Shown here piece after piece: positions 1 to 64,000 of a stretch of 64,000 nt of DNA (position 1 is its first letter; each line of letters begins with the position of its first letter). The notes beneath the pieces are model-generated. The model ran no database searches. It saw only the letters and a list, made by a program, of their open reading frames with translations, and had not been told where the DNA came from. The DNA lies in NCBI GenBank assembly GCA_002349565.1, contig DEDN01000035.1, positions 74,812 through 138,811 on the forward strand, in the 5' to 3' direction. Both the position numbers and the translations under genes were made by a program. The DNA is from Alphaproteobacteria bacterium UBA2903. Its GTDB lineage: Bacteria > Pseudomonadota > Alphaproteobacteria > CAAGCB01 > CAG-977.

Positions 1-441
1 CAGCGCACCTACAAAGGTTTGGAAACGGCGACGACCGCGTATACGATGGGGATTTACACAGATGAAACCTATCCCGGTTCCGGTTCAACAGGATCAAATG
101 CTTACGGCGGTTCGATTGTCATTACTGCGTTTCCCGCGGCTGCGCCTCACTATTTTGCGATTACCTACAACGGTCTGCCGCAGGATGCATGCACGCGTAT
201 GACGATGGCTGATTGGGGCGACGCTTCTTCCGGTTTGGTCGGATTGGTGGCTAAAGGAACGGCTCAAGCTGACGGTGTGTCGGCGGTTCCGGCTAATGCG
301 GCTGTTGCGGATGGCGCAGGGACGTTCCTGACATCCTCCAGAGAGGAAGCGACCGGTGTTCCTGTTCCGTTGTCTTCGGCAGTACAAGCGTGCAAAGGGG
401 ATACGGATAACATTTCGTCGATTTCGTGGATTTACCGTTAA
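1..441 (+). CDS. C-terminal part of a secreted or pilin-like protein, partial at window start
   Basis: The frame is open from base 1 with no start codon, so the ORF continues upstream of the window. The sequence is Gly/Ala/Thr-rich with two spaced Cys near the C-terminus (DACTRM ... QACKGD), which resembles the disulfide-bonded C-terminal region of pilin-like proteins. A hairpin terminator follows. Confidence 0.3.
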   Translation, partial: QRTYKGLETATTAYTMGIYTDETYPGSGSTGSNAYGGSIVITAFPAAAPHYFAITYNGLPQDACTRMTMADWGDASSGLVGLVAKGTAQADGVSAVPANAAVADGAGTFLTSSREEATGVPVPLSSAVQACKGDTDNISSISWIYR

Positions 442-461
442 TCGGCTGACGGATTTGGAAA

Positions 462-492
462 AAGGGGCGGGTTTGCCCCTTTTTCTGTTTTT
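462..492 (+). terminator. Rho-independent terminator
   Basis: A GC stem (aggggcgggtttgcccct) is followed by a T-run (ttttctgtttttt). Confidence 0.6.
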
Positions 493-582
493 TCCGTGCA
501 AGTATCGGCACAAGTGCCGACCAATCACGGGATTGCTTCACCCGCTTCGCGGGTTCGCAAGTTCGAGTTTGGGTTTTTCCTC

Positions 583-632
583 CTACGGGCAGTAGTCCCC
601 CTACGGGCAGTAGTCCCCCCTACGGGCAGTAG
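583..632. repeat. Three tandem copies of an 18-19 bp unit (CTACGGGCAGTAGTCCCC), upstream of the MATE gene
   Basis: ctacgggcagtag is read three times at about 583, 601 and 620. Each unit carries a small internal inverted repeat, CTAC...GTAG. Confidence 0.7.
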
Positions 633-739
633 GAAAAAACTTGACATCGTTTTTCAATCCTCATCGGAGGTTAAAGACCGGATAAGATGACTGGGTAAAA
701 CCAATCATTTTATCCGATTTTTTGTATATGGAGTGAAAA

Positions 740-2070
740 ATGGATTTCGGCAGCGACAAAATTTCGACTTTGTTCGGCAAACTGTTTTTTCCGACTCTGG
801 CTGGAATGCTGAGTTTATGCGCCGTAACGGCGGCGGACGGCATTTTTATCGGACACGGAATCGGCGGCGACGGCATCGCGGCGGTCAATATTTGCGTTCC
901 GCCGCTGATGTTTTTTACAGGCTTCGGTTTGATGGCGGGTATCGGCGGGTCTGTCATTGCGTCGATTGCTTTGTCCAAAGGAAAAATCAAGCGCGCCCGC
1001 TTTAATTTGACCCAATCCATGATTTTTGTTACCGCCGTTATGATGTTTTTTGTCGCGCTGATTATGCTTTTCCCTGAAAAAACGGCGCGGCTGTTAGGGG
1101 CTTCCGACCATCTGTTGAAAATGGTCGTTGACTATCTGCTGTGGTTTGTTCCGGGATTGATCTTTCAAATGTGGGGTGCAGTCGCGCTGTTTTACATCCG
1201 ATTGGACGGCGCGCCAAAATTGGCAATGTGGTGCAACGTCGTTCCCGCTGCGTTAAACGTGGCGTTGGATTGGCTGTTTATTTTCCCGTTCGGGTGGAGT
1301 GTCATGGGGGCGGCGTTTGCTTCGGCTTTGTCTATGGCTGCGGGCGGTGTGACGGCAGTAATTTATTTGCTGTTTTATGCCAAGACGCTGCGGTTTTATC
1401 CCGTTAAGATCGGGCTGCGCGGGTTTCATCTGTTTTGGGAAAACATTTTGACACAATGCCGCATCGGATCGTCCGCTTTGCTGGGGGAAAGCACGATGGC
1501 GATGCTGATGTTCGTCGGCAACCAAGTGTTTATGCGGTATTTGGGTGATGACGGCGTGGGCGCGTTCGGAATTTGCTGTTATTATATGCCGTTTGTGTTC
1601 ATGGTCGGAAACGCCATAGCCCAATCCGCTCAGCCGATTATCAGTTACAATTACGGATTGAGCGACAACGCCCGCGTCGCCCAAGCCGAACATGTTGCGT
1701 TGAAGACCGCTCTTTTGTGCGGCGCGGCATCAACGGCGGCGTTTGCCTTGTTTCCCCGTCAGGCGGTCGGTTTGTTCCTGAACCCTGCGGAAAACGCGGC
1801 AAAGTTGGCAATAGAGGGCTTTCCGTACTTTGCGGCGGGCTTTGTCTGTTTTGTGCTGAATTTGACGGGTATCGGTTATTTCCAAAGCGTGGAAAAGCTG
1901 CTTCCCGCAACCGCGTTCGCTTTGCTGCGCGGCGTTGTGTTTTTGACGGCGGCGTTTTACGTTTGCCGACGATGTGGGGAACAGCAGGCATCTGGCTTGC
2001 CATGCCCGTGTCCGAAACGCTGACTGCGGCGGCAATGGGGGTGTATTGGATAAAAAGAAAGCGGCGCTAA
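740..2070 (+). pseudogene. MATE family multidrug efflux transporter with an apparent frameshift near 1965-1975
   Basis: The ORF at 740..2023 is a 427-aa MATE-like polytopic membrane protein. The true C-terminus (LPTMWGTAGIWLAMPVSETLTAAAMGVYWIKRKRR) lies in another frame and ends at 2070. The two frames are joined by a 1-nt shift in a T-run after FYV. Confidence 0.6.
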
Positions 2071-2258
2071 GCGTCGCTTTTATCGTTTTCGTCGCGTTCA
2101 ATGCGGGGTGTTTCGGCGGCGGGGATTGCCCCCATTTCCAAACCGCACCACGCGCACCAGATTTCTTCGCGTTCATTAAACGCATCATTTTGCAAAGCAA
2201 TTACTTTGCTTTTTTTGCCGCAATGCGGACAAACAATTTCGTAGACAACCTCTTGCAT
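2067..2258 (-). CDS. Small zinc-ribbon protein (CPHC...CAWC)
   Basis: A 63-aa ORF has two CxxC pairs. Its start overlaps the stop of the upstream 750-aa gene. Confidence 0.5.
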   Translation of the reverse strand: MQEVVYEIVCPHCGKKSKVIALQNDAFNEREEIWCAWCGLEMGAIPAAETPRIERDENDKSDA

Positions 2259-4510
2259 TATCTGCCTCCAGTTTTTGCTTTCAGCAAAGTAACATTTTTC
2301 GCTTTGTTGCGTTCGGCGGCTTTGGTACGGACTTGCGCCATGATTTTAAACATGCCTTCGCGGTCTTTAATCATTTTAAGGAAGTCCTGCGGCGTTTTAA
2401 AGCCAGCCATCGGCAAACCGACCAGATTGATGTCGCGTCCCGTGGTGTCTTTGATAAACGAATCGCGCTTGCCCGAATTGTACACGGCGGGGTACTGCAT
2501 CACGGGAACGGGTTTGCCCGTCGATGTTTTGTCGCCCGGAATTTGTCCCGCGGGAATAATCGGATTTCCGTTTTTGTTCAAACGAATGTCATCGACGTTG
2601 ACGTCCATTTTCGCCCACGGATAATGCAGCTGTTGATAAAACGCGTCGCGAATGCCGAACGAAACCAGCTTGTGCGAACGGTTTTTGCGAATCAGCCAGC
2701 AAAGGGTATGTTCCTCCAAGCTGTGATTCTTCCCCGATTCGTCGACGATATACTTGCCGTCCGCCGTTTTTTCGGGATTGTACAGCTGATCCTTGCCGTC
2801 CTTTTGCCGCATTTGAACGGGCATCATGACTTGAACGTCCGCAGTGCGCAATTCGGTGTCGAAAACAGAGTAAAACTCGGCAATGTCTTTGTCGTGTTTT
2901 TCAATCCGTCCGCCGTGCAAAACACGGAGACTCATCGCCCGCAAAGAAGCGTCCATCTGTTTTTTCTGCCAAGTGTCAAACATAATTTGTTTGACCTGCG
3001 CGTGGTGGCGGCAATCCCCCATGCCCAAAGCGAAAATGGCGGAAATATTCGTTCTGGAATCAATGCCTTTATCCTTTTCGCCGATGACTTTTCCCGTCGC
3101 TTGCAATACGGATTTGACCGTTGTGTCATACAGCGATTCGCCTGTTTTCGGGTCTTTTTCAAACGCGTTGTTTTCCATGTGAAGACCGCTGTTTGCAAAG
3201 TTTTCCGTGGAAAACGTTTGGCGGATGAAACGGTCGGCGATTTTGATAAACGCTTCTGGATCGCGGATGTCGGTCAGCGGTTTGTTCATATCTACACCAT
3301 CAACGGGGGTGTCCAATTTAATTCCCAGTTCATTGGGGGACATGGAAATAAGCCCCTCGAACAAACGCAAGTCTTTGCGGGATAAGGCGTGATCGGGCAG
3401 CTGTCCGCCGAACGCCATATTGCCGCTGATGCGGTTCGCTCCGCGGAACGCCGATCCGCAGCCGCGGTAGCTGTAGCTTTTTTCAATGACGGCGCGCAAT
3501 TTCGGATCTTCGGTGAACGAACGTTTTTCCCGACCGGAGGAAATCTCCCAGCTGAAAGAAATGGAAGAATTGTCTGCAGTGCGGGCTTTCATCAAATCCA
3601 TGCTCAGAGTCGCTTTGCGGAGATCGCTTGCCTCTTCCAGCCGTTTTTGAGCAAAAACCAAAGCCTGCGACGGCATTTCTTCCCCGATTTTTTTCAAATC
3701 CCGCAGAATATCGGAAAATTCCCAAGGACGGGTAATGATGTTTTCCAACCGGTCGCACAGGAGTTCAACCTGTTTTTTGTTTGCCCCCGCAATGCAGGCG
3801 GCCTGCAAGGCGGCGGCCGTGCAGAAGTAATCATTGGATTCTTCCGCCCCGTCGCGCAAAGTCGCCAGATACACGACGTTCGCCAACTCGGCGGCTCTGT
3901 ATTTATTGCCCGCCAGTATATTGGCGTGAACGGCTTGGATGCCGACGGACGATTCCAATGTTTTTAAAAAACCTTCTTCTAATGCGAAGCGGGAATTGGC
4001 ATAATATTGTTCCGCCTGGAAGCCTGTCGACTTTTGAGCGATGTAACGGTTGATTCTGCCGATGTTTTCATAGCTGACGCCGTAGCCGTGCCCTTCGTCA
4101 ATCAGGTCTTGGGAGATTTTGATGGACGTTTTGTAGTCGAACATTTTATCGACCAGTTCGTTGCTGCCCCGCCAAACTTTACGGTAGGCGACGGCCAATT
4201 CCTCGCGCACCATGGGGGCGTCTTTGAAATCTTTGTTTTCGGCGGCTTTGTACAAGTCTATCATGCGGTCGAACGCGTGCAAATCCATATAAGCCGTATA
4301 CAGGCGCATCAATTTCGCCGATGACAAATCATCAAGTCCCTGCGCTGCAATGGCATCCAATTTTTCGATTTTTAAATTTTTGTCCTTTTTGCTTCCGTTC
4401 ATGGCGTTTTCCACCGCGGCGACAAAATCCCGACGTTTCAAAGTCCTGTTCCGGCTTTGATCAAACGAGTTCGGCAAATCGGAAAAGCTGAATAAATTAT
4501 CGTGTTCCAT
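2258..4510 (-). CDS. Large hypothetical protein (750 aa) with a possible transglutaminase-like Cys motif (GMGDCRHHA)
   Basis: A long uninterrupted ORF with codon usage consistent with the neighbouring genes. No family is recognised with confidence. The G-x-C-x-x-H-A motif at about residue 500, with downstream His and Asp, loosely matches a transglutaminase/papain-like core. Confidence 0.6.
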   Translation of the reverse strand: MEHDNLFSFSDLPNSFDQSRNRTLKRRDFVAAVENAMNGSKKDKNLKIEKLDAIAAQGLDDLSSAKLMRLYTAYMDLHAFDRMIDLYKAAENKDFKDAPMVREELAVAYRKVWRGSNELVDKMFDYKTSIKISQDLIDEGHGYGVSYENIGRINRYIAQKSTGFQAEQYYANSRFALEEGFLKTLESSVGIQAVHANILAGNKYRAAELANVVYLATLRDGAEESNDYFCTAAALQAACIAGANKKQVELLCDRLENIITRPWEFSDILRDLKKIGEEMPSQALVFAQKRLEEASDLRKATLSMDLMKARTADNSSISFSWEISSGREKRSFTEDPKLRAVIEKSYSYRGCGSAFRGANRISGNMAFGGQLPDHALSRKDLRLFEGLISMSPNELGIKLDTPVDGVDMNKPLTDIRDPEAFIKIADRFIRQTFSTENFANSGLHMENNAFEKDPKTGESLYDTTVKSVLQATGKVIGEKDKGIDSRTNISAIFALGMGDCRHHAQVKQIMFDTWQKKQMDASLRAMSLRVLHGGRIEKHDKDIAEFYSVFDTELRTADVQVMMPVQMRQKDGKDQLYNPEKTADGKYIVDESGKNHSLEEHTLCWLIRKNRSHKLVSFGIRDAFYQQLHYPWAKMDVNVDDIRLNKNGNPIIPAGQIPGDKTSTGKPVPVMQYPAVYNSGKRDSFIKDTTGRDINLVGLPMAGFKTPQDFLKMIKDREGMFKIMAQVRTKAAERNKAKNVTLLKAKTGGR

Positions 4511-4626
4511 GATGCAGAATCCTTTTTGACTTGATTATCATAAAATTTAGCAAAAACAGCCCCGCCATTCAAGTGTTTTTGGACAAAAAATAAATTTCCG
4601 AAAATGGCGGATTTCCAAAGAAAACC

Positions 4627-4655
4627 TTGACAGTACAAGGGAAAATGCTTATTAC
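4627..4655 (+). promoter_or_regulatory. Sigma70-like promoter (TTGACA-N17-TATTAC) for the P-type ATPase
   Basis: TTGACA lies at 4627-4632 and TATTAC at 4650-4655, with exactly 17 nt between them. This is about 50 nt upstream of the likely ATG at 4708. Confidence 0.5.
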
Positions 4656-4707
4656 TGATAAAAATTTTTTTGCGGTATTAGGGCCGCATCGTGAACGGGA
4701 GTGCCGA

Positions 4708-7365
4708 ATGGACGCCTATCTACAAACGAAAGAACAAGTTTTAAACAATCTGGAAGTATCCGAAAACAAAGGATTGTCCGAAGAACAGGCGGTCGATAAC
4801 GCCGTTCGTTTCGGGACGAATTCCTTGTCCAAACCGCCAAAGGAATCTTTGATGAAAAAAATCGTCGATTCCCTGTTGGAACCGATGGTGCTGATGCTGA
4901 TCGTCGCGGCGATGATTGCCGTCGGCGTCAACGTTATTCGCGATATAAACGGGGAACCGACCGAATACATAGAATGTGTCGGCATCGTTATCGCAATCGG
5001 ACTGTCCGTTGCCATCTCCTTAACCATGGAGGGAAAGTCCGCAAAGGCGTTCGAGGCTTTGAACAAAATCAAAGATGATGTGCCCGCAAAAGTTTTCCGC
5101 AACGGAAAAGTTCGTCTTATCAGCCAAAAAGATTTGGTCGTCGGCGATATCGTCTGCATCGAAACGGGTGCAAAAGTTCCCGCAGACGGCCGTTTAATCG
5201 AAAGTCGGGATTTGCAGGCGGAAGAAGCGTCCCTGACCGGAGAAAGCGAACCCGTCAAAAAAGATGCGGATTGGGTGGCAAAAGACATTGACACTCCGCT
5301 TGCCGAACGCAGAAACATGCTTTATTCGGGGACTTTCATCACGGCGGGGGCGGGACGCATGATTGTCACCGCCGTCGGCGACGAAACGGAATTCGGCGTG
5401 ATTGCTCGCGAATTGTCCGCAACGGAAAAAGCGTTGACGCCTTTGCAGGAAAAACTGGCTCATTTGGGAAAAGTCATTGCCGTGTGGGGTGTTTCCATGG
5501 CAGGGTTGGCGTTCATCATTCAGCTGTGTTATTTTTTGGCGCGCGGAACCGCCAGCGTTTCAACGGTTTCCGAGGCGTTCATTGCCAGCATCGTGCTGAT
5601 TGTCGCCGCCGTTCCCGAAGGATTGCCTACGACGGTTGCGATTTGCTTGGCAATCAATATTATCAAGATGTCCAAAGAAAACGCTTTGGTCAAAAAAATG
5701 GTCGCGTGCGAAACCATCGGCTGCATCAACGTGATTTGTTCGGATAAAACGGGGACGCTGACGGAAAACCGCATGACGGTCATCGAGGTCTGCGAAGACG
5801 GCAAAATCAAACAGCCTCAAGACGTTTCCAATGAAAACCTGCTGCTGAATTTTTGTTTGAATTCGACGGCGGATATCGGATTTGAAGAGAACAGTTACAC
5901 CTTTATCGGCAATCCGACCGAATGTGCTTTGCTGGTCGCGACGGACAAGGCCGGCAAGGATTATCAAGCTATCCGCCGCTCGCGTGCTTTGGCTCACACT
6001 TATCCGTTTTCGTCGGAAACGAAAAATATGACGACAATCGTCGAAGCCGGCGGTGTTGCGACGGCTTATACAAAAGGCAGTCCCGAAAAAATCCTGTCGA
6101 TGTGTCCGCTGTCGGATGCGGAGCTAAAACATTATGAAGAGATGATTCGGGCGTTTCAGGAAAAAGCGTACCGCGTTATCGGTTTTGCGCATAAAACGTT
6201 GGATCAAATTCCCGCCGACTTTGAGGCCGCACGCACTTCGGTTGAAAGCGGCATGATTTTCGACGGCTTTGCGGCGATTGCAGATCCGTTGCGCAAAGAA
6301 GTTTTTGAAGCCGTTCGCAACTGTCGCGACGCAGGTATCGATATTAAAATGCTGACGGGCGACAACATTGTTACCGCTTCTGCGATTGCCCGCGAACTGC
6401 AACTGCTTGGCGATGATCATATTGCGGTCGAGGCGCGCGACATCAACGATATTTCAGACAAGGAATTGGCGGCTATGTTGCCAAAAATCCGCGTCATCGC
6501 GCGCAGCACGCCCGTAATTAAAATGCGCGTCGTCAAATTGTTGAAAGAATTGGGTGCCGTCGTTGCCGTAACGGGCGATGGCATCAATGACGCTCCGGCG
6601 ATTAAAAACGCCGATATCGGGCTTGCCATGGGTATTTCGGGAACGGAAGTTTCCAAAGAAGCCAGCGACGTCGTTTTGCTGGACGATTCTTTTTCCACCA
6701 TTGTCAAAGCCATTCAATGGGGACGCGGTATTTATGAAAACTTCCAGCGGTTCATCCTGTTCCAGCTGACGGTCAATCTGTCGTCAGTCGTTGTTGTCTT
6801 GGCGTCGATTATCGCGGGATTTCCGACTCCGTTCACCGCGCTTGAACTGTTGTGGGTGAATTTGATTATGGACGGCCCCCCCGCTTTGACGCTGAGCTTG
6901 GAGCCGATTCGCAGTTCTTTGATGAAAAACAAGCCGACCCCGCGAAATGCAAGCATTGTATCGCGCGAAATGCTGGTTCGGATTATTTTTGGCGGATTGT
7001 TCATTTCGGCGCTGTTCATGCTTCAAACATTCCGCAACGTTCTGGGTGCGACGCCGGAACAGCAGGGGACGGTTTTGTTTACGCTGTTCGTGATGTTCCA
7101 GTTGGTCAACGCGTTCAACTGCCGCGAATTGACGCATGACAGTTTGTTTAGGCATTTCTTTGACAACAAATTGATGTTGGTTGCGTTTGCCTGCACATTC
7201 CTGCTTCAAGTCGCCATTACGCAGTACGGGACTGTCGTGTTCGGAACGGTTCCTTTGCCGTTGGCGATGTGGGTGAAAATAACGGCGTTGTCCGCAACCG
7301 TCATTTTTGTGTCCGAGGTGTTTAAAATCGCTAACAGACTTTATGCCAAATTCAAAGAAAACTAA
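4708..7365 (+). CDS. P-type cation-transporting ATPase (Ca2+/Mg2+ type, P2/P3 family)
   Basis: The DKTGTLT phosphorylation motif, TGDN and VTGDGINDAPAIKNADIGLAMG are present, with about 10 TM segments. The track ORF begins at 4627, but the conserved N-terminus starts at MDAYLQTKEQVL (ATG at 4708). Confidence 0.9.
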   Translation: MDAYLQTKEQVLNNLEVSENKGLSEEQAVDNAVRFGTNSLSKPPKESLMKKIVDSLLEPMVLMLIVAAMIAVGVNVIRDINGEPTEYIECVGIVIAIGLSVAISLTMEGKSAKAFEALNKIKDDVPAKVFRNGKVRLISQKDLVVGDIVCIETGAKVPADGRLIESRDLQAEEASLTGESEPVKKDADWVAKDIDTPLAERRNMLYSGTFITAGAGRMIVTAVGDETEFGVIARELSATEKALTPLQEKLAHLGKVIAVWGVSMAGLAFIIQLCYFLARGTASVSTVSEAFIASIVLIVAAVPEGLPTTVAICLAINIIKMSKENALVKKMVACETIGCINVICSDKTGTLTENRMTVIEVCEDGKIKQPQDVSNENLLLNFCLNSTADIGFEENSYTFIGNPTECALLVATDKAGKDYQAIRRSRALAHTYPFSSETKNMTTIVEAGGVATAYTKGSPEKILSMCPLSDAELKHYEEMIRAFQEKAYRVIGFAHKTLDQIPADFEAARTSVESGMIFDGFAAIADPLRKEVFEAVRNCRDAGIDIKMLTGDNIVTASAIARELQLLGDDHIAVEARDINDISDKELAAMLPKIRVIARSTPVIKMRVVKLLKELGAVVAVTGDGINDAPAIKNADIGLAMGISGTEVSKEASDVVLLDDSFSTIVKAIQWGRGIYENFQRFILFQLTVNLSSVVVVLASIIAGFPTPFTALELLWVNLIMDGPPALTLSLEPIRSSLMKNKPTPRNASIVSREMLVRIIFGGLFISALFMLQTFRNVLGATPEQQGTVLFTLFVMFQLVNAFNCRELTHDSLFRHFFDNKLMLVAFACTFLLQVAITQYGTVVFGTVPLPLAMWVKITALSATVIFVSEVFKIANRLYAKFKEN

Positions 7366-7400
7366 AAAAAGGGGGCTTGATAACTCAAGCCCCTTTTTCC
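7364..7400. terminator. Bidirectional rho-independent terminator between the ATPase and htpG
   Basis: An A-run is followed by the hairpin gggggcttga...tcaagcccc and then a T-run. It sits between two convergent genes. Confidence 0.7.
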
Positions 7401-7416
7401 GTAAGGGTTTTTCGGA

Positions 7417-9279
7417 TTATTTCACGGCTTGCAGCATAAAGTCCGTGACGCGCTGAGAAAACGCCGCGGGGTCGCCGATGGGTTCGCCTTCGATGATTTT
7501 GGCTTGGTCGAACAAAACCTGCACCATCGCGCGGTTCGCATCCGATTTGTCGCCCGCCGCGACCTTTTGCGCCAGCAGTTTAATCAGCGGGTGGCGCGGG
7601 TTCAAATCGAAATACCGCGTTGACGCGTACAGCGTCGGCTGATTGTGCTGTTTCATCAGGCGTTCCAAGTGAATGGACACTTCGCCGTCGCCCGCCGACA
7701 ACGCCACGGGGCTTTTGGTCAGACGTTCGGTCGAACGGACTTCCTTGACTTCATCGCCGACGACTTCCTTGGCGAAAGCTTTCAGCGCGTCCATGTCGGC
7801 ATCCGCCGCCTTTTCGTCCGCGTTGCCGTCGACAATCGGGAAGCTTTCCAAATCGACCGCCCCCATTTGCACGGATTTGATTGTCTTTTCCTTGTACTGC
7901 GTCAGCCCCTGCGGCCAAAATTCGTCAATCGGGTCGATCAGAAGCAGGACTTCCAATCCGCGCGCGGCAAAGCCCTCCAACTGCGGATTGTGGCGCAAAA
8001 CGCCCAAATTGTCGCCCGTGATGTAGTAAATGCTTTTCTGGTCGGGCTTCATGCGGGAAATGTAGGCATCAAGCGTGGTCAGCTCCTCGCCGTTTGTCGA
8101 GTAAAAGCGGCACAAATCTGCGATTTCTTCGCGGTTGGACTGGTCTTCGAACAATCCTTCTTTCAGCACCGCGCCGAAAGCGTCCCAGAATTTCAAATAA
8201 TCCTGTTCGTTTTCGGAACGTTTCTTCAGTTCGCCCAAAATGCGGCGCGTGACGCCCGTTTTGATTTTCGCCAGCACGGGCGTTTTTTGCAGCATTTCGC
8301 GGCTGACGTTCAGCGGCAGTTCTTTGGTGTCGATGATGCCCTGCACGAAACGCAGATAGTTCGGCAGAATGTCGGGCGTCTGATCGGTAATGAAAACGCG
8401 GTTGATGTACAGCTGGATTTGCGCGTTGCGGTTGGGCTGAAAGATGTCGAACGGCGTTTTCGTCGGAATGAACATCAAAGCCGTGTATTCAATCGTTCCT
8501 TCGGCGCGGTAATGCAAAGTGTCCCACGGATCGTCGAACGCTTTGGAAATATGGCGGTAAAAGTCGTTGTACTGTTTTTGCGTGATTTCGGCTTTGTTGC
8601 GCGTCCAAAGGGCGCTTGCCTGGTTGATTGTTTCCGTTTCACCCAAATAGTGCATGACGACGGGAAAAGAAATGTGGTCGGAAAACTGGCGTACAATCGT
8701 GCGGACGTCGCCCGCTTCGGAATAGTTATAATGGTCGGGCTTCAAGAACAGCTTGACTTGCGTTCCGCGGGGAACGTCCGGTTCTTCGGCGACGGTGAAA
8801 TCGCCGTGTCCCGTCGACGTCCACAGCCAGCCTTGTTCTTCGCCCGCCTTGCGGGAACGGACTTCGACTTTTTCCGCAACCATGAAAGCGGAATAAAAGC
8901 CCACGCCGAACTGTCCGATAATGGTCGCGTCCTTTTGGCGGTCGCCCGTCAGGTTGTTCAGAAATTCGGCGGAACCCGAACGTCCGATACTGCCCAAGTC
9001 TTTAATCAAGTCGTCGCGGTTCATGCCGATTCCGTTGTCGGCGATGGTCAAAGTATGCGCGTCTTTGTCGGGGGTAATGTCGATTTTGAATTCGCCGCCC
9101 TCTTTGGCGATGTCGGGGCGGGTAATCGCCGCATAGCGCAGTTTGTCGCACGCGTCGGACGCGTTGGACACCAGTTCGCGCAGAAAAATATCCGTATTGG
9201 AATACAAAGCGTTGACGACAATATCCAGAACTTTGCCGACTTCCGCTTGGAATTGCATTTTTTCTTCAGCCATAGACAT
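7417..9279 (-). CDS. htpG: Molecular chaperone HtpG (Hsp90)
   Basis: The N-terminal GHKL ATPase motifs (ELVSNASDA, IADNGIGM, GQFGVGFYS) are present. The length is about 620 aa with a C-terminal dimerisation region. Confidence 0.9.
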   Translation of the reverse strand: MSMAEEKMQFQAEVGKVLDIVVNALYSNTDIFLRELVSNASDACDKLRYAAITRPDIAKEGGEFKIDITPDKDAHTLTIADNGIGMNRDDLIKDLGSIGRSGSAEFLNNLTGDRQKDATIIGQFGVGFYSAFMVAEKVEVRSRKAGEEQGWLWTSTGHGDFTVAEEPDVPRGTQVKLFLKPDHYNYSEAGDVRTIVRQFSDHISFPVVMHYLGETETINQASALWTRNKAEITQKQYNDFYRHISKAFDDPWDTLHYRAEGTIEYTALMFIPTKTPFDIFQPNRNAQIQLYINRVFITDQTPDILPNYLRFVQGIIDTKELPLNVSREMLQKTPVLAKIKTGVTRRILGELKKRSENEQDYLKFWDAFGAVLKEGLFEDQSNREEIADLCRFYSTNGEELTTLDAYISRMKPDQKSIYYITGDNLGVLRHNPQLEGFAARGLEVLLLIDPIDEFWPQGLTQYKEKTIKSVQMGAVDLESFPIVDGNADEKAADADMDALKAFAKEVVGDEVKEVRSTERLTKSPVALSAGDGEVSIHLERLMKQHNQPTLYASTRYFDLNPRHPLIKLLAQKVAAGDKSDANRAMVQVLFDQAKIIEGEPIGDPAAFSQRVTDFMLQAVK

Positions 9280-9356
9280 AAACCTCCTTGTATCTGACCG
9301 CCCTTTTACTTATGTTTTAAGGACGGTTTTTTCAAGCCCCGCAAAGGAAAAAAACA

Positions 9357-11882
9357 ATGGCTTCGGTTTTAAGCGCGCTTTTGGGACCCACGAACACGGG
9401 TAAAACCTATCTGGCGGTCGATAAAATGCTGTCGCACAAAAGCGGTATGATAGGATTTCCGCTGCGCCTGCTCGCCCGCGAAAACTACGACAAAATCGTG
9501 CGCCGGAAAGGCGTCGAATCGGTTGCGCTGATTACGGGCGAAGAAAAGATTTTACCGAAAAATCCGTCTTATTTCGTCTGCACGGTCGAAGCGATGCCGC
9601 TGGAACGCCCCGTGTCGTTTCTGGCGGTGGACGAGATTCAAATGGCAGCGGATCCCGAACGCGGACATATCTTTACCGACCGACTGCTGCATGCGCGCGG
9701 CATTAACGAAACCATGTTTTTGGGCGCGGAAACAATCCGTCCTTTGCTGAACAAGCTGCTGCCCGACTGCGCGATTGAAACGCGCCCGCGGTTTTCCAAG
9801 CTGACCTATACGGGGGTCAAGAAAATCACCCGTCTGCCGCCGCGTTCGGCGATTATCGGCTTTTCTTTGCAAGACGTGTACGCTCTGGCGGAGCTGATTC
9901 GCCGTCAAAGGGGCGGCGCGGCGGTCGTAATGGGCGCGCTCAGCCCCCGCACGCGCAACGCGCAGGTCGAGATGTTCCAGTCGGGCGAAGTCGATTATCT
10001 GGTCGCGACGGACGCAATCGGCATGGGATTGAATTTACAGGTCGAACACGTCTGCTTTACGTCTTTGCGCAAATTCGACGGGCAAAGGATGCGGATGCTG
10101 ATTCCCGCCGAGCTGGCGCAAATCGCGGGACGGGCGGGACGCTACATGACCGACGGCACGTTCGGGGTCGCCGCCGAAGCGACCGCCATGACCCAAGACG
10201 TCATCGACCGAATCGAGGAACACCGCTTTGAATCTTTGGCGGGGTTGTATTGGCGCAATCACGACATCAAAACGACATCGACGGACGCTTTGCTGTACAG
10301 CTTGGGCAAACGCCCGACGCTTTCGGGGCTGATTGGCGCGCGCAAAGCCGACGACCAGTTGGTTTTGGAGGAGCTGCTGCGCGACGAATCGGTCAAAAAA
10401 CTGGCGGACACGCCCGCGGCGGTGGAACTGTTGTGGAACGTCTGCCAAATTCCCGATTTCGGAAAAGTGTCGCCGCAAGCGCATGCGCGCTTGTTATCGC
10501 AGATTTATCGGGCTATACTGACGGACGGTTGCCTGCCGCAAGACTGGTTCGCCAAGCAAGTGGCGCGGCTGGACAATACGAACGGCGACATCGATGTCGT
10601 TACGGGACGTATTGCGGGAATCAGAATTTGGACGTATATTGCTCAGCGCAAAGGATGGGTCGGGCAATCCGCGTTCTGGCAGGACAAAACCCGCGCCGTC
10701 GAGGACAGGCTTTCCGACGCTTTGCATCAAAAGCTGACTCAACGGTTCGTGGACAAGCGGACTTCTATTTTGGTAAAAGGCATGAAAACACAGGTTGAAT
10801 TGGTAACGGAAATCGACGAAAACGGAAACGTCGTTGTTGAAGGACAGGATATCGGAAAGCTGGAAGGATTGCGCTTTCAGCCGATTACGGGCGAAGGCAA
10901 ATACGCCGACCGCGTTTTGATGAACGCCGCGGAAAAAGCGCTGAGCGCGGAATTTCAATCGCGCGCCGCGGCAATATCCGCCGCCCCCGACGAAGAATTT
11001 GCGTTGGAAAACAACGCGGCAATCCTGTGGAAAGGGCAAATCATCGCCAAAGCCGTCAAAGGGCGCGATTCTCTGCATCCCTCTGTTGCCGTTTCGGCGC
11101 ACGAAACGCTGGATTCCGCGCTGATTGAACAGGTCAAATCCAAACTGACGGGCTGGCTGGAGGTATACCTTGCCAACAAAATTGCACCGTTGTTTACGGC
11201 TTTGCGCACGCTGGACGAAGAACACGCAACGGGCGCGGCGCGCGGTATTTTGTGGCAGGTCGCCGAAGCGTTCGGCACAATGCCCCGCGGCGCGGTCGCC
11301 GATTTGATTAAAAGCTTGAACGAAGCCGACAAAAAAGTGCTAGCGAAAGCGGGATTGCGCTTGGGACACGATTATTTGTTCTTCCCGCTGCTGCTCAAAC
11401 CCGCGGCTCAGCGCGTTTTGGCGATTTTGTGGAAGATTTGGAACGACAAAACGCAATACGCGAGGGGCTTTGCCACGGACGGCAAGATGTCGTTCGCCGT
11501 CGAACGCGGCGTTCCCCGCGCTTTGTATTTGGTGCAGGGCTATGCGACGACGGGCGCGCGCGCGATTCGCGTCGACGTAATGGAACGTTTTACCGCCAAA
11601 CTGCGCGAAGTCACGCGTCAGGACAAGGGCAAACCGCAAATTCTGCCGTTGGAACTGCTGTCTTTGGCGGGACTGAAGCGCGACGAAGCCGAAGAAGTGT
11701 TCGGCTATCTGGGATTCAAAGTCACCAAGGAAACGCAGACGACGACCGTCGGCGAAGAAACCAAAGAAACGGAAGTGCTGATGATTCAGCCGAAATTCCG
11801 CAAACCCAAAGCGCAAAAAGCGGACGAAAAGCCCGTCGATATGTCGTCGCCGTTCGCGGCATTGGCGGCGTTGCGCAAATAA
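9357..11882 (+). CDS. SUV3-like ATP-dependent helicase (helicase-related protein)
   Basis: A Walker A motif (GPTNTGKT) and a DEIQ box are present. The N-terminal region resembles SUPV3L1-type bacterial helicases, and there is a long C-terminal extension. Confidence 0.7.
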   Translation: MASVLSALLGPTNTGKTYLAVDKMLSHKSGMIGFPLRLLARENYDKIVRRKGVESVALITGEEKILPKNPSYFVCTVEAMPLERPVSFLAVDEIQMAADPERGHIFTDRLLHARGINETMFLGAETIRPLLNKLLPDCAIETRPRFSKLTYTGVKKITRLPPRSAIIGFSLQDVYALAELIRRQRGGAAVVMGALSPRTRNAQVEMFQSGEVDYLVATDAIGMGLNLQVEHVCFTSLRKFDGQRMRMLIPAELAQIAGRAGRYMTDGTFGVAAEATAMTQDVIDRIEEHRFESLAGLYWRNHDIKTTSTDALLYSLGKRPTLSGLIGARKADDQLVLEELLRDESVKKLADTPAAVELLWNVCQIPDFGKVSPQAHARLLSQIYRAILTDGCLPQDWFAKQVARLDNTNGDIDVVTGRIAGIRIWTYIAQRKGWVGQSAFWQDKTRAVEDRLSDALHQKLTQRFVDKRTSILVKGMKTQVELVTEIDENGNVVVEGQDIGKLEGLRFQPITGEGKYADRVLMNAAEKALSAEFQSRAAAISAAPDEEFALENNAAILWKGQIIAKAVKGRDSLHPSVAVSAHETLDSALIEQVKSKLTGWLEVYLANKIAPLFTALRTLDEEHATGAARGILWQVAEAFGTMPRGAVADLIKSLNEADKKVLAKAGLRLGHDYLFFPLLLKPAAQRVLAILWKIWNDKTQYARGFATDGKMSFAVERGVPRALYLVQGYATTGARAIRVDVMERFTAKLREVTRQDKGKPQILPLELLSLAGLKRDEAEEVFGYLGFKVTKETQTTTVGEETKETEVLMIQPKFRKPKAQKADEKPVDMSSPFAALAALRK

Positions 11883-12250
11883 TGGGCGTCCGCATCGACA
11901 AATGGCTGTATTGCGCGCGGTTTGCGAAAACCCGCACCGAAGCGCAACAGCTGTGCCATGCGGGACATGTCGCTTTAAACGGCGAAAAAGGATTTAAAAC
12001 CGCGCGGGATGTGCAGATCGGCGACGAACTGACCATTCTGCGCGGTTCGATTCGTTTTCATATCAAAGTAACGGGTTTTGCCGAAAAACGGGTCGGCGCG
12101 CCGATTGCCCGCACGCTGTACGAACAGCTGTCCGAACCCGAAAACCTGAAACCGCCGAAAACCATGGCGTTTGAACGCCGCGACGCGGGCGCGGGCAGAC
12201 CGACCAAACGCGACCGCCGCGCGCTGAACAGGCTGAAAGGCAAGTTTTAA
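11882..12250 (+). CDS. hslR: Ribosome-associated heat shock protein Hsp15 (S4 RNA-binding domain)
   Basis: The sequence MGVRIDKWLYCARFAKTRTEAQQLC... is typical of HslR. Its start overlaps the helicase stop (TAATG). Confidence 0.8.
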   Translation: MGVRIDKWLYCARFAKTRTEAQQLCHAGHVALNGEKGFKTARDVQIGDELTILRGSIRFHIKVTGFAEKRVGAPIARTLYEQLSEPENLKPPKTMAFERRDAGAGRPTKRDRRALNRLKGKF

Positions 12251-12336
12251 AATATTCGAACTTGCGCGGCGGGTAAAATCAGGCTGTGCGAACAAAAGGT
12301 CTACAAAAAAAGCCCCCTTACCGGGAGCTTTTTTTA

Positions 12337-12429
12337 TGGCGGATGGAGCGAGATTCGAACTCGCGAGGAGCTGTTAACCCCTACACACTTTCCAGGCGTG
12401 CGCCTTCAACCGCTCGGCCATCCATCCGC
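12337..12429 (-). tRNA. tRNA-Ser (anticodon GGA), 93 nt with long variable arm
   Basis: The reverse complement folds as a cloverleaf. The acceptor is GCGGATG/CATCCGC, the anticodon loop is CTGGAAA, a long variable arm is present, the T-loop is TTCGAAT, and the 3' CCA is encoded. Confidence 0.85.
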
Positions 12430-12599
12430 TTGTTGAGAACAGGGGCAAATTACAGCATTTGGGCGTCGTTGGCAAGCTTTTAATTTCATTTTTTTCATTT
12501 TTTTGTGTGCTGTTTTATTTTTTCCTTGAATTTTTCAATGTTTTTTAAAATATTATCCCTAAAATTTGCAAAGAACGGATTTTTAAGAAAGAGACGCCT

Positions 12600-12857
12600 A
12601 TGTTTGTCGGACGCTTGTTTGGATGGGTTTTCTTGATCACCGCTTTTGTAACGGCATCCGCCGAAGCGGTCGCCGCTTTGGGATCGGGGGAATATATCGG
12701 CATTGCCACCGCTGACGTTTTGACGATTATCACGGGTGTAACTTCCGATACGCCGTTGCTCCGCTGTCCCGCGTGGCTGACGATGGCGATAGTCGGCGCG
12801 GTTTTGATTTTCTGCTGCAGAAAAAAGAAATACAAAGTGTCCTTTGCATCAAAGTAA
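12600..12857 (+). CDS. Small membrane protein (85 aa, two TM segments)
   Basis: The hydrophobic ORF is followed by a strong terminator. The AT-rich upstream region is promoter-like. Confidence 0.4.
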   Translation: MFVGRLFGWVFLITAFVTASAEAVAALGSGEYIGIATADVLTIITGVTSDTPLLRCPAWLTMAIVGAVLIFCCRKKKYKVSFASK

Positions 12858-12859
12858 TG

Positions 12860-12888
12860 AAAAAGCCCCGATTTTTTGGGGCTTTTGC
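12860..12888. terminator. Rho-independent terminator (agcccc-gattttttg-gggct)
   Basis: A hairpin is flanked by an A-run and a T-run, between convergent genes. Confidence 0.65.
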
Positions 12889-12889
12889 T

Positions 12890-13690
12890 TTATTCGGCTT
12901 TTTTTTCCGTTTCATCTGTTGCGGGTTGTTCATAAACGCAAAAACAGGATTTTACACGATTGCACAGAGGGCAAGCGCCTTTTTTCCACCGTTTTTTATA
13001 CATCAGCCACCAAATCCCGAAACTGGCGACAATCAGCAACCCAACCAGCAAATATTGCACCGCGGTGTTGTCCGCATAATATACGGAAAACGGCTGAAGC
13101 ATAAACTGGACAACCAATACGCCCAGCAAAAACGCAAAGACTCTTAATCCGAAACGGTATTCGGACGAACGGTTCGACCGTCCGCCGAAAGCAACGCGGT
13201 AAAACAGAAAATACCACGGCAATTCCATAACGGCAAACGCCGCCAAAACCACCAAGACGATCAGCAGCATATCGGATTTTTCGGAAACAGCCGCCAAAAA
13301 GCCCATTGACATTGTTGCGATTGTCAAAAACAGGCGAATGGACAGGATGCGGCACACCGTTTCCAAAATGAACAGTCCGAAATACAGACCGATCCGCTTT
13401 AAATAAGCCCATGAAAACACTTTCAGCACGACTTGGGACGCGGAAACTTCGGTTTGTCCGTCGCGAATGATGGCTTTTAGCCGAGGTTTGGGCATGAAAA
13501 CCAGACATGCGGTTTCGCGCGCCAGAAACATCGTGAAAAAGAATGCGATCGGCGCAAAGAAAATAAACGGCAGGTACAAATACAGTTCGGCGAACAGGGG
13601 AACGAAAGGAGTCATTGCCGCCCACAACACGGTGCAAAGCGCAACGATGCCCAATCCAGCCCAACAGATTTTTTTGATGGTTCGACTCAT
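12890..13690 (-). CDS. Polytopic membrane protein of unknown function (266 aa)
   Basis: Multiple hydrophobic segments are present and the C-terminus carries a CPLC...C motif. Confidence 0.5.
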   Translation of the reverse strand: MSRTIKKICWAGLGIVALCTVLWAAMTPFVPLFAELYLYLPFIFFAPIAFFFTMFLARETACLVFMPKPRLKAIIRDGQTEVSASQVVLKVFSWAYLKRIGLYFGLFILETVCRILSIRLFLTIATMSMGFLAAVSEKSDMLLIVLVVLAAFAVMELPWYFLFYRVAFGGRSNRSSEYRFGLRVFAFLLGVLVVQFMLQPFSVYYADNTAVQYLLVGLLIVASFGIWWLMYKKRWKKGACPLCNRVKSCFCVYEQPATDETEKKAE

Positions 13691-13752
13691 TTGTTTTTCC
13701 TTAATTTAAAAAGCGGATGTTTTTGTTTTAACACAAAAACGTCCGCCGCGCT

Positions 13753-15393
13753 TTATAGCAAAGTTGTCTGATCCAAAGCCGCTTTGATAAACCCTTTGAA
13801 CAACGGATGGGCGTCAAAGGCGCGGGATTTGAATTCGGGGTGGAACTGAACCGCCAAATAGAACGGATGGTCTTTCAATTCGACGATTTCCGGCAACAGT
13901 CCGTCGGGGGAAACGCCCGAAATTTGCAGTCCTTTTTCTTCCAGCCGTTTGGCGATGTCCATGTTGACTTCGTAGCGGTGGCGGTGGCGTTCGCGAATCT
14001 CTGCGGCGTTGCCGTACAGTTTCGCCGCCAAAGATCCCGCTTTCAAACGGCAGGGATACGCCCCCAGACGCATCGTGCCGCCGACATCCGTTGCTTCGGA
14101 ACGGATTTGTTTTTTGCCGTCCTGTTCCCATTCGGTCATCAAAGCGACAACGGGCGTGCAGTCTTTGGTAAATTCGGTCGAGCTGGCGTTCGCAATGCCC
14201 AATAAATGGCGCGCCGCTTCGATAACGGCAGTCTGCATGCCCAAGCAAATGCCGAAGAACGGCAGTTTGTGTTCACGGGCGAACTGTTCGGCAAGCATTT
14301 TGCCTTCGACGCCGCGCGTGCCGAATCCGCCGGGGACAAGGATGCCCTGAACGTCGGCGAACGTTTCGGCGATTTGTTCGGGCGTTTTGCCTTCCAGCGT
14401 GTCGGATTCGATCCATTTGACGTTGACTTTCGTCTTGTGTGCGATGCCCGCATGGAAAATCGCTTCGTTCAAGGATTTGTACGCTTCAAGCAATCCGCAG
14501 TACTTGCCGACGACGGCGATGGAAACCGCGTGTTCCCAGTTGCCGATAACGTTGACGATGTTTTCCCAGCGCGACAAATCGGGCTTGTTCGCGTTGTCCA
14601 TTTTGAAATAATGCAGAATGCGGTCGTCCAATCCCGCTTCATGGTACTGCAGGGGAATCTTGTAAATGCTGTCGGCATCCAAAGCGGCGATCACGTCTTG
14701 CGGCGCGATGTTGCAGAACAAAGCGATTTTCGCCCGTTCGCTTTCGGACAGAGCGACGGCGGAACGGCACAGCAGGATGTTGGGCTGAATCCCCGTTTCC
14801 AACAGCTGTTTGACGGAATGCTGAGTCGGCTTTGTTTTCAATTCACCCGCCGCGGGAATATAGGGCAGCAGGGTCAAGTGCAAAAACAGGCAGTTTTCTT
14901 TGCCGACTTGGTTGGCGTACTGGCGAATCGCCTCCAAAAACAAAGTGCCTTCGATATCGCCGACCGTGCCGCCGATTTCGTACATCACGAAATCTTCATC
15001 GGTCAGGTCGGATTCGATGAAGTGCTTTATCTCGTCGGTGACGTGAGGGATGGCTTGCACCGTCGCGCCCAGATATTCGCCGCGGCGTTCTTTCATCAAA
15101 ACGTTGTAGTAAATGCGCCCGCCCGAAATCGAATCGGTTTTGTGGCACGGATTGCCGATAAAGCGTTCGTAATGCCCCAAGTCCAAATCCGTTTCCGCGC
15201 CGTCGTCGGTGACGAACACTTCGCCGTGCTGGAAAGGCGACATCGTGCCGGGATCGATGTTCAAATACGGATCCATTTTGCGCATGCGAACCTTGTATCC
15301 GCGTGCCTGCAGCAAAGCTCCGATGGCTGCGGAAGCCATGCCTTTTCCCAACGAAGAAACGACCCCGCCCGTGATAAAGATGTATTTTGTCAT
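13753..15393 (-). CDS. pyrG: CTP synthase
   Basis: The N-terminus is [18 protein letters not shown] and a C-terminal glutamine amidotransferase domain is present (GICLGMQ, HRHRYE). The track ORF is extended 27 codons upstream of this conserved start. Confidence 0.95.
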
Positions 15394-15516
15394 AGTCAGC
15401 CTTTCTGAATGGTTTTCGGGTATCATATCGGGGCGGGCGGCAAAGTAAAGCTTTTTTAAGGTGTTTTTAACCAACCTTGTGTAAAGTAAAGCAAATTATT
15501 CGGAATAAGGATTGCC

Positions 15517-15951
15517 GTGATGAAAAAAATTTTGCTGACTGTGCTGATGATCGCGATGGCGGGATGCGCCAACACCGAATCGATGGATAGAAACGCCGAC
15601 GACGCAAACGGTCTGTCGCCCAGCTTCGCGCAGTTCAACGACATTCCCATTCCCGAAAAAGCGACCATGGATCTGAAACAGACTTTGCTGTTGGGCGGAT
15701 CGTCGTCGTGGATCGGACGCTTGGTGTTTTCGACGCCGTATTCTTTGAACAGCATGTTCGATTTTTACATGTCCGAAATGCCCAAGTTCGGCTGGAAAGA
15801 AGTCACCGTCGTGCGTTCCAAAATCAGCGTGATGACCTTTACGAACAAAAGCCGAATCGCCACCATTCAGCTGGAGCAGGATCTGGTCAACGGTTCGGTC
15901 GTTTCCTTTACGGTTTCGCCCAAATCCGAAGCCAAAACGGGCGCGAAGTGA
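15517..15951 (+). CDS. Lipoprotein (lipobox MAGC)
   Basis: A signal peptide with an LxxC lipobox is present. The protein is 144 aa. Confidence 0.5.
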   Translation: MMKKILLTVLMIAMAGCANTESMDRNADDANGLSPSFAQFNDIPIPEKATMDLKQTLLLGGSSSWIGRLVFSTPYSLNSMFDFYMSEMPKFGWKEVTVVRSKISVMTFTNKSRIATIQLEQDLVNGSVVSFTVSPKSEAKTGAK

Positions 15952-15959
15952 TTCGGCAT

Positions 15960-16439
15960 TCAGACCAGAAACGTAAAGATATTCATAAACAGCAGAAAAC
16001 AGACCAATCCGATGTACGGCAGCATTAACACGGTTGCCGTCAGCGACATGGCTTTAAATTCCGAAAAAGCGAAGATCAGCGCGATGATTCCGATGAACAG
16101 ATCAAACAGCGCGGCGCCCGTCCAATGCAGTCCGAAAAACAATCCCAGCCACACAATCGTCAGGAAGAACTGACTCCAGAACAGCAAAACGGGGATTTCG
16201 TCATCTTCTTGACGCGCGATTTCCGAAATAATGCCGTATGCGGCGGCTTGGCATAAATACGAAACGGAACAGTAAATCAGCATCATCATGCCCGATGTCG
16301 GCATGACAAACGTGCCGTTCGTCTGTGCGATGACGTCGCCTTTGTTCGCATCAATGACCACGGCGAACAATACGGCGGCGCACAGACTGGCGATCCAAAA
16401 CCAAATCAAGTGGTATTTCAGCGACAGAATTTTAGCCAT
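15960..16439 (-). CDS. TspO/MBR-like tryptophan-rich membrane protein
   Basis: The protein is about 160 aa with five TM segments, is Trp-rich, and has a C-terminal LMLPYIGLVCF that resembles the TspO LLxPY motif. The start is taken at MAKILS (ATG 16439), not the extended track ORF. Confidence 0.5.
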   Translation of the reverse strand: MAKILSLKYHLIWFWIASLCAAVLFAVVIDANKGDVIAQTNGTFVMPTSGMMMLIYCSVSYLCQAAAYGIISEIARQEDDEIPVLLFWSQFFLTIVWLGLFFGLHWTGAALFDLFIGIIALIFAFSEFKAMSLTATVLMLPYIGLVCFLLFMNIFTFLV

Positions 16440-16567
16440 GGCGGTATCTCCTTTGCCTGTAACGATACGCCCGCGCGCCGAAAACAAAAAGATGGGCAAT
16501 GTGTCTATACAAACCCGTTTTATCGGAGTATAATCAACGCAAATATTATTCGGCAAAGGATTGTGCA

Positions 16568-17131
16568 ATGCGCTTTTTGACAGGATTGTTGATGCTTTCG
16601 GGCTTTTTAACCGCCGCCGTGCGGGATTGCGGGGCGGAGGAGCTTTCCGCCGCCGCGCGCCGTATTGCCGCCAACAAAGCCAAATTGGCGGAATTGGACA
16701 AGGAAGCTGTGAAAACGGGGCAAACCGTCGCCGATATCGGCAGTCTGTCGATTGACGATTTTTTGCAGCTGCAGGCTGTTCCCGACGGCTTGGATGCCGT
16801 GGGGGCGGATGCCTTGGCTCATGCCGATGAAAGCATGGATTTTATGACGGCCAACCAAGCCGTCGATGCCATCAAGGTAATGCGCCAAAACGGCATTGAA
16901 CTGCCGGACGGATTGGAGGACAAGGTTAAAAAAGACCCCGATAACGCTTCAAAGCTGATGATGGAGGCTTTTTCGACAATCGCTCCGTCAAACGCGTCCG
17001 CCGACGAAATCAAGGCGATGCGCCGCAAAGTGATGCGTCAATCCGAAAACGCGTTGGGTTTCAGCTTTAAATCCATCGTTGACAATCAAAGAAAAATGAT
17101 GACTTCCGTAAAGAACAAGAAAAAGAAATGA
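16568..17131 (+). CDS. Secreted/periplasmic protein of unknown function
   Basis: A signal peptide (MRFLTGLLMLSGFLTAA) is followed by an acidic helical protein with a lysine-rich C-terminus. Confidence 0.45.
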   Translation: MRFLTGLLMLSGFLTAAVRDCGAEELSAAARRIAANKAKLAELDKEAVKTGQTVADIGSLSIDDFLQLQAVPDGLDAVGADALAHADESMDFMTANQAVDAIKVMRQNGIELPDGLEDKVKKDPDNASKLMMEAFSTIAPSNASADEIKAMRRKVMRQSENALGFSFKSIVDNQRKMMTSVKNKKKK

Positions 17132-17841
17132 CTCCCGTTTTTATCCTTGTCCGTCCTCAGCTGGCGGAAAATGTCGGCACAGCGGCGCGCGCCATGATGA
17201 ATTGTGCCCTGGCTGAAATGCGTTTGGTCGATCCCGACGAAGATCCGCTGTGTTCGCGCGCGATTGCCGCGTCTTCGGGCGCGGATGAAATTTTAAGAAA
17301 CGCCAAAATCTTTAAAACGGTGGAAGAAGCCGTTGCCGATTTGCAGAAGGTCTATGCGACGACGGGGCGTCCGCGCGATATGATAAAGCCCGTCTTTACG
17401 GGGCAGGGCATGGCAAAGGATATTCAGGCGCGGCAAGCGCAGGGAATCAAATGCGGCGTGATGTTCGGTCCCGAACGCACGGGGCTGGAAAACGAAGACG
17501 TGGCGTATGCCGACGCGATTGTGAACATCCCGCTGAATCCGAAGCATTGTTCGCTGAATTTGGCGCAAGCCGTTTTGCTGACGGGGTATGAGATCTTTCG
17601 GCTGACCGATTCGACGGCGGAGGAATATCTGGCGACGCCGAACACGGTTCCCGCGGACAAAACCGAATTGGAACACTTGTTCACCCATTTGGAAGACGAG
17701 CTGGAGCAGGTCGGCTATTTCCGTTCGCCCGAAAAGAAACCGCGCATGATGCGCAATTTGCGCAGCATCTTTTTGCGAGCAGATTTGACGTCGCAGGATG
17801 TCAGAACGCTGCACGGCGTCATTACGGATTTAAGACGCTAA
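17128..17841 (+). CDS. trmJ: SpoU/TrmH-family tRNA 2'-O-methyltransferase (TrmJ-like)
   Basis: The sequence aligns with TrmJ (ENVGTAARAMMNCAL, LVDP, FGPERTGLENED, SLNLAQAV). Confidence 0.7.
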   Translation: MTPVFILVRPQLAENVGTAARAMMNCALAEMRLVDPDEDPLCSRAIAASSGADEILRNAKIFKTVEEAVADLQKVYATTGRPRDMIKPVFTGQGMAKDIQARQAQGIKCGVMFGPERTGLENEDVAYADAIVNIPLNPKHCSLNLAQAVLLTGYEIFRLTDSTAEEYLATPNTVPADKTELEHLFTHLEDELEQVGYFRSPEKKPRMMRNLRSIFLRADLTSQDVRTLHGVITDLRR

Positions 17842-18623
17842 CGCCGCTTTTTGCGTTTAACCGCTTTCTTTTTGCCCGTCGGTTTCACGGCGGGCTTTTT
17901 CTTTTCGGGTTTTGGCGCCATAGACGCGCAGACGGACTTTCCGTCGGGCAGGGACACCATTTCTTCGCCGTAAGGACAGGTAAAGCAGCCGCCTTGCTTG
18001 TTCTTGTACGGCGCGTTTTTCGGACAGGCGCGGCACGTCCAGCGGTTTTCCGCGTTTTTTTCGACATACGGGCATAAAAAGTCGTTTTGCTTTGCCAGCC
18101 GTTTGCAAATTTCAACCTCGCGTGCGGCTTTCGGATCGTCGGGATAGATCGACGGGCAGACGTTTTTCAAAGGCTCTTTGTTGCGGAAAGTTTTGGCGTC
18201 CGTGTTTTCTTTCGGCGGCAGCGTTGTTTTGTATGCCGCGCCCAAAGACAAAGCCATGCGCTCCAATTCGGAATCGGATACGGCGCGTCCGCCCGGTTTA
18301 ACCGCTTTGCCGTCAACAACGGGATACAGGCTTAAACACATGGGATAGCCGTCTTTTTTAGCCAAAAGTGTCCCCGTCGGGCAGCGAAAGCAAAAAGCTT
18401 TGTTTTTGGTGTCGTCAATCAGGTACACGCTGTTTTCGGGGCAGGACACGCACGCGCCGATCTGTTTCGGGTAAGCTTGTTTTTCGCCCGTTTGGCACTT
18501 TTCGCGCTTGCGGTATAAAAAATTGTAAATCACGGGGACGGATGTTTTCGGCACATAAGAATAGGTATACGCCGCGGCGGATTCGGAAAACAGCACAAAA
18601 AACAAAAGCAAAATCAATCTCAT
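17838..18623 (-). CDS. Secreted cysteine-rich repeat protein with polybasic C-terminal tail
   Basis: A signal peptide (MRLILLLFFVLFSESAAA) is followed by repeated C..CP motifs and a KPEKKKPAVKPTGKKKAVKRKKRR tail. The ATG overlaps the stop of the upstream Sel1 gene (ATGA). Confidence 0.55.
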   Translation of the reverse strand: MRLILLLFFVLFSESAAAYTYSYVPKTSVPVIYNFLYRKREKCQTGEKQAYPKQIGACVSCPENSVYLIDDTKNKAFCFRCPTGTLLAKKDGYPMCLSLYPVVDGKAVKPGGRAVSDSELERMALSLGAAYKTTLPPKENTDAKTFRNKEPLKNVCPSIYPDDPKAAREVEICKRLAKQNDFLCPYVEKNAENRWTCRACPKNAPYKNKQGGCFTCPYGEEMVSLPDGKSVCASMAPKPEKKKPAVKPTGKKKAVKRKKRR

Positions 18624-19714
18624 TGCGCGTTCTCCGATTCTTTCCACGGCAGGTTCAGCGCGCACACGCCGCGGATTTCGGCGCCCAGACACGCATTGGC
18701 ATAAACGCCGATTTTGATGATTGCCCCCTGTTTCAACGCTTTGTTGAACAGCCGCTTGTTTTCGATTGTGGTGTAGAACGTTGTGCCGCAGGCTTCGAAC
18801 ATTTGTTCTCCGCCGCCGATTTTTTCCATATAGCCATCGCGGACGTCGAAAGTCCTGTAATAGTCGGGATGAAAGATCTTGACTGCATACGTTTCGATTT
18901 TCGGGTTTTTGCGTCCCGTTCCGAATAATTCCTGTTTGAAGCAGTCTTCGGGAACGTTTTGATCGCGGACGGTTGTTTTGCCCACGGACGGCGTTCCCTG
19001 TCCCGTAAAGTCTTTCCAGTCGCCCAATGCCTCCGTCAATTTTGCTTGGGTCAAGATCTCTTTGGCTTTCGCGCGGTCTTTGGCGACGCCGTGTCCGTAA
19101 AAGGAACGCAAAGCCCTGATCAGCGGATTGTCGCATTTTTTCAGCCAGTAAGCGGTGTCTTTCGCGCTTGCCCGCATGCCGATTCCGTAGTACGACATTT
19201 CAACCAACAGGCATTGAGCGGCTTTGTTCGGCTTTTTGACGGAATGGGCTGCGCGGCGCAGCTGGCGCAAAGCTTTTTCGGCATCGGGGTGGATGCCTTT
19301 GCCGTCCAGAATCATTTTTCCGTAGCGGTATTGGGCTTCGGTGTTGCCTTTTTGCGCGCCTTTTTTGTAATATTCCAAAGCCTTGTCATAATCGCCGCGC
19401 AGGGAATAAAATCGCCCCAATTCGTTGTGGCAGAAAAAGTTTTTTTCCCGTTCGGCGCATTTTTCATACCATGAAACGCCTTCGGTTTCGTTCTTTTTCA
19501 GTCCGTAGCGTCCCGCATTGTACGCAAAGCCCAGCAGCGAACACGCCCGCAGGGTTCCCGCTTCGCACAGATTTGCGAGCTTCGGCACGGCGGCGGCTGT
19601 TTTTCGGGCGTACAGCAAGCTTTCCGCCGCCTGAAATTCGGTTTTTTCCGCGGCGGCGGGGAAAGTCAGAAATACAATCGCCAAACATAAAACGCCCAAA
19701 CGCATCCAAAGCAT
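18620..19714 (-). CDS. Sel1-repeat (TPR-like) secreted protein with uncharacterised C-terminal domain
   Basis: A signal peptide is followed by several Sel1-like repeats (LGFAYNAGRYGLKKNETEGVSWYEKCAE... YRYGKMILDGKG...) and then a C-terminal domain of about 130 aa with no recognised family. Confidence 0.6.
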   Translation of the reverse strand: MLWMRLGVLCLAIVFLTFPAAAEKTEFQAAESLLYARKTAAAVPKLANLCEAGTLRACSLLGFAYNAGRYGLKKNETEGVSWYEKCAEREKNFFCHNELGRFYSLRGDYDKALEYYKKGAQKGNTEAQYRYGKMILDGKGIHPDAEKALRQLRRAAHSVKKPNKAAQCLLVEMSYYGIGMRASAKDTAYWLKKCDNPLIRALRSFYGHGVAKDRAKAKEILTQAKLTEALGDWKDFTGQGTPSVGKTTVRDQNVPEDCFKQELFGTGRKNPKIETYAVKIFHPDYYRTFDVRDGYMEKIGGGEQMFEACGTTFYTTIENKRLFNKALKQGAIIKIGVYANACLGAEIRGVCALNLPWKESENAQ

Positions 19715-19836
19715 CCTTTTGCTGTTTGCGACAAATTATAACGGCAATCTTTATTTTAGGTAAATGCCGAATTGACAAAGAGCCGAAAAAAGTTTCTAAT
19801 ACTCTTAACGAAATTTTCGAAAGGGAGCTCTTTATT

Positions 19837-20370
19837 ATGAAAAAACTTCTGATTTCTTTGTTGGCGATAAGCTTGGTCGCGGCATGTTCCAAATCCGACG
19901 AACAGGATAAAACGGGATGCGCGAAAGTGGATTTGCTGCCGCGCAAGGTTGCGATTGATGCGGCGCAGTACAAACCTTATGAGGGCAAAGGCAAATCCGA
20001 ATTGCACGGAAAGCTGTGCGTTTCCGTCGGCGAGGGGCAGGAATGTCTGGCAAATCAGCTGATTGTGCTGAATCCCGTTACGGACTATTCGACCGAATGG
20101 TTTTCGCGCAACTGGACGAAAAATGAACCCTTGCAGGAAGCCGATCCGATCGCCAAAGAACACAACAAAACGACAAAAACGGCTCAGGACGGCAGTTTTT
20201 CGTTCACCGATTTGCGTCCCGGAACTTATTATGTCGGCGCGGTAGCCGATCCGTGCGAAGCGGGACGTCAAAAACAAAACGACAGCTTCAAATACCAGCG
20301 TTTGGGCAGTAAAGTTACCGCTATCGGAAAAACCGAAGTGACGCTTAGAAAAGTATACGAAGCGAACTGA
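19837..20370 (+). CDS. Lipoprotein with carboxypeptidase-regulatory-like beta-sandwich region
   Basis: An RBS (aagggag) precedes the ATG at 19837. A lipobox (LVAAC) is present, and DGSFSFTDLRPGTYYVGAV resembles the CarboxypepD_reg fold. Confidence 0.5.
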   Translation: MKKLLISLLAISLVAACSKSDEQDKTGCAKVDLLPRKVAIDAAQYKPYEGKGKSELHGKLCVSVGEGQECLANQLIVLNPVTDYSTEWFSRNWTKNEPLQEADPIAKEHNKTTKTAQDGSFSFTDLRPGTYYVGAVADPCEAGRQKQNDSFKYQRLGSKVTAIGKTEVTLRKVYEAN

Positions 20371-20384
20371 ATCGATTTTTAATG

Positions 20385-20413
20385 AAAAAACCCCTTCAAT
20401 CGAAGGGGTTTTT
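20385..20413 (+). terminator. Rho-independent terminator
   Basis: The hairpin aaaaaaccccttcaatcgaaggggttttt is flanked by A and T runs. Confidence 0.7.
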
Positions 20414-20431
20414 GCGTAAGGAACACAAAAA

Positions 20432-21682
20432 ATGCTTTGGATGAATACAGTACTTTTGGCGGTTGTTGCCGGATTGCTGCTGCTGCGCAAAAAACAGGCA
20501 CCTGAAACAGCGTTTTTGAACCGCCGTGTCGAGGAATTGACGGCTGAAAATCAACGCTTGACGGCGGAAAAGGAAACGCTGATTCGGGAAACGGCGGAAC
20601 TGAAATCGGATGCGGGGCATTTGAACGAACGTGTTGAGGAATTGCGCCAAATGCGCGAATCGCTGACCGTGCAGTTCAAAGCGGTGTCCGCCGACCTGTT
20701 GAAAACGCAAACCGAAAACCAGCAGCAGAGCATCGGACAGATTTTAACCCCGCTGAAAGACCAGCTGACCGCTTTTCAAAAAGGCATGGACGACTTTAAA
20801 CAGGTGCAGGCTACGGGGCGCGGACAGTTGGACGCTCAGCTGAAAAACCTGTTGGAAATGAACAGCCGTTTAAGCGACGAAGCCAAAAGTCTGGCGAACG
20901 CCTTGAAAGGCAACACCAAACATCAGGGCGACTGGGGTGAAACGCAGTTGGAACGCGTGTTCGAAGTCGCGGGATTTCAGCGCGGAATCGATTACTCGGT
21001 ACAGGAAAACGTAAAGGATGAAGACGGACATAACAGAAGACCCGACTATGTTGTGAATCTGCCGAACGAGCGCCGCTTGATCGTGGACTGCAAAGTGTCG
21101 CTGAACGCGTACACCCGTTATGTGAACGCAGACAATCCCGACGACAAAAAACGCTATCTGGCGGAGCATGTTCAGGCTTTGCGCACCCACATCAAAGGAT
21201 TGTCGGGCAAGGACTATCAATCCAAAGTCAAAGATTCGGGGCTGGACTACGTTTTTATGTTCATCCCCATCGAACACGCGTATTTGGCGGCTTTGCAAGC
21301 CGACCCCGACATTTACGAAGCGGCGTACAAAGCCAATATCGCGATTACGACGGCATCGTCTTTGCTGCCGATTTTGCGCACGGTCGAAAATATGTGGCGC
21401 ATCGAACGGCAGAACAGGAACGTTCAGCAAATCGCCGACATCGGCGGAAAACTGCACGACAAGCTGGTTGCGTTCGTCGAGGATATGCAGGATATCGACA
21501 AGGCATTGGGCAAGGCGAAAACCAGCTATGACAACGCGTTTAAAAAACTGTCCGAGGGCAAGGGGAACGCTATCGGTTGGGCGGCGAAGCTGAAACAGCA
21601 GGGGGCGAAAGCGTCCAAAGATTTCAATGTCGATTACGACGATGAAGACGTGCCTCTGATTGAAAACGGGCAGCCGCAATAA
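20432..21682 (+). CDS. rmuC: DNA recombination protein RmuC
   Basis: An N-terminal TM segment and coiled coil are followed by the conserved RmuC core (GDWGETQLERVFEVAGF, DYVFMFIP). Confidence 0.85.
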   Translation: MLWMNTVLLAVVAGLLLLRKKQAPETAFLNRRVEELTAENQRLTAEKETLIRETAELKSDAGHLNERVEELRQMRESLTVQFKAVSADLLKTQTENQQQSIGQILTPLKDQLTAFQKGMDDFKQVQATGRGQLDAQLKNLLEMNSRLSDEAKSLANALKGNTKHQGDWGETQLERVFEVAGFQRGIDYSVQENVKDEDGHNRRPDYVVNLPNERRLIVDCKVSLNAYTRYVNADNPDDKKRYLAEHVQALRTHIKGLSGKDYQSKVKDSGLDYVFMFIPIEHAYLAALQADPDIYEAAYKANIAITTASSLLPILRTVENMWRIERQNRNVQQIADIGGKLHDKLVAFVEDMQDIDKALGKAKTSYDNAFKKLSEGKGNAIGWAAKLKQQGAKASKDFNVDYDDEDVPLIENGQPQ

Positions 21683-22185
21683 TTTTGCGCGTACATGTGC
21701 GTTTCTTTGACCTGCCGTTGGCGTTCCTGTTCCAATCCGCCTTTGCGCCAGTTGGTTGAATCGTAAGGAATGCCCGTTTCGGCGGCGGCGGTTTCGGCGG
21801 CGGCGTTGACTTGATTTAAATCTTTGTACCGCGACACGCCAAGGACGGACGAAAACGCGTCAAAGCCGTTTTCCTTGGCATAAGCGGCGGCGCGGCGCAG
21901 GCGGAACAGAAAGCACACGGAACACCGTTTGCCGCGTTCGGGTTCGGCTTCCAATCCTTTGACCGCTTCCAGCCAATCGGCGGGATTGTAGGGCAGTTCG
22001 ACAAACGGAACGCCCAAGCTGTCGCAGAACCGCTTTTGTTCGTCGCGGCGTTTTTCGTATTCGGCGCGGGGCTGAATGTTCGGGTTGTAGAACAAAACCG
22101 TCATGTCCGCGTGTTCCCGCGCGGCTTTGGCAATCACGGCGCACGAACACGGTGCGCAACAGGACAAAAGCAGCAGTTTGGGCAT
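21634..22185 (-). CDS. queH: Epoxyqueuosine reductase QueH (DUF208)
   Basis: The N-terminus is MPKLLLLSCCAPCS with conserved Cys. The protein is about 184 aa and the 3' end converges on and overlaps rmuC. Confidence 0.7.
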   Translation of the reverse strand: MPKLLLLSCCAPCSCAVIAKAAREHADMTVLFYNPNIQPRAEYEKRRDEQKRFCDSLGVPFVELPYNPADWLEAVKGLEAEPERGKRCSVCFLFRLRRAAAYAKENGFDAFSSVLGVSRYKDLNQVNAAAETAAAETGIPYDSTNWRKGGLEQERQRQVKETHMYAQNYCGCPFSIRGTSSSS

Positions 22186-22541
22186 AAGGAAGTCCTTAAT
22201 ATAAAATCGAAAATAAAAAATCGAAATCACGAGGAGCAAAGCGACGTGGTGCTTCCGTATAAGCGCGCCTGCATCCTGAGATCGCCACAGCCCTGAAAGG
22301 CTTCGCGATTTCGGACGTTTTTTTCGTGCGGGATTGGTGTTTGTCAAACACGTCCCGAGATTGCTTCGCGTTGCTCGCAATTTCGAGTTGTTGTCGTCAT
22401 CGCAAGGAGGGCGGAAGTCCGGTGCGGCAATCCATTTGCGGGATGTTGCCGCAAATGATTGCTTCGTTCACTCGCAGTTAAGCCAAAGAAATACCGTCAT
22501 CACGGGCGCAATGACGGCTTTTCTTTTCGATTGCGGAAAGC

Positions 22542-22802
22542 TTACTTTTTCGCAGCGGCTTTTTTCGCCGGAGCTTTTTTCACCGCTTTTTCAGCCTTTT
22601 CGGCTTTGGGCGCAGCCGCTTTTTTGGCGGGTTTCTTTTCTTCGGCTTTCGCTTCCGTGCATTCGCAAACACATTCACAGCAGCATTCGCCGTCGGCGCA
22701 GGCTTCCGCTTCCAACCAGCATTCGACGTCCGCACCTTCGGGGCAACCGTTGTTCAGCCATACGAAGTAGGCGGCTTCGCGGATTTTATCTTCGTTACAC
22801 AT
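22542..22802 (-). CDS. DUF2934 domain protein with Cys-cluster and lysine-rich histone-like tail
   Basis: IREAAYFVWLNNGCPEGADVECWLEAE matches the DUF2934 pattern. This is followed by CADGECCCECVCEC and KAPAKK repeats. An RBS (ggagaa) precedes the ATG at 22802. Confidence 0.55.
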   Translation of the reverse strand: MCNEDKIREAAYFVWLNNGCPEGADVECWLEAEACADGECCCECVCECTEAKAEEKKPAKKAAAPKAEKAEKAVKKAPAKKAAAKK

Positions 22803-22900
22803 ACTTATTTCTCCCAAAACGAGTTATGATACAGCTTGATTTGACTTCACGCTTCTATAGTTGTACACGATTTGCCGCGAAAACTCAATACAAAAAGGAA

Positions 22901-23515
22901 TTAAACGAATTTGAACGCTTTGACGTTCCATTCCGAACACGTCCAGCCGCTGCCGTCGTTTTCAAAAACGCATACGCCGCCCGTCGCGACTTTGATGTCG
23001 TGCGTTTGGCAAAAAGCGTCGTAGTCGCCCGTCAAATGCGGCGCAAAACGGATGATGCCGTTGGAGGATACCAGCAAAACCGTTTCGCCGTCGGCAACGG
23101 AATCCGCAAACGATTTCCAAGCGGCGACGATTTTGTCGGGGTCGACTTTCCAGCCCTGCGGCACAACGGCTTTGGCGTTCCACAAATCAATCGCGTCCTG
23201 TCCGATGCGGGCGACGACTTCGTCCTCGGTTTTGTTTTCGTCGGGACCGTAGTCGACTTCCGTAAAGTCGGCATTCGGGACGACGGGCAAATCAAGCCCC
23301 AATTCCTCGACCGCCAAAGACGCCGTTTTCATCGTTCTTTGCAAAGGCGCGGCAAAGACTTTCGTCGGAATTAGCCCTTTGGCTTTCAAGTATTTGCCGA
23401 TGCCGCGGGCGCGTTCTTCCTCGACCAAGGGTAAATCGGTTCCCGCGCCGACGCGGGTCGGGGTTTCGTCTTTGCGAAAAGTGTTGCCGTGACGGGCGAT
23501 AATCAGTCGTTTCAT
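22901..23515 (-). CDS. Histidine phosphatase family protein (phosphoglycerate mutase-like)
   Basis: The RHGNT catalytic motif is present at the N-terminus (MKRLIIARHGNT) and the protein is about 204 aa. It overlaps the upstream kinase gene. Confidence 0.65.
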   Translation of the reverse strand: MKRLIIARHGNTFRKDETPTRVGAGTDLPLVEEERARGIGKYLKAKGLIPTKVFAAPLQRTMKTASLAVEELGLDLPVVPNADFTEVDYGPDENKTEDEVVARIGQDAIDLWNAKAVVPQGWKVDPDKIVAAWKSFADSVADGETVLLVSSNGIIRFAPHLTGDYDAFCQTHDIKVATGGVCVFENDGSGWTCSEWNVKAFKFV

Positions 23516-24147
23516 TGTTCTTTCCATGCTTTCAAAAAGGTGAATTTGTCCGATGTTTTTTGCAGTTCGGGCAGTAAAGTTTGCAGCGTTTCCCACCGTT
23601 TCATCACATTTTGCGGTGAAAAATAACGGTCGCGACGGGCAAGCCGCGGCAAAACCAAAGGCGGTTCGGCGGAAATAAAACGGATTTCCACCGTGTACCC
23701 CAGTTTTTTGATTTCTTCGTACAGTTCCAAGTGCAAAGGGCTGGCGTTCGAGTGTTCAAACACAATCGGCAGGCGGGCTTTGACGGCTTTTTTCAAAACG
23801 TGATAGCCGATAAAGCGCGCGGGCAGTTCCCAGCGTTCAAACGCCCGCTGTTTGTCGGTTTTGACTTCGGCTTGATAGGGGGGCAACTGCTCCATAATCG
23901 CGTCAAAGCTTAAATACAAAAAGTGCGGGTTTTCGGCTTTGAACGCCGTTGCCAAAACGGATTTTCCCGACGCGGGCAGTCCCGAAATGTTAATCAAAAC
24001 GGGGGAAGCGACGGGAAAAACACCCGCCAGATGCCGCGTCAAAACCGCCCGTATGTCGGATTTCAGCGAAAACGGCGTAAAACCGTCGGGCAAAGTTGCT
24101 GACAGAGACCGCGTTCCCAAAATCCGATTGATGACGTCCTGCAGCAC
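23512..24147 (-). CDS. P-loop kinase (zeta-toxin/AAA_33-like)
   Basis: A Walker A motif (ISGLPASGKS) is present. The protein is about 211 aa and its start/stop codons overlap both kdsB and the phosphatase. Confidence 0.5.
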   Translation of the reverse strand: MLQDVINRILGTRSLSATLPDGFTPFSLKSDIRAVLTRHLAGVFPVASPVLINISGLPASGKSVLATAFKAENPHFLYLSFDAIMEQLPPYQAEVKTDKQRAFERWELPARFIGYHVLKKAVKARLPIVFEHSNASPLHLELYEEIKKLGYTVEIRFISAEPPLVLPRLARRDRYFSPQNVMKRWETLQTLLPELQKTSDKFTFLKAWKEQ

Positions 24148-24969
24148 TTAGACGAGTTCCCCGTATTCGGCGATAATCGCTTCGACGCGGGCGACGTCTT
24201 CGGGGGAATCGACGCCGCTGGTCGTTTTGCGTCCGCGGTAGTCGACTTCGACCATTTTGACTTTTTTGCCGTTATAAAGGAATCTCATCTGTTCCAAGCC
24301 TTCGATTTGATCGGCTTCATACGGCGACGGGGGCAGGGTGAAGTAATCTTTCAGCGCGTCGAACGTGTAAGCGTACAGTCCGACGTGACGGCGGACGGGG
24401 CTTTTTTCGGACAGCTCGCGCGCTTTTTCGGGTTTGCGCACGGCGGGAATCACGTTTTTGGAAAACGCCATCGCGTAACCCGCTTTGTTGACCAGAACGG
24501 TCGTACCCGAATAAGGAGTCGTTTTTTTGGATTCCAGCAGACGGTCGTATTCCTCCCAATCCAAATGGACGCACGGCGTAAACACGTCGGCGGGGCAGGC
24601 TTTCCACGCGTCAATCAATTCTTGCAGCAAGTGCGGCGGGCAAAGCGGGTTGTCGCCTTGCAGATTGATGACGAAAGCGGGACGGACGGATTCTTTTTGC
24701 ACGGCGTCCCAGCAGCGTTCCGTTCCCGATTTGCAATCCGCGCGGGTCATGGTGAAAGGAATGGCAGCAGCTTTGCAGAAATCGGCGATTCTGTCGTCGT
24801 CCGTCGCCACGGCATAAGCGCAGTTTTCGTTGTGTTTGCAAACAAAATCGGCAATCATCGCCACGCGTTTTATCATTTCGACGCCCGCGATTTTGACCAG
24901 CGGTTTGCCGGGCAGACGGGACGACTGATAACGGGCGGGAATGATGATGAGAATCTTGTCGGATGTCAT
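24148..24969 (-). CDS. kdsB: 3-deoxy-manno-octulosonate cytidylyltransferase-like (CMP-Kdo synthetase family)
   Basis: IPARYQSSRLPGKPL, GTER and LQGDNP are motifs of the KdsB family. Confidence 0.7.
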   Translation of the reverse strand: MTSDKILIIIPARYQSSRLPGKPLVKIAGVEMIKRVAMIADFVCKHNENCAYAVATDDDRIADFCKAAAIPFTMTRADCKSGTERCWDAVQKESVRPAFVINLQGDNPLCPPHLLQELIDAWKACPADVFTPCVHLDWEEYDRLLESKKTTPYSGTTVLVNKAGYAMAFSKNVIPAVRKPEKARELSEKSPVRRHVGLYAYTFDALKDYFTLPPSPYEADQIEGLEQMRFLYNGKKVKMVEVDYRGRKTTSGVDSPEDVARVEAIIAEYGELV

Positions 24970-25121
24970 AAGAAAGCCTCCTGAAAATATGGTTGTTTCA
25001 GTCTAAGCGTCAAAAGGGGCAAGTCAAGCGTTTTTACATCGTTTATTTACTGGAAAAAAATCTTTCGGTTGTGTATCTTAGAAGCTACATTTTGATTTTT
25101 AACCGCTGAAAGAGTTTTCCC

Positions 25122-27233
25122 ATGGGACGCGAAAGAAAATTTAAACCCAAAGCAACCCCCGTTTTGACGGGTTCCGATGTCGGCACAGTCAGCAAACGCG
25201 GCTGGATTATCAAGGAAAAACATAACCATTTGATGGATTATGCCGCCAGTTCGCCGATTACCATCGAACACGTCAGTCCGCAAATCGACGCGGGACGCTA
25301 TGCCGTCAAACGCGAAGTCGGCGATACAATGGACGTTACGTGCAGTATCTTTAAAGACGGGCATGACTTGATTAAAGCCGTCATTCTGTGCCGTTTGGCG
25401 GATTCGGACGAATGGTGGGAAACACCGATGACAGAGGTCAACCACGGGCTTGCCCAATGGTACGGTCAGCTGTGGTTCGGCACGAACGCCCGCTATATCT
25501 ATACGATTGAAGCTTGGGTTGACGAATACGGCACTTGGCTGGACGGCACGACCAAAAAGCTGGAAGCGGGACAGGACATTTCCCTTGAATTGGTCGAAGG
25601 CGCGGATATGGTGCGCAAAACCGTCGAACGCTTGAAAACCATCAAGGACGTTCGCGACGAAGACGCGCGCAAAGCCGATTTGGCTTTGCTGCAGGACGCT
25701 TTGAAGCGTTTTGACGAAAACGAAGACATGTACCAATGCGCCAACATTCTGATGGGCAATGACGTTTCCGAGGCGATGGACCGCTGGCCCGATCGCGAAA
25801 AGGCGACGCGCTATGACCGCGAGCTGGAAGTTTACGTCGACCGCGAACGCGCCCGATTCGGCGCATGGTACGAAATGGACGTCCGTTCGCAAGGCTCCGT
25901 CCCCGGCGTTCACGGCACGTTCAAAGACGCGGAAGCCCGTTTGCCCGATATTCAAGCCATGGGATTCGACGTGGTTTACATGCTGCCGATTCATCCTATC
26001 GGCTACGCGCACCGCAAGGGCAAAAACAATTCGCTGGTGTGCGAACCGGACGATGTCGGGTCGCCTTACGCCATCGGTTCGGCGGAGGGCGGACACCGCT
26101 CGATTCATCCTCAGCTGGGGACGATGGACGACTTCCGCTCCTTTGTTGCCAAAACGCACGAATTGGGCATGGAAGTCGCCATGGACTTTGCGATTCAATG
26201 CTCGCCCGACCACCCGTGGATAAAGGAACATCCCGAATGGTTCACTTTCCGTCCCGACGGCACGATTAAATACGCCGAAAATCCGCCCAAGAAATATCAG
26301 GACATCGTGAACGTGAATTTCTACGGCGAACATTCCGAGTCGCTGTGGCTGGAACTGCGCGACACGTTTTTGTTCTGGGCGAACGAGGGCGTGCGCATTT
26401 TCCGCGTCGACAATCCGCATACGAAATCCGTTCCGTTCTGGGAATGGGTGATTCGCGAAGTGCAGAACGTTTATCCCGACACTTTGTTTTTGGCGGAAGC
26501 GTTCACCCGTCCGCCCATGATGCAGATGTTGGCGAAAGTCGGCTTTACGCAGTCGTATTCGTACTTTGCATGGCGCGAAAGCAAAAAGGACTTGGAGGAA
26601 TACTTTACGGAACTGACGCAGACGGACGAAAAAGAGTTCATGCGTCCGAACCTGTTCCCGACGACCCCCGACATTATGCCGATGTATTTGCATGACGCGC
26701 CGCGTTCGGCGTTCATTATCCGCTTTATTCTGGCGGCGACGCTCAGCCCGTCTTACGGTATGCTGAACGGCTACGAACTGTGCGAAAACGACGGTATTCC
26801 GGGGCGCGAGGAGTTCAATAACTCGGAAAAATACGAAATCCGCACGCGCGACTGGAACGCCGAGGGCAACATCAAGGACGTTGTCGCGGCAATCAACTGG
26901 ATTCGCGGTGAAAACTACGCTTTGCAGGAGTACGAAAACCTGCGGTTCTACACGTCGGAAAACGACAATATCATTTTCTACGGCAAAATGACCGAAGACA
27001 GAAGCAATATGATTTTTGTCGCGCTCAGCCTTGACCCGTATCACGGACAGGCGGGGCGGATTTGGTTTCCGACAGAGGAAATGAACGTTGCGTTCGGCGG
27101 ACGCTTCCATGTCGAAGAACTGCTGAGCGGACGCGAATTCGACGTGCGGGGCAATGAATTGTGGATCAACCTGTATCCTGCGGGAAATCAGGCGGAAATC
27201 TATCGCGTGACGACGATTGACCGCGCGTGGTAA
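25122..27233 (+). CDS. glgE: Alpha-1,4-glucan:maltose-1-phosphate maltosyltransferase GlgE
   Basis: The protein is about 700 aa with a GH13 catalytic domain and a GlgE-type N-terminal region. It is followed by maltokinase and glgB in the same orientation. Confidence 0.75.
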   Translation: MGRERKFKPKATPVLTGSDVGTVSKRGWIIKEKHNHLMDYAASSPITIEHVSPQIDAGRYAVKREVGDTMDVTCSIFKDGHDLIKAVILCRLADSDEWWETPMTEVNHGLAQWYGQLWFGTNARYIYTIEAWVDEYGTWLDGTTKKLEAGQDISLELVEGADMVRKTVERLKTIKDVRDEDARKADLALLQDALKRFDENEDMYQCANILMGNDVSEAMDRWPDREKATRYDRELEVYVDRERARFGAWYEMDVRSQGSVPGVHGTFKDAEARLPDIQAMGFDVVYMLPIHPIGYAHRKGKNNSLVCEPDDVGSPYAIGSAEGGHRSIHPQLGTMDDFRSFVAKTHELGMEVAMDFAIQCSPDHPWIKEHPEWFTFRPDGTIKYAENPPKKYQDIVNVNFYGEHSESLWLELRDTFLFWANEGVRIFRVDNPHTKSVPFWEWVIREVQNVYPDTLFLAEAFTRPPMMQMLAKVGFTQSYSYFAWRESKKDLEEYFTELTQTDEKEFMRPNLFPTTPDIMPMYLHDAPRSAFIIRFILAATLSPSYGMLNGYELCENDGIPGREEFNNSEKYEIRTRDWNAEGNIKDVVAAINWIRGENYALQEYENLRFYTSENDNIIFYGKMTEDRSNMIFVALSLDPYHGQAGRIWFPTEEMNVAFGGRFHVEELLSGREFDVRGNELWINLYPAGNQAEIYRVTTIDRAW

Positions 27234-28771
27234 AAACAGGGAGGAAGACTTTGGAAAATAAAACGGAAGTGTCCGCTTGGTTGGCGGATAAAGCTTTCAA
27301 ACAGACGTTTTGCGGGGCTTTGGAAAGCTTTTTGCCGACCAAACGCTGGTACAGTGCAAAAGACAACACGATTAAAGCCGTTGATGTCGAAGCCGTCGCG
27401 CCGATTGACGCGAAAACGACTTTTGCGGTTGTCAGGGTTGAATTGAACGGCGGGGACGCGCCGATGTTCATCATTCCTTTGCGCGCCGCATTCGGTGAAC
27501 AGGCAAAAGCGGTCAATCCGGACGCCGTCATTTGTTCCGTTGAAGACGGTGTGGTCTTTGATGCCGCGGGCGAAAGCGATTTTTCCGCGGGCGTGCTGGG
27601 TTTGATGGCGAAAGACGCGATGCTTGCCGTCGGAAACGGCTTGACTTTCAAAGCGTCCGCCACGGCAAAAGGCAAGGCTTTGATTGAAGCCGTCGCGGGA
27701 CTGCCGCAAAAGATGATGGGTGTCGAACAAAGCAACACGTCCTTGATCGTCGGCAAAAAGATTATGCTGAAAGTCTACCGCCGCGTCGCTTACGGCGAAA
27801 ATCCCGAAATCGTTACGTCCGCATTTTTGACGGAAACGGCGAAGTTCGAAAACACGCCCGCTTATTTGGGCAAAGCCGAGCTGGTGAGCGCCGACGGCAA
27901 AATCTTGGGTGTCGGCATTTTGCAGGCTTTTGTCGCAAACGACGGTGACGGCTGGGGCTTTACGATGAACTATCTGCAATCCGTTTTCGCCAAAGTGAAA
28001 AACGGCGAAGCGATTGACCACGCCGACTATCTGAAAACGGCGGCTTTGCTGGGCAAGCGCACCGCGGAAATGCACAAGGCGTTTGCCAAAGGCACGGACA
28101 AGGTGTTCGCGCCCGCGCCCGTGTCGCCCGCCGATTTGACGGATTGGACGGCGCAGGTTGTCGCGCAGGCGGACAGAACGATTGCGGTGGCGAAAGCCAA
28201 CGTCGCGCCTTTGACGGGCGAAATGCGCCGCAAAGTCGAAAACCTGATTGCCCGCCGCGATGCGATTGTCGAACGAATTAAAGCCTTGGTTCCCGCAAAC
28301 GTCAAATGCATGAAAACGCGTTTCCACGGGGATTACCATTTGGGACAGGTGGTTGTCGCGAACGGCGACTTTTTCCTGCTGGATTTCGAGGGCGAACCTT
28401 TGCGTCCGATTACGGAACGTCAAATCAAGCATTGCGTTTTGAAAGACGTTGCGGGTATGGTGCGGTCGTTCGACTATGCCGCGTTCGGTTCGGTGCTGAT
28501 GTTCGTCGCCGAAGCCGACAGACCGCAAATGCTGCCCGTCGCCGCCGAATGGCAAAAACAGGCGACAGAAGCGTTTTTAAACGGCTATTTCCAAAATATG
28601 GCGGGCTGCGCGTCTTTGCCCGACAAGGCGGCGGACACGCAAAAGCTGCTTGACCTGTTTATTTTGGAAAAAGCGCTGTACGAAGTGATTTACGAAGTCG
28701 CGAACCGTCCGGACTGGCTTGCCATTCCGATGAACGGTTTGTCGCGGCTGATTGACCTTGACGGAGAATAA
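27227..28771 (+). CDS. mak: Maltokinase (Mak/Pep2)
   Basis: HGDYHLGQVVV and DFEGEP are motifs of the aminoglycoside-phosphotransferase-like maltokinase. An alternative TTG start at 27251 has a better RBS (GGAGG). Confidence 0.65.
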   Translation: MVKTGRKTLENKTEVSAWLADKAFKQTFCGALESFLPTKRWYSAKDNTIKAVDVEAVAPIDAKTTFAVVRVELNGGDAPMFIIPLRAAFGEQAKAVNPDAVICSVEDGVVFDAAGESDFSAGVLGLMAKDAMLAVGNGLTFKASATAKGKALIEAVAGLPQKMMGVEQSNTSLIVGKKIMLKVYRRVAYGENPEIVTSAFLTETAKFENTPAYLGKAELVSADGKILGVGILQAFVANDGDGWGFTMNYLQSVFAKVKNGEAIDHADYLKTAALLGKRTAEMHKAFAKGTDKVFAPAPVSPADLTDWTAQVVAQADRTIAVAKANVAPLTGEMRRKVENLIARRDAIVERIKALVPANVKCMKTRFHGDYHLGQVVVANGDFFLLDFEGEPLRPITERQIKHCVLKDVAGMVRSFDYAAFGSVLMFVAEADRPQMLPVAAEWQKQATEAFLNGYFQNMAGCASLPDKAADTQKLLDLFILEKALYEVIYEVANRPDWLAIPMNGLSRLIDLDGE

Positions 28772-28773
28772 GC

Positions 28774-30981
28774 ATGAAAAATTATTTAGATGAAAGTATC
28801 GTAGAAGCCTTGGTTACTTCGGGATATGGGGATCCGTTCTCCGTCTTGGGGATTCATCGTGAAGGCGCGGACGGCGATTTGGTTGTCCGCACGTTCCAGC
28901 CGCAGGCGCAAAACGTTTACGTTCTGGAATACGAAACGGGCAAAGTGATGGCGCAAATGGAACGCGTCCACAGCTCGGGGCTGTTCCAATACGAATTCCC
29001 CGCCGACTGGGATTACTTCAAATACCGTCTGCGCATCGATTTGTGGCAGGGCGAATCCTATGACACCGAAGACGCTTACCGCTTTCCGCCCGTGCTGGGG
29101 GATATGGACATTTATTATATGTCCGAAGGTTCCCATTTGGACGAATACGACCGCTTGGGCGCGCATCCGATAAAGCTGGACGGCGTTGACGGCGTTGCGT
29201 TTGCCGTGTGGGCGCCGAACGCCCGCCGCGTGTCCGTCGTCGGCACGTTCAACGAATGGGACGGCCGCCGCCACATGATGCGTCCGCGCGGTTCGTCGGG
29301 TATTTGGGAAATCTTTGTTCCCCATATCGGCGAAGGCGCTTTGTACAAATACGAACTTATCGGACCCGAAGGCAATATCCTGCCGCTGAAAGCCGACCCT
29401 GTCGCTTTTTATGCGGAAAAACGCCCGTCGACCGCGTCGGTTGTTTACAACCTTGACCGCTATGAATGGAAAACCAAAGGTTGGGGCAAAAAACGCGAAG
29501 CCGCCAATGCGATGGATGCGCCGATTTCGATTTACGAAGTCCACTTGGGGTCTTGGCGCAGAAACAGCGACGAAGGCATGCGCTATCTGACGTACCGCGA
29601 AATGGCGGACGAACTGGTTCCTTATGTCAAGGATATGGGCTATACGCACGTTGAACTGCTGCCCGTCAACGAACATCCGTTCGACGGATCGTGGGGGTAT
29701 CAGGCGACGGGGCTGTACGCGCCGACCAGCCGTTTCGGCACGCCCGACGAATTCCGCGAACTGATTGACGCGTTCCACAAAGCGGGGATTGCCGTCATCA
29801 TGGACTGGGTTCCCGGACATTTCCCCAAGGATTCGTTCGGTTTGGCGAACTTTGACGGCACGGCTTTGTACGAACACGCCGATCCGCGCCGCGGCGAACA
29901 CAAGGATTGGGGAACCAAAATTTACAACTACGGCCGCCGCGAAGTGAACAACTTCCTGACATCGAACGCGATGTTCTGGAACAAGAAATATCAAGTCGAC
30001 GGTTTGCGCGTCGATGCGGTGGCGTCCATGCTGTATTTGGACTACAGCCGCAAAGCGGGCGAATGGATTCCCAACAAATTCGGCGGACACGAAGATTTGG
30101 AAGCCGTCGAGTTCTTGAAGCGCACCAACGAATTGATGTACGAAAATTGTCCGGGGACGGCGACGTTCGCGGAAGAATCGACCGCATGGCCGATGGTGTC
30201 CCGTCCGACGTACATGGGCGGCTTGGGCTTCGGCTACAAATGGAATATGGGCTGGATGCACGACACGCTGGACTATATGGCTTTGGATCCGATTTACCGC
30301 CGCTACAACCACAACAAAATGACGTTCGGCATGCTGTATGCTTATAACGAAAACTTCGTGCTGCCCCTCAGCCACGACGAAGTCGTTCACGGCAAAGGTT
30401 CTTTGTTGGCGAAAATGTCGGGCGACCGTTGGCAGAAATTTGCGAACTTGCGCGCGTACTACGGCTTTATGTACGGCTTCCCCGGCAAAAAGCTGCTGTT
30501 CATGGGCAGCGAATTCGCTCAAGACCGCGAATGGGACTACAACGGTTCTTTGAGCTGGCATTTGCTGAACGACCCGATGCACCGCGGCGTGCAGAGCGTT
30601 GTGCGCGATTTGAACAAAATCTATCGCGAAATGCCCGCTTTGTTTGAACAGGACTACGATCCGCAGGGCTTTGAATGGATTGATCCGAACAACGCCGACG
30701 AAAGCGTGTTCAGCTTTATCCGCTACGGCAAAGACAGAAAGGATATGGCGGTTGTCGTGTCCAACTTTACGCCCGTGCCGCGCGAAAACTTCAAGCTTGG
30801 CGTCCCCAAAGGCGGCAAGTATATCGAAGTTTTTAACTCCGACGCCGAAATTTACGGGGGCAGCGGAATGGGCAATATGGGCGCGGTCGAAGCGACGGAC
30901 GAAGGATGGAACAACCGCGAACATTCGGTTTCCGTCACGCTGCCGCCTTTGTCGACGCTGATTTTCGTCCCCCAAGGTTAA
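28774..30981 (+). CDS. glgB: 1,4-alpha-glucan branching enzyme
   Basis: The protein is about 735 aa with a GH13 branching-enzyme architecture (CBM48 and catalytic domains; motifs DWVPGHF, GLRVDAVASMLY). Confidence 0.9.
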   Translation: MKNYLDESIVEALVTSGYGDPFSVLGIHREGADGDLVVRTFQPQAQNVYVLEYETGKVMAQMERVHSSGLFQYEFPADWDYFKYRLRIDLWQGESYDTEDAYRFPPVLGDMDIYYMSEGSHLDEYDRLGAHPIKLDGVDGVAFAVWAPNARRVSVVGTFNEWDGRRHMMRPRGSSGIWEIFVPHIGEGALYKYELIGPEGNILPLKADPVAFYAEKRPSTASVVYNLDRYEWKTKGWGKKREAANAMDAPISIYEVHLGSWRRNSDEGMRYLTYREMADELVPYVKDMGYTHVELLPVNEHPFDGSWGYQATGLYAPTSRFGTPDEFRELIDAFHKAGIAVIMDWVPGHFPKDSFGLANFDGTALYEHADPRRGEHKDWGTKIYNYGRREVNNFLTSNAMFWNKKYQVDGLRVDAVASMLYLDYSRKAGEWIPNKFGGHEDLEAVEFLKRTNELMYENCPGTATFAEESTAWPMVSRPTYMGGLGFGYKWNMGWMHDTLDYMALDPIYRRYNHNKMTFGMLYAYNENFVLPLSHDEVVHGKGSLLAKMSGDRWQKFANLRAYYGFMYGFPGKKLLFMGSEFAQDREWDYNGSLSWHLLNDPMHRGVQSVVRDLNKIYREMPALFEQDYDPQGFEWIDPNNADESVFSFIRYGKDRKDMAVVVSNFTPVPRENFKLGVPKGGKYIEVFNSDAEIYGGSGMGNMGAVEATDEGWNNREHSVSVTLPPLSTLIFVPQG

Positions 30982-30997
30982 AGGAGACTGACGTTCC

Positions 30998-33337
30998 ATG
31001 CCGCAAGGGATTCGCGTTTTTCCCGGTCGCCCCTATCCGTTGGGGGCGACTTGGGACGGTCACGGGGTCAACTTCGCGCTGTTTTCCGCCAATGCGGAAA
31101 AAGTGCTTTTGTGCTTGTTCGATGAAACGGGAACCAAGGAGATTCAGCGAATCGCCATGCCCGAACGCACCGACGAAGTGTGGCACGTTTATTTGCCGAA
31201 CATTCAGCCGGGGCAGCTGTACGGCTATCGCGTTTTCGGACCGTACGATCCCGAACGCGGTCATCGATTCAATCACAACAAACTGCTGATTGATCCGTAT
31301 GCCAAATCTTTGACGGCAAACCCCGTGTTTCACGAAACGATGCAAGGCTATCGCGCGGGCAGTCCGAAAGCCGATATGTCTTTCGATCGCCGCGACAGTG
31401 CGCCTTTCGCGCCGAAATGCCGCGTCGTTGACGATGCGTTTGCGTGGAACGGCGACAAAAAGCCCGAAACCGCGTGGACGGAAACAATCATTTACGAAAC
31501 GCACCTGAAAGGTTTTACGTTCAAAAATCCCGAAATCGACGAACATATCCGCGGGACTTTTTCGGCGATGGCGGCGCCCGAAGCAGTCGCTTATTTGAAA
31601 AGCTTGGGCATTACGTCGGTCGAATTTTTGCCGATTCAGTCGTTCTTTACGCCGAAACACCTGTTGGATCACAAGCTGGTCAATTATTGGGGCTACGACC
31701 CGATTGCGTACTTCGCGCCGCACCCGTCCTATATGGCGGGAACGGATTTGGCGGAAGTCAAATCCATGGTGCGCGCTTTCCACGAAGCGGGAATCGAGGT
31801 CGTCATGGACGTTGTCTACAACCATACGGGCGAGGGCAACCAGATGGGTGTGACGCTTTGTTTCCGCGGGATTGACAATGCGGTTTACTACCGCTTGAAC
31901 CCGACAAACAAACGGTATTACGAAGACACGACGGGCTGTGGCGCGTCGTTTAACGTCGAACATCCGCGCGTGCTGCAGCTGGTCATGGATTCCTTGCGCT
32001 ATTGGGTGGAAAACGTCCATGTCGACGGCTTTCGTTTCGATTTGGCGCCGACTTTGGCGCGCACGGCAAACGGCTTTAACCAAAACGCGGGCTTTTTATC
32101 CGCCGTTCAGCAAGACCCCGTTTTACAGCGCGTCAAGATGATTGCCGAACCCTGGGATGTCGGTATGGGCGGCTATCAGGTCGGGGCTTTCCCGCCGGGG
32201 TGGTCGGAATGGAACGACCGTTTCCGCGATACGACGCGCTTGTTTTGGAAAGGCGACAAGGGGCAAATCGGAAACCTCGCGTCCCGATTGACGGGGTCGA
32301 GCGAAACGTTCGGCTACCGCGGGCGGCATCCGTGGACCAGCGTCAACTTTATCACGGCGCACGACGGATTCACTTTGCAGGACGTTGTCAGCTATAACGA
32401 CAAGCACAATCAAGCCAACGGCGAAGACAACCGCGACGGGGCGAACGACAACAAGTCGTGGAACTCCGGCGTCGAAGGCGAAACAAGCGATCCCGCCGTG
32501 CTGGATTTAAGACTGCGCCGCAAACGCGCGATGATGGCGACGCTGATGCTGTCGCTGGGCGTGCCGATGATGACGGCGGGCGATGAATTTTGCCGCACGC
32601 AAAGGGGCAACAACAACGCTTATTGTCAGGACAGCCCGATAAGCTGGCTGAACTGGGAAAGCATATCCCAAGACGACGCGGCGTTTACGGACTTTGTGCG
32701 GTATCTGATTCAAATCCGCTTGGCGCACCGCGTTTTCCGTCGCAAGCGTTACTATACGGGCAAAAAAATCGGCGATTCCAAAGTCAAAGACATTACTTGG
32801 ATGACGCCCGAGGGCTTGGAAATGAGCGACGCCGACTGGGGCAAACCGTATGCGCAAAGCTTGTCCGCGCTGATTTGCGGGTCGCTGAGCGTCGCTTTTT
32901 GCAACGACGAGGGGCGGTTCACGTCGGACAATCATTTCTTTTTGGTCATGAACGCCAGCGGCGAAAGCATCGAATGGCTGTTGCCCGAAGTGCAAAAGGA
33001 AACGCAATGGTCGCTGGTTTTGGACACGACGCGCCCGCATCCGAAAGTCGAAAACGAACCGCACAAATCAGGCGAGCTTTATAACGTTCCCGCGTGGTCG
33101 GTGCTGTTGTTCGAAGCGCCCATTCCCGATGAAGATAAGGCTGAATTGCTGGCGCGCGAAGGGACGACGGGCATTTTGGGCGGCGTGTATCAAGCCGTTC
33201 AGAAAAGCCGTCTGGTCGCGACGACGGATGATTTGGACAGACTGGACTTTATGACTTACGGTCCGATGGGACCGGTTGCGACATCTGCCGATTTGACCGA
33301 ACCGGAAGAATACGACGGTTTTACAAAGCTGATTTAG
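30998..33337 (+). CDS. glgX: Glycogen debranching enzyme GlgX/TreX-type with C-terminal extension
   Basis: The N-terminus is PLGATWDGHGVNFALFS and a GH13 catalytic core follows (GFRFDLA, EPWD). There is an extra C-terminal region of about 100 aa. Confidence 0.85.
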   Translation: MPQGIRVFPGRPYPLGATWDGHGVNFALFSANAEKVLLCLFDETGTKEIQRIAMPERTDEVWHVYLPNIQPGQLYGYRVFGPYDPERGHRFNHNKLLIDPYAKSLTANPVFHETMQGYRAGSPKADMSFDRRDSAPFAPKCRVVDDAFAWNGDKKPETAWTETIIYETHLKGFTFKNPEIDEHIRGTFSAMAAPEAVAYLKSLGITSVEFLPIQSFFTPKHLLDHKLVNYWGYDPIAYFAPHPSYMAGTDLAEVKSMVRAFHEAGIEVVMDVVYNHTGEGNQMGVTLCFRGIDNAVYYRLNPTNKRYYEDTTGCGASFNVEHPRVLQLVMDSLRYWVENVHVDGFRFDLAPTLARTANGFNQNAGFLSAVQQDPVLQRVKMIAEPWDVGMGGYQVGAFPPGWSEWNDRFRDTTRLFWKGDKGQIGNLASRLTGSSETFGYRGRHPWTSVNFITAHDGFTLQDVVSYNDKHNQANGEDNRDGANDNKSWNSGVEGETSDPAVLDLRLRRKRAMMATLMLSLGVPMMTAGDEFCRTQRGNNNAYCQDSPISWLNWESISQDDAAFTDFVRYLIQIRLAHRVFRRKRYYTGKKIGDSKVKDITWMTPEGLEMSDADWGKPYAQSLSALICGSLSVAFCNDEGRFTSDNHFFLVMNASGESIEWLLPEVQKETQWSLVLDTTRPHPKVENEPHKSGELYNVPAWSVLLFEAPIPDEDKAELLAREGTTGILGGVYQAVQKSRLVATTDDLDRLDFMTYGPMGPVATSADLTEPEEYDGFTKLI

Positions 33338-33353
33338 CGAAAGGATATTTAAC

Positions 33354-35504
33354 GTGACAAACCATATCGAAACGGTCAATCTGTTAGCTGAAAAGGCGGG
33401 GATTTTGCCCGAGTTTTCGGCGGAAGGCAGAATTTACAAAACATCCTTTGAAACGCAAATCGCGGTGCTGAAAGGGTTGGGCATTGACGCGTCCGTTCCC
33501 GAAAAGGCTGAACAAGCTTTGCAAGCCGAGCTGGAAAAACCGTTCAAGCGCGCTTTGCCGCCCGTTGTCGTCGCCCGTATTGAAAAAGGCGTTGCCGAAA
33601 TCCCCGTAACCGTTCACGCCAAAGGCAAACATTCCCGGATTGACTATGTGCTGACGCTGGAATCGGGCGAACAGACGTTCGGGCATGCCGTTCCCGCGAT
33701 GTTGGAAAAAATCGACGCCAACGGCGAATACGAACGTGTAAAGCTGGTTTTGGATTTGCCCGATGTCATGGGGTATCATTCCTTGACGGTCGAAAGTCCC
33801 GATTTGCCCGAAACGGGACGGATGATGACTTTGATTGTCGCGCCGACAAAGTGCTATCAGCCCGATATGATGCGCGAAGGCGGAAAGCCGTGGGGGTATC
33901 CTTTGCAGCTGTACGCTTTGAGGTCGGCTGAAAACTGGGGTATCGGCGATTTTACGGACTTGGGAAAAATGGCGGGCGTGGCGCAGCGGTTCGGCGCGGA
34001 TATTCTGGGCATCAACCCGATTAACGTCGCGTTTATGGCGAACGTCGAAACGGCAAGCCCGTATTATTCTTCGTCGCGGTTGTTCTTAAATCCGCTTTAC
34101 ATTGATGTCATGGCGGTCAACGGCGCGCAAAAATCCAAAAAACTTCAGGCTTTGCTGGCGGACAAGGATTTTCAGGCGAAATTGCAAAAAGCCCGCGCGT
34201 CCCGCATTGTCGAGTATGCTTTGGTCGGCGAACTGAAAGGCAAAGCGTTCGAGGCTTTGTACGCCGACTTTAACGGTTCCGATGCTTTCGACGCTTTTTG
34301 CGAAAAGGGCGGCGAGGCATTGGACAATGCCGCTTTGTATCAGGTGCTGGCGGAAAACTTCGTGCTGAAGAAAAAGGGTGTCGGCTTTAAATCGTGGGGC
34401 AAGGCGTATGTTTCGCCCGATACGGCTCAATCCAAAAAATTCGCCAAAGAACACGCCGACAGAATCCGCTATTTCAAGTACTTGTTCTGGCTGGCGGACG
34501 TGCAGTTCAAAGCGGCGTCCGAAGCGTGCGGTCGGGCGAATCTGGGCGTCGGGCTGTATCAGGATTTGGCGGTCGGCGTCGCGGCGGAAAGTGCCGAAAC
34601 ATGGGGCGCGCAAGAGCTGTTCGCCGTGGATTTAAGCATCGGTTCGCCCCCCGATATGTTCAATGCGGACGGTCAGCGTTGGGGCGTCGCGCCCATGCGT
34701 CCCGCCCGTATGCGTGAAGAAGCGTATGCTTCTTACCGTCGTATTTTAAGCGCGAATATGAAGCGCGCGGGCGCGGTGCGTATCGACCACGTCATGGGTT
34801 TGGCGCGTCTGTTCTGTATTCCCGACGGCGTGGCCGGCGCATACGTGCAGTATCCGTTCGCCGATATGGTCGGTATTGTCGCTTTAGAAAGTCATCGCAA
34901 CAAATGCCTTGTCGTCGGCGAAGACTTGGGCGTTGTCCCCGGCTTTTTCCGTGAAGCGTTGGCGGAAGCGGGGATTTTGTCGTTCCGCGTGTGCCGCTAT
35001 GAACGCACGCCCGACGGTCGCTACATTCCGCCCGCAAGCTATCCCGAATCGGCTTTGGTCGCGGCGGGAACGCACGATATGCCGACTTTGCCGGGCTGGT
35101 GGACGGGCGGCGATATTGATGCCGCGTGCAAAATCGGAATGATGGACGGACAAAAGGAACAAATCGCCCGCGCCGATCGTCGTGCCGACCGTTTCGCTTT
35201 GGTCGAAGCGATGTCCCGCGTCGGATTGTGGTTTGTGGAATCGGAAAACTTTGAATCCCAAATCAACGGCGCTTTGCCGCCCAAGATGATTGAAAAGATT
35301 TACACTTATCTGGCGCAGGCTCCGTGTCAGGTGTTTTTGGTGCAGCTGGAGGATGTCTTGCGTCAAGCCGAGCAGATGAATATGCCGGGGACGTGCGACG
35401 AATATCCGAACTGGCGTTTCAAGCTGCCGAAAACAATCGAAGAACTGGATTCCGACGGCGATATGGAAAAAATCGCCAACATTTTGAAAGCGGCGCGATC
35501 GTAA
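33354..35504 (+). CDS. malQ: 4-alpha-glucanotransferase (amylomaltase, GH77) with N-terminal extension
   Basis: The GH77 motifs YYSSSRLFLNPLYID, RIDHVMGL and GEDLGVVP are present. The protein is 716 aa. Confidence 0.85.
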   Translation: MTNHIETVNLLAEKAGILPEFSAEGRIYKTSFETQIAVLKGLGIDASVPEKAEQALQAELEKPFKRALPPVVVARIEKGVAEIPVTVHAKGKHSRIDYVLTLESGEQTFGHAVPAMLEKIDANGEYERVKLVLDLPDVMGYHSLTVESPDLPETGRMMTLIVAPTKCYQPDMMREGGKPWGYPLQLYALRSAENWGIGDFTDLGKMAGVAQRFGADILGINPINVAFMANVETASPYYSSSRLFLNPLYIDVMAVNGAQKSKKLQALLADKDFQAKLQKARASRIVEYALVGELKGKAFEALYADFNGSDAFDAFCEKGGEALDNAALYQVLAENFVLKKKGVGFKSWGKAYVSPDTAQSKKFAKEHADRIRYFKYLFWLADVQFKAASEACGRANLGVGLYQDLAVGVAAESAETWGAQELFAVDLSIGSPPDMFNADGQRWGVAPMRPARMREEAYASYRRILSANMKRAGAVRIDHVMGLARLFCIPDGVAGAYVQYPFADMVGIVALESHRNKCLVVGEDLGVVPGFFREALAEAGILSFRVCRYERTPDGRYIPPASYPESALVAAGTHDMPTLPGWWTGGDIDAACKIGMMDGQKEQIARADRRADRFALVEAMSRVGLWFVESENFESQINGALPPKMIEKIYTYLAQAPCQVFLVQLEDVLRQAEQMNMPGTCDEYPNWRFKLPKTIEELDSDGDMEKIANILKAARS

Positions 35505-35505
35505 G

Positions 35506-36654
35506 ATGTTTTTGATACTTTCCTTTATTTTGGCGCTGTCGTGTTCGATGATTACAATTCGGGTGCTGGTGTGCTACAACCCCGAAATCATGGCAAGCGT
35601 CAAATGGGGAATCGGCGCGGTCGTTGTTGCGGCGTGGTATGCGCCCGTGATTATCGGATTGGCGCGCAAAGCGGGCGTGACAGGCGTGCCTTATGTGCTG
35701 TTGTCGCAGGTTTTGTACTTTATGTTCGGAACGGCGTTTATCCTGTTTTGCTTGATTATGCTGCGGGATATTTTCTGGATTTGGGGATACAAAGCGGCAG
35801 GCTGGCTGGGCAAAACGTCCGCGGCGTGCGACCCGATGAACGCGGCTTTGCTGAAAAAGGCGAACATTGCGACGTGCCTGCTGGCGGCGGCGGTTTCGCT
35901 TTATTCGCTGTACCAAGGCGTGAAATTTCCCGCCGTCAAAGCCGTTCAAATCGCATCCGAAAAAATCGACTATCCGTTCAAAATCGTCCTTGTCAGCGAT
36001 TTGCACATCAATCCCGCCATGCCCGTCAAACGGGTTAAGAAAATCGTCGAAACGGTCAATGCTTTAAAGCCCGACGTTATCGTCCTGCCGGGGGATATTG
36101 TGGATGCGAAGCCCGATGAAATCGCCGAGCAAACGGCTGAACTGGCAAAGCTGAACGCCAAATACGGCGCGTTTGTGACGTTGGGTAATCACGAATTTTA
36201 CGTCGGGGCAAGCGCGTGGGAAAACAGATTCCGCGACTTGCGTCTGTTTTATTTGCGAAACGAAGGCTTGATGCTGAACGGCGCAAATGTATATGTCGCG
36301 GGAATACCCGATCCGCACGCTTTGCGGATAACGCCCGCTTTGATGGAAAAAATCGGGGAGCTTTTGGCAAAAAAATCCCCCCAAGCGTTTACTTTACTGA
36401 TGTCCCATTCGCCCGCGATTGCCAACAAACTGTCCAAAGAACAGGTTGATTTGCAGGTGTCGGGACATACTCACGGCGGGCAGATTTTCCCGTTCCATTT
36501 CTTGGTCAAAAAAGCAAACGGCTTTTTGTCTGGGCTGTACGATGTCAACGGGTTTAAACTGTATATTTCAAACGGAGCAGGGGGCTGGGGACCGCCCATG
36601 CGGTTGTTCGCTCCGTCCGAAATCTCGGAAATCACGCTGGTTCCCTCAAAGTGA
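35506..36654 (+). CDS. Membrane-anchored calcineurin-like metallophosphoesterase (YkuE-like)
   Basis: Several N-terminal TM segments are followed by the metallophosphatase motifs DLHIN, GDIVD, GNHE and GHTHGGQ. Confidence 0.8.
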   Translation: MFLILSFILALSCSMITIRVLVCYNPEIMASVKWGIGAVVVAAWYAPVIIGLARKAGVTGVPYVLLSQVLYFMFGTAFILFCLIMLRDIFWIWGYKAAGWLGKTSAACDPMNAALLKKANIATCLLAAAVSLYSLYQGVKFPAVKAVQIASEKIDYPFKIVLVSDLHINPAMPVKRVKKIVETVNALKPDVIVLPGDIVDAKPDEIAEQTAELAKLNAKYGAFVTLGNHEFYVGASAWENRFRDLRLFYLRNEGLMLNGANVYVAGIPDPHALRITPALMEKIGELLAKKSPQAFTLLMSHSPAIANKLSKEQVDLQVSGHTHGGQIFPFHFLVKKANGFLSGLYDVNGFKLYISNGAGGWGPPMRLFAPSEISEITLVPSK

Positions 36655-36964
36655 AACGAATCGCGGTTGACAGCGATTTCGCCGCAGATGCGGTCAGTAC
36701 CGTTTTGAGCGCGCAAAAATAAAAACTTCTTGCCAATTCAATCAATGGGATTGTATCCTTGATATCAAGCGCGGGGGCAACCGTCCGCGCGCCAAGTGCC
36801 TGAAAAAGAGGCGCGGAGCCGTCGAAAGCTCTCTATGAGGAGGCGAAAATCACGCCTTTAAACCGTGTTGCGTTCTGTAAAACGGATTCTTTCCCCGATT
36901 TCCTTTAATGGAGCGGGGAGTTCTTGAAAAGAAAATATTTCTTGTTTTTATTTGTTTTCTCCCG

Positions 36965-36986
36965 TGTTGGAAAGTATTTTCCAACA
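36965..36986. promoter_or_regulatory. Perfect 9-bp inverted repeat TGTTGGAAA-gtat-TTTCCAACA upstream of the integrase
   Basis: A palindrome is read in the AT-rich island boundary region about 130 bp upstream of the integrase start. It looks like an operator. Confidence 0.4.
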
Positions 36987-37113
36987 TATTGATTTTATTA
37001 GAATATCTTGTTTTCATTTCCTTTGAAGGCGTGTTCGGGAAAAGGCTGTTTCATTCAGTCGATTTCTTCACAAAGTTACCGTGGCGTTACCGCGGTATGA
37101 AAGGTAATGAGCT

Positions 37114-38292
37114 ATGAATTTGAACAAGACTTTTATCAATTCCCTGACGTTTGACGGCGTGGAAAAGACTTATTTTGACGACGTTTTAAAAGGTTTCGGA
37201 GTGCGGGTGGGCAAAACGTCCGCAAGCTATATCGTTATGTATCGAAACGTTTACGGCAAGCAAAAGAAAATCACGATTGCCAAGACGACGCAGATCGCTC
37301 CGGCGCAAGCCCGCGACGAAGCCAAGAAAATACTGGCTCTGGTCGTTCAGGGCAAAGATCCCGCTTCCGACAAAATCGAAAAGCGCAAAGAAATGACGGT
37401 CGCCGATCTTGCCGACAAGTTTCTGACCGACCGGAAGCCGCGCATCAAAGCTTCTTCTTTTGCCGTGTATTCGGCTTCCGTCAGAAGTTAGATTTTACCG
37501 GCTTTCGGGAACCGTTTTATCAAGGAGTTGCGCCGCGCCGACGTTCAGAAGTTTTACAACGATATGGTGGGCGGAGCTTATATGGACAGGCGGGGTTATC
37601 CGGCGGATCACAAGTTTGTCGCGGCGGCAAATCACGCGAGAAAGACACTTTGCTCGATGTATGAGTTCGCCATTCGCAACGATTGGGCGGATATGAATCC
37701 GGCAATCAGACTGGACACGCTTTCGACGGCGAAAAGAATGGTCTTCCTTGACGAAAAAGGGTTTGTGAAGTTCGGGAACATTCTTCAAATCAAGCACGAA
37801 CGGGAAGAAACGGTCAGGAGCATTTTTATTTTGTTGGCGTTGACGGGATGTCGCAGAAGCGAGATCACGACGTTGAAGTGGGAATATGTCGATTTTGACA
37901 ATCAGGCGTTTCGCTTTCCGGACACAAAGACGGGAGCGCAAAACCGCCCGTTCGGAAGCGCGGCGAAAAGGTATCTGTTGGCGTTGAAAGAGAAAAGCGG
38001 CGATCCGACGGAAGGATTTCTTTTCAAACCGGCCGTAACGGCGAAGATGCCGGCGTATTTTGCGACGCACGTCAAGCCGGAAATCGGGATAACGGGCTTT
38101 TGCCTGCACGCTTTAAGGCACAGCTTCGCGTCAATGGCGGCGGCGTTGGGATATTCGGACAACATCATCGCGGGATTGTTGGGGCATCACATCAACACGA
38201 TCACGAACCGATACACGCACCTGACGGAAAAGGTCGTCGTTGACGCCGCCAACGTCGTCAGCGAAAAAATCGCGGAATTGATCGGAGTATGA
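37114..38292 (+). pseudogene. int: P4-type tyrosine integrase interrupted by an in-frame TAG at 37489-37491
   Basis: An N-terminal arm-type DNA-binding domain (37114-37488) and a C-terminal catalytic domain (R...HALRHSFAS...Y) lie in the same frame. A single amber codon separates them, between ...SVRS and ILPAFG.... Confidence 0.75.
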
Positions 38293-38304
38293 AAAAAGAA
38301 AAAT

Positions 38305-38326
38305 GGGGCAGAATAAATTCTGCCCC
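38305..38326. terminator. Bidirectional hairpin terminator (ggggcagaataaattctgcccc)
   Basis: A perfect hairpin lies between convergent genes. Confidence 0.65.
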
Positions 38327-38350
38327 TCTAAATGAAATAGTAAGATTAAC

Positions 38351-39409
38351 TCATAATGAAATTATACATTCACCCGTTGTGTTATGTTTTTGAATATTTT
38401 TTTTGACGGTTTCCCTGCTTACATTAGCATAGCAATATACGCATAAATGATTGCAGGTATTATACATTCCAATATCTTTGCTGATTATACATCCGCAAGC
38501 GGAACGCTGTCCTTTATCTTTTAAATCTTTATATTCTTTCGGTCTCGAAAATCCCGAAGAAAACAGTGTCGGCTGGGTATCGGGAAGTTTTCCTGTATGC
38601 AGATAATAGATCAATTCTTTGTCTTCCGGGAAAAGCCGTTCCAACAACATACCGTCTATACAACGATTTTTTTCAATTCCGTATTTCATTAAATCAATGT
38701 TTTCAGCACAGGTAGCAAGAGATATTTTCCAACCTTTCTCTTCCCAGGCATCTCTTATTTTTACAAGTCCTTCAACGATTTCTTTGCGTTGAGCTTCCGT
38801 CAATTCGGCCGAACAAACATTTTCCCTTGTAAACATCCCTGTTTCATTGATCATGTTGTTTTGAACTTTACGATAAGCGGCAACATCGGCGAAGCTGAAA
38901 ACAAGTTTATCCGTATATCCTTTTAAGCGATTGCCGATATGCCAGATTTTTTTTAACAAATCGCGGGGCGTCAGTCGAGGCGTAACGATCAAAGGATCAA
39001 AACGCCAGATAACCCGTTCTTTCCCGATCATTTCGGATAATGTCTTAAACGTCTCGATTCTGTCTTCAACGGGTGGAACGTGAGGTTCAAAACCTTCTGA
39101 AACGTAATCATTCAGAGTAACCTGAAAATAGTAGTGGATTCCTCTTTTATCCAATTCCTGCAAATAGGGAATAACCGGCTTAGGATTCTTTGTCCAGAAA
39201 ACGACGGCTTTGCATTTTTTAAACGAAACGTAAGAGGGCTGACGATTGAAAGGATTATACCAAACACAATATCCCTTTTCCAAACGATTGAAAAACCAGG
39301 GCGCATAAAAAGCTGGTATATCTGTGGAACGGCTTGCCGATATGATTACCGGGCACACCGCTTCTTTTTTTTCGCCGGAATCCGTGATAATAAAATCTTT
39401 TTCAATCAT
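38351..39409 (-). CDS. DUF1848-like protein with C-terminal CxxxCxxC (radical-SAM-like) cysteine cluster
   Basis: The AT-rich ORF has the C-terminus SACGCIISKDIGMYNTCNHLCVYCYAN, which contains CNHLCVYC (CxxxCxxC). The start is taken at MIEKDFIITD (ATG 39409), not the track ORF start at 39535. This is the last gene of the five-gene operon. Confidence 0.55.
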   Translation of the reverse strand: MIEKDFIITDSGEKKEAVCPVIISASRSTDIPAFYAPWFFNRLEKGYCVWYNPFNRQPSYVSFKKCKAVVFWTKNPKPVIPYLQELDKRGIHYYFQVTLNDYVSEGFEPHVPPVEDRIETFKTLSEMIGKERVIWRFDPLIVTPRLTPRDLLKKIWHIGNRLKGYTDKLVFSFADVAAYRKVQNNMINETGMFTRENVCSAELTEAQRKEIVEGLVKIRDAWEEKGWKISLATCAENIDLMKYGIEKNRCIDGMLLERLFPEDKELIYYLHTGKLPDTQPTLFSSGFSRPKEYKDLKDKGQRSACGCIISKDIGMYNTCNHLCVYCYANVSRETVKKNIQKHNTTGECIISL

Positions 39410-39431
39410 GATATTTCGATGACAACTCCTC

Positions 39432-40514
39432 TTAAAGTTTTTCCATAAAAGTAAGCTGTTCATTATTATTAGATTTCTTTTCGGTTGATTTTCTTTTTTT
39501 TGTTGAATTCTTTTTTTTCTTCTCTGAATTTTCATTTTCTTTTGATATAGGAGCTGCTATATCTTTTCCAAACAACTGACCGTAGAATTCAGCATAAACG
39601 TCTTTAATGTAATCAAATTGTTCATTCAGAAGAATATCCGTAAAATCCCGTGTCAGATTTGCAAAGCCGGTCAAAAGACCGAACAACGAAAAAGCAATAC
39701 GATAATCTGACATTTTTTGACTTTGCATAAAGTGGAGCAATTTTTCCCAATCGTCTCCCTTTATCAAGACGGCCGCAACTGAAGACAAAAGACCGTTATC
39801 CCATTTCTGGTTGAATTCATCACCTCTGAGATGTCTGCGGAGGCTATTTAAAAACTCACGCGCGTGGGAATTTTCCCATTCTTCGTTGTAAACTTGTTTT
39901 GCCTCTTTTGTTATATCATCGGCCAGATCCGTTTTCTTTTCGTTGATTTTAAAAAACGGTTCGGATTTGCTTAAAATCAGCTGATAAACAGACTTATATA
40001 GTTGCTTTTCTTTTTCAGTTTCAAAAAGTTTTTCTTCTGTCTTTTCAAGTTTATCGTTTATAAAGACAATCTCGCTATCACGCGTATTTAAGAGTTTACG
40101 TTCTGATGAAATTTTATCATTAACGGATTTTATTTCGTTCTGAACCCACCGAAGTGCAGAACAATCATAAGAAACGCCCGATTGAATTTCAGAAAGCACA
40201 TCGTCCAAAAGAACAATGTTTTTTAGCTTATTATGCTTTCTAAGTCCTTTGATTATCTTTTCAATTTGATCATCGTTAAATTCGCCCGATAATTCGGAAT
40301 ACCACGGCTCCATTTGCCGTAAAGAAATGAAGGATGTTTTTAAGTCAGATAATTGAGTCCCCGTTATATTTCTATCGGGCGTTGATACTATGGAAGAAAA
40401 TATATTGTAAATATTTTCTAACAAAGATTTTTTTGGGACGTTTCCAACGATGTTGAAAGTATGGCTCCTATATAATAACCGTAAAGCATTCCTTTTATTT
40501 TGTTTATCCGACAA
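39432..40514 (-). CDS. Hypothetical protein (360 aa), operon member
   Basis: The AT-rich ORF has no recognised domain. Its N-terminus overlaps the upstream ORF by 97 nt in another frame. Confidence 0.5.
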   Translation of the reverse strand: MSDKQNKRNALRLLYRSHTFNIVGNVPKKSLLENIYNIFSSIVSTPDRNITGTQLSDLKTSFISLRQMEPWYSELSGEFNDDQIEKIIKGLRKHNKLKNIVLLDDVLSEIQSGVSYDCSALRWVQNEIKSVNDKISSERKLLNTRDSEIVFINDKLEKTEEKLFETEKEKQLYKSVYQLILSKSEPFFKINEKKTDLADDITKEAKQVYNEEWENSHAREFLNSLRRHLRGDEFNQKWDNGLLSSVAAVLIKGDDWEKLLHFMQSQKMSDYRIAFSLFGLLTGFANLTRDFTDILLNEQFDYIKDVYAEFYGQLFGKDIAAPISKENENSEKKKKNSTKKRKSTEKKSNNNEQLTFMEKL

Positions 40515-41059
40515 TCTTTTGAAACGTCCTCCTCCGAAAGGTTTTTATTCGGATCTTTTTGTAAAGGTTTGTATGTATTTTCCTTATATGTTTCGACCAC
40601 CAGATTCTCCTGATATAGTCGCAACATTTTTGTTTCCAAGCTGGAATCCGAAAGAGATAAGGTTGTTCGTTTGTCTTCTTCCGAGAAAAAAATAAACCGT
40701 GTATTTTCAGGGGTGAGATAGATAGTTTTTTTTGAAATATAGACTCCTTTTTTAACCTTTTGAAAATTTTCATCAGAACAAATTTCAATAAGGAGCGGAT
40801 GATCCTCAACCTCATCATTGTTACGCGTAAAAGAAAAAGGCCCCTCATACAAAACGATGGAATTCTCCAAGGCGTTTTCATTTGTTTTCTGCCATCTGGA
40901 ATATCCGTATCCTCTTTTCTGATAAAACATATAAGGGGAAACAGACTCGGTTGATAAGATATTGTTAAAATTGAGTGTTGATGTCGGAATGTAATAATTT
41001 TTCATCTTATAAATCCTCAATTTCTTCAACTTCGGTTGTTGTATATAGGGTTCTGTCAA
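40418..41059 (-). CDS. Hypothetical protein (about 195-213 aa), operon member
   Basis: The AT-rich ORF has no recognised domain. It overlaps the helicase by 53 nt and the downstream ORF by 97 nt. Confidence 0.45.
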   Translation of the reverse strand: MTEPYIQQPKLKKLRIYKMKNYYIPTSTLNFNNILSTESVSPYMFYQKRGYGYSRWQKTNENALENSIVLYEGPFSFTRNNDEVEDHPLLIEICSDENFQKVKKGVYISKKTIYLTPENTRFIFFSEEDKRTTLSLSDSSLETKMLRLYQENLVVETYKENTYKPLQKDPNKNLSEEDVSKDCRINKIKGMLYGYYIGAILSTSLETSQKNLC

Positions 41060-42068
41060 GTTCCGAAAACAGTTGCGGAAGATTCCCGCTATACATCATA
41101 TATAAATCCCGATAAGTTCTTGTCATCGCAACATACAGAGCCTTCCGTTGAGACATATCCGCACTTTCCAAAAAAGGAATAAAGACCGTTTCAAACTGAA
41201 GACCTTTTGCACTATGGTATGTAAGAAGCTTCGGGTTTGTTGAATTGAAGTTAAGATTATCTGCGCTATTTCTATCAACTTTATAACGCGCCTCATAGTT
41301 TCCGCCCTTTTCTTTCAGTTTTTCGTAAACCAATTTAACATCCGTATTTCGAGGAAGTAAGATGGCAACATCATTTAAATTTCTGTTTTTTATAATCCTA
41401 TGTATCGCATCAATTTGCTCGTCTTTATTTTCGTATTGAATAATACGGGGAAGTTCTTTTTCCGAGCTTTTATAAACGGCATCATCATAAGATGTATCAA
41501 TTCCTATTTGGCACGCTATTTTCGCAACCGGACTTGGCAATCTGTAATTATTATATAAAGGGAAAGGCTTAGGCCTGATTTTTTCCGAAATAAAAGACGG
41601 GATATTTTCTACCGGAACCATTTTTCTGTTTTCCATTCCGTCATAAATTGATTGAGCCGTATCTCCGAAAAAGAAAAAATTTTTCTTTGACGAATTTATA
41701 AATCTTTTAATTTCATCTTCAGTAAAATCCTGAATTTCATCAACAATGATATAATCTGCCGAAGCGCAGTTTTCTTTGTTTTCCCATTCCCAATAATATG
41801 AAAACTCATTTTTTAAGCCAAGAGCTTCGCGACCGGCATTCATATAGCTGCATAATGCCTTTGTAAAAACAATCACTTTGTAATTATTTCCACGTTCTTT
41901 CTGAATTCGTTGAGCTTTAATCAGGGCAAGAACGGATTTTCCGCTTCCGGCACACCCTTGGACAATGCATGATTTATCCAAAGTCGCCGTTAAAACTCTA
42001 ATCTGAGCATCATCAAGTTCAGATTCTTTAATCATCCAGTCTTTTTTCATCGTTTGAAAATCCTCCAA
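41007..42068 (-). CDS. Compact SF1 UvrD-like helicase (AAA_19 + UvrD_C_2 type)
   Basis: A Walker A motif (GCAGSGKS), a Walker B/DExx motif (IIVDEIQD) and a C-terminal motif (TYHSAKGLQFETVFIP) are present. The protein is only 353 aa. Confidence 0.7.
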   Translation of the reverse strand: MEDFQTMKKDWMIKESELDDAQIRVLTATLDKSCIVQGCAGSGKSVLALIKAQRIQKERGNNYKVIVFTKALCSYMNAGREALGLKNEFSYYWEWENKENCASADYIIVDEIQDFTEDEIKRFINSSKKNFFFFGDTAQSIYDGMENRKMVPVENIPSFISEKIRPKPFPLYNNYRLPSPVAKIACQIGIDTSYDDAVYKSSEKELPRIIQYENKDEQIDAIHRIIKNRNLNDVAILLPRNTDVKLVYEKLKEKGGNYEARYKVDRNSADNLNFNSTNPKLLTYHSAKGLQFETVFIPFLESADMSQRKALYVAMTRTYRDLYMMYSGNLPQLFSELDRTLYTTTEVEEIEDL

Positions 42069-42916
42069 GCCACTTTGCTACAATCTTTTTCCTTTTGTGA
42101 ATGTGATACGCAAATAGTTTCACGTCTGTCGCTGTTTCTCCCCATAAGTTCTAAAGACACATGATCGTTAATGTCATCCATCATGGCGTAAATCCATTTA
42201 TCAGAAACGGTATTATGCGATGTAATATCTTCAACGCATATTATTCCTTTGTCGTCAATTTTTGAGGAGAAGCTATTTATAAAGAAAACATATGGATTAT
42301 CACTTCCGAATTGTTTTTTTGTAACGAATTCATTTAACGACTTAAAAGAAACAAAAATGTCAAAAAATTGTTTTATTTCTGACGACATTATATTCATATC
42401 GTATAAATCACTTATTTCGTAAAAGAACGGTTTTAATTCTATGTTTAACAAGCACGTTATTTTAAATTGTGTTATTGTTTTTTCTAAAATCCTGAGAGCA
42501 TTTGCATTCCCATCTAAAGCTAGAATTTTTATTTTGTTCACGGAGGGGAGATTATCCATAACAGCCTGCAATAATCCGAAAACTTCCCCACCAGTTCCGC
42601 ATCCGAAGTCAAAAACAGATAATTTGTTTCTGCCCTCGTATATATGTTTGTTTGATTGAAAAAAGAGATTGAATATACGATAGGCTTCCGCATAACTCCG
42701 TGGAAAATATGTTCCCAGATATTTCAATAACTGGGATTCGTCATAATCCAATGCAACAAGGGGCTTGTATTCCGGGCAATAGGAAGCTTGCAGAGTTTTG
42801 AAAATATATTCATCCAGCCATTCCGGGAGTTTAACAATATTTACCATTTTTTTTTGCTTCCCTGATTGCCATGCTCCAACTATCGATTTTTGATTAGGAT
42901 TGATAATGCTTCCCAA
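42047..42916 (-). CDS. Class I SAM-dependent methyltransferase
   Basis: Motif I is VFDFGCGTGGEV. No clear DPPY/NPPY or C5-MTase motifs are seen, so the substrate is uncertain. This is the first gene of the operon and it overlaps the helicase by 22 nt. Confidence 0.6.
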   Translation of the reverse strand: MGSIINPNQKSIVGAWQSGKQKKMVNIVKLPEWLDEYIFKTLQASYCPEYKPLVALDYDESQLLKYLGTYFPRSYAEAYRIFNLFFQSNKHIYEGRNKLSVFDFGCGTGGEVFGLLQAVMDNLPSVNKIKILALDGNANALRILEKTITQFKITCLLNIELKPFFYEISDLYDMNIMSSEIKQFFDIFVSFKSLNEFVTKKQFGSDNPYVFFINSFSSKIDDKGIICVEDITSHNTVSDKWIYAMMDDINDHVSLELMGRNSDRRETICVSHSQKEKDCSKVAWRIFKR

Positions 42917-43034
42917 TCTAACCTTCGTTAGGTCAGGAAAAATCCAATCCGCAGAAATCGGCGGAATATTTAAAAGGTTGATATTGCCGGAAACGTTTAG
43001 TAAACTTCAGCCTAACGAACGTCAGATTGGGAAA
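42908..43034. repeat. Imperfect 26-bp inverted repeat pair (cttcccaatctaaccttcgttagg / rc ctttcccaatctgacgttcgttagg) flanking a ~66 bp spacer
   Basis: The repeat is read on both strands. One arm overlaps the MTase start codon and the other overlaps the stop codon of the serine recombinase. About 22 of 26 positions match. Confidence 0.6.
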
Positions 43035-43614
43035 GAAACCTGTAAACTGTGCTTTTGCCGACGCCGTGTTTTCTCGCCGTTTGAACGACCGAAAGCCCGT
43101 TTGACAAATCCCTTAGAATCCAGTCTTCTTTCCCGTCAAGAATGTGCTTTTTGTTGCGGCTTCCAGTCGATCGTCCGAGATGTTTTCCCTCGGCTTTCAA
43201 GCGACTCAACGCTTCTTTCATCCTTTGGGAAATCAGCGTCCGTTCGACTTGAGCGACCATAGAAAAAACAAACGCCAATAACTGCGATTGAATATCCTCT
43301 CCCAAGCGGTAGTTTTCTTTGACCGTCCAGACTTGCACCTGTTTCGTCATACAGACGTTCAAAATCGTCATCACGTCCAGAATGTTTCGCCCCAGCCGCG
43401 ACAGTTCCGAACAAACCACGATGTCGCCTTTTTTCAGCTTTTTAAGCGTCCGCCCGATTTTTCTTTTCGCGAAAACGACCGTTCCGCTGATCGTTTCGTT
43501 GATCCATACGTCAACGGGAAAATCCTTGCGCTCAAGGAAACGCTCTATTTCAAATCGCTGATTTTCCGTTGTCTGTTTGTCCGTGCTGACTCTGATATAT
43601 CCGTAAACCGTCAT
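43012..43614 (-). CDS. Serine recombinase (resolvase/invertase family)
   Basis: The N-terminus YGYIRVSTDKQ contains the catalytic Ser. A C-terminal HTH is present and the protein is 200 aa. Confidence 0.85.
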   Translation of the reverse strand: MTVYGYIRVSTDKQTTENQRFEIERFLERKDFPVDVWINETISGTVVFAKRKIGRTLKKLKKGDIVVCSELSRLGRNILDVMTILNVCMTKQVQVWTVKENYRLGEDIQSQLLAFVFSMVAQVERTLISQRMKEALSRLKAEGKHLGRSTGSRNKKHILDGKEDWILRDLSNGLSVVQTARKHGVGKSTVYRFLSQSDVR

Positions 43615-44354
43615 CGTTCGATACCTCTTTCTTTTGAATGTTCTGCGGGCTTGGGACGGTCGGCGGCGGCGCGGGATCGTTTCAGCTGTTCAAGCGTTTT
43701 GTGTTTGCGGGGAATGACGACTTGCGTCAAGGAAAAGTCCCTGTCCCGGAACCGCGTCGCCTGCAATTCAACGCCGAACCGTCTGGCGATTTCGGACTGG
43801 CGCAAGCGCATTTGCTCGATTTCCCGCCGGTTGAACTCCAACCGTTTCAAGCCGTTGTTCAGTTTCAAAATAAAGTGGATGTGTTTGTGCCGTTGATGAC
43901 GGTGCGCGGCGAACACATACGAATATCCGTTTTCGGCGAACGGTCGCATATATTCGGTCGCGAACGCTTCCAAATCCTCCGACGCCATACCGCACCCGTT
44001 CGGGAAAGACACGATAAAATGAATGGCGCACCGCCCGTTCTTGCGTCCGCTTTCCGGTTCTTCGGTCAGCCGTTCTTTGAACTCCTGCGCCGTCAGATGT
44101 GTTTCAGTTTCGTCCGTCAACGTCAGCTTTTCTTCCAAGCCTTTCGACTTTTCCGCGACGTATTCCGCCATAGCGCAAACCGTGCCGATGCTTTTGGCGT
44201 AACCGACTATCTTGAACACCGCTTCAAACGGACGGGAACGGGACAGGCTGATAAAGTGCTTTTGTAAAGGCTCGTAATGAAAGGGCAGTCCCGGACGCTC
44301 CCGCCGGATGCCGCGGATATGCTCGTCAAGCCAATCGTGTTTGCGTTTAACCAT
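43611..44354 (-). CDS. Mobilisation relaxase (MobA/VirD2-like relaxase domain)
   Basis: A histidine triad (AAHRHQRHKHIHFIL) is typical of the relaxase HxDxxHxHxH motif. The gene overlaps mobC and the resolvase. Confidence 0.6.
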   Translation of the reverse strand: MVKRKHDWLDEHIRGIRRERPGLPFHYEPLQKHFISLSRSRPFEAVFKIVGYAKSIGTVCAMAEYVAEKSKGLEEKLTLTDETETHLTAQEFKERLTEEPESGRKNGRCAIHFIVSFPNGCGMASEDLEAFATEYMRPFAENGYSYVFAAHRHQRHKHIHFILKLNNGLKRLEFNRREIEQMRLRQSEIARRFGVELQATRFRDRDFSLTQVVIPRKHKTLEQLKRSRAAADRPKPAEHSKERGIER

Positions 44355-44658
44355 AGTAATACCTCAACAGCCGGACAATCTTTTCCCGCAAAAGCGCAAG
44401 ACGTTCCAAGTGTTCTTTGATGTTTTCCGCTTCCGCTCCGCCGTTCAACGCGCGGGCGATCTGGTTCAGATTGACGCCGATCCGGCGCAGTTCCTCGCGG
44501 ATTTCCGTCAGCTTTTCGATTTCTTTCGTCCCCGGAGCGTTCGCTTTCGCCAATCCCGCCGCGATGAATCTGCGGGCGACGCCCGACGGGTTGTCAAACC
44601 TGTCGAGCATCGCTTTGTGTTCGGGTGGCAATCGTAAAGCGATCTTCACTTTCGCCAT
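44347..44658 (-). CDS. mobC: Mobilisation protein MobC (relaxosome accessory, RHH)
   Basis: The sequence MAKVKIALRLPPEHKAMLDRF...IGVNLNQIARALN is characteristic of MobC. The start is taken at ATG 44658 and the protein is 103 aa. Confidence 0.75.
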   Translation of the reverse strand: MAKVKIALRLPPEHKAMLDRFDNPSGVARRFIAAGLAKANAPGTKEIEKLTEIREELRRIGVNLNQIARALNGGAEAENIKEHLERLALLREKIVRLLRYYYG

Positions 44659-44663
44659 ACCGC

Positions 44664-44882
44664 TCACCCCCGTTCCGAAGTCGAATGAACGGGCGCGGAA
44701 AGCAGCTCCGCCACCCAAGCGTCCAAGTCCGCGACATCGTAAACGACTTGCGTTTTGCCGAACTTGCGGAACTTCGGACCGCCGCCGATCGTCGCGTATT
44801 TCGCCAACGTCGCCGACGTCCGGTTCAATCCCTTTTCCATCAGGTAAGAGGAAGCTTCCTTGCGTGTTAAATACGTTTTCAT
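44664..44882 (-). CDS. AlpA/Xis-family helix-turn-helix DNA-binding protein
   Basis: The 72-aa protein MKTYLTRKEASSYL...VVYDVADLDAWV has paralogs at 48709-48933 and 55968-56210. Confidence 0.6.
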   Translation of the reverse strand: MKTYLTRKEASSYLMEKGLNRTSATLAKYATIGGGPKFRKFGKTQVVYDVADLDAWVAELLSAPVHSTSERG

Positions 44883-45322
44883 AGTTTGGTGTCCTTTCGT
44901 AAAAATGACCGCCTTTTGACGGAACACTTCCAGAAAAGACCGATGCCGACCGCTTGGCAATTTTGCAAACGTGCAATTTCCGCCGTAAAAGCGCGAAAAC
45001 GGATTATATCTTATTGAAAATAAACGGGTTTAATTTGCAGGTTATCGGATTGAAAGGGACGGACTTTACCGGGTCGGGATAAAACCGGCAGGGCAAAGAG
45101 GCGTAAGGCGGGATTCCACGTGCGATTTTGTCCGACAAATCGCGTATACTGCAAAGGAAAGCCCCTCTGAAATATCAAAGACTTCCCCGCCGCCTAAATG
45201 TTTGAAAAACAGATATCCGACTTTTTTTGCAGGATAGCCTTTTTGTGGCACAAAAACGGCAAAAAAATTTCTTGTTTGAGAATGGCGGCGTTATCTTTTA
45301 TAAATAGGAAAAGGGGTGCTTT

Positions 45323-46259
45323 ATGGTTGAAAACGAACGCACGGAATACAAAGAAAAACTGACTGCCGCTTTGGAAAAGGAAGCGGTGGCGTTTCTGAAC
45401 GCGCACGGCGGAACGATCTATATCGGCATTGACAAGAACGGGAATCCCGTCGGCGTTGACAAGTGCGACGCGCTTCAACTGGAAATCAAAGACCGCCTGA
45501 TAACGGGGATTCGTCCGTCCGTTATGGGCTTGTTTGACATTGCCGGCGAACGTCTGAACGGATCGGGACGTTTTGACGGAAAATAAGAACTTCGGATATT
45601 GCTCTTTAATCAAGGCGACCGAACAGGTCTTGGACAAGTTTTTCGTTGAAAACAGGATTTACGCTCGCGTAACGGCAACCAAGCGCGAAGAACGCCCGAT
45701 GGTCGATCCGCAAGCATTAAGAGAAGCGGTCATTAACGCGATACTGCATAACGATTATTCATACAACAATCCGCCGAAGTTCGAAATGTTTTCGGACAGA
45801 ATAGAGATCACGTCAACGGGCGGCTTGCCGTGGGGAATGACGAAAGAAGACTTTTTCAACGGCAAGTCGTGTCCGCGCAATCCCGAATTGATGAGAATTT
45901 TTCAGGATATGGAACTGGTCGAGCGTCTTGGGTCGGGCGTGCGGCGGATTTTGAACGCTTACGCGCCGGACGTGTTCGAGATTTCGGACACTTTCTTCCG
46001 CGTAACGTTCCGCTATAACAAGCCGTTTGCCGAAGCGGACGATAAAGCCGGAGAGAAAAACAGGGAAAAAACTACCCAAAAAACTACCCAAAAAATCTTG
46101 GACGCAATCAGGAAGAATCCGCAGATCAGCCGTCAGGAACTGGCGGAAATCGTCGGTATTTCCGAAAGCGGCATTAAATGGCAGCTGAAAAAGATGAAAG
46201 ACGAAGGCATCATTGAGCGCGTCGGTTCTCTCAAAGGCGGCAAGTGGGTGGTAAAGTAA
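45323..46259 (+). pseudogene. AlbA_2 + HATPase_c_4 + HTH regulator, split by frameshift/deletion
   Basis: An N-terminal AlbA_2 (divergent AAA) fragment (45323-45586; FLNAHGGTIYIGIDKNG) is followed in another frame by the HATPase_c_4 and winged-HTH part (45573-46259). The full-length family is usually a single protein of about 400-480 aa. Confidence 0.6.
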
Positions 46260-46725
46260 GATTTCTATTCTTCCAGCTGAGTCAGTGCAATCCGTTTCAT
46301 TTCGTTTTTTTACAGTTTTCTTTTTTTCAACCAGATAAAGTGAATATCCGATAGCTTTCCAGTGTTTTCGACAATGGTTTCGATGCTGAACGAACGGCGA
46401 AAGGAGGAATAAAAGGCATTATTTTCGTTGCAACCTTAGATAAATCGGATAGGATAATTAATGGGATTCCTGAGCGATAAAAGGCCAACGGAATGAATTT
46501 GAGACTTTTTTTCTTTCACGGATTGATAAAAGAATTTCATCTGTCAAAAATACGGCGGATATTGGAAAGAACGGACATTGGTGATGAAGCGAAAATGCTG
46601 TTGGTCACAAACTCTTTGAATCGGTTGAAAGAAATTGATGAAGCCTACAATTTTGCTGATACTTTGGATAAATTGAATACGTTAATTAATGGACAAAATA
46701 AGCAATAATTTTTAGGGATTCCAAA

Positions 46726-47286
46726 ATGTTTTCTTATCCGATTATAATAGAACAACCAAAAGATTGGATTGATTATTTATCCGCTTTTGGCCCTATGATT
46801 GCCGCCTTTATTGCAATCGGTATAGCTGTTTGGCAGGGAATAATTCAAAATCGTCAGCATAATTTGGCTTTGTTCGAAAAAAGGTGGGCTTTTTGGGAAG
46901 AAACAAAAAAGCTTGGCTATAAAACACAAACATTTAAACATACTCCTGCTGACGAAATGGGCGATGGTTCAGATCCTGAAAAGAATTTTTGGATTGTTGG
47001 TCAGGAAATACAAAATCTGGCTAAAAAAGGCTGTGTTCTGTTTGGAAAAAAAATTGAAACGGAAATCAATGAAATTGCAGAAACTTTTAAAAAAAATCAT
47101 TTGCTTCAAGAAAGAATATTAGAAAAACTGAAATATAAAGATGACTATGAACGTGCAGGGAAATCTATAAGAGAAGAGCTTTCTATGGATTTTGATAATA
47201 AAAGGAAACTTGACTTACAGCACTCGCAAAAATGGAACGAATTAGCCCAGCATATTTTTGATAAGATACGGGAATTGGAAGTATGA
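46726..47286 (+). CDS. Hypothetical protein with one N-terminal TM segment (AT-rich)
   Basis: The 186-aa ORF has a hydrophobic stretch, PMIAAFIAIGIAVW, followed by a charged helical region. Confidence 0.4.
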   Translation: MFSYPIIIEQPKDWIDYLSAFGPMIAAFIAIGIAVWQGIIQNRQHNLALFEKRWAFWEETKKLGYKTQTFKHTPADEMGDGSDPEKNFWIVGQEIQNLAKKGCVLFGKKIETEINEIAETFKKNHLLQERILEKLKYKDDYERAGKSIREELSMDFDNKRKLDLQHSQKWNELAQHIFDKIRELEV

Positions 47287-47475
47287 TTCATTTCTGGTAT
47301 TGTTTTTTGAGAAACTGGAAGATTTTTTTGATGCTCTCTCTGCTCTGGTTGTTGCGGGATGGGCTGTTTTGCATACTTGGGGGAAAGAAAGGGAAGCCTT
47401 TCCATTATTTAGGAGTGCTACGGAGTTTTTTATAAGGGGTTTCAACGGGAAAAAGAGAAAAGGAGGCTGTTAAAA

Positions 47476-48564
47476 ATGTCGATAAAAGATCGTATGGTTG
47501 AACGGATGATGAAAAACTATCCTATCTTAAATAGAAAATATAGAGAGCTTCATTACGTCAACTTTTTGAAATATTTGGAAGATTTTTCAAAAAAAGAATT
47601 TAGTGAAAGTGGAAGAGAATATTATGCGAAATCTTTTCTATTTGATTGCTATATAGAGGCGGAAAAACGGTCTATACGTATAGAATCAGAAAACCGTAAA
47701 GAAGAAAAACGTAGAGAAGAAGAAATACGTAAAAAAGAAGCTGACGAGTTTGAAAAATATGTAATTTCTGAAATGGTAAAACATTATGCTGTTTTGAGAA
47801 CAAAGTTCAGTAGAGCGAAAGTGGTTGATGAATATGGAATTGAAACTTTTAATGAAGAACAGTTTGATGAAGATTTAAAGTATTTTGTTAGAAACGTTTT
47901 GAAAGAAAATAAAAATATGCCACAAGCGTTTTTCTTTCATTGCTTTGAACAAGCAAAAGAAGTTGCAGAAAAGGAATTTGATGAGTTCGAAAAATATGTA
48001 ATTTCTGAAATGGTAAAACATTATGCTGTTTTGAAAACGAAGTTTAATAGAGCAAATGTTGTTGATGAATATGGAATTGAAACTTTCAACGAAGAACAGT
48101 TTGATGAAGATTTAAAGTATTTTGTTAGAAAAGTTTTGAGAGAAAATAAGAATATGCCGCAAGAGTTTTTCTTCCGTTGCTTTGAAAAAGCAAAAGAAGT
48201 TGCGGAAATTGATTTTAATGTATCGAATATTCAAACAGGCGAAGATTATGAACGGTTTGTTCGTGAACTTTGCGTATCAGCCGGTTTTGAATGTGGAATG
48301 ACACCGAAAACGGGTGATCAGGGTGTTGATTTAATTGTCAGAAAAGACCGGACTCATATCGCGATACAGTGTAAATTCTATTCAAGTCTTATCGGAAATG
48401 CCGCAGTTCAGGAAGTCATCGCGGGACAGAAATTTTATAATTGCGATTATGCGTGCGTCGTTTCCAATCAAGATTATACCGATTCCGCGAGAAAACTGGC
48501 AAATGCGGCTGATGTTAAATTGTTATCACACGAAACATTGATTCCGTATCTGCAAAAACTGTGA
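47476..48564 (+). CDS. Mrr-like restriction endonuclease (C-terminal Mrr_cat domain) with duplicated N-terminal module
   Basis: The C-terminus, GDQGVDLIV...IAIQCKFYS...VGNAAVQEV, matches the Mrr catalytic D...QxK pattern. The N-terminal half contains two copies of an 80-aa unit. Confidence 0.6.
   Translation: MSIKDRMVERMMKNYPILNRKYRELHYVNFLKYLEDFSKKEFSESGREYYAKSFLFDCYIEAEKRSIRIESENRKEEKRREEEIRKKEADEFEKYVISEMVKHYAVLRTKFSRAKVVDEYGIETFNEEQFDEDLKYFVRNVLKENKNMPQAFFFHCFEQAKEVAEKEFDEFEKYVISEMVKHYAVLKTKFNRANVVDEYGIETFNEEQFDEDLKYFVRKVLRENKNMPQEFFFRCFEKAKEVAEIDFNVSNIQTGEDYERFVRELCVSAGFECGMTPKTGDQGVDLIVRKDRTHIAIQCKFYSSLIGNAAVQEVIAGQKFYNCDYACVVSNQDYTDSARKLANAADVKLLSHETLIPYLQKL
47746..48219 (+). repeat. 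Direct tandem duplication, 2 x 237 bp (~90% identical), inside the Mrr-like gene
   Basis: The unit EFEKYVISEMVKHYAVL(R/K)TKF...KEVAE is seen twice in both the DNA and the protein. Confidence 0.8.
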
Positions 48565-48708
48565 TTCTGCAAAAATATTTATGAATGGGGACTTAACTCA
48601 AATACTCTCCTGATTGGCGGATAAACCGTCATTCTGCCTATGCCTGTTATACTCCCCTGCCATATCGTCGTTTGATTGAAAAATAAAAAATTACTAAAAC
48701 AGGGCGGA

Positions 48709-48933
48709 TTACTCCGCCCTGTCTGTTGATACGTTTTTGTTGATCCATTCGTCCAAATCGGCTTTGCGGTATCGGACGACTTTTCCCAATTTGACAAACG
48801 GCAAGCCGTATTTGTTCGTCATACGCCAGACGGCAAGCGTGTTGATTTTCACGCCGATATAAACGGCGGCGTCCCTCGGTGTCATCAATCCGGCGGGGGA
48901 TATGTTGCAGGCTTCTTTACAGGTTCGTTCCAT
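48709..48933 (-). CDS. AlpA/Xis-family HTH DNA-binding protein
   Basis: The sequence MERTCKEACNISPAGLMTPRDAAVYIGVKINTLAVWR...VVRYRKADLDEWI carries an HTH_17-type signature. Confidence 0.55.
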   Translation of the reverse strand: MERTCKEACNISPAGLMTPRDAAVYIGVKINTLAVWRMTNKYGLPFVKLGKVVRYRKADLDEWINKNVSTDRAE

Positions 48934-49284
48934 GTGTTCCTCCTTTCTTTGACGAAGGCTTGAACACACAGAAACACCGGCGCACACGTCCTTCATCAAA
49001 TAAATGATGTCGGTTTCGATTGAATTGTGTGCAGGCTCGGTAAATACCGGTCTGTGCTAAAAAGCTGTTATCAATCTAAGCATATCAACGCCTTGTTTGC
49101 AATATCCCCCGTGTATGATTGTGATTGATTATCATTACCGGACGGAAAAAAAAGAAAATACGGATTGCGTTTTTTACGCTTTTGACTGATGATGAATGAG
49201 GAAGATTGATGACATTTGAACGGTGTCGGGGTTGACCGTCGGTCGACCGGAGTTTTCCCGAAGGCTTTGTAAATTGTCTGCCGG

Positions 49285-49313
49285 AAAACAAAAAATCCCT
49301 TGAAAATCAAGGG
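49285..49313 (-). terminator. Hairpin terminator downstream of tRNA-Gln
   Basis: The hairpin cccttgaaaatcaaggg is followed by a T-run on the minus strand. Confidence 0.5.
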
Positions 49314-49321
49314 CTTGTGAT

Positions 49322-49396
49322 TGGCTGGGGAACCTGGACTCGAACCAAGACTAACTGAGTCAAAGTCCGTTGCCTTACCGCTTGGCTACGTCCCAA
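49322..49396 (-). tRNA. tRNA-Gln (anticodon TTG)-like, with imperfect acceptor and anticodon stems; island boundary
   Basis: The reverse complement reads TTGGGACGTAGCCAAGCGGTAAGGCAACGGACTTTGACTCAGTTAGTCTTGGTTCGAGTCCAGGTTCCCCAGCCA. The D-arm, the anticodon loop CTTTGAC, the T-arm and the CCA end are canonical. The 5' acceptor strand mismatches the 3' strand at two or more positions, and the anticodon stem has one mismatch. Confidence 0.55.
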
Positions 49397-49505
49397 CGAC
49401 AATAAGATAAGTAATCTGTTTTTAAGGGCTTAGTCAAGTAATTTATGCACGCTTTAAATTTTAATTGTTTTTTTTATCAAATCGGGTATTGTGTGCTTTA
49501 CAGAC

Positions 49506-49582
49506 GCGCCCGTAGCTCAGCTGGATAGAGTATCGGCCTCCGAAGCCGAGGGTCGTGGTTTCGAATCCCGCCGGGCGCACCA
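49506..49582 (+). tRNA. tRNA-Arg (anticodon CCG)
   Basis: The sequence GCGCCCGTAGCTCAGCTGGATAGAG...CCTCCGAAGCC...TTCGAATCC...CGGGCGCACCA has a 7-bp acceptor, an anticodon loop CTCCGAA, and is 77 nt long, like E. coli argX. Confidence 0.85.
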
Positions 49583-49637
49583 TTCTTTAAAAAAAAACGG
49601 CCGTCGCGGTCGTTTTTTGCATTTACGGGGCGGAAAA

Positions 49638-50570
49638 ATGAAAATCGCCGTTTTAAGAGATGACCTGATAAACCCGTCTTCACCGGACGCTATGGATACG
49701 TTGACGGAGGCCGGATTTATCGAAAGCGTTTTATTCGACGGAAACGAAGTCCGGCAAATCCCGTTTTACGCCGATTTGGAAAAGACGATCGGCACGCTTC
49801 AACGGTATGCCCCCGATGTCGTTTTCAACCTGACGGAATCCGTTTGTTCTCAGGGCGGATTGGCGGTTTTCGCGCCGCAGCTGTTGGACATATTGCGTCT
49901 GCCGTATACGGGAAACAGGACGTTCGCGCATCTGGTCAGCGCGGACAAGGATTTGGCAAAGCGGCTGTTTTTGCAAAACGGATTGCCCGCGCCGTCTTCG
50001 GTTTATCGGGCGGGGGCAAGCTATTTGCTGAAAGCAAAAACGGAACACGCTTCCGCGCATTTGGACGATACCTGTGTCGTTTCTCCGGCGTCCGAAGACG
50101 AATTGCGGAGTGCGTTGAAACAAAAAGAGCGGGAAACCGGTCTGGCGTGGATCGCCGAAGAATATATCGACGGGCGGGAATTTAACGTCGCTTTGTTGGG
50201 CGATGAGATTCTGCCGCCGGCGGAGATGTGCTTTTCCCCCGATTTCAAAGGGCATAAGATTCTGACGTATGAAGCGAAATGGAACGAGGACTGCGACGCT
50301 TATCAACTCAGCCGCCGGTCGTTTGACGTCGAAAACGAAGTCAGGGAAAGGCTTTCCGCCGTCGCTTTGAAATGCAAAGACGTTCTGGATTTGCGCGGCT
50401 ACACGCGGATCGATTTCAGGATGAACGCCAAAGGGGTACTGTTCATCATTGATTTGAACACGAATCCCTGTATCGCGCCGGATTCCGGTTTTATCGCGAT
50501 GGCGCACGAAGCCGGATTGAGCGATAAAGAAGTCATTGAAAGGATCGTCGCCAATGCTTTTTCGAAATGA
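49638..50570 (+). CDS. ATP-grasp enzyme of the D-alanine--D-alanine ligase family (paralog)
   Basis: An RBS precedes ATG 49638. The protein is about 310 aa with an ATP-grasp C-terminal region (FIIDLNTNPCIAP). Confidence 0.6.
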   Translation: MKIAVLRDDLINPSSPDAMDTLTEAGFIESVLFDGNEVRQIPFYADLEKTIGTLQRYAPDVVFNLTESVCSQGGLAVFAPQLLDILRLPYTGNRTFAHLVSADKDLAKRLFLQNGLPAPSSVYRAGASYLLKAKTEHASAHLDDTCVVSPASEDELRSALKQKERETGLAWIAEEYIDGREFNVALLGDEILPPAEMCFSPDFKGHKILTYEAKWNEDCDAYQLSRRSFDVENEVRERLSAVALKCKDVLDLRGYTRIDFRMNAKGVLFIIDLNTNPCIAPDSGFIAMAHEAGLSDKEVIERIVANAFSK

Positions 50571-51036
50571 GATTTTTCCGCGGGATGTGGACGCTGTTCG
50601 CGAAATTCTTTCTTCGACGGGATTTTTTGAGGAAGCGCCGGATGAAATCGACGTCGCGATCGAATTGGCCGAAAAAGCGTTGGCGGACGACAATTCACCG
50701 GAAAACTACGACTTTGTTTTCTTGGATGACGGGGACAAAACGCTTGGCTACGCCTGTTTCGCGCGCGTGCCCTGCACGGTGTCAAGCTTTGAAATTTACT
50801 GGATTGCCGTGCATAACAACTGCCGCGGACAAGGGCTTGGCAAACAGCTGATGAAGGAGGTCGTCCGTCTGGTGAAAGGTTTCGGGGCGACAAAGCTTGT
50901 TTTACAGACGGCCGGACGGGAACAGTATCTGCCGACGCAAAAATTTTATCAATCGTGCGGTTTTAAGGAAGAAGCGCGCCTGAAAAACTACTATGCGGCA
51001 GGGGACGATTGCCTGATTTACACGATGGATTTCTAA
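50554..51036 (+). CDS. GNAT family N-acetyltransferase
   Basis: The acetyl-CoA binding motif (IAVHNNCRGQGLGKQLM) is present and the gene overlaps the upstream ATP-grasp gene. Confidence 0.65.
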   Translation: MLFRNEIFPRDVDAVREILSSTGFFEEAPDEIDVAIELAEKALADDNSPENYDFVFLDDGDKTLGYACFARVPCTVSSFEIYWIAVHNNCRGQGLGKQLMKEVVRLVKGFGATKLVLQTAGREQYLPTQKFYQSCGFKEEARLKNYYAAGDDCLIYTMDF

Positions 51037-52004
51037 CTGTTTTTGACTCTGTGAATCGCGGATTTCAGAATTTCCCCGATCAACGTCTGGTAATCCATTC
51101 CTGCCATTTTACATAAAATCGGCAAATCGGAATAAGTCGGATTCAATCCCGCCAAAGGATTGACTTCGATAAAGCGCGGCGTGCCCTGTGCGTCCAGCCG
51201 GACGTCGATGCGTCCCGCATCCAGACAGTCCAAAGCTTCCCACGCTTTCAACGCCGTTTCGGCGACTTTCGGTTCGTCAACCAGAACGTATCTGACGCGG
51301 TCTTCGTATTTCTGTTTGTTTTCGTAGGTGTACGCTTCCTGTTCCGCTTTTTCGCCCAGAACGATTTCCGCAACACCGATGACGCGGGCGTTCTTGCCGC
51401 TGCCGATCAGGCCGACGGTGAATTCCCGTCCGGACAGATATGTTTCGACCAGAACGGGTTCGTGAAAACGTTCCAACAAATCGGTGCAGACGTCTTTTAA
51501 TTCGGCTTTGTTATGGACGCAGGATTTCGCCGAAATGCCTTTGCTGGTTCCTTCGGCGACGGGTTTGGCAAACACGGGATAGGACAGCGGCATATCATCG
51601 ATATCCGCCGCTTCTTTGACCAAGAAGAATTCGCACGCCGGCACGCCGTAAGACCGAACGACCGCGTCGGTCATCGCCTTGTTCAGCGTCAGAGCCATCA
51701 GATCCGCCCCCGAAAAAGTGGAGGGAATGTGATACGCTTCCAATAAAGCGGGGACTTCCGCCTCGCGTCCCATACCGTCGACGCCTTCCGCGATGTTAAA
51801 GACCAAATCCCAGCGGTCGCCGGCGGCCAGGCGCTTCACCAGCGCTTTGACGTTGCCGATTTTGTCGGGCGTGTGGCCTTCGTTTCTGATGGCGTTTTCG
51901 ATCGCGTCGATCGTTTCCTCGCAGTCGAATTCGGCGACTTGTTCCGTTGAAAAGCCTTCCTTTAAATAATCGCTTTTCAGGTCGTAAGTGATTCCTATGC
52001 GCAT
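51033..52004 (-). CDS. ATP-grasp enzyme of the D-alanine--D-alanine ligase family (second paralog)
   Basis: MRIGITYDL... and FIEVNPLAGLNP are Ddl-like. The start is taken at ATG 52004 and the gene is immediately downstream of kamA. Confidence 0.6.
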   Translation of the reverse strand: MRIGITYDLKSDYLKEGFSTEQVAEFDCEETIDAIENAIRNEGHTPDKIGNVKALVKRLAAGDRWDLVFNIAEGVDGMGREAEVPALLEAYHIPSTFSGADLMALTLNKAMTDAVVRSYGVPACEFFLVKEAADIDDMPLSYPVFAKPVAEGTSKGISAKSCVHNKAELKDVCTDLLERFHEPVLVETYLSGREFTVGLIGSGKNARVIGVAEIVLGEKAEQEAYTYENKQKYEDRVRYVLVDEPKVAETALKAWEALDCLDAGRIDVRLDAQGTPRFIEVNPLAGLNPTYSDLPILCKMAGMDYQTLIGEILKSAIHRVKNS

Positions 52005-52005
52005 T

Positions 52006-53247
52006 TTAAACCCCTTCGCGGAAAACATCCGGATAAACGTAAGACTTGTCTGCGTAATTGTGCAGACGCAGATTTTCGCCGTCGATGCCGTCAACGTAGT
52101 TTGGCAGCAACGGTACTTTGCCGCCGCCGTTCGGAGCGTCGATCACATAGTGCGGCACAGCGTATCCGGAAATGAAGCCGCGCAGATGCTTGATGATGTC
52201 CAGTCCCGTCTGAACGGGCGTTCTGAAATGACGGGATCCGGGGACGGGGTCGCATTGATAAATGTAATACGGTTTGACGCGGAAAGAGAGCAAGCCCATC
52301 ATCAGCTTGCGCATCGTTTCCGGATCGTCGTTGACGCCTTTGAGCAAAACGGTCTGGGAGCCGATCGGCATACCGGCATCGGCCAGCCGTTCGCAAGCGG
52401 CTTTCATCTCCGGCGTCAGTTCGTCGGGATGGGTCGCGTGGATACTGACAAAGACGGGATGATACTTGGCGACCATATGGACCAGACGCGTCGTGATGCG
52501 CTGGGGCAGAACGGCTGTCGTCTTCGTCCCGAGCCGGATGATCGAAACGTGCGGGATCGCGCGCAGACGGGCTAACAGTTTTTCAAGCGTTTCCGTCGGC
52601 AAAGTCAGCGGATCGCCGCCCGATACGACGACGTCCTGCACTTCCTCGTGTTCGGCGATGTATTGGATTGCCTGCTCCCAGTAATCGTGTTTGCATTCGT
52701 GATGCGTCGCGCCGATCAGACGGGAACGGGTGCAATAACGGCACGCCGTACTGCAAAAATCGGTCGACAGGAACAAGATGCGGTTCGGATAGCGGTGAAC
52801 CAATCCTTTGACGGGACTGTCGCGGTCTTCGCTCAGCGGATCGACTTTTTCTTCGGGCGAGATATCGTATTCGTCGGAAACGGGAATGACGCAACGGCGC
52901 AACGGCTGTGTCGGATCGTCGGGATCAAGCAAACTCATATAGTAGGGCGTGATCGCGACGGGAAAGCCTTTCTTTCCGTGTTCAAGCGCGCGGGCTTCGC
53001 TGTCGGTCAGATGCAGGACCCGTTCGATGTCGGCTTTTTTGCGGAATCTGTTGCGGATCTGCCAACGCCAGTCGTTCCATTGGGCTTCGGTGGTCTGCGG
53101 AAAATAAGTGTGCAGAAAACGGCGGGATCTGTCGGAGATAACGTGTTCCGAATGGTTGTGGGGAAGAGGGGAAGACGGAGGTTCTTCGGAAGATTCTTGC
53201 GTTTCTTCCGTCATCGGCTGTTCGGGAGCCGGAAAAGTCGTGTCCAT
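52006..53247 (-). CDS. kamA: Lysine 2,3-aminomutase (radical SAM, KamA family)
   Basis: The radical SAM motif CSTACRYC is present. The length (413 aa) and conserved regions (PVKGLVHRYPNRILFL, VSGGDPL) match KamA, and there is an acidic/Pro-rich N-terminal extension. Confidence 0.8.
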   Translation of the reverse strand: MDTTFPAPEQPMTEETQESSEEPPSSPLPHNHSEHVISDRSRRFLHTYFPQTTEAQWNDWRWQIRNRFRKKADIERVLHLTDSEARALEHGKKGFPVAITPYYMSLLDPDDPTQPLRRCVIPVSDEYDISPEEKVDPLSEDRDSPVKGLVHRYPNRILFLSTDFCSTACRYCTRSRLIGATHHECKHDYWEQAIQYIAEHEEVQDVVVSGGDPLTLPTETLEKLLARLRAIPHVSIIRLGTKTTAVLPQRITTRLVHMVAKYHPVFVSIHATHPDELTPEMKAACERLADAGMPIGSQTVLLKGVNDDPETMRKLMMGLLSFRVKPYYIYQCDPVPGSRHFRTPVQTGLDIIKHLRGFISGYAVPHYVIDAPNGGGKVPLLPNYVDGIDGENLRLHNYADKSYVYPDVFREGV

Positions 53248-53356
53248 AAAAATGCCTTTTCAAAAAGACGATAACGGCGTTATATTTTACTCTGTTTAAA
53301 AAGGACTTCAAGACTTATTTGAAGAATTTAATTAAAAAAATAGCGAAAGGGATGAT

Positions 53357-54028
53357 ATGCGGGAAGCAGTCGATAAAACACAAGATGATTTGCCTTTTTT
53401 GTTTTTGCGGAAAAGCTATGCCGATTATGAAAAGGCGGTCGTAAAATGTGATGATTTGCTGGCGAAAAATCCGTCGGACGCGACCGCTTATTATATCCGT
53501 TCGATGGCGCGGTTCGGTATGGCGTCATTGGTTCCGACGAAATTCATCGGTGATGAAACCGTTTCGGAAAAGCGGATCGATGCCGTTTGCCGTGAAAACG
53601 CGGACACTTTTCAAAAAATCAGAAAGCGGCTTTCGGCGGAAGCGCAAAAAGACCCGAATAATAAAGATCATCTCATTTCGGAACTGACTTTCGGATTTTG
53701 GGCTTATCTTTTTTCCTCCGCCTACAAGAAAGCGTTATGGAGCAAGCATCCGACCTTGTTGAAGGAAATCTTCGACTGCACGAAGGAAACGCTTGTTTCG
53801 GGGCGCGTTTACGAACGTGTCAACAGAATACGTATGTATAGGAACAAGGTGTTTCATTACGGTTCTTTGATAACGGTAACGGATGCTTTGAACGAACCGG
53901 CGAGAATCCACAATATGATTTACAAGCTGATTCGCGATATGAACGCTAACTCGGTTCTGAAACAAATAAAGGAAATCGACCGCTTTAACGAGGAATACAC
54001 CAAAGGACGCCGGTTGGGATTTTTGTAA
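53357..54028 (+). CDS. Abi_2/HEPN-like abortive-infection family protein
   Basis: ELTFGFWAYLF resembles the Abi_2 LSFGEL motif. An Rx4H HEPN motif (RNKVFH) is present. The protein is 223 aa. Confidence 0.45.
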   Translation: MREAVDKTQDDLPFLFLRKSYADYEKAVVKCDDLLAKNPSDATAYYIRSMARFGMASLVPTKFIGDETVSEKRIDAVCRENADTFQKIRKRLSAEAQKDPNNKDHLISELTFGFWAYLFSSAYKKALWSKHPTLLKEIFDCTKETLVSGRVYERVNRIRMYRNKVFHYGSLITVTDALNEPARIHNMIYKLIRDMNANSVLKQIKEIDRFNEEYTKGRRLGFL

Positions 54029-54150
54029 AGGCAACAGAAAAGAGGCGTCAACTACAATCAGACCGAAATCCTGCTTAAAAAAGCTTAATGTAGTATATAG
54101 CCTCTCTATCTGAAAGAAAATATAAGGTTATCCCAGCCGTTTGTCAAGCG

Positions 54151-55155
54151 TTATCGTTTGGCGGGTCTGCCTTTGCCGCGCCGTCCGACCGTTTGAAGCC
54201 CCCATCCGTTCGCCAGTCGCGCCGCTTCCTGTATCTGATTTTCGGAAGCGAACTCAAATCCTTTTTCTTTCGCTTTTTGAATCAAAGCCCGTTCGACGAC
54301 TTTGTTTTCCGGAATGTTGTCGGCGGTGTAGCCGTTTTCCTCTATCACTTCGGCGACAAGGGCAAGCAACGGCGGCAAGGAGGATCTTTTTCTCACCGGT
54401 TTTGCCTCCTCGTATTTGAACAAAGGCGGATTCACGGGCGGACAAACGCGCATCAGCTCTTTCGTATCGACCTCTATTTCCGCAAAGCCCCGTAAAAAGC
54501 GCGATACTCTGTTGCGCTTCAAATCCAGCTTGAAATCGGCGATCGCGCCCATCGTTCCGTAAGTGATGACCGGATAACGCGCGTCTTCGACGGAAGTTTC
54601 CTTGCCGAACAGTTTGCGGTATCGCTTTAATCGCAAAGTTTGCCAATCGGGAACCGGAATATCGCCTTCCTCAAACTCGGCGTCGGGATCGAAACACTCG
54701 AAATCGAAACGTCCCGCTTTGTGGCAATACCGCGCTTTGAAGTGATACACTTTCCGGCAGACGCCGTTGAAATGAAACGCCTGAAGATTTTCTAACCATT
54801 CGTAATACAAAAATCTGACCGGAAGCTTCGTTCTCGGGTGAAGCAACCGCGTCAAGCCGATCAGGAAGCAGAGCAACACCATCAAACAGCGCGTGAAAAG
54901 CCACATCGTCAGCGTGTCCGCTCCGAAAAAGAAAGCGTAACGCCCGGTTATGGCGACTTTTTGCGTTTTAATCAGCACTTTTAATTTGTCTTTCGCCGCC
55001 CGTAAAAGCTTTTTTTGATACGGATAGGCGTCGCGGTAAACGTTCTTGAATTCCTCATCGGTCGGCGGATAACCGAACGCCACCCATTCGCACGCTTCCA
55101 GCAAAGTGCAGGTCGGCTTTATCGGTATTTCTATTTCTTCAAATCCTGTCGCCAT
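54151..55155 (-). CDS. Hypothetical protein (334 aa)
   Basis: A strong RBS (aagggggaaacgATG) is present. There is one hydrophobic segment and no recognised domain. Confidence 0.5.
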   Translation of the reverse strand: MATGFEEIEIPIKPTCTLLEACEWVAFGYPPTDEEFKNVYRDAYPYQKKLLRAAKDKLKVLIKTQKVAITGRYAFFFGADTLTMWLFTRCLMVLLCFLIGLTRLLHPRTKLPVRFLYYEWLENLQAFHFNGVCRKVYHFKARYCHKAGRFDFECFDPDAEFEEGDIPVPDWQTLRLKRYRKLFGKETSVEDARYPVITYGTMGAIADFKLDLKRNRVSRFLRGFAEIEVDTKELMRVCPPVNPPLFKYEEAKPVRKRSSLPPLLALVAEVIEENGYTADNIPENKVVERALIQKAKEKGFEFASENQIQEAARLANGWGLQTVGRRGKGRPAKR

Positions 55156-55967
55156 CGTTTCCCCCTTATTCTTTCTCAAGAAAGGATAAGAAGGCCGTTG
55201 AAGGAAATCAACTTGTTGATTTTTATCGGTTTTTTGATTTTGATTGATTTTAATTGATGCCGGTCGAAAACGATTAAAAACGGGATAAAGTTTTTCTCAA
55301 ATTGCTTTTTGCGCTAGAAAGACGTATCATCTTTAACGAAGCGGGAACTGGAAAAGGTTTTCGTTTTTCAGAGGTTGCTTTCAAAGGATAAAACACGCTT
55401 CGGGATTGTTACTGGGACGTTACCTTGAAAACGGTTTCTAAAAAGTCAAAAAAACAAATAAGACAGGATTTTTTATTTAAGTTCAAACGGTTATCAAAAC
55501 ACATTCCCCGAAAAAAATTGATTTTTCAAAATCGGGGAGGTTTTGACGTATGTTCAGATTCCACCCCTTCCGGTCGGAATTAAAGGTCTTAACGATCATT
55601 CCACATAGTGATTTTCGAACTCCCCGCTATGACTTTAAAGTATTGCCGCTTTTTTGTCGGAAAGTTTTAACCGTTTGAATTTAAAACGGATTTCAGCGTT
55701 TTTTCTGCTTCGATTTTAGCAAGCCCTATTTTCAAGGTAACAGCACGGTAACAAAAATTCCATATTTGCCCGCCTTGGAAAGCAACCTCAATTTGTCGCC
55801 GTTGATTGCTCTATGACGCCATCAATCAAGGTACGTCTTTTTTCCGATTCCGTCAAGCCGCATGCAAAAGACTCAAAAAGCTCCCAAAAGCACCATTTTG
55901 AACGGTTCCTCTTTGATTTGTTTCATGCCACCGTAAAGGCGTTTGAAATCAATCAAAGGAGTTCGTT

Positions 55968-56210
55968 ATGGAAATCAGGAAAGAATATTTAACGCGCGGA
56001 CAAGCGGCTGAATACTGCATCAAACAGGGCTTGCCCGTCAGCCAGAAAACTTTGGCGAAATACGCGTGCGTCGGCGGCGGACCGAAGTTCCGCAAGTTCG
56101 GGACAATGCGCGTCGTCTATAAAATCACCGACTTGGACGAATGGATTGAGCAGCGCTTGTCCGACACTTTTGCGGCGACGGGAATCCCTTGCGGCGGAGA
56201 TGACGCATGA
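55968..56210 (+). CDS. AlpA/Xis-family HTH DNA-binding protein (third paralog)
   Basis: The sequence MEIRKEYLTRGQAAEYCIKQGLPVSQKTLAKYACVGGGPKFRKFGTMRVVYKITDLDEWI is collinear with the proteins at 44664-44882 and 48709-48933. Confidence 0.6.
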   Translation: MEIRKEYLTRGQAAEYCIKQGLPVSQKTLAKYACVGGGPKFRKFGTMRVVYKITDLDEWIEQRLSDTFAATGIPCGGDDA

Positions 56211-56415
56211 CGGACTTTGCGGACTTGTTTTTCCGTTCGTCGAAAACACCGAAAGAAGCGAGTGCAGGATACTCGTAATACGCTCCGGCTCTGCGAGGCA
56301 CAATCAGAAGTGCGTTTTTTATGGAAAGCGTAATTTCCGGAAGTTGTTTTTTTACGGCTTGTTTTTGCGGCGGTGAACTTTTAGAATAGCGTATTCTTTC
56401 GGTTGAATCGTAGGG

Positions 56416-57894
56416 GTGAAAATGATAACGGGTGTCATAAAAAACAAAATCGACAATATTTGGACGATCATCTGGGCGGGCGGAATAACCAATCCGATTA
56501 CAGTGATTGAACAGCTGACTTATTTGATGTTTATTCACGATTTGGACGTCAAAGAGCTTGAAACGGAGCGGTTGGAAAACCTGACGCATACGAAAATGGA
56601 AAGGATTTTTCCGCAAACACCTGCGGGACAGGCGTTAAGGTGGCACAATTTCAAAGACAAGAACGCCGCCGAGATTTTTGCGACTTTAAAAGACCGCGTT
56701 TTCCCGTTTATCAAAAACGAGTTGGGTAAAGACGAGCAGTCCGCTTTTTCCCGTTACATGAGCGACGCTCTGTTTTTGTTTCCCACGCCGCAGATTGTTG
56801 AAAGAGTCGTTACGGGATTGGACGATTTGTATCAACACGACCTTTCGGGGTTGGACGTTCAGGGCGACTTGTACGAATATATGCTGGATAAATTGGCGAC
56901 TTCCGGAAAAAACGGGCAATTCAGAACACCGGCGCAAATCCGCAACATGATGGTTCGCCTGATCGAACCGACGCCGGATTCAAAGATTTGCGATCCGGCG
57001 TGCGGCACGGCGGGCTTTTTGATTTCAAGCGCGGAGTTTATTCGTTCCAAATATGAAAACGTGATGACTTCGGAACAATGGGATCACTTTGCGGGCGATA
57101 TGTTCAGCGGGTTCGATATGGACAAGACGATGTTGCGAATTTCCGCAATGAACCTGATGCTTCATTCAATCACAACGCCGACGATCGAATATCGGGACAG
57201 CGTTTCCAAAACGAACGACATCGCCGAAGAATACGACATCGTACTGGCAAACCCGCCGTTTGCGGGAACGATCGACAAAGAAGGCGTCAGCGACGATTTG
57301 AAACGCGTCTGCAATACGACGAAAACGGAACTGCTGTTTATCGCTTTGTTTTTAAGAATGTTGAAAAAGGGCGGTCGTTGCGCCTGCATCGTCCCCGACG
57401 GCGTTTTGTTCGGCACGACCAAAGCCCACCAATCCCTGCGCAAGGAACTGATTGAAAACCATAAATTGCAAGCCGTGATTTCCATGCCGTCGGGGGTGTT
57501 CAAACCCTATTCCGGCGTTTCGACAGCCGTTCTGGTCTTTACCAAGACGGGCGCGGGCGGCACGGACAAGGTTTGGTTTTACGATATGAACGCCGACGGG
57601 TTCAGTCTGGACGACAAGCGCAATCCCGTTGAGGAAAACGACATTCCGGACATTCTGGCGCGGTTTCATAATTTGGCGGGCGAAACGTCGCGCGCCCGCA
57701 CGGAACAAAGCTTCTTCGTCCCTAAATCCGAAATTGAACAAAACAATTACGATTTGTCGATCAACCGGTATAAAGAAGTCGTCCACGAAAAAATCGAATA
57801 CGACAAACCCGACGTTATCTTGACCCGCATCGACACCCTCATCGCCGACATCGCGGCGCAAACGAAAAAAGTCAGAGAAATGCTCAATGGATGA
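56416..57894 (+). CDS. hsdM: Type I restriction-modification system methyltransferase subunit HsdM
   Basis: An HsdM N-domain and an N6-adenine MTase core (DPACGTAGFL, LANPPFAG) are present. Confidence 0.9.
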   Translation: MKMITGVIKNKIDNIWTIIWAGGITNPITVIEQLTYLMFIHDLDVKELETERLENLTHTKMERIFPQTPAGQALRWHNFKDKNAAEIFATLKDRVFPFIKNELGKDEQSAFSRYMSDALFLFPTPQIVERVVTGLDDLYQHDLSGLDVQGDLYEYMLDKLATSGKNGQFRTPAQIRNMMVRLIEPTPDSKICDPACGTAGFLISSAEFIRSKYENVMTSEQWDHFAGDMFSGFDMDKTMLRISAMNLMLHSITTPTIEYRDSVSKTNDIAEEYDIVLANPPFAGTIDKEGVSDDLKRVCNTTKTELLFIALFLRMLKKGGRCACIVPDGVLFGTTKAHQSLRKELIENHKLQAVISMPSGVFKPYSGVSTAVLVFTKTGAGGTDKVWFYDMNADGFSLDDKRNPVEENDIPDILARFHNLAGETSRARTEQSFFVPKSEIEQNNYDLSINRYKEVVHEKIEYDKPDVILTRIDTLIADIAAQTKKVREMLNG

Positions 57895-58471
57895 TACTGT
57901 TTTAATAAACAGCCTGAAAAATGCTGTTGAACAGCTTTATGAAAAAGATGCGTATTTGTTGCACAGCAACCACGAATTGCACGAGCAAACCGTTTCGCAT
58001 AGATTGGCGGTGTATTTGGAAAACAATTTAAGAAAATTCTCTATATTCCGAGAAAACGACTTTTCTGTTGATTGCGAATATAACAAAAACGGAAAGAAGT
58101 TAAAAATAGTTTCTTGTTATAGCTGCCCTAATAGAGATTGCGTTTTATTAGAAAACAGATCTTTTGAAAAAATAAACTGTGTTCGTCCGGACATTATCGT
58201 TCATAAAAGAGGGAATAATTTTCCGACAAATTTATTGATAGTTGAATTAAAAAAGAAAACAAACAAAAATTTTAATGAAAAATATAAAGATAAAATGAAA
58301 TTATCCGCTTTCACTTGTCAAAGACAGGAAGACGAAAAACATCATTACCAATACCAACTTGGCTTTTTTATTGAATATAGTGGTAAAGCGATGGCTTTAC
58401 AGGAATTTAAAAACGGAAAAGAAACAGCTGTTTATAGCTTTGATGCCGAAACAAAAAAATGGACAGATTGA
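57887..58471 (+). CDS. Restriction-linked ORF: small PD-(D/E)xK nuclease-fold protein inserted between hsdM and hsdS
   Basis: The AT-rich ORF overlaps the hsdM stop by 8 nt (ATGGATGA). The motif ...CVRPDIIVHK...LLIVELKKK fits PD...(D/E)xK. Confidence 0.55.
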   Translation: MDDTVLINSLKNAVEQLYEKDAYLLHSNHELHEQTVSHRLAVYLENNLRKFSIFRENDFSVDCEYNKNGKKLKIVSCYSCPNRDCVLLENRSFEKINCVRPDIIVHKRGNNFPTNLLIVELKKKTNKNFNEKYKDKMKLSAFTCQRQEDEKHHYQYQLGFFIEYSGKAMALQEFKNGKETAVYSFDAETKKWTD

Positions 58472-58472
58472 T

Positions 58473-59561
58473 ATGAACAAATGGAAAAAAGTTAAATTAG
58501 GAAAGCAATTAAAACGCATTAGAACAGGAAAACTTGATGCAAATGCATCAAGTGAAAATGGGATATATCCTTTCTTTACTTGCTCTGTATTTCCACTAAA
58601 AATAGGGACGTACAGCTATGATTGTGAATGTGTACTTGTTGCAGGGAATGGAGATTTAAATGTAAAATATTACAATGGAAAATTCGATGCTTATCAAAGG
58701 ACGTACATACTTGAAGTTTTAGATAAAAATATTTTAAATACACGATATTTTTATTATTTTATGAAAGATTACATTGATATTTTAAGAACCAAAACAAAAG
58801 GAGGGGTTATTAAATATATTCGCCTTAATGATATAGCAGATGCGGAAATCCCTCTGCCGGCGATGGAGGAGCAGAAGAAAATCGCGGCGCGGTTGGACGC
58901 CGTTTCCGATTTGCTGGCAAAACAAAAACAACTGCTGTCCGAACAAGACAACCTGATCCAATCCCTCTTTTACGATATGTTTTTAAAACAAAATTTCTCT
59001 AAACGAAAAATCGTAGATTTTGTTGAAACCGATGTGAAAAATGCAAAAAAAATATTTAATAAAAATAACTTTATTAAATATATTGATATTTCGTCAATAG
59101 ATAATAATTCAAATATCATAACAGGTTATACACATATCGAGTTTTGTGATGCTCCATCCAGAGCGCAACAAGTCGTCAAAAAAAATGATATCCTTGTTTC
59201 AACAGTAAGACCTAATCTGAAAAATATTGCTTTAATAAAGTTTAACGATAATAATCTTGTTGCCTCTTCTGGTTTTTGCGTATTACGAGCTAAAAATATA
59301 GAACCTGTTTTTTTGCTATACAATGTTCTTTCTCAGGATTTTACAGAAAAAATGGTAAGTGCTGTAACGGGAGCGAACTATCCTGCTATTAAAAATTCAG
59401 ATATTTTAAATTATAAGATTCCTGTTCCTCCTCTTGAATTACAGGAAAAATTTGCGGCGATCGTCGAACAAATCGAATCCGAAAAATCGAAAATCAAATC
59501 CGCCATCGCCGAAACCCAAACCCTTTTCAACGCCCTAATGTCTGAATATTTTGAGGATTAA
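58473..59561 (+). CDS. hsdS: Type I R-M specificity subunit HsdS
   Basis: Two target-recognition regions are separated by conserved HsdS coiled-coil repeats (LPLPAMEEQKKIAARLDAVSDLL; LPVPPLELQEKFAAIVEQIE). Confidence 0.85.
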   Translation: MNKWKKVKLGKQLKRIRTGKLDANASSENGIYPFFTCSVFPLKIGTYSYDCECVLVAGNGDLNVKYYNGKFDAYQRTYILEVLDKNILNTRYFYYFMKDYIDILRTKTKGGVIKYIRLNDIADAEIPLPAMEEQKKIAARLDAVSDLLAKQKQLLSEQDNLIQSLFYDMFLKQNFSKRKIVDFVETDVKNAKKIFNKNNFIKYIDISSIDNNSNIITGYTHIEFCDAPSRAQQVVKKNDILVSTVRPNLKNIALIKFNDNNLVASSGFCVLRAKNIEPVFLLYNVLSQDFTEKMVSAVTGANYPAIKNSDILNYKIPVPPLELQEKFAAIVEQIESEKSKIKSAIAETQTLFNALMSEYFED

Positions 59562-59562
59562 A

Positions 59563-61353
59563 ATGGATATAGAAAGTAAAGCCGTCTCAGCGATAAATGA
59601 TAAAATTGCAGATATTAACAGACTGAAATCTTTTATAACGCAAAATGACAAGACGCCCGCTTATGATGGCTCTATAGCAATTTATAAAAATGATAGCACT
59701 AAAAATGAAAACATGGATTCTTCCGTTCGCGTTCAAGTAAAAGGACGTGAAACAGATGATTTGTCTTTAAAAAATATTGAATATCCAGTTGATATATCTA
59801 ATTTAAAAATATACCTAAATGACGGTGGCGTTTTATTTTTTGTTGTCCTTATTCACAAGGAAACAAAAGAAACAAAAATATATTACAACTCTCTGCTTCC
59901 GTTTAAAATCAATTTTCTACTTAAAAATTTAAGAAAATCACAAAAAACAAAAAGCATTACCTTAAAAAGGTTTCCACAAAGTGAAAATGACATCATTGAG
60001 TTGCTTGTGAATTTTTCAAGAGATTCAAGCAAACAATGTAATGTGTGCAATATAGGCGTTTTATCATTAGAAGAATTAAAAAATAGAAACGAGCCAATTT
60101 GTAACTTACAAAGTTTTTATTATGCAACAAAAGGGAATACCTCTTCTGCGCCAGATCGTATTTTTGAAAAAGAGATATACCAATATGCTGTCAGCGCGAC
60201 AGGTGTTTTTTATCCGATAGCTCAATTTTCTCTTTCAGAAATATTACAAGATGTAACTGCTAATGTAATTTGCAAAAACAAAAAAGTATTCGAAAAATTT
60301 GTCATAAAACGAACGAACAATAGTATTTATATTATTATCGGAGAGAGCATAACACTTAATTTAGAAAAAGATGCGCTAACAAATGGAGGGACTGCAATTA
60401 TTACATTTTCTCCTCATGGTAGCATTTCAAATAGAATTAAAGCGTCAAATCTCATGCTTGATATTCTTAATGAAAACGAAGTTCAAATTGGAGACGCAAA
60501 AATATTAAACATCTCAAAAGAAAATCCGTCCCCAATTGATGAAAATGAGATTAAGAAAAATATATCTTTCTTAGAAAATGTTCAAAAAGCTTGTGTTAAA
60601 GCTGGTATAGACGCTGAAAATATTTCAGAAGAAATTGTTTTCGATGTGCAAACTCTTCAATTTTTAATAGATGTTTTTATAAAAAATGAGCCTAAATCCT
60701 TAGAAACAAATGTTTCTGAAAAAGAAAGTTTTGGCTTACTATCAATAGGTCAGAAAAATATGAAGCTTTTGATTTTCGCAAAAAACATTCATGATAAAAT
60801 ATATAAAATAAGCAATTATTTTTATGCAGATTTCTCCTCTGTAATGAAAAATGACAATGGTTTAGAATACGCAGTAAGCAGATATGTCCCATTAAAAAAG
60901 GAACATTTTGCAAAAGCATTAAATATTCAATACGATGAAATTGCTGAAGATGTTTTTAAATATAAGCATACTGAACAATATCATTACAATGTGACGCTAA
61001 TGTTACTTGAAATGATTAAAGCGTTTGATGAAACAGGTACTACCGCATTATATAAAGCAATAATAGATGTTGCGGAATGGTTACAAAAATTTAATGGGAC
61101 GGAAAAAGAGAAAGATTTAAGCGACATCAATTATATTCAGTGCAAAAAACGGAAAGAACCTATCAATGATACGGATAAATTGACGTTATATAGAATATGT
61201 GAGAAAAACGTAGAAGAAGACATCAAGCTTGCATGTTACATTCTTCTTGATATGAAAGAAAAAGCAAAAGAGGTTTTTGACAATCTCGATTCGAAAACAA
61301 AAGAAATTTTCGAAAAATTCCCCATTTATACGCTTTATAAAAAAATGTTTTAA
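59563..61353 (+). CDS. Restriction-linked ORF: 596-aa AT-rich protein, possible Mrr/DUF4365-like N-terminal nuclease domain
   Basis: The start is immediately after the hsdS stop, with a GAGGA RBS. The N-terminus has YDGSIAIY...VRVQVKGRE (a D...QxK pattern). The remainder is unrecognised. Confidence 0.5.
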   Translation: MDIESKAVSAINDKIADINRLKSFITQNDKTPAYDGSIAIYKNDSTKNENMDSSVRVQVKGRETDDLSLKNIEYPVDISNLKIYLNDGGVLFFVVLIHKETKETKIYYNSLLPFKINFLLKNLRKSQKTKSITLKRFPQSENDIIELLVNFSRDSSKQCNVCNIGVLSLEELKNRNEPICNLQSFYYATKGNTSSAPDRIFEKEIYQYAVSATGVFYPIAQFSLSEILQDVTANVICKNKKVFEKFVIKRTNNSIYIIIGESITLNLEKDALTNGGTAIITFSPHGSISNRIKASNLMLDILNENEVQIGDAKILNISKENPSPIDENEIKKNISFLENVQKACVKAGIDAENISEEIVFDVQTLQFLIDVFIKNEPKSLETNVSEKESFGLLSIGQKNMKLLIFAKNIHDKIYKISNYFYADFSSVMKNDNGLEYAVSRYVPLKKEHFAKALNIQYDEIAEDVFKYKHTEQYHYNVTLMLLEMIKAFDETGTTALYKAIIDVAEWLQKFNGTEKEKDLSDINYIQCKKRKEPINDTDKLTLYRICEKNVEEDIKLACYILLDMKEKAKEVFDNLDSKTKEIFEKFPIYTLYKKMF

Positions 61354-61781
61354 AACACTTCAAAAAACTTTCTGAAAATCGGCGGCAATTCTTTTGACGT
61401 TTTCGCGCCGTTCTGGATGCGCCGCAAAATTTCGTCCGAAACGGTGCATTTATAACGGAAGCTTTGCGCCAGCTGTTTTTTGACGACGTCACTTTGCTTT
61501 ACCGCCTTTGCCCATTCGTATCGCGCGAACGACGGTTTAATGATAACGCCCCGCCCGTCGTCCGCCGTGATTTCGCCGATATCGAAAGTACAAGCGTCGT
61601 CGTAGTATTTGCATGCCTGCCCGTTATAAGAATAACGCCCGTTTTCTTGGAATTTAATAGAAGAAATCGGAATGACCAGCATTTCATCGTCCGCGTTTAT
61701 ATCGGACGCGATAACGATATAATGCGGCGCTTCGGCATTTGGAACGTCCGCGAAAAAGCAAACGCCCTTACAATGCATCAT
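61350..61781 (-). CDS. Putative toxin partner of the Panacea-domain antitoxin (unknown family)
   Basis: The 143-aa ORF overlaps the upstream Panacea gene by 14 nt. No known domain is recognised. Confidence 0.4.
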   Translation of the reverse strand: MMHCKGVCFFADVPNAEAPHYIVIASDINADDEMLVIPISSIKFQENGRYSYNGQACKYYDDACTFDIGEITADDGRGVIIKPSFARYEWAKAVKQSDVVKKQLAQSFRYKCTVSDEILRRIQNGAKTSKELPPIFRKFFEVF

Positions 61782-62304
61782 TCAAGCCGCAAACAAATTC
61801 ATATTCTTCTTTGGCTTCGCGGATTTCCGCGTCACTGCGTCCCAAAGCGCGCATAATGTCGCAATAGCGGATTTTTTTGCTGCTGTTTTGCGGATCATGC
61901 CATTCGGGCAGATTTTTATGCGTATAATCTTCCAACTGAAAGGAAGTGTAATGTCTGAACCGTTCGGAAACGGTCGAGATATATTCCTTGTCCTTTTCGC
62001 TGAGCAGGGCAAGCTCTGTTTCCTTTTTGACGGCGATGTCGTTGTAGTATTTGGCGGGCAGGCTTTCCAGCCATTCGCCCCACTCCGAACCGTTTAAATC
62101 GTTCAGCATATTCAGCGTCAAGCTCAAAACGGGACCGTGTTTCATGCTGAAAAAAATGTCGCCCGAAACCGACGTGTCGCGTTCCGCAATGGCTTCGCGG
62201 TCAATCAGATACAATTCTTTCATCAGTTTCAGCAAATTCATTTTGCCGCCGTTCAAACCCAGCAGATAAACGATTTCCTGCAAAACCTTGTCAGATGAAA
62301 ACAT
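61768..62304 (-). CDS. Panacea (DUF4065/SocA-like) domain antitoxin-like protein
   Basis: IVYLLGLNGGKMNLLKLMKELYLIDREAIAERDTSVSGDIFFSMKHGPVLS matches the Panacea/SocA pattern. The start is taken at ATG 62304. Confidence 0.6.
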   Translation of the reverse strand: MFSSDKVLQEIVYLLGLNGGKMNLLKLMKELYLIDREAIAERDTSVSGDIFFSMKHGPVLSLTLNMLNDLNGSEWGEWLESLPAKYYNDIAVKKETELALLSEKDKEYISTVSERFRHYTSFQLEDYTHKNLPEWHDPQNSSKKIRYCDIMRALGRSDAEIREAKEEYEFVCGLNDAL

Positions 62305-62445
62305 AATGCGCGCCTTCCATTCGATTAAGCAACATAACATATATAAGCTTGCTTTACAAAAAAAAATCGAAAAAATCAAAAAACATTTGCCAAAGGTTCA
62401 AACGCAGTTTTACACTTGTAACACTTTGATTGAACGGGGGAAAGC

Positions 62446-64000
62446 ATGGCGAATTTTTCGTTTTTGACAGTGCGAAAGGAATACGTTTTATTCGCCCCCG
62501 CTTGTTTGGAAGCCGAAAAGGTTTTCAAAACCTCCCCCGTTTTGTGCGCTATCGGTTGCCGCAAGGCTTTGGAATTGGCGGTCAAGTGGGTGTACACAGC
62601 CGACAAATCCCTTACCCCGCCTTATAAAGACAACCTTTCCGCTTTGATTTACGAAGACTGTTTCCGTCAAGCCGTTGACGAAGCGACGTGGAAAAAGCTG
62701 AACTATGTCGTCAAGCTGGGAAACCTTGCCGTTCATACGAATAAAACCATTGATGTCGGCGAAGCGTATCAGGCTTTGACGACTTTGTTCGAGTTCGTTC
62801 AATGGCTGGATTACAGCTACGGGCGCGAATACCGGCGCAGAACGTTTGACGCGGCGCAAATTCCCGCCTTGTCTGTCGTTGTTGATGTCGAAAAAGTCAA
62901 AAAACAGGAAGCCCTGCTGGTTCAAAAACAGGCGGAGATCGAACGCTGTCAGGCGGAAATCGCCGCCCAAGCCGAAGAACTTTCCGCCCTGAAAACCGAA
63001 AACCGGAAAAAGCGCGTGTTCGTTCCGACCGATATTTCCGAATGGGAAACGCGCAAACGCTACATCGACCTTGATTTAAAGCTGATGGATTGGGATTTCG
63101 ATCACTTTGTCGGGCAGGAAATCGAAGTCGATAACATGGCGGGCGTCTCCGGTCAGAAGGGATATGTCGATTATGTCCTGTTCGGACAGGACGGCGCGCC
63201 TTTGGCGGTCGTTGAAGCCAAACGGACAAGCAAGGATCCGAATGTCGGAAAACAGCAGGCGAAACTGTACGCCGACGCGTTGGAAAAGCAATACGGCGTC
63301 CGCCCGATGATATTCACGACGAACGGATTTGAAACGTATTTCTGGGACGACTTAGCCGCGCCTCAACGTCCCGTTTTTTCCGTATTCAGTCAGGACGATC
63401 TGGCTCGTCGTATGGCGCGCAGAAATTCCGACATCCGCTTGAAAGGCGTTAAAATCGATACGGCCATCACGAACAGGCCTTATCAGTTGCAGGCGATCGC
63501 CGCCGTCTGCGACCGTTTCGAAAAAGGATTCCGCCGCGCTTTGCTGGTAATGGCGACCGGAACGGGAAAAACGCGCACGGTCATCAGTCTGGTCGATGTG
63601 CTGATGCGCGGGAATTACGTTAAAAACGTCCTGTTTCTGGCGGATCGCCGCGCTTTGGTCGGACAGGCGAAGGAAAATTTTCAGGCTTTCCTGCCGGACG
63701 CTTCCCTGTGCGACCTGTTGTCCGCCAAAGACAATAAAAACGCCCGCATCGTTTTTTCGACTTACCCGACCATATTGAACGCCATTGACGACGTGAAGAA
63801 CGACAAAAACGAACGGTTGTTCACACCGGCGCATTTCGATTTGATCATCGTGGACGAAGCGCACCGCAGCATTTTTAAAAAATACAAGGTCATTTTCGAT
63901 TATTTCGACGCGCCGATCGTCGGGTTGACCGCTACGCCGAAAACGGAAGTCGACCGGAACACTTACGATTTTTTTGAAGTGCCGCACGACAATCCGACTT
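62446..64000 (+). CDS. hsdR: Type I restriction enzyme R subunit HsdR, N-terminal part (runs off window end)
   Basis: ATG 62446 follows a GGGGGAAAG RBS. An N-terminal DUF4145-like region (ALELAVKWVY) is followed by SF2 helicase motifs (LVMATGTGKT, IIVDEAHRS). The frame is open to position 64000, which is why it is absent from the ORF track. Confidence 0.85.
   Translation, partial: MANFSFLTVRKEYVLFAPACLEAEKVFKTSPVLCAIGCRKALELAVKWVYTADKSLTPPYKDNLSALIYEDCFRQAVDEATWKKLNYVVKLGNLAVHTNKTIDVGEAYQALTTLFEFVQWLDYSYGREYRRRTFDAAQIPALSVVVDVEKVKKQEALLVQKQAEIERCQAEIAAQAEELSALKTENRKKRVFVPTDISEWETRKRYIDLDLKLMDWDFDHFVGQEIEVDNMAGVSGQKGYVDYVLFGQDGAPLAVVEAKRTSKDPNVGKQQAKLYADALEKQYGVRPMIFTTNGFETYFWDDLAAPQRPVFSVFSQDDLARRMARRNSDIRLKGVKIDTAITNRPYQLQAIAAVCDRFEKGFRRALLVMATGTGKTRTVISLVDVLMRGNYVKNVLFLADRRALVGQAKENFQAFLPDASLCDLLSAKDNKNARIVFSTYPTILNAIDDVKNDKNERLFTPAHFDLIIVDEAHRSIFKKYKVIFDYFDAPIVGLTATPKTEVDRNTYDFFEVPHDNPT

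Follow-up and report, generated by a model that had tools for sequence, protein, structure and literature searches.

Interchangeable genes at the junctions of an EcoAI-like type I restriction-modification operon in an uncultured gut bacterium

In the stretch of DNA analysed here (the window, 64,000 nucleotides), a type I restriction-modification (R-M) locus holds several genes that are not hsd genes, which raises the question of what these genes are and whether they serve the restriction enzyme or act on their own. The initial annotation had placed seven genes in the order hsdM, a 194-aa gene, hsdS, a 596-aa gene, a Panacea gene with a 143-aa partner on the opposite strand, and hsdR, and all seven were found at the claimed positions among the ORFs of the window. 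Together with a small gene upstream, they are as follows:

55968 to 56210, plus strand: 80-aa helix-turn-helix protein (HTH_17, AlpA/excisionase-like; Pfam HTH_17 E 5e-4, below the family cut-off)
56416 to 57894, plus strand: hsdM, type I methyltransferase subunit (Pfam N6_Mtase 5e-64 and HsdM_N; PADLOC MTase_I 7.5e-182)
57887 to 58471, plus strand: predicted 194-aa PD-ExK nuclease, relative of PD-lambda-3 component A (PADLOC PD-Lambda-3_A 3.6e-12)
58473 to 59561, plus strand: hsdS, specificity subunit (Pfam Methylase_S 1.7e-29, in two stretches; PADLOC Specificity_I 3.4e-51)
59563 to 61353, plus strand: 596-aa protein with an N-terminal DUF4365/DREN-type PD-(D/E)xK domain, a beta-rich middle and a TPR-like helical C-terminus
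61350 to 61781, minus strand: 143-aa putative toxin partner of Panacea, orphan family (phrog_19071 6e-7)
61768 to 62304, minus strand: Panacea-domain (PanA/SocA-like) antitoxin candidate, 178 aa, or 190 aa if the start is at 62340 (SocA_Panacea 3.8e-18)
62446 to 64000, plus strand: hsdR, restriction subunit, of which only the N-terminal 518 aa are covered as the window end cuts the gene (DUF4145, HSDR_N, ResIII; PADLOC REase_I 7.7e-79)

The hsd genes themselves are readily assigned. Translation of hsdM probably begins at the ATG at 56422, giving a protein of 490 aa, which is 98% identical to HsdM of the sister loci L008-L014. HsdR matches the NCBIfam EcoAI family (2.5e-53), and its full-length orthologue has 1118 aa with EcoEI_R_C and is 94-98% identical in the same loci. 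HsdS consists of two variable target-recognition domains with conserved central and C-terminal segments, and shares only 36-38% identity with the HsdS proteins of sister loci.

The four plus-strand genes from hsdM to the 596-aa gene are tightly packed, with one 8-nt overlap and two 1-nt gaps. Reading the sequence directly placed the ATG of the 194-aa gene inside hsdM, within ATGGATGA, and confirmed the 8-nt overlap of the initial annotation, while its gap of 2 nt before hsdS had to be corrected: one base separates the TGA of the 194-aa gene from the ATG of hsdS. The initial annotation did not mention that a single base likewise separates hsdS from the 596-aa gene. The latter gene converges with the 143-aa gene and overlaps it by 4 nt, and the 143-aa and Panacea genes overlap by 14 nt. 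The gene identities and the tight coupling of the locus are thus shown. The AT-richness noted before was also borne out, as GC3 is 0.30 in the 194-aa gene, 0.28 in hsdS and 0.23 in the 596-aa gene, against 0.63 in each of hsdM and hsdR; the composition of this three-gene block is foreign relative to hsdM and hsdR. Profile searches gave no Methylase_S or HSDR matches for the inserted ORFs, which rules them out as hsdS or hsdR fragments. They are real genes, since each has conserved homologues elsewhere: the 194-aa protein has 432, the 596-aa protein 2,864 (counted as cluster representatives) and the 143-aa protein 7.

The sister loci reveal how variable these positions are. Where HsdM is 98% and HsdR 94-98% identical, the hsdM-hsdS junction (slot 1) is occupied by an AbiJ_NTD4 gene (266 aa), a SieB-like gene (183-200 aa) or the 194-aa gene, and, in L023, a locus that has diverged further (about 82% at the DNA level), by an AAA_15/21 ATPase gene (620 aa). 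Alleles of the 596-aa gene, between hsdS and hsdR (slot 2), are 43-95% identical across sister loci; L023 carries a 203-aa and 109-aa pair in its place, and a GmrSD gene occupies this slot in the related locus L035. The Panacea pair, upstream of hsdR (slot 3), is present in some sister loci and missing in others. Breakpoints in the DNA lie at the 3' ends of hsdM and hsdS and at the conserved central region of hsdS: around hsdS, positions 58846-58981 and 59418 onward are conserved, and 57883-58845 and 58982-59417 are variable. Mosaic exchange of cargo between near-identical operons is therefore shown, and because hsdM and hsdR stay near-identical while the cargo differs, the operon is a scaffold with swappable slots. 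Taken together, we favour, with a probability of roughly 60%, the explanation that an EcoAI-like type I R-M operon on a mobile island of an uncultured gut bacterium provides the scaffold for three separate cargo modules, inserted at gene junctions and acting as autonomous defence. Each module would then be a second-line or abortive defence of its own rather than a restriction-enzyme subunit, and would benefit by being co-expressed and co-transferred with the operon.

Type I R-M operons with defence genes inside them have been published before (PMC11411939; bioRxiv 10.1101/2024.01.29.577857), and the suggestion that this locus holds foreign genes in the manner of prrC and rlo holds good. PrrC (E. 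coli prr), rlo (Campylobacter jejuni), TgvAB (Vibrio cholerae VPI-2) and the "guilt-by-embedding" cases of Payne et al. likewise have co-oriented foreign genes between hsd genes, with nuclease- or Abi-type occupants that vary between similar operons (PMC11411939; bioRxiv 10.1101/2024.01.29.577857). The cargo here belongs to none of these named families; unlike in RloF and TgvB, it is without DUF262/GmrSD, and unlike in the named systems, three slots are filled at once, one of them by an opposite-strand toxin-antitoxin-like pair.

The protein in slot 1 had been predicted to have a nuclease fold, and this prediction was supported by the PADLOC PD-Lambda-3_A profile, which matches it over 137 residues, and by the PD-(D/E)xK signature retained in its family (P101-D102 and E120-x-K122). 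Within the family, D62, C63, E64, Y65 and K122 are invariant and P101, D102, H106, R108, G109, E120 and K123 nearly so, and its members give recurrent weak matches to the TnsA, BsuBI/PstI and Hjc nuclease families. PD-lambda-3 was reportedly described by Vassallo et al. in 2022 as an abortive-infection system of three genes in E. coli ECOR28. Its action through abortive infection is documented (PMC13190303). One relative is the first gene of a three-gene PD-lambda-3 system beside BREX on an E. coli plasmid; the 159-aa first gene product on plasmid NZ_ON934556 is 27% identical to the 194-aa protein, which has a Cys-rich insertion missing from short relatives. PD-lambda-3 components B (TIGR02391/HEPN-like) and C (restriction-endonuclease-like) are missing from the window. 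Judged by sequence, the 194-aa protein is no novel type of effector but is related to one component of an abortive-infection system that has been validated. Other relatives are solitary and away from hsd genes, or lie inside a Kiwa-Gabija-CBASS island, or among transposases and a group II intron.

That the 194-aa gene is so tightly coupled to its hsdM and hsdS neighbours would also be compatible with its product physically partnering the methyltransferase. Following the precedent of PrrC in the E. coli prr locus (PMC11411939), one or both nucleases might be kept latent by the Hsd complex and become active once an anti-restriction protein of a phage has disabled the type I enzyme (anti-anti-restriction), and the nesting of the 194-aa gene between hsdM and hsdS, with the 596-aa gene one base after hsdS, would match their expression to that of M and S. 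We consider such a guard quite unlikely, because both nucleases have homologues in contexts devoid of hsd genes and unrelated proteins fill the hsdM-hsdS slot where HsdM is 98% identical. The 596-aa family is also found in a type III R-M cluster, and both nucleases are without the ATPase sensor domain of PrrC and RloC. As the initial annotation had remarked, the inserts do not resemble these ABC ATPase/anticodon nucleases; neither an ATPase domain nor a Walker A motif was found in them.

The 596-aa protein of slot 2 is, by sequence relationship, a member of a very large DUF4365-nuclease family and not an orphan; this family is absent from PADLOC. In its DUF4365-type domain D...QxK is conserved. 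Because the window's protein itself scores below the Pfam DUF4365 threshold and its N-terminal 72 residues were modelled poorly (pLDDT <50), the nuclease assignment is drawn from family-level matches and conserved residues. DUF4365 is a validated effector nuclease of SPARDA, where it is switched on by tetramerisation (PMC12205087), and Divona, an integron defence cassette, also has it as its N-terminal domain (bioRxiv 10.1101/2024.07.02.601686). SPARDA DREN and Divona share with the 596-aa family the N-terminal D...QxK domain and its fusion to a larger non-catalytic region with a possible role in control; unlike in SPARDA, the 596-aa protein has no APAZ domain and no Argonaute partner, and is encoded by a single gene with a beta-rich region and a TPR-like repeat. 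Under the autonomous-defence reading, its tail may bind a phage-derived cue or drive oligomerisation, and thereby turn on an otherwise inactive nuclease head, comparable to DREN tetramerisation in SPARDA.

For the 596-aa family, the genomic neighbourhoods looked at number only about a dozen, a survey rather than a test for statistical enrichment: a distant member is flanked by DUF4391 and mod within a type III R-M cluster, a second one follows a different type I hsdR, and other relatives stand alone, on plasmids, phages and phage-plasmids. Recurrence in R-M clusters of differing types, together with the PD-(D/E)xK head, the GmrSD gene in the same slot of L035 and published cases of type I and BREX loci with a type IV system inside (PMC11411939), would fit a role of the protein as a modification-dependent (type IV-like) endonuclease against modified phages that escape the type I enzyme, like TgvAB or BrxU. 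Such a function appears unlikely, as no known modified-base reader domain was found in it with Pfam, NCBIfam or PADLOC, its C-terminus is more like a protein-binding TPR repeat than like a DNA reader, and DUF4365 has so far been characterised as a collateral, non-specific nuclease (PMC12205087). The family is large, unstudied and recurrent inside restriction gene clusters, and it is the part of this locus worth testing.

In slot 3, the Panacea gene matches SocA_Panacea with 66.9 bits (Pfam cut-off 25.7) as well as phrog_1281 (8e-22); its product is 100% identical in L008-L010, and the gene is missing from L011-L014 and L018. A Panacea gene that directly precedes and overlaps a small unrelated partner is the published layout of PanAT (Kurata et al. 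2022) and SocAB, as had been recognised, and PanA proteins neutralise many unrelated toxins via direct binding (PMC8832971). The 143-aa partner has only 7 homologues (60-99% identity) and adjoins the Panacea gene inside an hsd locus in every context checked, and all inspected examples of the pair come from hsd loci of a single bacterial clade. It had no Pfam or PDB match, its AlphaFold model was unusable (pLDDT 45), the comparison with MazF, EndoA and Kid gave a probability of 0.15%, and no relative was detectable among known toxins; it matches no described toxin family and is a putative toxin by position alone. The proposal that the inserts are novel effectors fails for the 194-aa protein; the 143-aa protein is an orphan. 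If it is a toxin, the Panacea protein may restrain it until infection or loss of the island frees it.

An integrase lies downstream and the chromosomal sites of the island differ, features that would also suit a selfish rather than defensive cargo, with the Panacea pair as an island-stabilising addiction module and the nucleases serving cassette mobility or recombination. The mosaic exchange, the foreign composition, the 596-aa relatives on plasmids and phage-plasmids and the 194-aa relative amid transposases and a group II intron point the same way. This seems very unlikely to us given that the other occupants of slot 1 belong to classic abortive-infection families (AbiJ- and SieB-like), and that a component of a validated defence system belongs to the 194-aa family, which also has a member in the Kiwa-Gabija-CBASS island.

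At the left edge of the locus, a conserved DNA block (55531-57882) includes the gene for the 80-aa helix-turn-helix protein, which precedes hsdM in most sister loci and is found at the same position with 97-99% identity in L008 and L011-L014.

The open reading frame map reproduced the gene order and the positions of all seven genes given in the initial annotation: hsdM, a 194-aa gene, hsdS and a 596-aa gene on the plus strand, a 143-aa gene and a Panacea-domain gene on the minus strand, and then hsdR.

Genes of the hsd locus (window positions, strand, identity)
56416/56422-57894, +, hsdM (Pfam N6_Mtase, 5.1e-64, and HsdM_N, 2.1e-11; PADLOC MTase_I, 7.5e-182)
57887-58471, +, 194-aa ORF between hsdM and hsdS
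58473-59561, +, hsdS (Methylase_S, 1.7e-29, in two stretches)
59563-61353, +, 596-aa ORF 3′ of hsdS
61350-61781, -, 143-aa ORF between the 596-aa and Panacea genes
61768-62304, -, Panacea-domain gene (SocA_Panacea, 3.8e-18, 66.9 bits against a cut-off of 25.7)
62446 to window end, +, 5′ part of hsdR (DUF4145/HSDR_N/ResIII; PADLOC REase_I, 7.7e-79)

Judged by these profile matches, hsdM, hsdS and the start of hsdR are clearly type I restriction-modification (R-M) genes. Only the first 518 aa of HsdR lie in the window, while its orthologues (94-98% identical) are 1118 aa long and carry EcoEI_R_C. The closest NCBIfam family of HsdR is EcoAI, and the score of 181.6 falls under the 550-bit cut-off because the gene is truncated at the window end. 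HsdS has two target-recognition domains, as shown by its two Methylase_S stretches and by DNA comparison of the loci, in which two variable segments of hsdS flank a conserved centre. When the junctions were read from the sequence, the 194-aa gene was seen to start 8 nt within hsdM (ATGGATGA), as previously described, while its gap to hsdS is one base and not the two bases given there. The gap between hsdS and the 596-aa gene, which had not been mentioned before, is likewise one base. The 596-aa and 143-aa genes are convergent with a 4-nt overlap, and the 143-aa and Panacea genes overlap by 14 nt. Since a promoter and terminator scan gave sites no commoner than in shuffled sequence, we claim no transcript boundaries. 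The possibility that the inserted ORFs are fragments of hsdS or hsdR was rejected, as they have no Methylase_S or HSDR matches and belong to large independent families.

Sister loci were compared at three positions of this operon: the hsdM-hsdS junction (slot 1), the hsdS-hsdR interval (slot 2), and the opposite strand just upstream of hsdR (slot 3). Gut-metagenome contigs carry the same operon with HsdM 98% and HsdR 94-98% identical, and L023 is a more divergent relative with about 82% identity at the DNA level.

Genes found at each position in the window and in sister hsd loci (loci numbered L)
Slot 1: 194-aa gene in the window, L018 and L025
Slot 1: AbiJ_NTD4 protein of 266 aa in L008 and L011-14
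Slot 1: SieB-like protein of 183-200 aa in L009 and L010
Slot 1: AAA_15/21 ATPase of 620 aa in L023
hsdS: only 36-38% identity in sister loci
Slot 2: 596-aa family at 95%, 86%, 46% or 43% identity in sister loci
Slot 2: a 203-aa and 109-aa pair in L023
Slot 3: Panacea pair in some loci, none in L011-14 and L018

At the DNA level, the blocks 55531-57882, 58846-58981 and 59418 onward are conserved, while 57883-58845 (slot 1 gene plus first recognition domain) and 58982-59417 (second recognition domain) are variable. This pattern indicates that the recombination which reshuffles hsdS also moves the cargo. Our main explanation, to which we give a probability of about 0.6, is that the type I R-M operon acts as a scaffold for three separate, autonomous cargo modules: the 194-aa gene, the 596-aa gene, and the Panacea gene with its 143-aa partner.

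The GC3 of the 194-hsdS-596 block is 0.23-0.30 versus 0.63 in the flanks, which confirms the foreign origin of this block. In the sister loci, an AAA_14/DUF4143 ATPase and a tyrosine integrase lie 3′ of hsdR (L008, 16336-18732; L011, 15321-17981), and the island occupies different chromosomal sites, with the whole hsd block adjoining different housekeeping genes from contig to contig, such as in the left flanks of L009 and L008. These features suggest that the hsd block is a mobile integrative island with its right end beyond the window. Upstream of the hsd locus, a 223-aa protein is encoded at 53357-54028 (+), which matches PADLOC PD-T4-5 (1.2e-6) and no Pfam family. The fall in GC that delimits the island sets in near 53000, so the first gene of the defence island may be this one and not hsdM.

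The 194-aa protein matched no Pfam or NCBIfam family and gave no match in a PDB sequence search; it matches the PADLOC profile PD-Lambda-3_A (3.6e-12) and has 432 homologues, all without names. Alignment of 35 members showed that D62, C63, E64, Y65 and K122 are invariant, and that P101, D102, H106, R108, G109, E120 and K123 are near-invariant. As read from this alignment, P101-D102 together with E120-x-K122 is a textbook PD...ExK arrangement, so that the nuclease motif proposed in the initial annotation is borne out by its conservation across the family and by the PADLOC match. Weak matches of family members to TnsA, BsuBI/PstI, Hjc, VRR-NUC and PDDEXK_3 were recurrent. A subclade of 194-226 aa also possesses a CxxC...C insertion (C77, C80, C85) that the 150-180-aa relatives lack, and this insertion and the invariant C63 could together coordinate zinc.

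The PD-lambda-3 system has three genes, which Vassallo et al. describe in their supplement as "Nuclease, HEPN", and it later served as an abortive-infection control (PMC13190303). On the E. coli plasmid NZ_ON934556, the trio spans 2,759 bp adjoining brxL and consists of a 159-aa hypothetical protein, a TIGR02391 protein and a "restriction endonuclease". While a relative of component A is present in the window, components B (TIGR02391/HEPN-like) and C (restriction-endonuclease-like) were not found in 53357-64000 using PADLOC, Pfam and NCBIfam. Given their absence nearby, the 194-aa protein is a relative of one PD-lambda-3 part and not that system itself. One relative with 43% identity stands alone adjoining DUF2130, stand-alone relatives also occur on Xanthomonas and Photobacterium plasmids, and another lies inside a Kiwa-Gabija-CBASS island of Sphingobacterium; further stand-alone relatives were found in a metabolic context and among transposases. 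Two relatives, on Xanthomonas pXCV183 (L028, 4965-5447) and on a Sphingobacterium contig (L153, 6001-6528), each converge on an operon of ThiF plus JAB/MPN genes resembling CBASS type II, which could be chance or a recurrent pairing.

A word-based search with the 596-aa protein found 7 relatives, and a genome-collection scan with a narrow alignment found 4 loci only. A profile search of 1.84 billion representatives recovered 2,864 relatives at E <= 1e-3 (1,470 at E <= 1e-30), nearly all of them 580-610 aa and aligned end to end. The protein matches phrog_9827 (6.7e-62) and has no PADLOC match. Among 39 sequences with a mean identity of about 27%, D35, G36, Q58 and K60 are invariant while E4 and D29 are near-invariant, and the family contains the conserved D...(E/Q)xK catalytic pattern of DUF4365/DREN. 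Pfam DUF4365 (PF14280) matched 22 of 39 full-length family members (best E 5.9e-8); the window protein itself gave no match, and plasmid homologues are annotated as "DUF4365 domain-containing protein". The AlphaFold model has a pLDDT of 73.5, poor in residues 1-72 and good from about residue 330, and Foldseek with this model returned nothing significant. The protein is predicted to begin with a nuclease head, to continue with a beta-rich middle and to end in a TPR-like tail.

In SPARDA, DUF4365 serves as the DREN effector nuclease, which has no activity as a monomer and is activated by tetramerisation (PMC12205087), and a DUF4365 domain is found at the N-terminal end of the Divona defence cassette too (bioRxiv 10.1101/2024.07.02.601686). 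The DREN-type D...(E/Q)xK is common to SPARDA and the 596-aa family, but neither an APAZ domain nor an adjoining short pAgo gene was found for the 596-aa protein or its neighbours by Pfam, NCBIfam and PADLOC. Relatives on plasmids and phages stand alone. Two distant members (26-29% identity) occur in R-M settings: one in a tight same-strand run of Bacteroidales (SNF2 helicase, DUF4391, the 596-aa homologue, type III Mod, type III Res and PDC-S11), and the other, on a different contig, 3′ of a HindI-like type I HsdR. The family was therefore seen in R-M settings three times independently, out of about 12 contexts; this is suggestive, though the count does not amount to a statistical test. No characterised member of the ~590-aa DUF4365-TPR family was found in the literature searched. 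This family of about 2,900 sequence clusters, with its DUF4365 head and TPR tail and no PADLOC entry, may be an undescribed single-gene anti-phage system whose nuclease would be triggered as the tail senses a phage protein, and which R-M operons of types I and III would have acquired on repeated occasions to add a second defence layer. One family member, P0146 (793 aa), carries a 196-aa N-terminal extension. Of the scanned members only one matched DUF1016_N, presumably P0146, in which case DUF1016_N would be a second nuclease-associated module fused to this family.

Panacea proteins of sister loci are 100% identical to that of the window, and the Panacea and 143-aa pair is kept together in L008-L010, L023 and L025. 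Only 7 relatives of the 143-aa protein were found (60-99% identity), and all three whose context was inspected adjoin a Panacea gene within an hsd locus; tblastn with this protein gave no match in phage or plasmid collections. It has no Pfam (E up to 10) or PDB match, and the AlphaFold model based on 8 sequences is unusable (pLDDT 45). By eye, its N-terminus (GVCFFADVP...PHYIVIASD...LVIPISS) is EndoA-like. A MazF/PemK-like fold was not supported: hhalign against an EndoA/MazF/Kid alignment of sequences entered by hand gave a probability of 0.15%, and the sole result of a PDB profile search was a match to eL27 that is due to chance. The toxins neutralised by PanA proteins are many and unrelated, and some are without database matches (PMC8832971). 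As in PanAT, a Panacea (DUF4065) domain is accompanied here by an adjoining, overlapping partner gene, and the layout fits PanAT because PanA partners include toxins of this unmatched kind. The 143-aa protein is accordingly a putative toxin. Many gene calls in the 143-aa cluster begin at an internal Met34, giving 110 aa. The stretch of residues 1-33 shows strong conservation among homologues with 65-70% identity, so that the longer, 143-aa form, which overlaps the Panacea gene, is probably the authentic one.

Defence genes embedded in type I R-M operons are documented for PrrC, rlo genes and TgvAB (PMC11411939), and Payne et al. reported 17,432 genes (3,231 families) embedded in BREX, DISARM or R-M systems. 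The likeness to prrC and rlo add-ons drawn in the initial annotation therefore holds, in that the locus belongs to an established kind of embedded defence. The same annotation correctly set the inserted proteins apart from PrrC and RloC: these combine an N-terminal ABC-type ATPase with a C-terminal anticodon nuclease, whereas the three embedded proteins have no ATPase/AAA match and no Walker A. Its interpretation of the locus as a whole is partly supported. It is possible that the embedded nucleases are kept latent by the Hsd complex in the manner of PrrC, but the swapping of genes within the slots and the autonomy that the cargo families show make this less likely.

With the operon taken as a scaffold for autonomous modules, the locus shows clearly how a restriction operon can serve in nature as a plug-in rack, in which operons near-identical in hsdM and hsdR hold different abortive-infection or nuclease genes at the same positions. 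Operon position is thus a usable predictor of defence function, and it singles out two experimental candidates, the large 596-aa nuclease family and the orphan 143-aa protein that partners Panacea. Of these leads, the 596-aa DUF4365-TPR family is the most useful, as a candidate for a defence system encoded by a single gene. Since R-M operons were already known to carry embedded defence genes, no new principle emerges from the locus, which is a good and fairly rich instance of an arrangement seen before.

When metagenomes were scanned with a 17-mer conserved in hsdM, about 100 related hsd loci were recovered, none of which contains the cargo genes of the window. Gaps of more than 400 nt were present at 17 of 60 hsdM-hsdS junctions and at 13 of 26 hsdS-hsdR junctions. 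Extra hsdS copies and a 321-aa recombinase, rather than defence genes, account for most of the large gaps, while the truly foreign inserts are GmrSD, AAA_21, Schlafen/AlbA_2 and HipA-like genes. The extra full or half hsdS copies with the conserved ~321-aa recombinase, seen in L056, L062, L076, L082, L087, L094, L110, L120 and L138, look like a phase-variable hsdS shufflon.

Follow-up and report, generated by a model that had tools for sequence, protein, structure and literature searches.

The paradigm of a latent backup effector tied to a restriction complex is PrrC of the EcoprrI type Ic locus (hsdM-hsdS-prrC-hsdR), which joins an ABC-ATPase to an anticodon nuclease cleaving tRNA-Lys. Restriction-linked (rlo) ORFs were reportedly described in the type I loci of Campylobacter jejuni by Miller et al. 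in 2005. In the Ronin system, which comprises RonA and HsdMS and is without hsdR, the effector is a 61-aa membrane toxin, and a decoy immunity model has been proposed in which HsdMS neutralises the effector and anti-restriction proteins release it (Silas et al., 10.1101/2023.04.06.535777, where PrrC is also cited). TgvAB, a GmrSD-like type IV system, lies within the type I restriction-modification (R-M) cluster of Vibrio cholerae VPI-2 and is independent of the surrounding R-M genes (10.1101/2024.04.04.588119). PD-lambda-3 of E. coli is a validated abortive-infection system, and it is for this E. coli version alone that the phenotype is reported (Vassallo et al. 2022, PMC9519451; PMC13190303). 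Its small nuclease component, PD-lambda-3A, gave HHpred matches to BpuSI_N (92%) and PDDEXK_3 (91%) and corresponded to one of the defence-island seed clusters of Gao et al. (PMC9519451), and the system has been treated as a rare, Proteobacteria-restricted set of three genes (10.1101/2024.10.26.620412). In this study, we characterise a small ORF situated between hsdM and hsdS of a type I R-M operon and compare it with these systems.

The window, that is the whole stretch of 64,000 nt that was analysed, carries the following features (positions are those of the window):

56416-57894, plus strand: hsdM, type I N6-adenine methyltransferase, 492 aa from GTG (Pfam N6_Mtase 5.1e-64, HsdM_N 2.1e-11)
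57887-57894, plus strand: hsdM/ORF overlap ATGGATGA, 8 nt, out of frame, translational-coupling site
57887-58471, plus strand: small nuclease-family ORF, 194 aa, ATG start, stop TGA at 58469-58471
57983-85 (E33), 58070-72 (D62), 58076-78 (E64), 58190-92 (D102), 58244-46 (E120) and 58250-52 (K122), plus strand: codons of the catalytic set of the ORF
58097-58189, plus strand: subfamily-specific insert between beta1 and beta2, residues ~71-101, carrying C77-x2-C80-x4-C85 (58115-58141)
58316-58318, plus strand: C144, outside the insert, fourth Cys of a putative Cys4 metal site
58473-59561, plus strand: hsdS, specificity subunit, 362 aa (Pfam Methylase_S 1.1e-29; PADLOC Specificity_I 3.4e-51)
59551-61353, plus strand: 600-aa protein in the variable hsdS-hsdR slot (phrog_9827 5.6e-62)
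61350-62379, minus strand: pair of a 143-aa protein (61350-61781) and a SocA/Panacea-domain protein (61768-62379) (Pfam SocA_Panacea 3.8e-18; phrog_19071 6e-7)
62446-64000, plus strand: hsdR, open frame from ATG 62446, running past the window end

The product of hsdM matched PADLOC MTase_I over its full length (7.5e-182); its orthologues are called at 490 aa, and the gene is 98-99% identical at the nucleotide level to hsdM of three related loci (L086, L087 and L001). The orthologues of hsdR are 1118 aa long and contain DUF4145, HSDR_N, ResIII/helicase and EcoEI_R_C (Pfam, orthologue of L086), and the window hsdR is 95-98% identical at the nucleotide level to hsdR of L086, L087 and L004. The ORF is built into a complete EcoEI-like type I R-M operon in which hsdM, hsdS and hsdR are all separately present, and the ORF itself gave no N6_Mtase, Methylase_S, ResIII or HSDR_N match. 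A previous reading of the letters by a model without database searches (the sequence-only reading) had named the two genes next to the ORF hsdM and hsdS, had placed an 8-nt out-of-frame overlap at the hsdM stop and had noted the near-abutting hsdS start; the profile matches bear out both names, and the overlap begins at 57887, with the hsdM stop (TGA) at 57892-57894, so that the ORF starts within the 3' end of hsdM and its own stop is separated from the hsdS ATG (58473) by a 1-nt gap. A scan for promoters and terminators between the operon genes gave signal counts no higher than in shuffled sequence. The 600-aa protein gave no Pfam, NCBIfam or PADLOC match; in L086 and L004 its slot contains a DUF2971 protein, and in L001 the slot is empty. 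The 600-aa protein was rejected as a partner of the ORF, being replaced or missing in orthologous loci that retain the ORF. The opposite-strand SocA/Panacea and 143-aa pair is a probable toxin-antitoxin insertion.

The ORF matched the PADLOC model PD-Lambda-3_A (3.6e-12), its residues 9-145 aligning with positions 19-134 of the 159 in the model. Plasmid p22Q34-1 of E. coli was found to carry a verified PD-lambda-3 locus (A 2.3e-100, B 1.2e-179), and the PD-lambda-3A protein of this plasmid matched the ORF in BLASTP (27% identity over ~150 residues, E 8e-13) and in phmmer (3.7e-8), and also matched 80/80 GTDB members of the family. Common to the ORF and PD-lambda-3A are the motifs E-x-[ST]-[IV], VDCEYN, PD[IV]IVH-x-RG, [IL]-x-E-x-KK and D-x2-KL. 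The family, which occurs in bacteria and archaea, falls into 5,664 clusters when grouped at 50% identity and is single-domain, with neither a Pfam nor an NCBIfam model; the extra parts of its two long relatives (423 and 466 aa) and of those of 228-259 aa carry no Pfam domain, and no fusions were found. The published partners of PD-lambda-3A are nearly always missing: PD-lambda-3B (AbiJ_NTD3 + Ymh/HEPN) was absent from the six-frame translation of the window when the verified B protein was used as phmmer query and was present at only 1/79 family loci, and PD-lambda-3C (Mrr + beta-propeller) gave no phmmer match in the window or at any of the 79 loci.

The sequence-only reading had pointed to a D-(x)n-ExK motif, and both of its parts, RPDIIV (D102) and VELKKK (E120-x-K122), are present and contain residues that are among the most conserved in 121 homologues. 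The whole catalytic set is intact in the ORF and is 95-100% conserved in the family, the counts (n=121) being 118 for E33, 121 for D62, 121 for E64, 117 for D102, 115 for E120 and 116 for K122. The fold prediction that had been proposed as a check gave an AF2 model (pLDDT 87.3, pTM 0.87) whose elements, in the order H33-48, E60-62, E103-106, E117-123, H129-143 and E158-164, form an alpha-beta-beta-beta-alpha-beta core in which beta2 opens with D102 and beta3 contains E120-x-K122. Foldseek searches with this model gave nothing below E 1e-3 in PDB or BFVD: the best PDB match, at E 0.027, was not significant, weak PDB matches to MGME1, the putative REase 9y1l and BbvCI were found at E 0.1-1.3, and the top viral matches, from BFVD and named nuclease, PD-(D/E)xK or Cas4, had E values of 4e-3 to 1e-1. 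A sequence-profile search of PDB with the ORF returned chance matches only, and the ORF itself has no match in Pfam or NCBIfam. Sub-threshold Pfam matches of family members were confined to PD-(D/E)xK families (TnsA_N 16, BsuBI_PstI_RE 13, Hjc 10, VRR_NUC 7 and XcyI 2), and hhalign aligned the PD...ExK motif of the family with its counterpart in HsdR nuclease domains (E 0.0014, probability 17%). Because no significant match to a solved structure or PDB profile was obtained, the fold assignment rests on motifs, topology and weak profile matches; these, together with the PD-lambda-3A homology, support the assignment of the ORF product as a predicted PD-(D/E)xK-type protein.

That the ORF is an inactive remnant or a mis-called frame might be proposed on the grounds that it lacks a Pfam or NCBIfam match, but this explanation is already rejected by the data. 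A stop-free run of 194 codons has a chance probability of 3.4e-8 per start position at the local base composition, which gives an expectation of ~0.004 ORFs of such length over the ~128,000 codon positions of the window. A total of 432 homologues of the ORF were found, and dN/dS among its orthologues is 0.17-0.45; its N-terminus and start codon are invariant. The size of the family, the conservation of the catalytic residues and the confident AF2 model also speak against a remnant, and the ORF is a genuine, expressed-type gene under purifying selection.

The insert with its Cys residues is a property of the subfamily. In the sequence-only reading a pair of Cys residues was suggested as a small Zn site; the idea of a site stands as a putative one, but the pair does not, the residues concerned being C77, C80, C85 and C144, which are invariant in 22 close orthologues; conservation does not extend to C98 of the window protein. 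Among 121 homologues, 29 have both the CxxCx(n)C motif and C144, and 87 have neither. The insert region is modelled with low confidence (pLDDT 52-70), and the Cys4 insert of the subfamily probably binds a structural metal.

Comparison of five related loci revealed a block of 95-97% identity that begins upstream of hsdM, takes in the ORF and reaches 25-60 nt into hsdS. In blastn the homology is interrupted only within hsdS, at its two swapped target-recognition domains (TRDs), which lie at about 58500-58845 and 58981-59418. The ORF is unchanged beside hsdM in four loci from which hsdS has been deleted (L001-3 and L005), and it is kept also where hsdM is disrupted. The 8-nt overlap with hsdM is retained in L001-L005 and L086-L090, wherever the hsdM end is on the contig, and is preserved in all close orthologues despite 5-13% divergence of the ORF, as compared with 1-2% for hsdM. 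The GC content of the ORF (31.5%), of hsdS (32.7%) and of the 600-aa gene (29.3%) is low against that of hsdM (49.0%) and the partial hsdR (51.5%), and the ORF alleles are mosaic. It had been suggested, from the low GC that the ORF indeed has in common with hsdS, that the ORF travels with the specificity module. This is not supported, because the breaks lie in the hsdS TRDs and the ORF persists beside hsdM without hsdS; its likeness to the variable half of the operon, in low GC, divergence and mosaic alleles, does hold.

The same loci bear on the possibility that the nuclease docks on M2S1 as an alternative cleavage module, giving sequence-targeted, HsdR-independent cutting as a fourth or substitute R subunit. 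The hsdM-hsdS position, coupled on both sides, would favour stoichiometric assembly, the hhalign alignment with the HsdR nuclease motif agrees with it, and in L001-3 and L005 the ORF is kept beside hsdM where HsdR, at 698 aa, has lost its N-terminal nuclease domain. However, hsdS is also missing in these four loci, and therefore no M2S1 complex is possible there; moreover, in most R-M hosts of the family HsdR is intact and retains a nuclease domain of its own, and members without any R-M locus predominate. We consider such a module improbable.

In order to place the ORF in a wider context, the neighbourhoods of family members were compared in 79 diverse genomes. In 14 of these (~18%) the gene lies in a type I R-M locus, in the order hsdM-X-hsdS in eight, as had been put forward for checking, and hsdS-X-hsdR in five, with one gene adjacent on the opposite strand; 13/14 lie within the operon in its own orientation, and in many cases the stop and start codons overlap or abut those of one or both flanking genes. 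For a random gene, type I linkage is expected at far less than 1% of loci. Distantly related bacteria and one archaeon have relatives in the same slot of their restriction operons, and the family may therefore be an unrecognised accessory of type I systems. The host operons encode HsdR proteins of at least three families. A link through DUF4145, a domain of PD-lambda-3B and of the window HsdR (DUF4145/HEPN-like), was rejected as a general rule, HsdR bearing this domain in 2/10 R-M hosts (the L086 type and L058) and being HindI-like or HNH-type in the rest. Approximately 80% of the family consists of solo genes without R-M in the vicinity, 43%-identical relatives with the Cys insert among them, and therefore the family protein cannot depend on HsdMS in general. 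Clustering of all ORFs of at least 100 aa within 4 kb, all against all, yielded no conserved partner of the solo members, only R-M genes and shadow ORFs, and the same outcome was obtained with small ORFs (35-130 aa) lying up to 700 nt away, R-M genes alone being recurrent.

These neighbourhoods also suit a second explanation, which we hold to be possible and less probable than the one we prefer: the gene may be an autonomous, self-contained defence or toxin nuclease that has repeatedly landed in insertion-tolerant, constitutively transcribed R-M hotspots and has neither a functional nor a physical link to HsdM, HsdS or HsdR. Most members are solo with no conserved neighbour, large or small, and R-M-embedded members are scattered among solo ones on the family tree. 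The variety of HsdR families and the use of both the M-S and S-R slots are likewise consistent with passive hotspot insertion, the window operon has taken up further inserts (the 600-aa gene and the Panacea pair), and the ORF outlives the deletion of hsdS and is unlike hsdM in its GC and mosaic alleles. On the other hand, no neighbours other than type I genes recur, and these occur far above the frequency expected from general knowledge, nearly all embedded members are co-oriented and many are coupled to their neighbours, and the overlap with hsdM has been kept across diverged orthologues.

A third proposal, a housekeeping helper of R-M that processes or repairs DNA ends or stalled translocation complexes, or controls restriction (restriction alleviation), appears very improbable to us. 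Its model is vsr, a repair nuclease whose gene overlaps and is paired with that of the dcm methylase, much as the ORF overlaps a methyltransferase gene, and the weak profile matches to the junction-resolving Hjc and to VRR_NUC agree with it. Such matches are, however, expected of any minimal PD-(D/E)xK core; type I m6A makes no mismatch that needs repair, the characterised homologue belongs to an anti-phage abortive system, and solo occurrence on plasmids and islands does not befit a dedicated R-M helper.

On balance, we favour the explanation that the ORF encodes a metal-dependent nuclease with an accessory role in defence, translated together with HsdM and HsdS but not itself a canonical subunit. 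HsdM, the ORF protein and HsdS would be made in a fixed ratio by termination-reinitiation, and the ORF protein would serve the restriction locus as an accessory effector against phage. By analogy with PD-lambda-3, PrrC and RonA, it may be harmless in uninfected cells and unleashed on infection, providing a second layer of the abortive-infection type behind restriction; a backup ("guard") role of the nuclease is suggested by the same analogy. Between the two functions offered by the sequence-only reading, a nuclease effector is the better supported, and no evidence was found for a modulator of HsdS. The explanation is weakened by the ~80% of solo members, the three or more HsdR families, the two slots, the other unrelated inserts in the operon and the retention of the ORF without intact hsdS or hsdM. 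A bolder and rather doubtful form of it may be put forward, in which a PD-lambda-3A-like nuclease is the fourth component of many type I systems, translated along with HsdM and HsdS and docked on M2S1, where it stands guard and cuts nucleic acid if DNA-mimic anti-restriction proteins hijack the complex or HsdR is disabled, the same module being used elsewhere with other sensors (AbiJ-HEPN and propeller in PD-lambda-3) or alone.

With these results PD-lambda-3A becomes the tip of a very large family and is no longer just part of a rare three-gene system; its published partners are almost never kept, and the only partner that recurs is the type I R-M operon, where the gene frequently sits between hsdM and hsdS with overlapping codons. 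This raises the questions of whether a small accessory nuclease is a common second defence layer of type I systems, and whether the M2S complex controls it, as for PrrC and RonA. Annotators gain a name for a frequent "hypothetical protein" within R-M operons.

Among known systems, PD-lambda-3A is the closest, being single-domain, of about 160-190 aa like the ORF and homologous to it with shared motifs. It is followed by the B and C genes, whereas the ORF is flanked by hsdM and hsdS and has in addition the Cys-rich insert of 30 residues and a C-terminal beta extension of ~25 residues. HSDR_N, Hjc, TnsA-N, VRR-NUC and the type II REases appear from motifs and model to share the PD...(D/E)xK arrangement and core topology with the ORF, but there is no significant match in sequence or structure, and the ORF family alone has the invariant VDCEYN strand and the H106/R108 pair. 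The ORF has the layout of an embedded effector, lying inside a type I R-M operon and co-oriented with it. Like PrrC, it would be an extra effector gene within a complete type I R-M operon; the two are unrelated in sequence and fold, PrrC occupying the hsdS-hsdR slot and the ORF the hsdM-hsdS slot, and searches of the ORF against Pfam, NCBIfam, PADLOC and phrog gave no ATPase or anticodon-nuclease domain and no match outside PD-(D/E)xK families. Like the gene of RonA, it would be a small effector gene in close linkage with hsdM and hsdS, but at 194 aa it is longer, its AF2 model has helices and strands of the soluble type, and a full hsdR accompanies it in the window and in most R-M hosts. TgvAB and the rlo ORFs are independent defence genes that, like the ORF, lie amid type I R-M genes and in the orientation of these genes, but they belong to different protein families, and the ORF family recurs in its position across phyla, often translationally coupled to its neighbours.

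The 194-aa ORF starts with ATG and lies exactly where the sequence-only reading had placed it. Its start overlaps the end of hsdM out of frame by 8 nt (ATGGATGA), and its stop codon, TGA at 58469-58471, is separated by one base from the hsdS ATG at 58473, in agreement with the overlap and near-abutment described earlier. The genes and sites considered here were as follows.

Features of the restriction-modification (R-M) locus and its left edge (window coordinates, strand, assignment)
53357-54028, +, 223-aa protein, PADLOC PD-T4-5 (1.2e-6) and a weak DUF4145 match
55968-56210, +, 80-aa HTH_17/AlpA-like gene upstream of hsdM
57887-58471, +, the ORF
57892-57894, +, hsdM stop codon TGA, 5 nt 3' of the ORF's ATG
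58500-58845 and 58981-59418, +, swapped target-recognition domains (TRDs) of hsdS
59551-61353, +, 600-aa protein, 29% GC, phrog_9827 over its full length (5.6e-62)
61350-61781, -, 143-aa protein overlapping the SocA/Panacea gene, phrog_19071 (6e-7)
61768-62379, -, SocA/Panacea antitoxin-domain protein (3.8e-18)
62446 to past the window end, +, hsdR

The hsdM product matched N6_Mtase (5e-64), HsdM_N and, over its full length, the PADLOC MTase_I model (7.5e-182), hsdS matched Methylase_S (1e-29), and hsdR orthologues are 1118 aa long with DUF4145, HSDR_N, helicase and EcoEI_R_C domains. The type I R-M operon of the window (hsdM, hsdS, hsdR) is complete, and the ORF is a member of it, coupled to hsdM and hsdS. 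The low GC reported for both the ORF and hsdS was reproduced (31.5% and 32.7%); the values were 49.0% for hsdM, 29.3% for the gene after hsdS and 51.5% for hsdR.

The ORF is a real gene. The chance of 194 stop-free codons at the local base composition was 3.4e-8 per start position (~0.004 per window), 432 homologues were identified among 5.8 billion proteins (the nearest sharing 93%, 89% and 82% identity), dN/dS between orthologous loci was 0.17-0.45, and 22 close orthologues showed no variation in the first 65 residues or at any motif residue. When 1.84 billion cluster representatives were searched exhaustively with a profile, 5,664 related clusters were identified at E <=1e-3 and 4,097 at E <=1e-10; nearly all of the best 150 of the 5,664 were single-domain proteins of 150-260 aa, and two long relatives carried no recognisable extra domain. 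The family spans many bacterial phyla and archaea (Halovivax, DHVE2, Methanoflexus, Micrarchaeota), with members also on 14 plasmids (11 conjugative) and in one phage record.

The ORF had no match in Pfam, NCBIfam or PHROGs, and was matched by the PADLOC model PD-Lambda-3_A at 3.6e-12. PD-lambda-3, a three-gene (A, B, C) defence system listed as "Nuclease, HEPN", came from a functional selection in E. coli ECOR28; published HHpred results relate A to PD-(D/E)xK families (BpuSI_N 92%, PDDEXK_3 91%), B to AbiJ_NTD3 plus Hypoth_Ymh and C to a beta-propeller (PMC9519451 supplement). Abortive-infection behaviour of the system has been described (PMC13190303), and complete systems have been reported from Proteobacteria only (10.1101/2024.10.26.620412). 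A verified locus was found adjoining brxL on the E. coli plasmid p22Q34-1.

PD-lambda-3 on p22Q34-1
NZ_ON934556.1 43741-46499 (locus L095), complete system on an IncHI1B conjugative plasmid, beside BREX brxL
gene A, 159 aa, PADLOC 2.3e-100
gene B, TIGR02391/Ymh, 1.2e-179
gene C, 477 aa, annotated "restriction endonuclease"

The plasmid annotation names the three merely as hypothetical protein, TIGR02391 family protein and restriction endonuclease, and component C lacks a model in PADLOC-DB 2.0. Over 156 residues the A protein and the ORF product share 27% identity (E 8e-13), and every motif lines up; phmmer with the A protein matched 80/80 family members fetched from GTDB genomes. The ORF therefore encodes a PD-lambda-3A homologue. 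Across 79 family loci, PD-lambda-3B was present at one (L063) and PD-lambda-3C at none. The N-terminus of the window HsdR carries a DUF4145 (HEPN-like) domain (window 62446-62800; in L086, a related locus, hsdR lies at 6210-9566), a family common to PD-lambda-3B. A functional link between the two was considered and is probably coincidence, since only 2/10 R-M hosts of the small nuclease have a DUF4145-bearing HsdR.

The suggested AlphaFold check of the fold was carried out on a 121-sequence alignment, and the resulting confident AlphaFold2 model (pLDDT 87.3, pTM 0.87) contained, in order, helix 33-48, strands 60-62, 103-106 and 117-123, helix 129-143 and strand 158-164, followed by three further C-terminal strands. 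The predicted order is that of an alpha-beta-beta-beta-alpha-beta restriction-endonuclease core, with D102 at the start of the second strand and E120-x-K122 within the third. The D-(x)n-ExK motif recognised earlier is retained across the 121 sequences (D102 in 117, E120 in 115, K122 in 116), as are E33 (118), D62, C63 and E64 (121 each) and H106 (117). Direct structural comparison was weak: Foldseek gave no PDB match below E 1e-3, with MGME1, 9y1l (a putative restriction endonuclease) and BbvCI among the matches at E 0.1-1.3, and the best three viral models were named nuclease, PD-(D/E)xK and Cas4 (E 4e-3 to 9e-3). The recurrent sub-threshold Pfam matches of the 121 members were all to PD-(D/E)xK families (TnsA_N 16, BsuBI_PstI_RE 13, Hjc 10, VRR_NUC 7, XcyI 2), and an hhalign comparison with eight HsdR nuclease domains aligned PDIIVH...IELKK with rrPDiVLF...ViElK, a weak match (E 0.0014, probability 17%). 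These two lines and the published HHpred result for PD-lambda-3A independently favour the PD-(D/E)xK fold, which we regard as well supported but not proven.

The cysteine pair noted earlier (CYSCPNRDC) falls within an insert of 30 residues that separates strands 1 and 2 and across which the model is uncertain (pLDDT 52-70). C77, C80 and C85 are invariant throughout the close subfamily, where no conservation of C98 was found. C144, after helix 129-143, co-occurs with this motif, both being present in 29/121 homologues and neither in 87; three motif-only sequences are fragments. A structural Cys4 metal site joining the insert to the core is plausible as a putative feature. C63 shows no variation across the whole family and must have another role.

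The suggestion that the ORF travels with the specificity module is not supported by where the ORF is present or by the breakpoints. All close orthologues (L001-L005, L086-L090) lie directly 3' of hsdM with the identical 8-nt overlap, and what follows is variable: hsdS alleles of 372-396 aa, then a 593/600-aa or DUF2971 gene, then hsdR. By blastn, one 95-97% identical block begins upstream of hsdM, takes in the whole ORF and ends at 58496-58535; homology is lost solely over the two TRDs and returns in the conserved hsdS segments, which are 97% identical among relatives in which TRD1 and/or TRD2 cannot be aligned. TRD1 of the window is shared with L004 and TRD2 with L086. Specificity swapping therefore occurs 3' of the ORF, which stays with hsdM. 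The compositional argument nevertheless keeps some weight. Between loci hsdM is 98-99% identical (dS 0.03-0.07) and the ORF 87-95% (dS 0.09-0.38), divergence begins at the hsdM stop codon, and ORF alleles are mosaics of a few variant blocks; the ORF thus behaves like a recombining gene of moderate variability, with a conserved gene on one side and a hypervariable one on the other. Loci L001-3 and L005 have lost the stretch between the start of hsdS and a point inside hsdR, and retain hsdM, the ORF and a truncated hsdR. A 698-aa HsdR lacking the nuclease domain remains at these degenerate loci (8586-8675 region), and in L004 (235-1444) an internal deletion of ~250 nt splits hsdM. The small ORF is intact in both types (L001 versus L004, 100% identical).

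The whole R-M locus appears to lie on a mobile island. Integrase genes lie 3' of hsdR in L001-L004, and the left junction varies: kamA-like in the window, truB in L001, a rubredoxin-flavin reductase gene in L087 and 2-Hacid_dh in L086. The HTH_17/AlpA-like gene is kept upstream of hsdM in L001-L003, L005 and L087-L089; the 223-aa Abi/HEPN-like gene marks the low-GC left edge of the island and is not shared by related loci. The slot of the 600-aa gene is filled by a 593-aa relative at L087-90, and at L086 and L004 by a DUF2971 protein. The 600-aa protein had no match in Pfam, NCBIfam or PADLOC; its N-terminus (AYDGSIAIY...VRVQVKGRE) may resemble, by eye only, a DUF4365/PD-(D/E)xK motif. The SocA/Panacea and 143-aa pair, between this gene and hsdR and missing from related loci, probably represents a toxin-antitoxin insertion of the Panacea type within the R-M operon (61350-62379).

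Conservation in other hsdM-hsdS positions, also proposed as a check, was examined in 79 evaluable family loci, each from a different GTDB species. Type I R-M loci host 14/79 members (18%), or 8/48 (17%) where at least 3 kb was available on both sides. The hsdM-hsdS slot is occupied in 8/79 (Treponema, a deltaproteobacterium, Desulfamplus, Ktedonobacterales, two Dehalococcoidia, Anaerolineae and a DHVE2 archaeon), the hsdS-hsdR slot in 5/79, and one member is adjacent on the opposite strand. In several of these loci stop and start codons overlap or abut on one or both sides.

Host R-M types
EcoEI-like with DUF4145: window type, L058
HindI-like: L009, L025, L027, L048, L053, L055, L060
with HNH nuclease: L038

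The main rival reading, a self-sufficient gene merely using R-M operons as a landing pad, is possible though rather improbable in our judgement. Consistent with it, most of the family is solo, embedded and solo members are intermixed in a neighbour-joining tree, two alternative slots are used, the window operon holds other inserts, and the ORF is kept after hsdS loss. The nearest Cys-insert relatives beyond the orthologue group share 43% identity, are solo and adjoin a DUF2130 gene; another solo member, on a Xanthomonas plasmid, lies next to a ThiF/MPN operon. Pure chance clustering is, however, opposed by the conserved overlap with hsdM, by co-orientation in 13/14 and by R-M genes being the sole recurrent neighbours: in nearest-neighbour scans N6_Mtase and Methylase_S were the commonest Pfam families upstream and Methylase_S and HsdR domains downstream, and neither the larger ORFs up to 4 kb away nor the small ORFs up to 700 nt away included another recurrent partner. 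As general knowledge rather than a control, the expected frequency of a type I gene beside a random gene is put at far below 1%.

We lean, with some reserve, towards an accessory defence nuclease of the R-M locus. The ORF has a conserved and intact PD-(D/E)xK-type catalytic set, and one of its homologues belongs to an abortive-infection system that has been validated. The putative nuclease would be produced in step with HsdM and HsdS and would add a second defence layer to the restriction locus, either controlled by HsdMS or acting autonomously. Extra genes in type I operons are well known, and a PADLOC model and an experimental anchor already exist for the family. Three aspects of the PD-lambda-3A module appear to be undescribed in the searched literature: that it forms a huge, mostly solo family, that it recurs in the hsdM-hsdS slot across phyla, replacing the published partners, and that it includes a Cys4-insert subfamily.

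Effectors encoded inside type I loci have three precedents. One is PrrC, in EcoprrI. RonA, in Ronin, is in the published model kept neutral by HsdMS and set free by anti-restriction proteins (10.1101/2023.04.06.535777), and TgvAB, in a type I locus, acts independently (10.1101/2024.04.04.588119).
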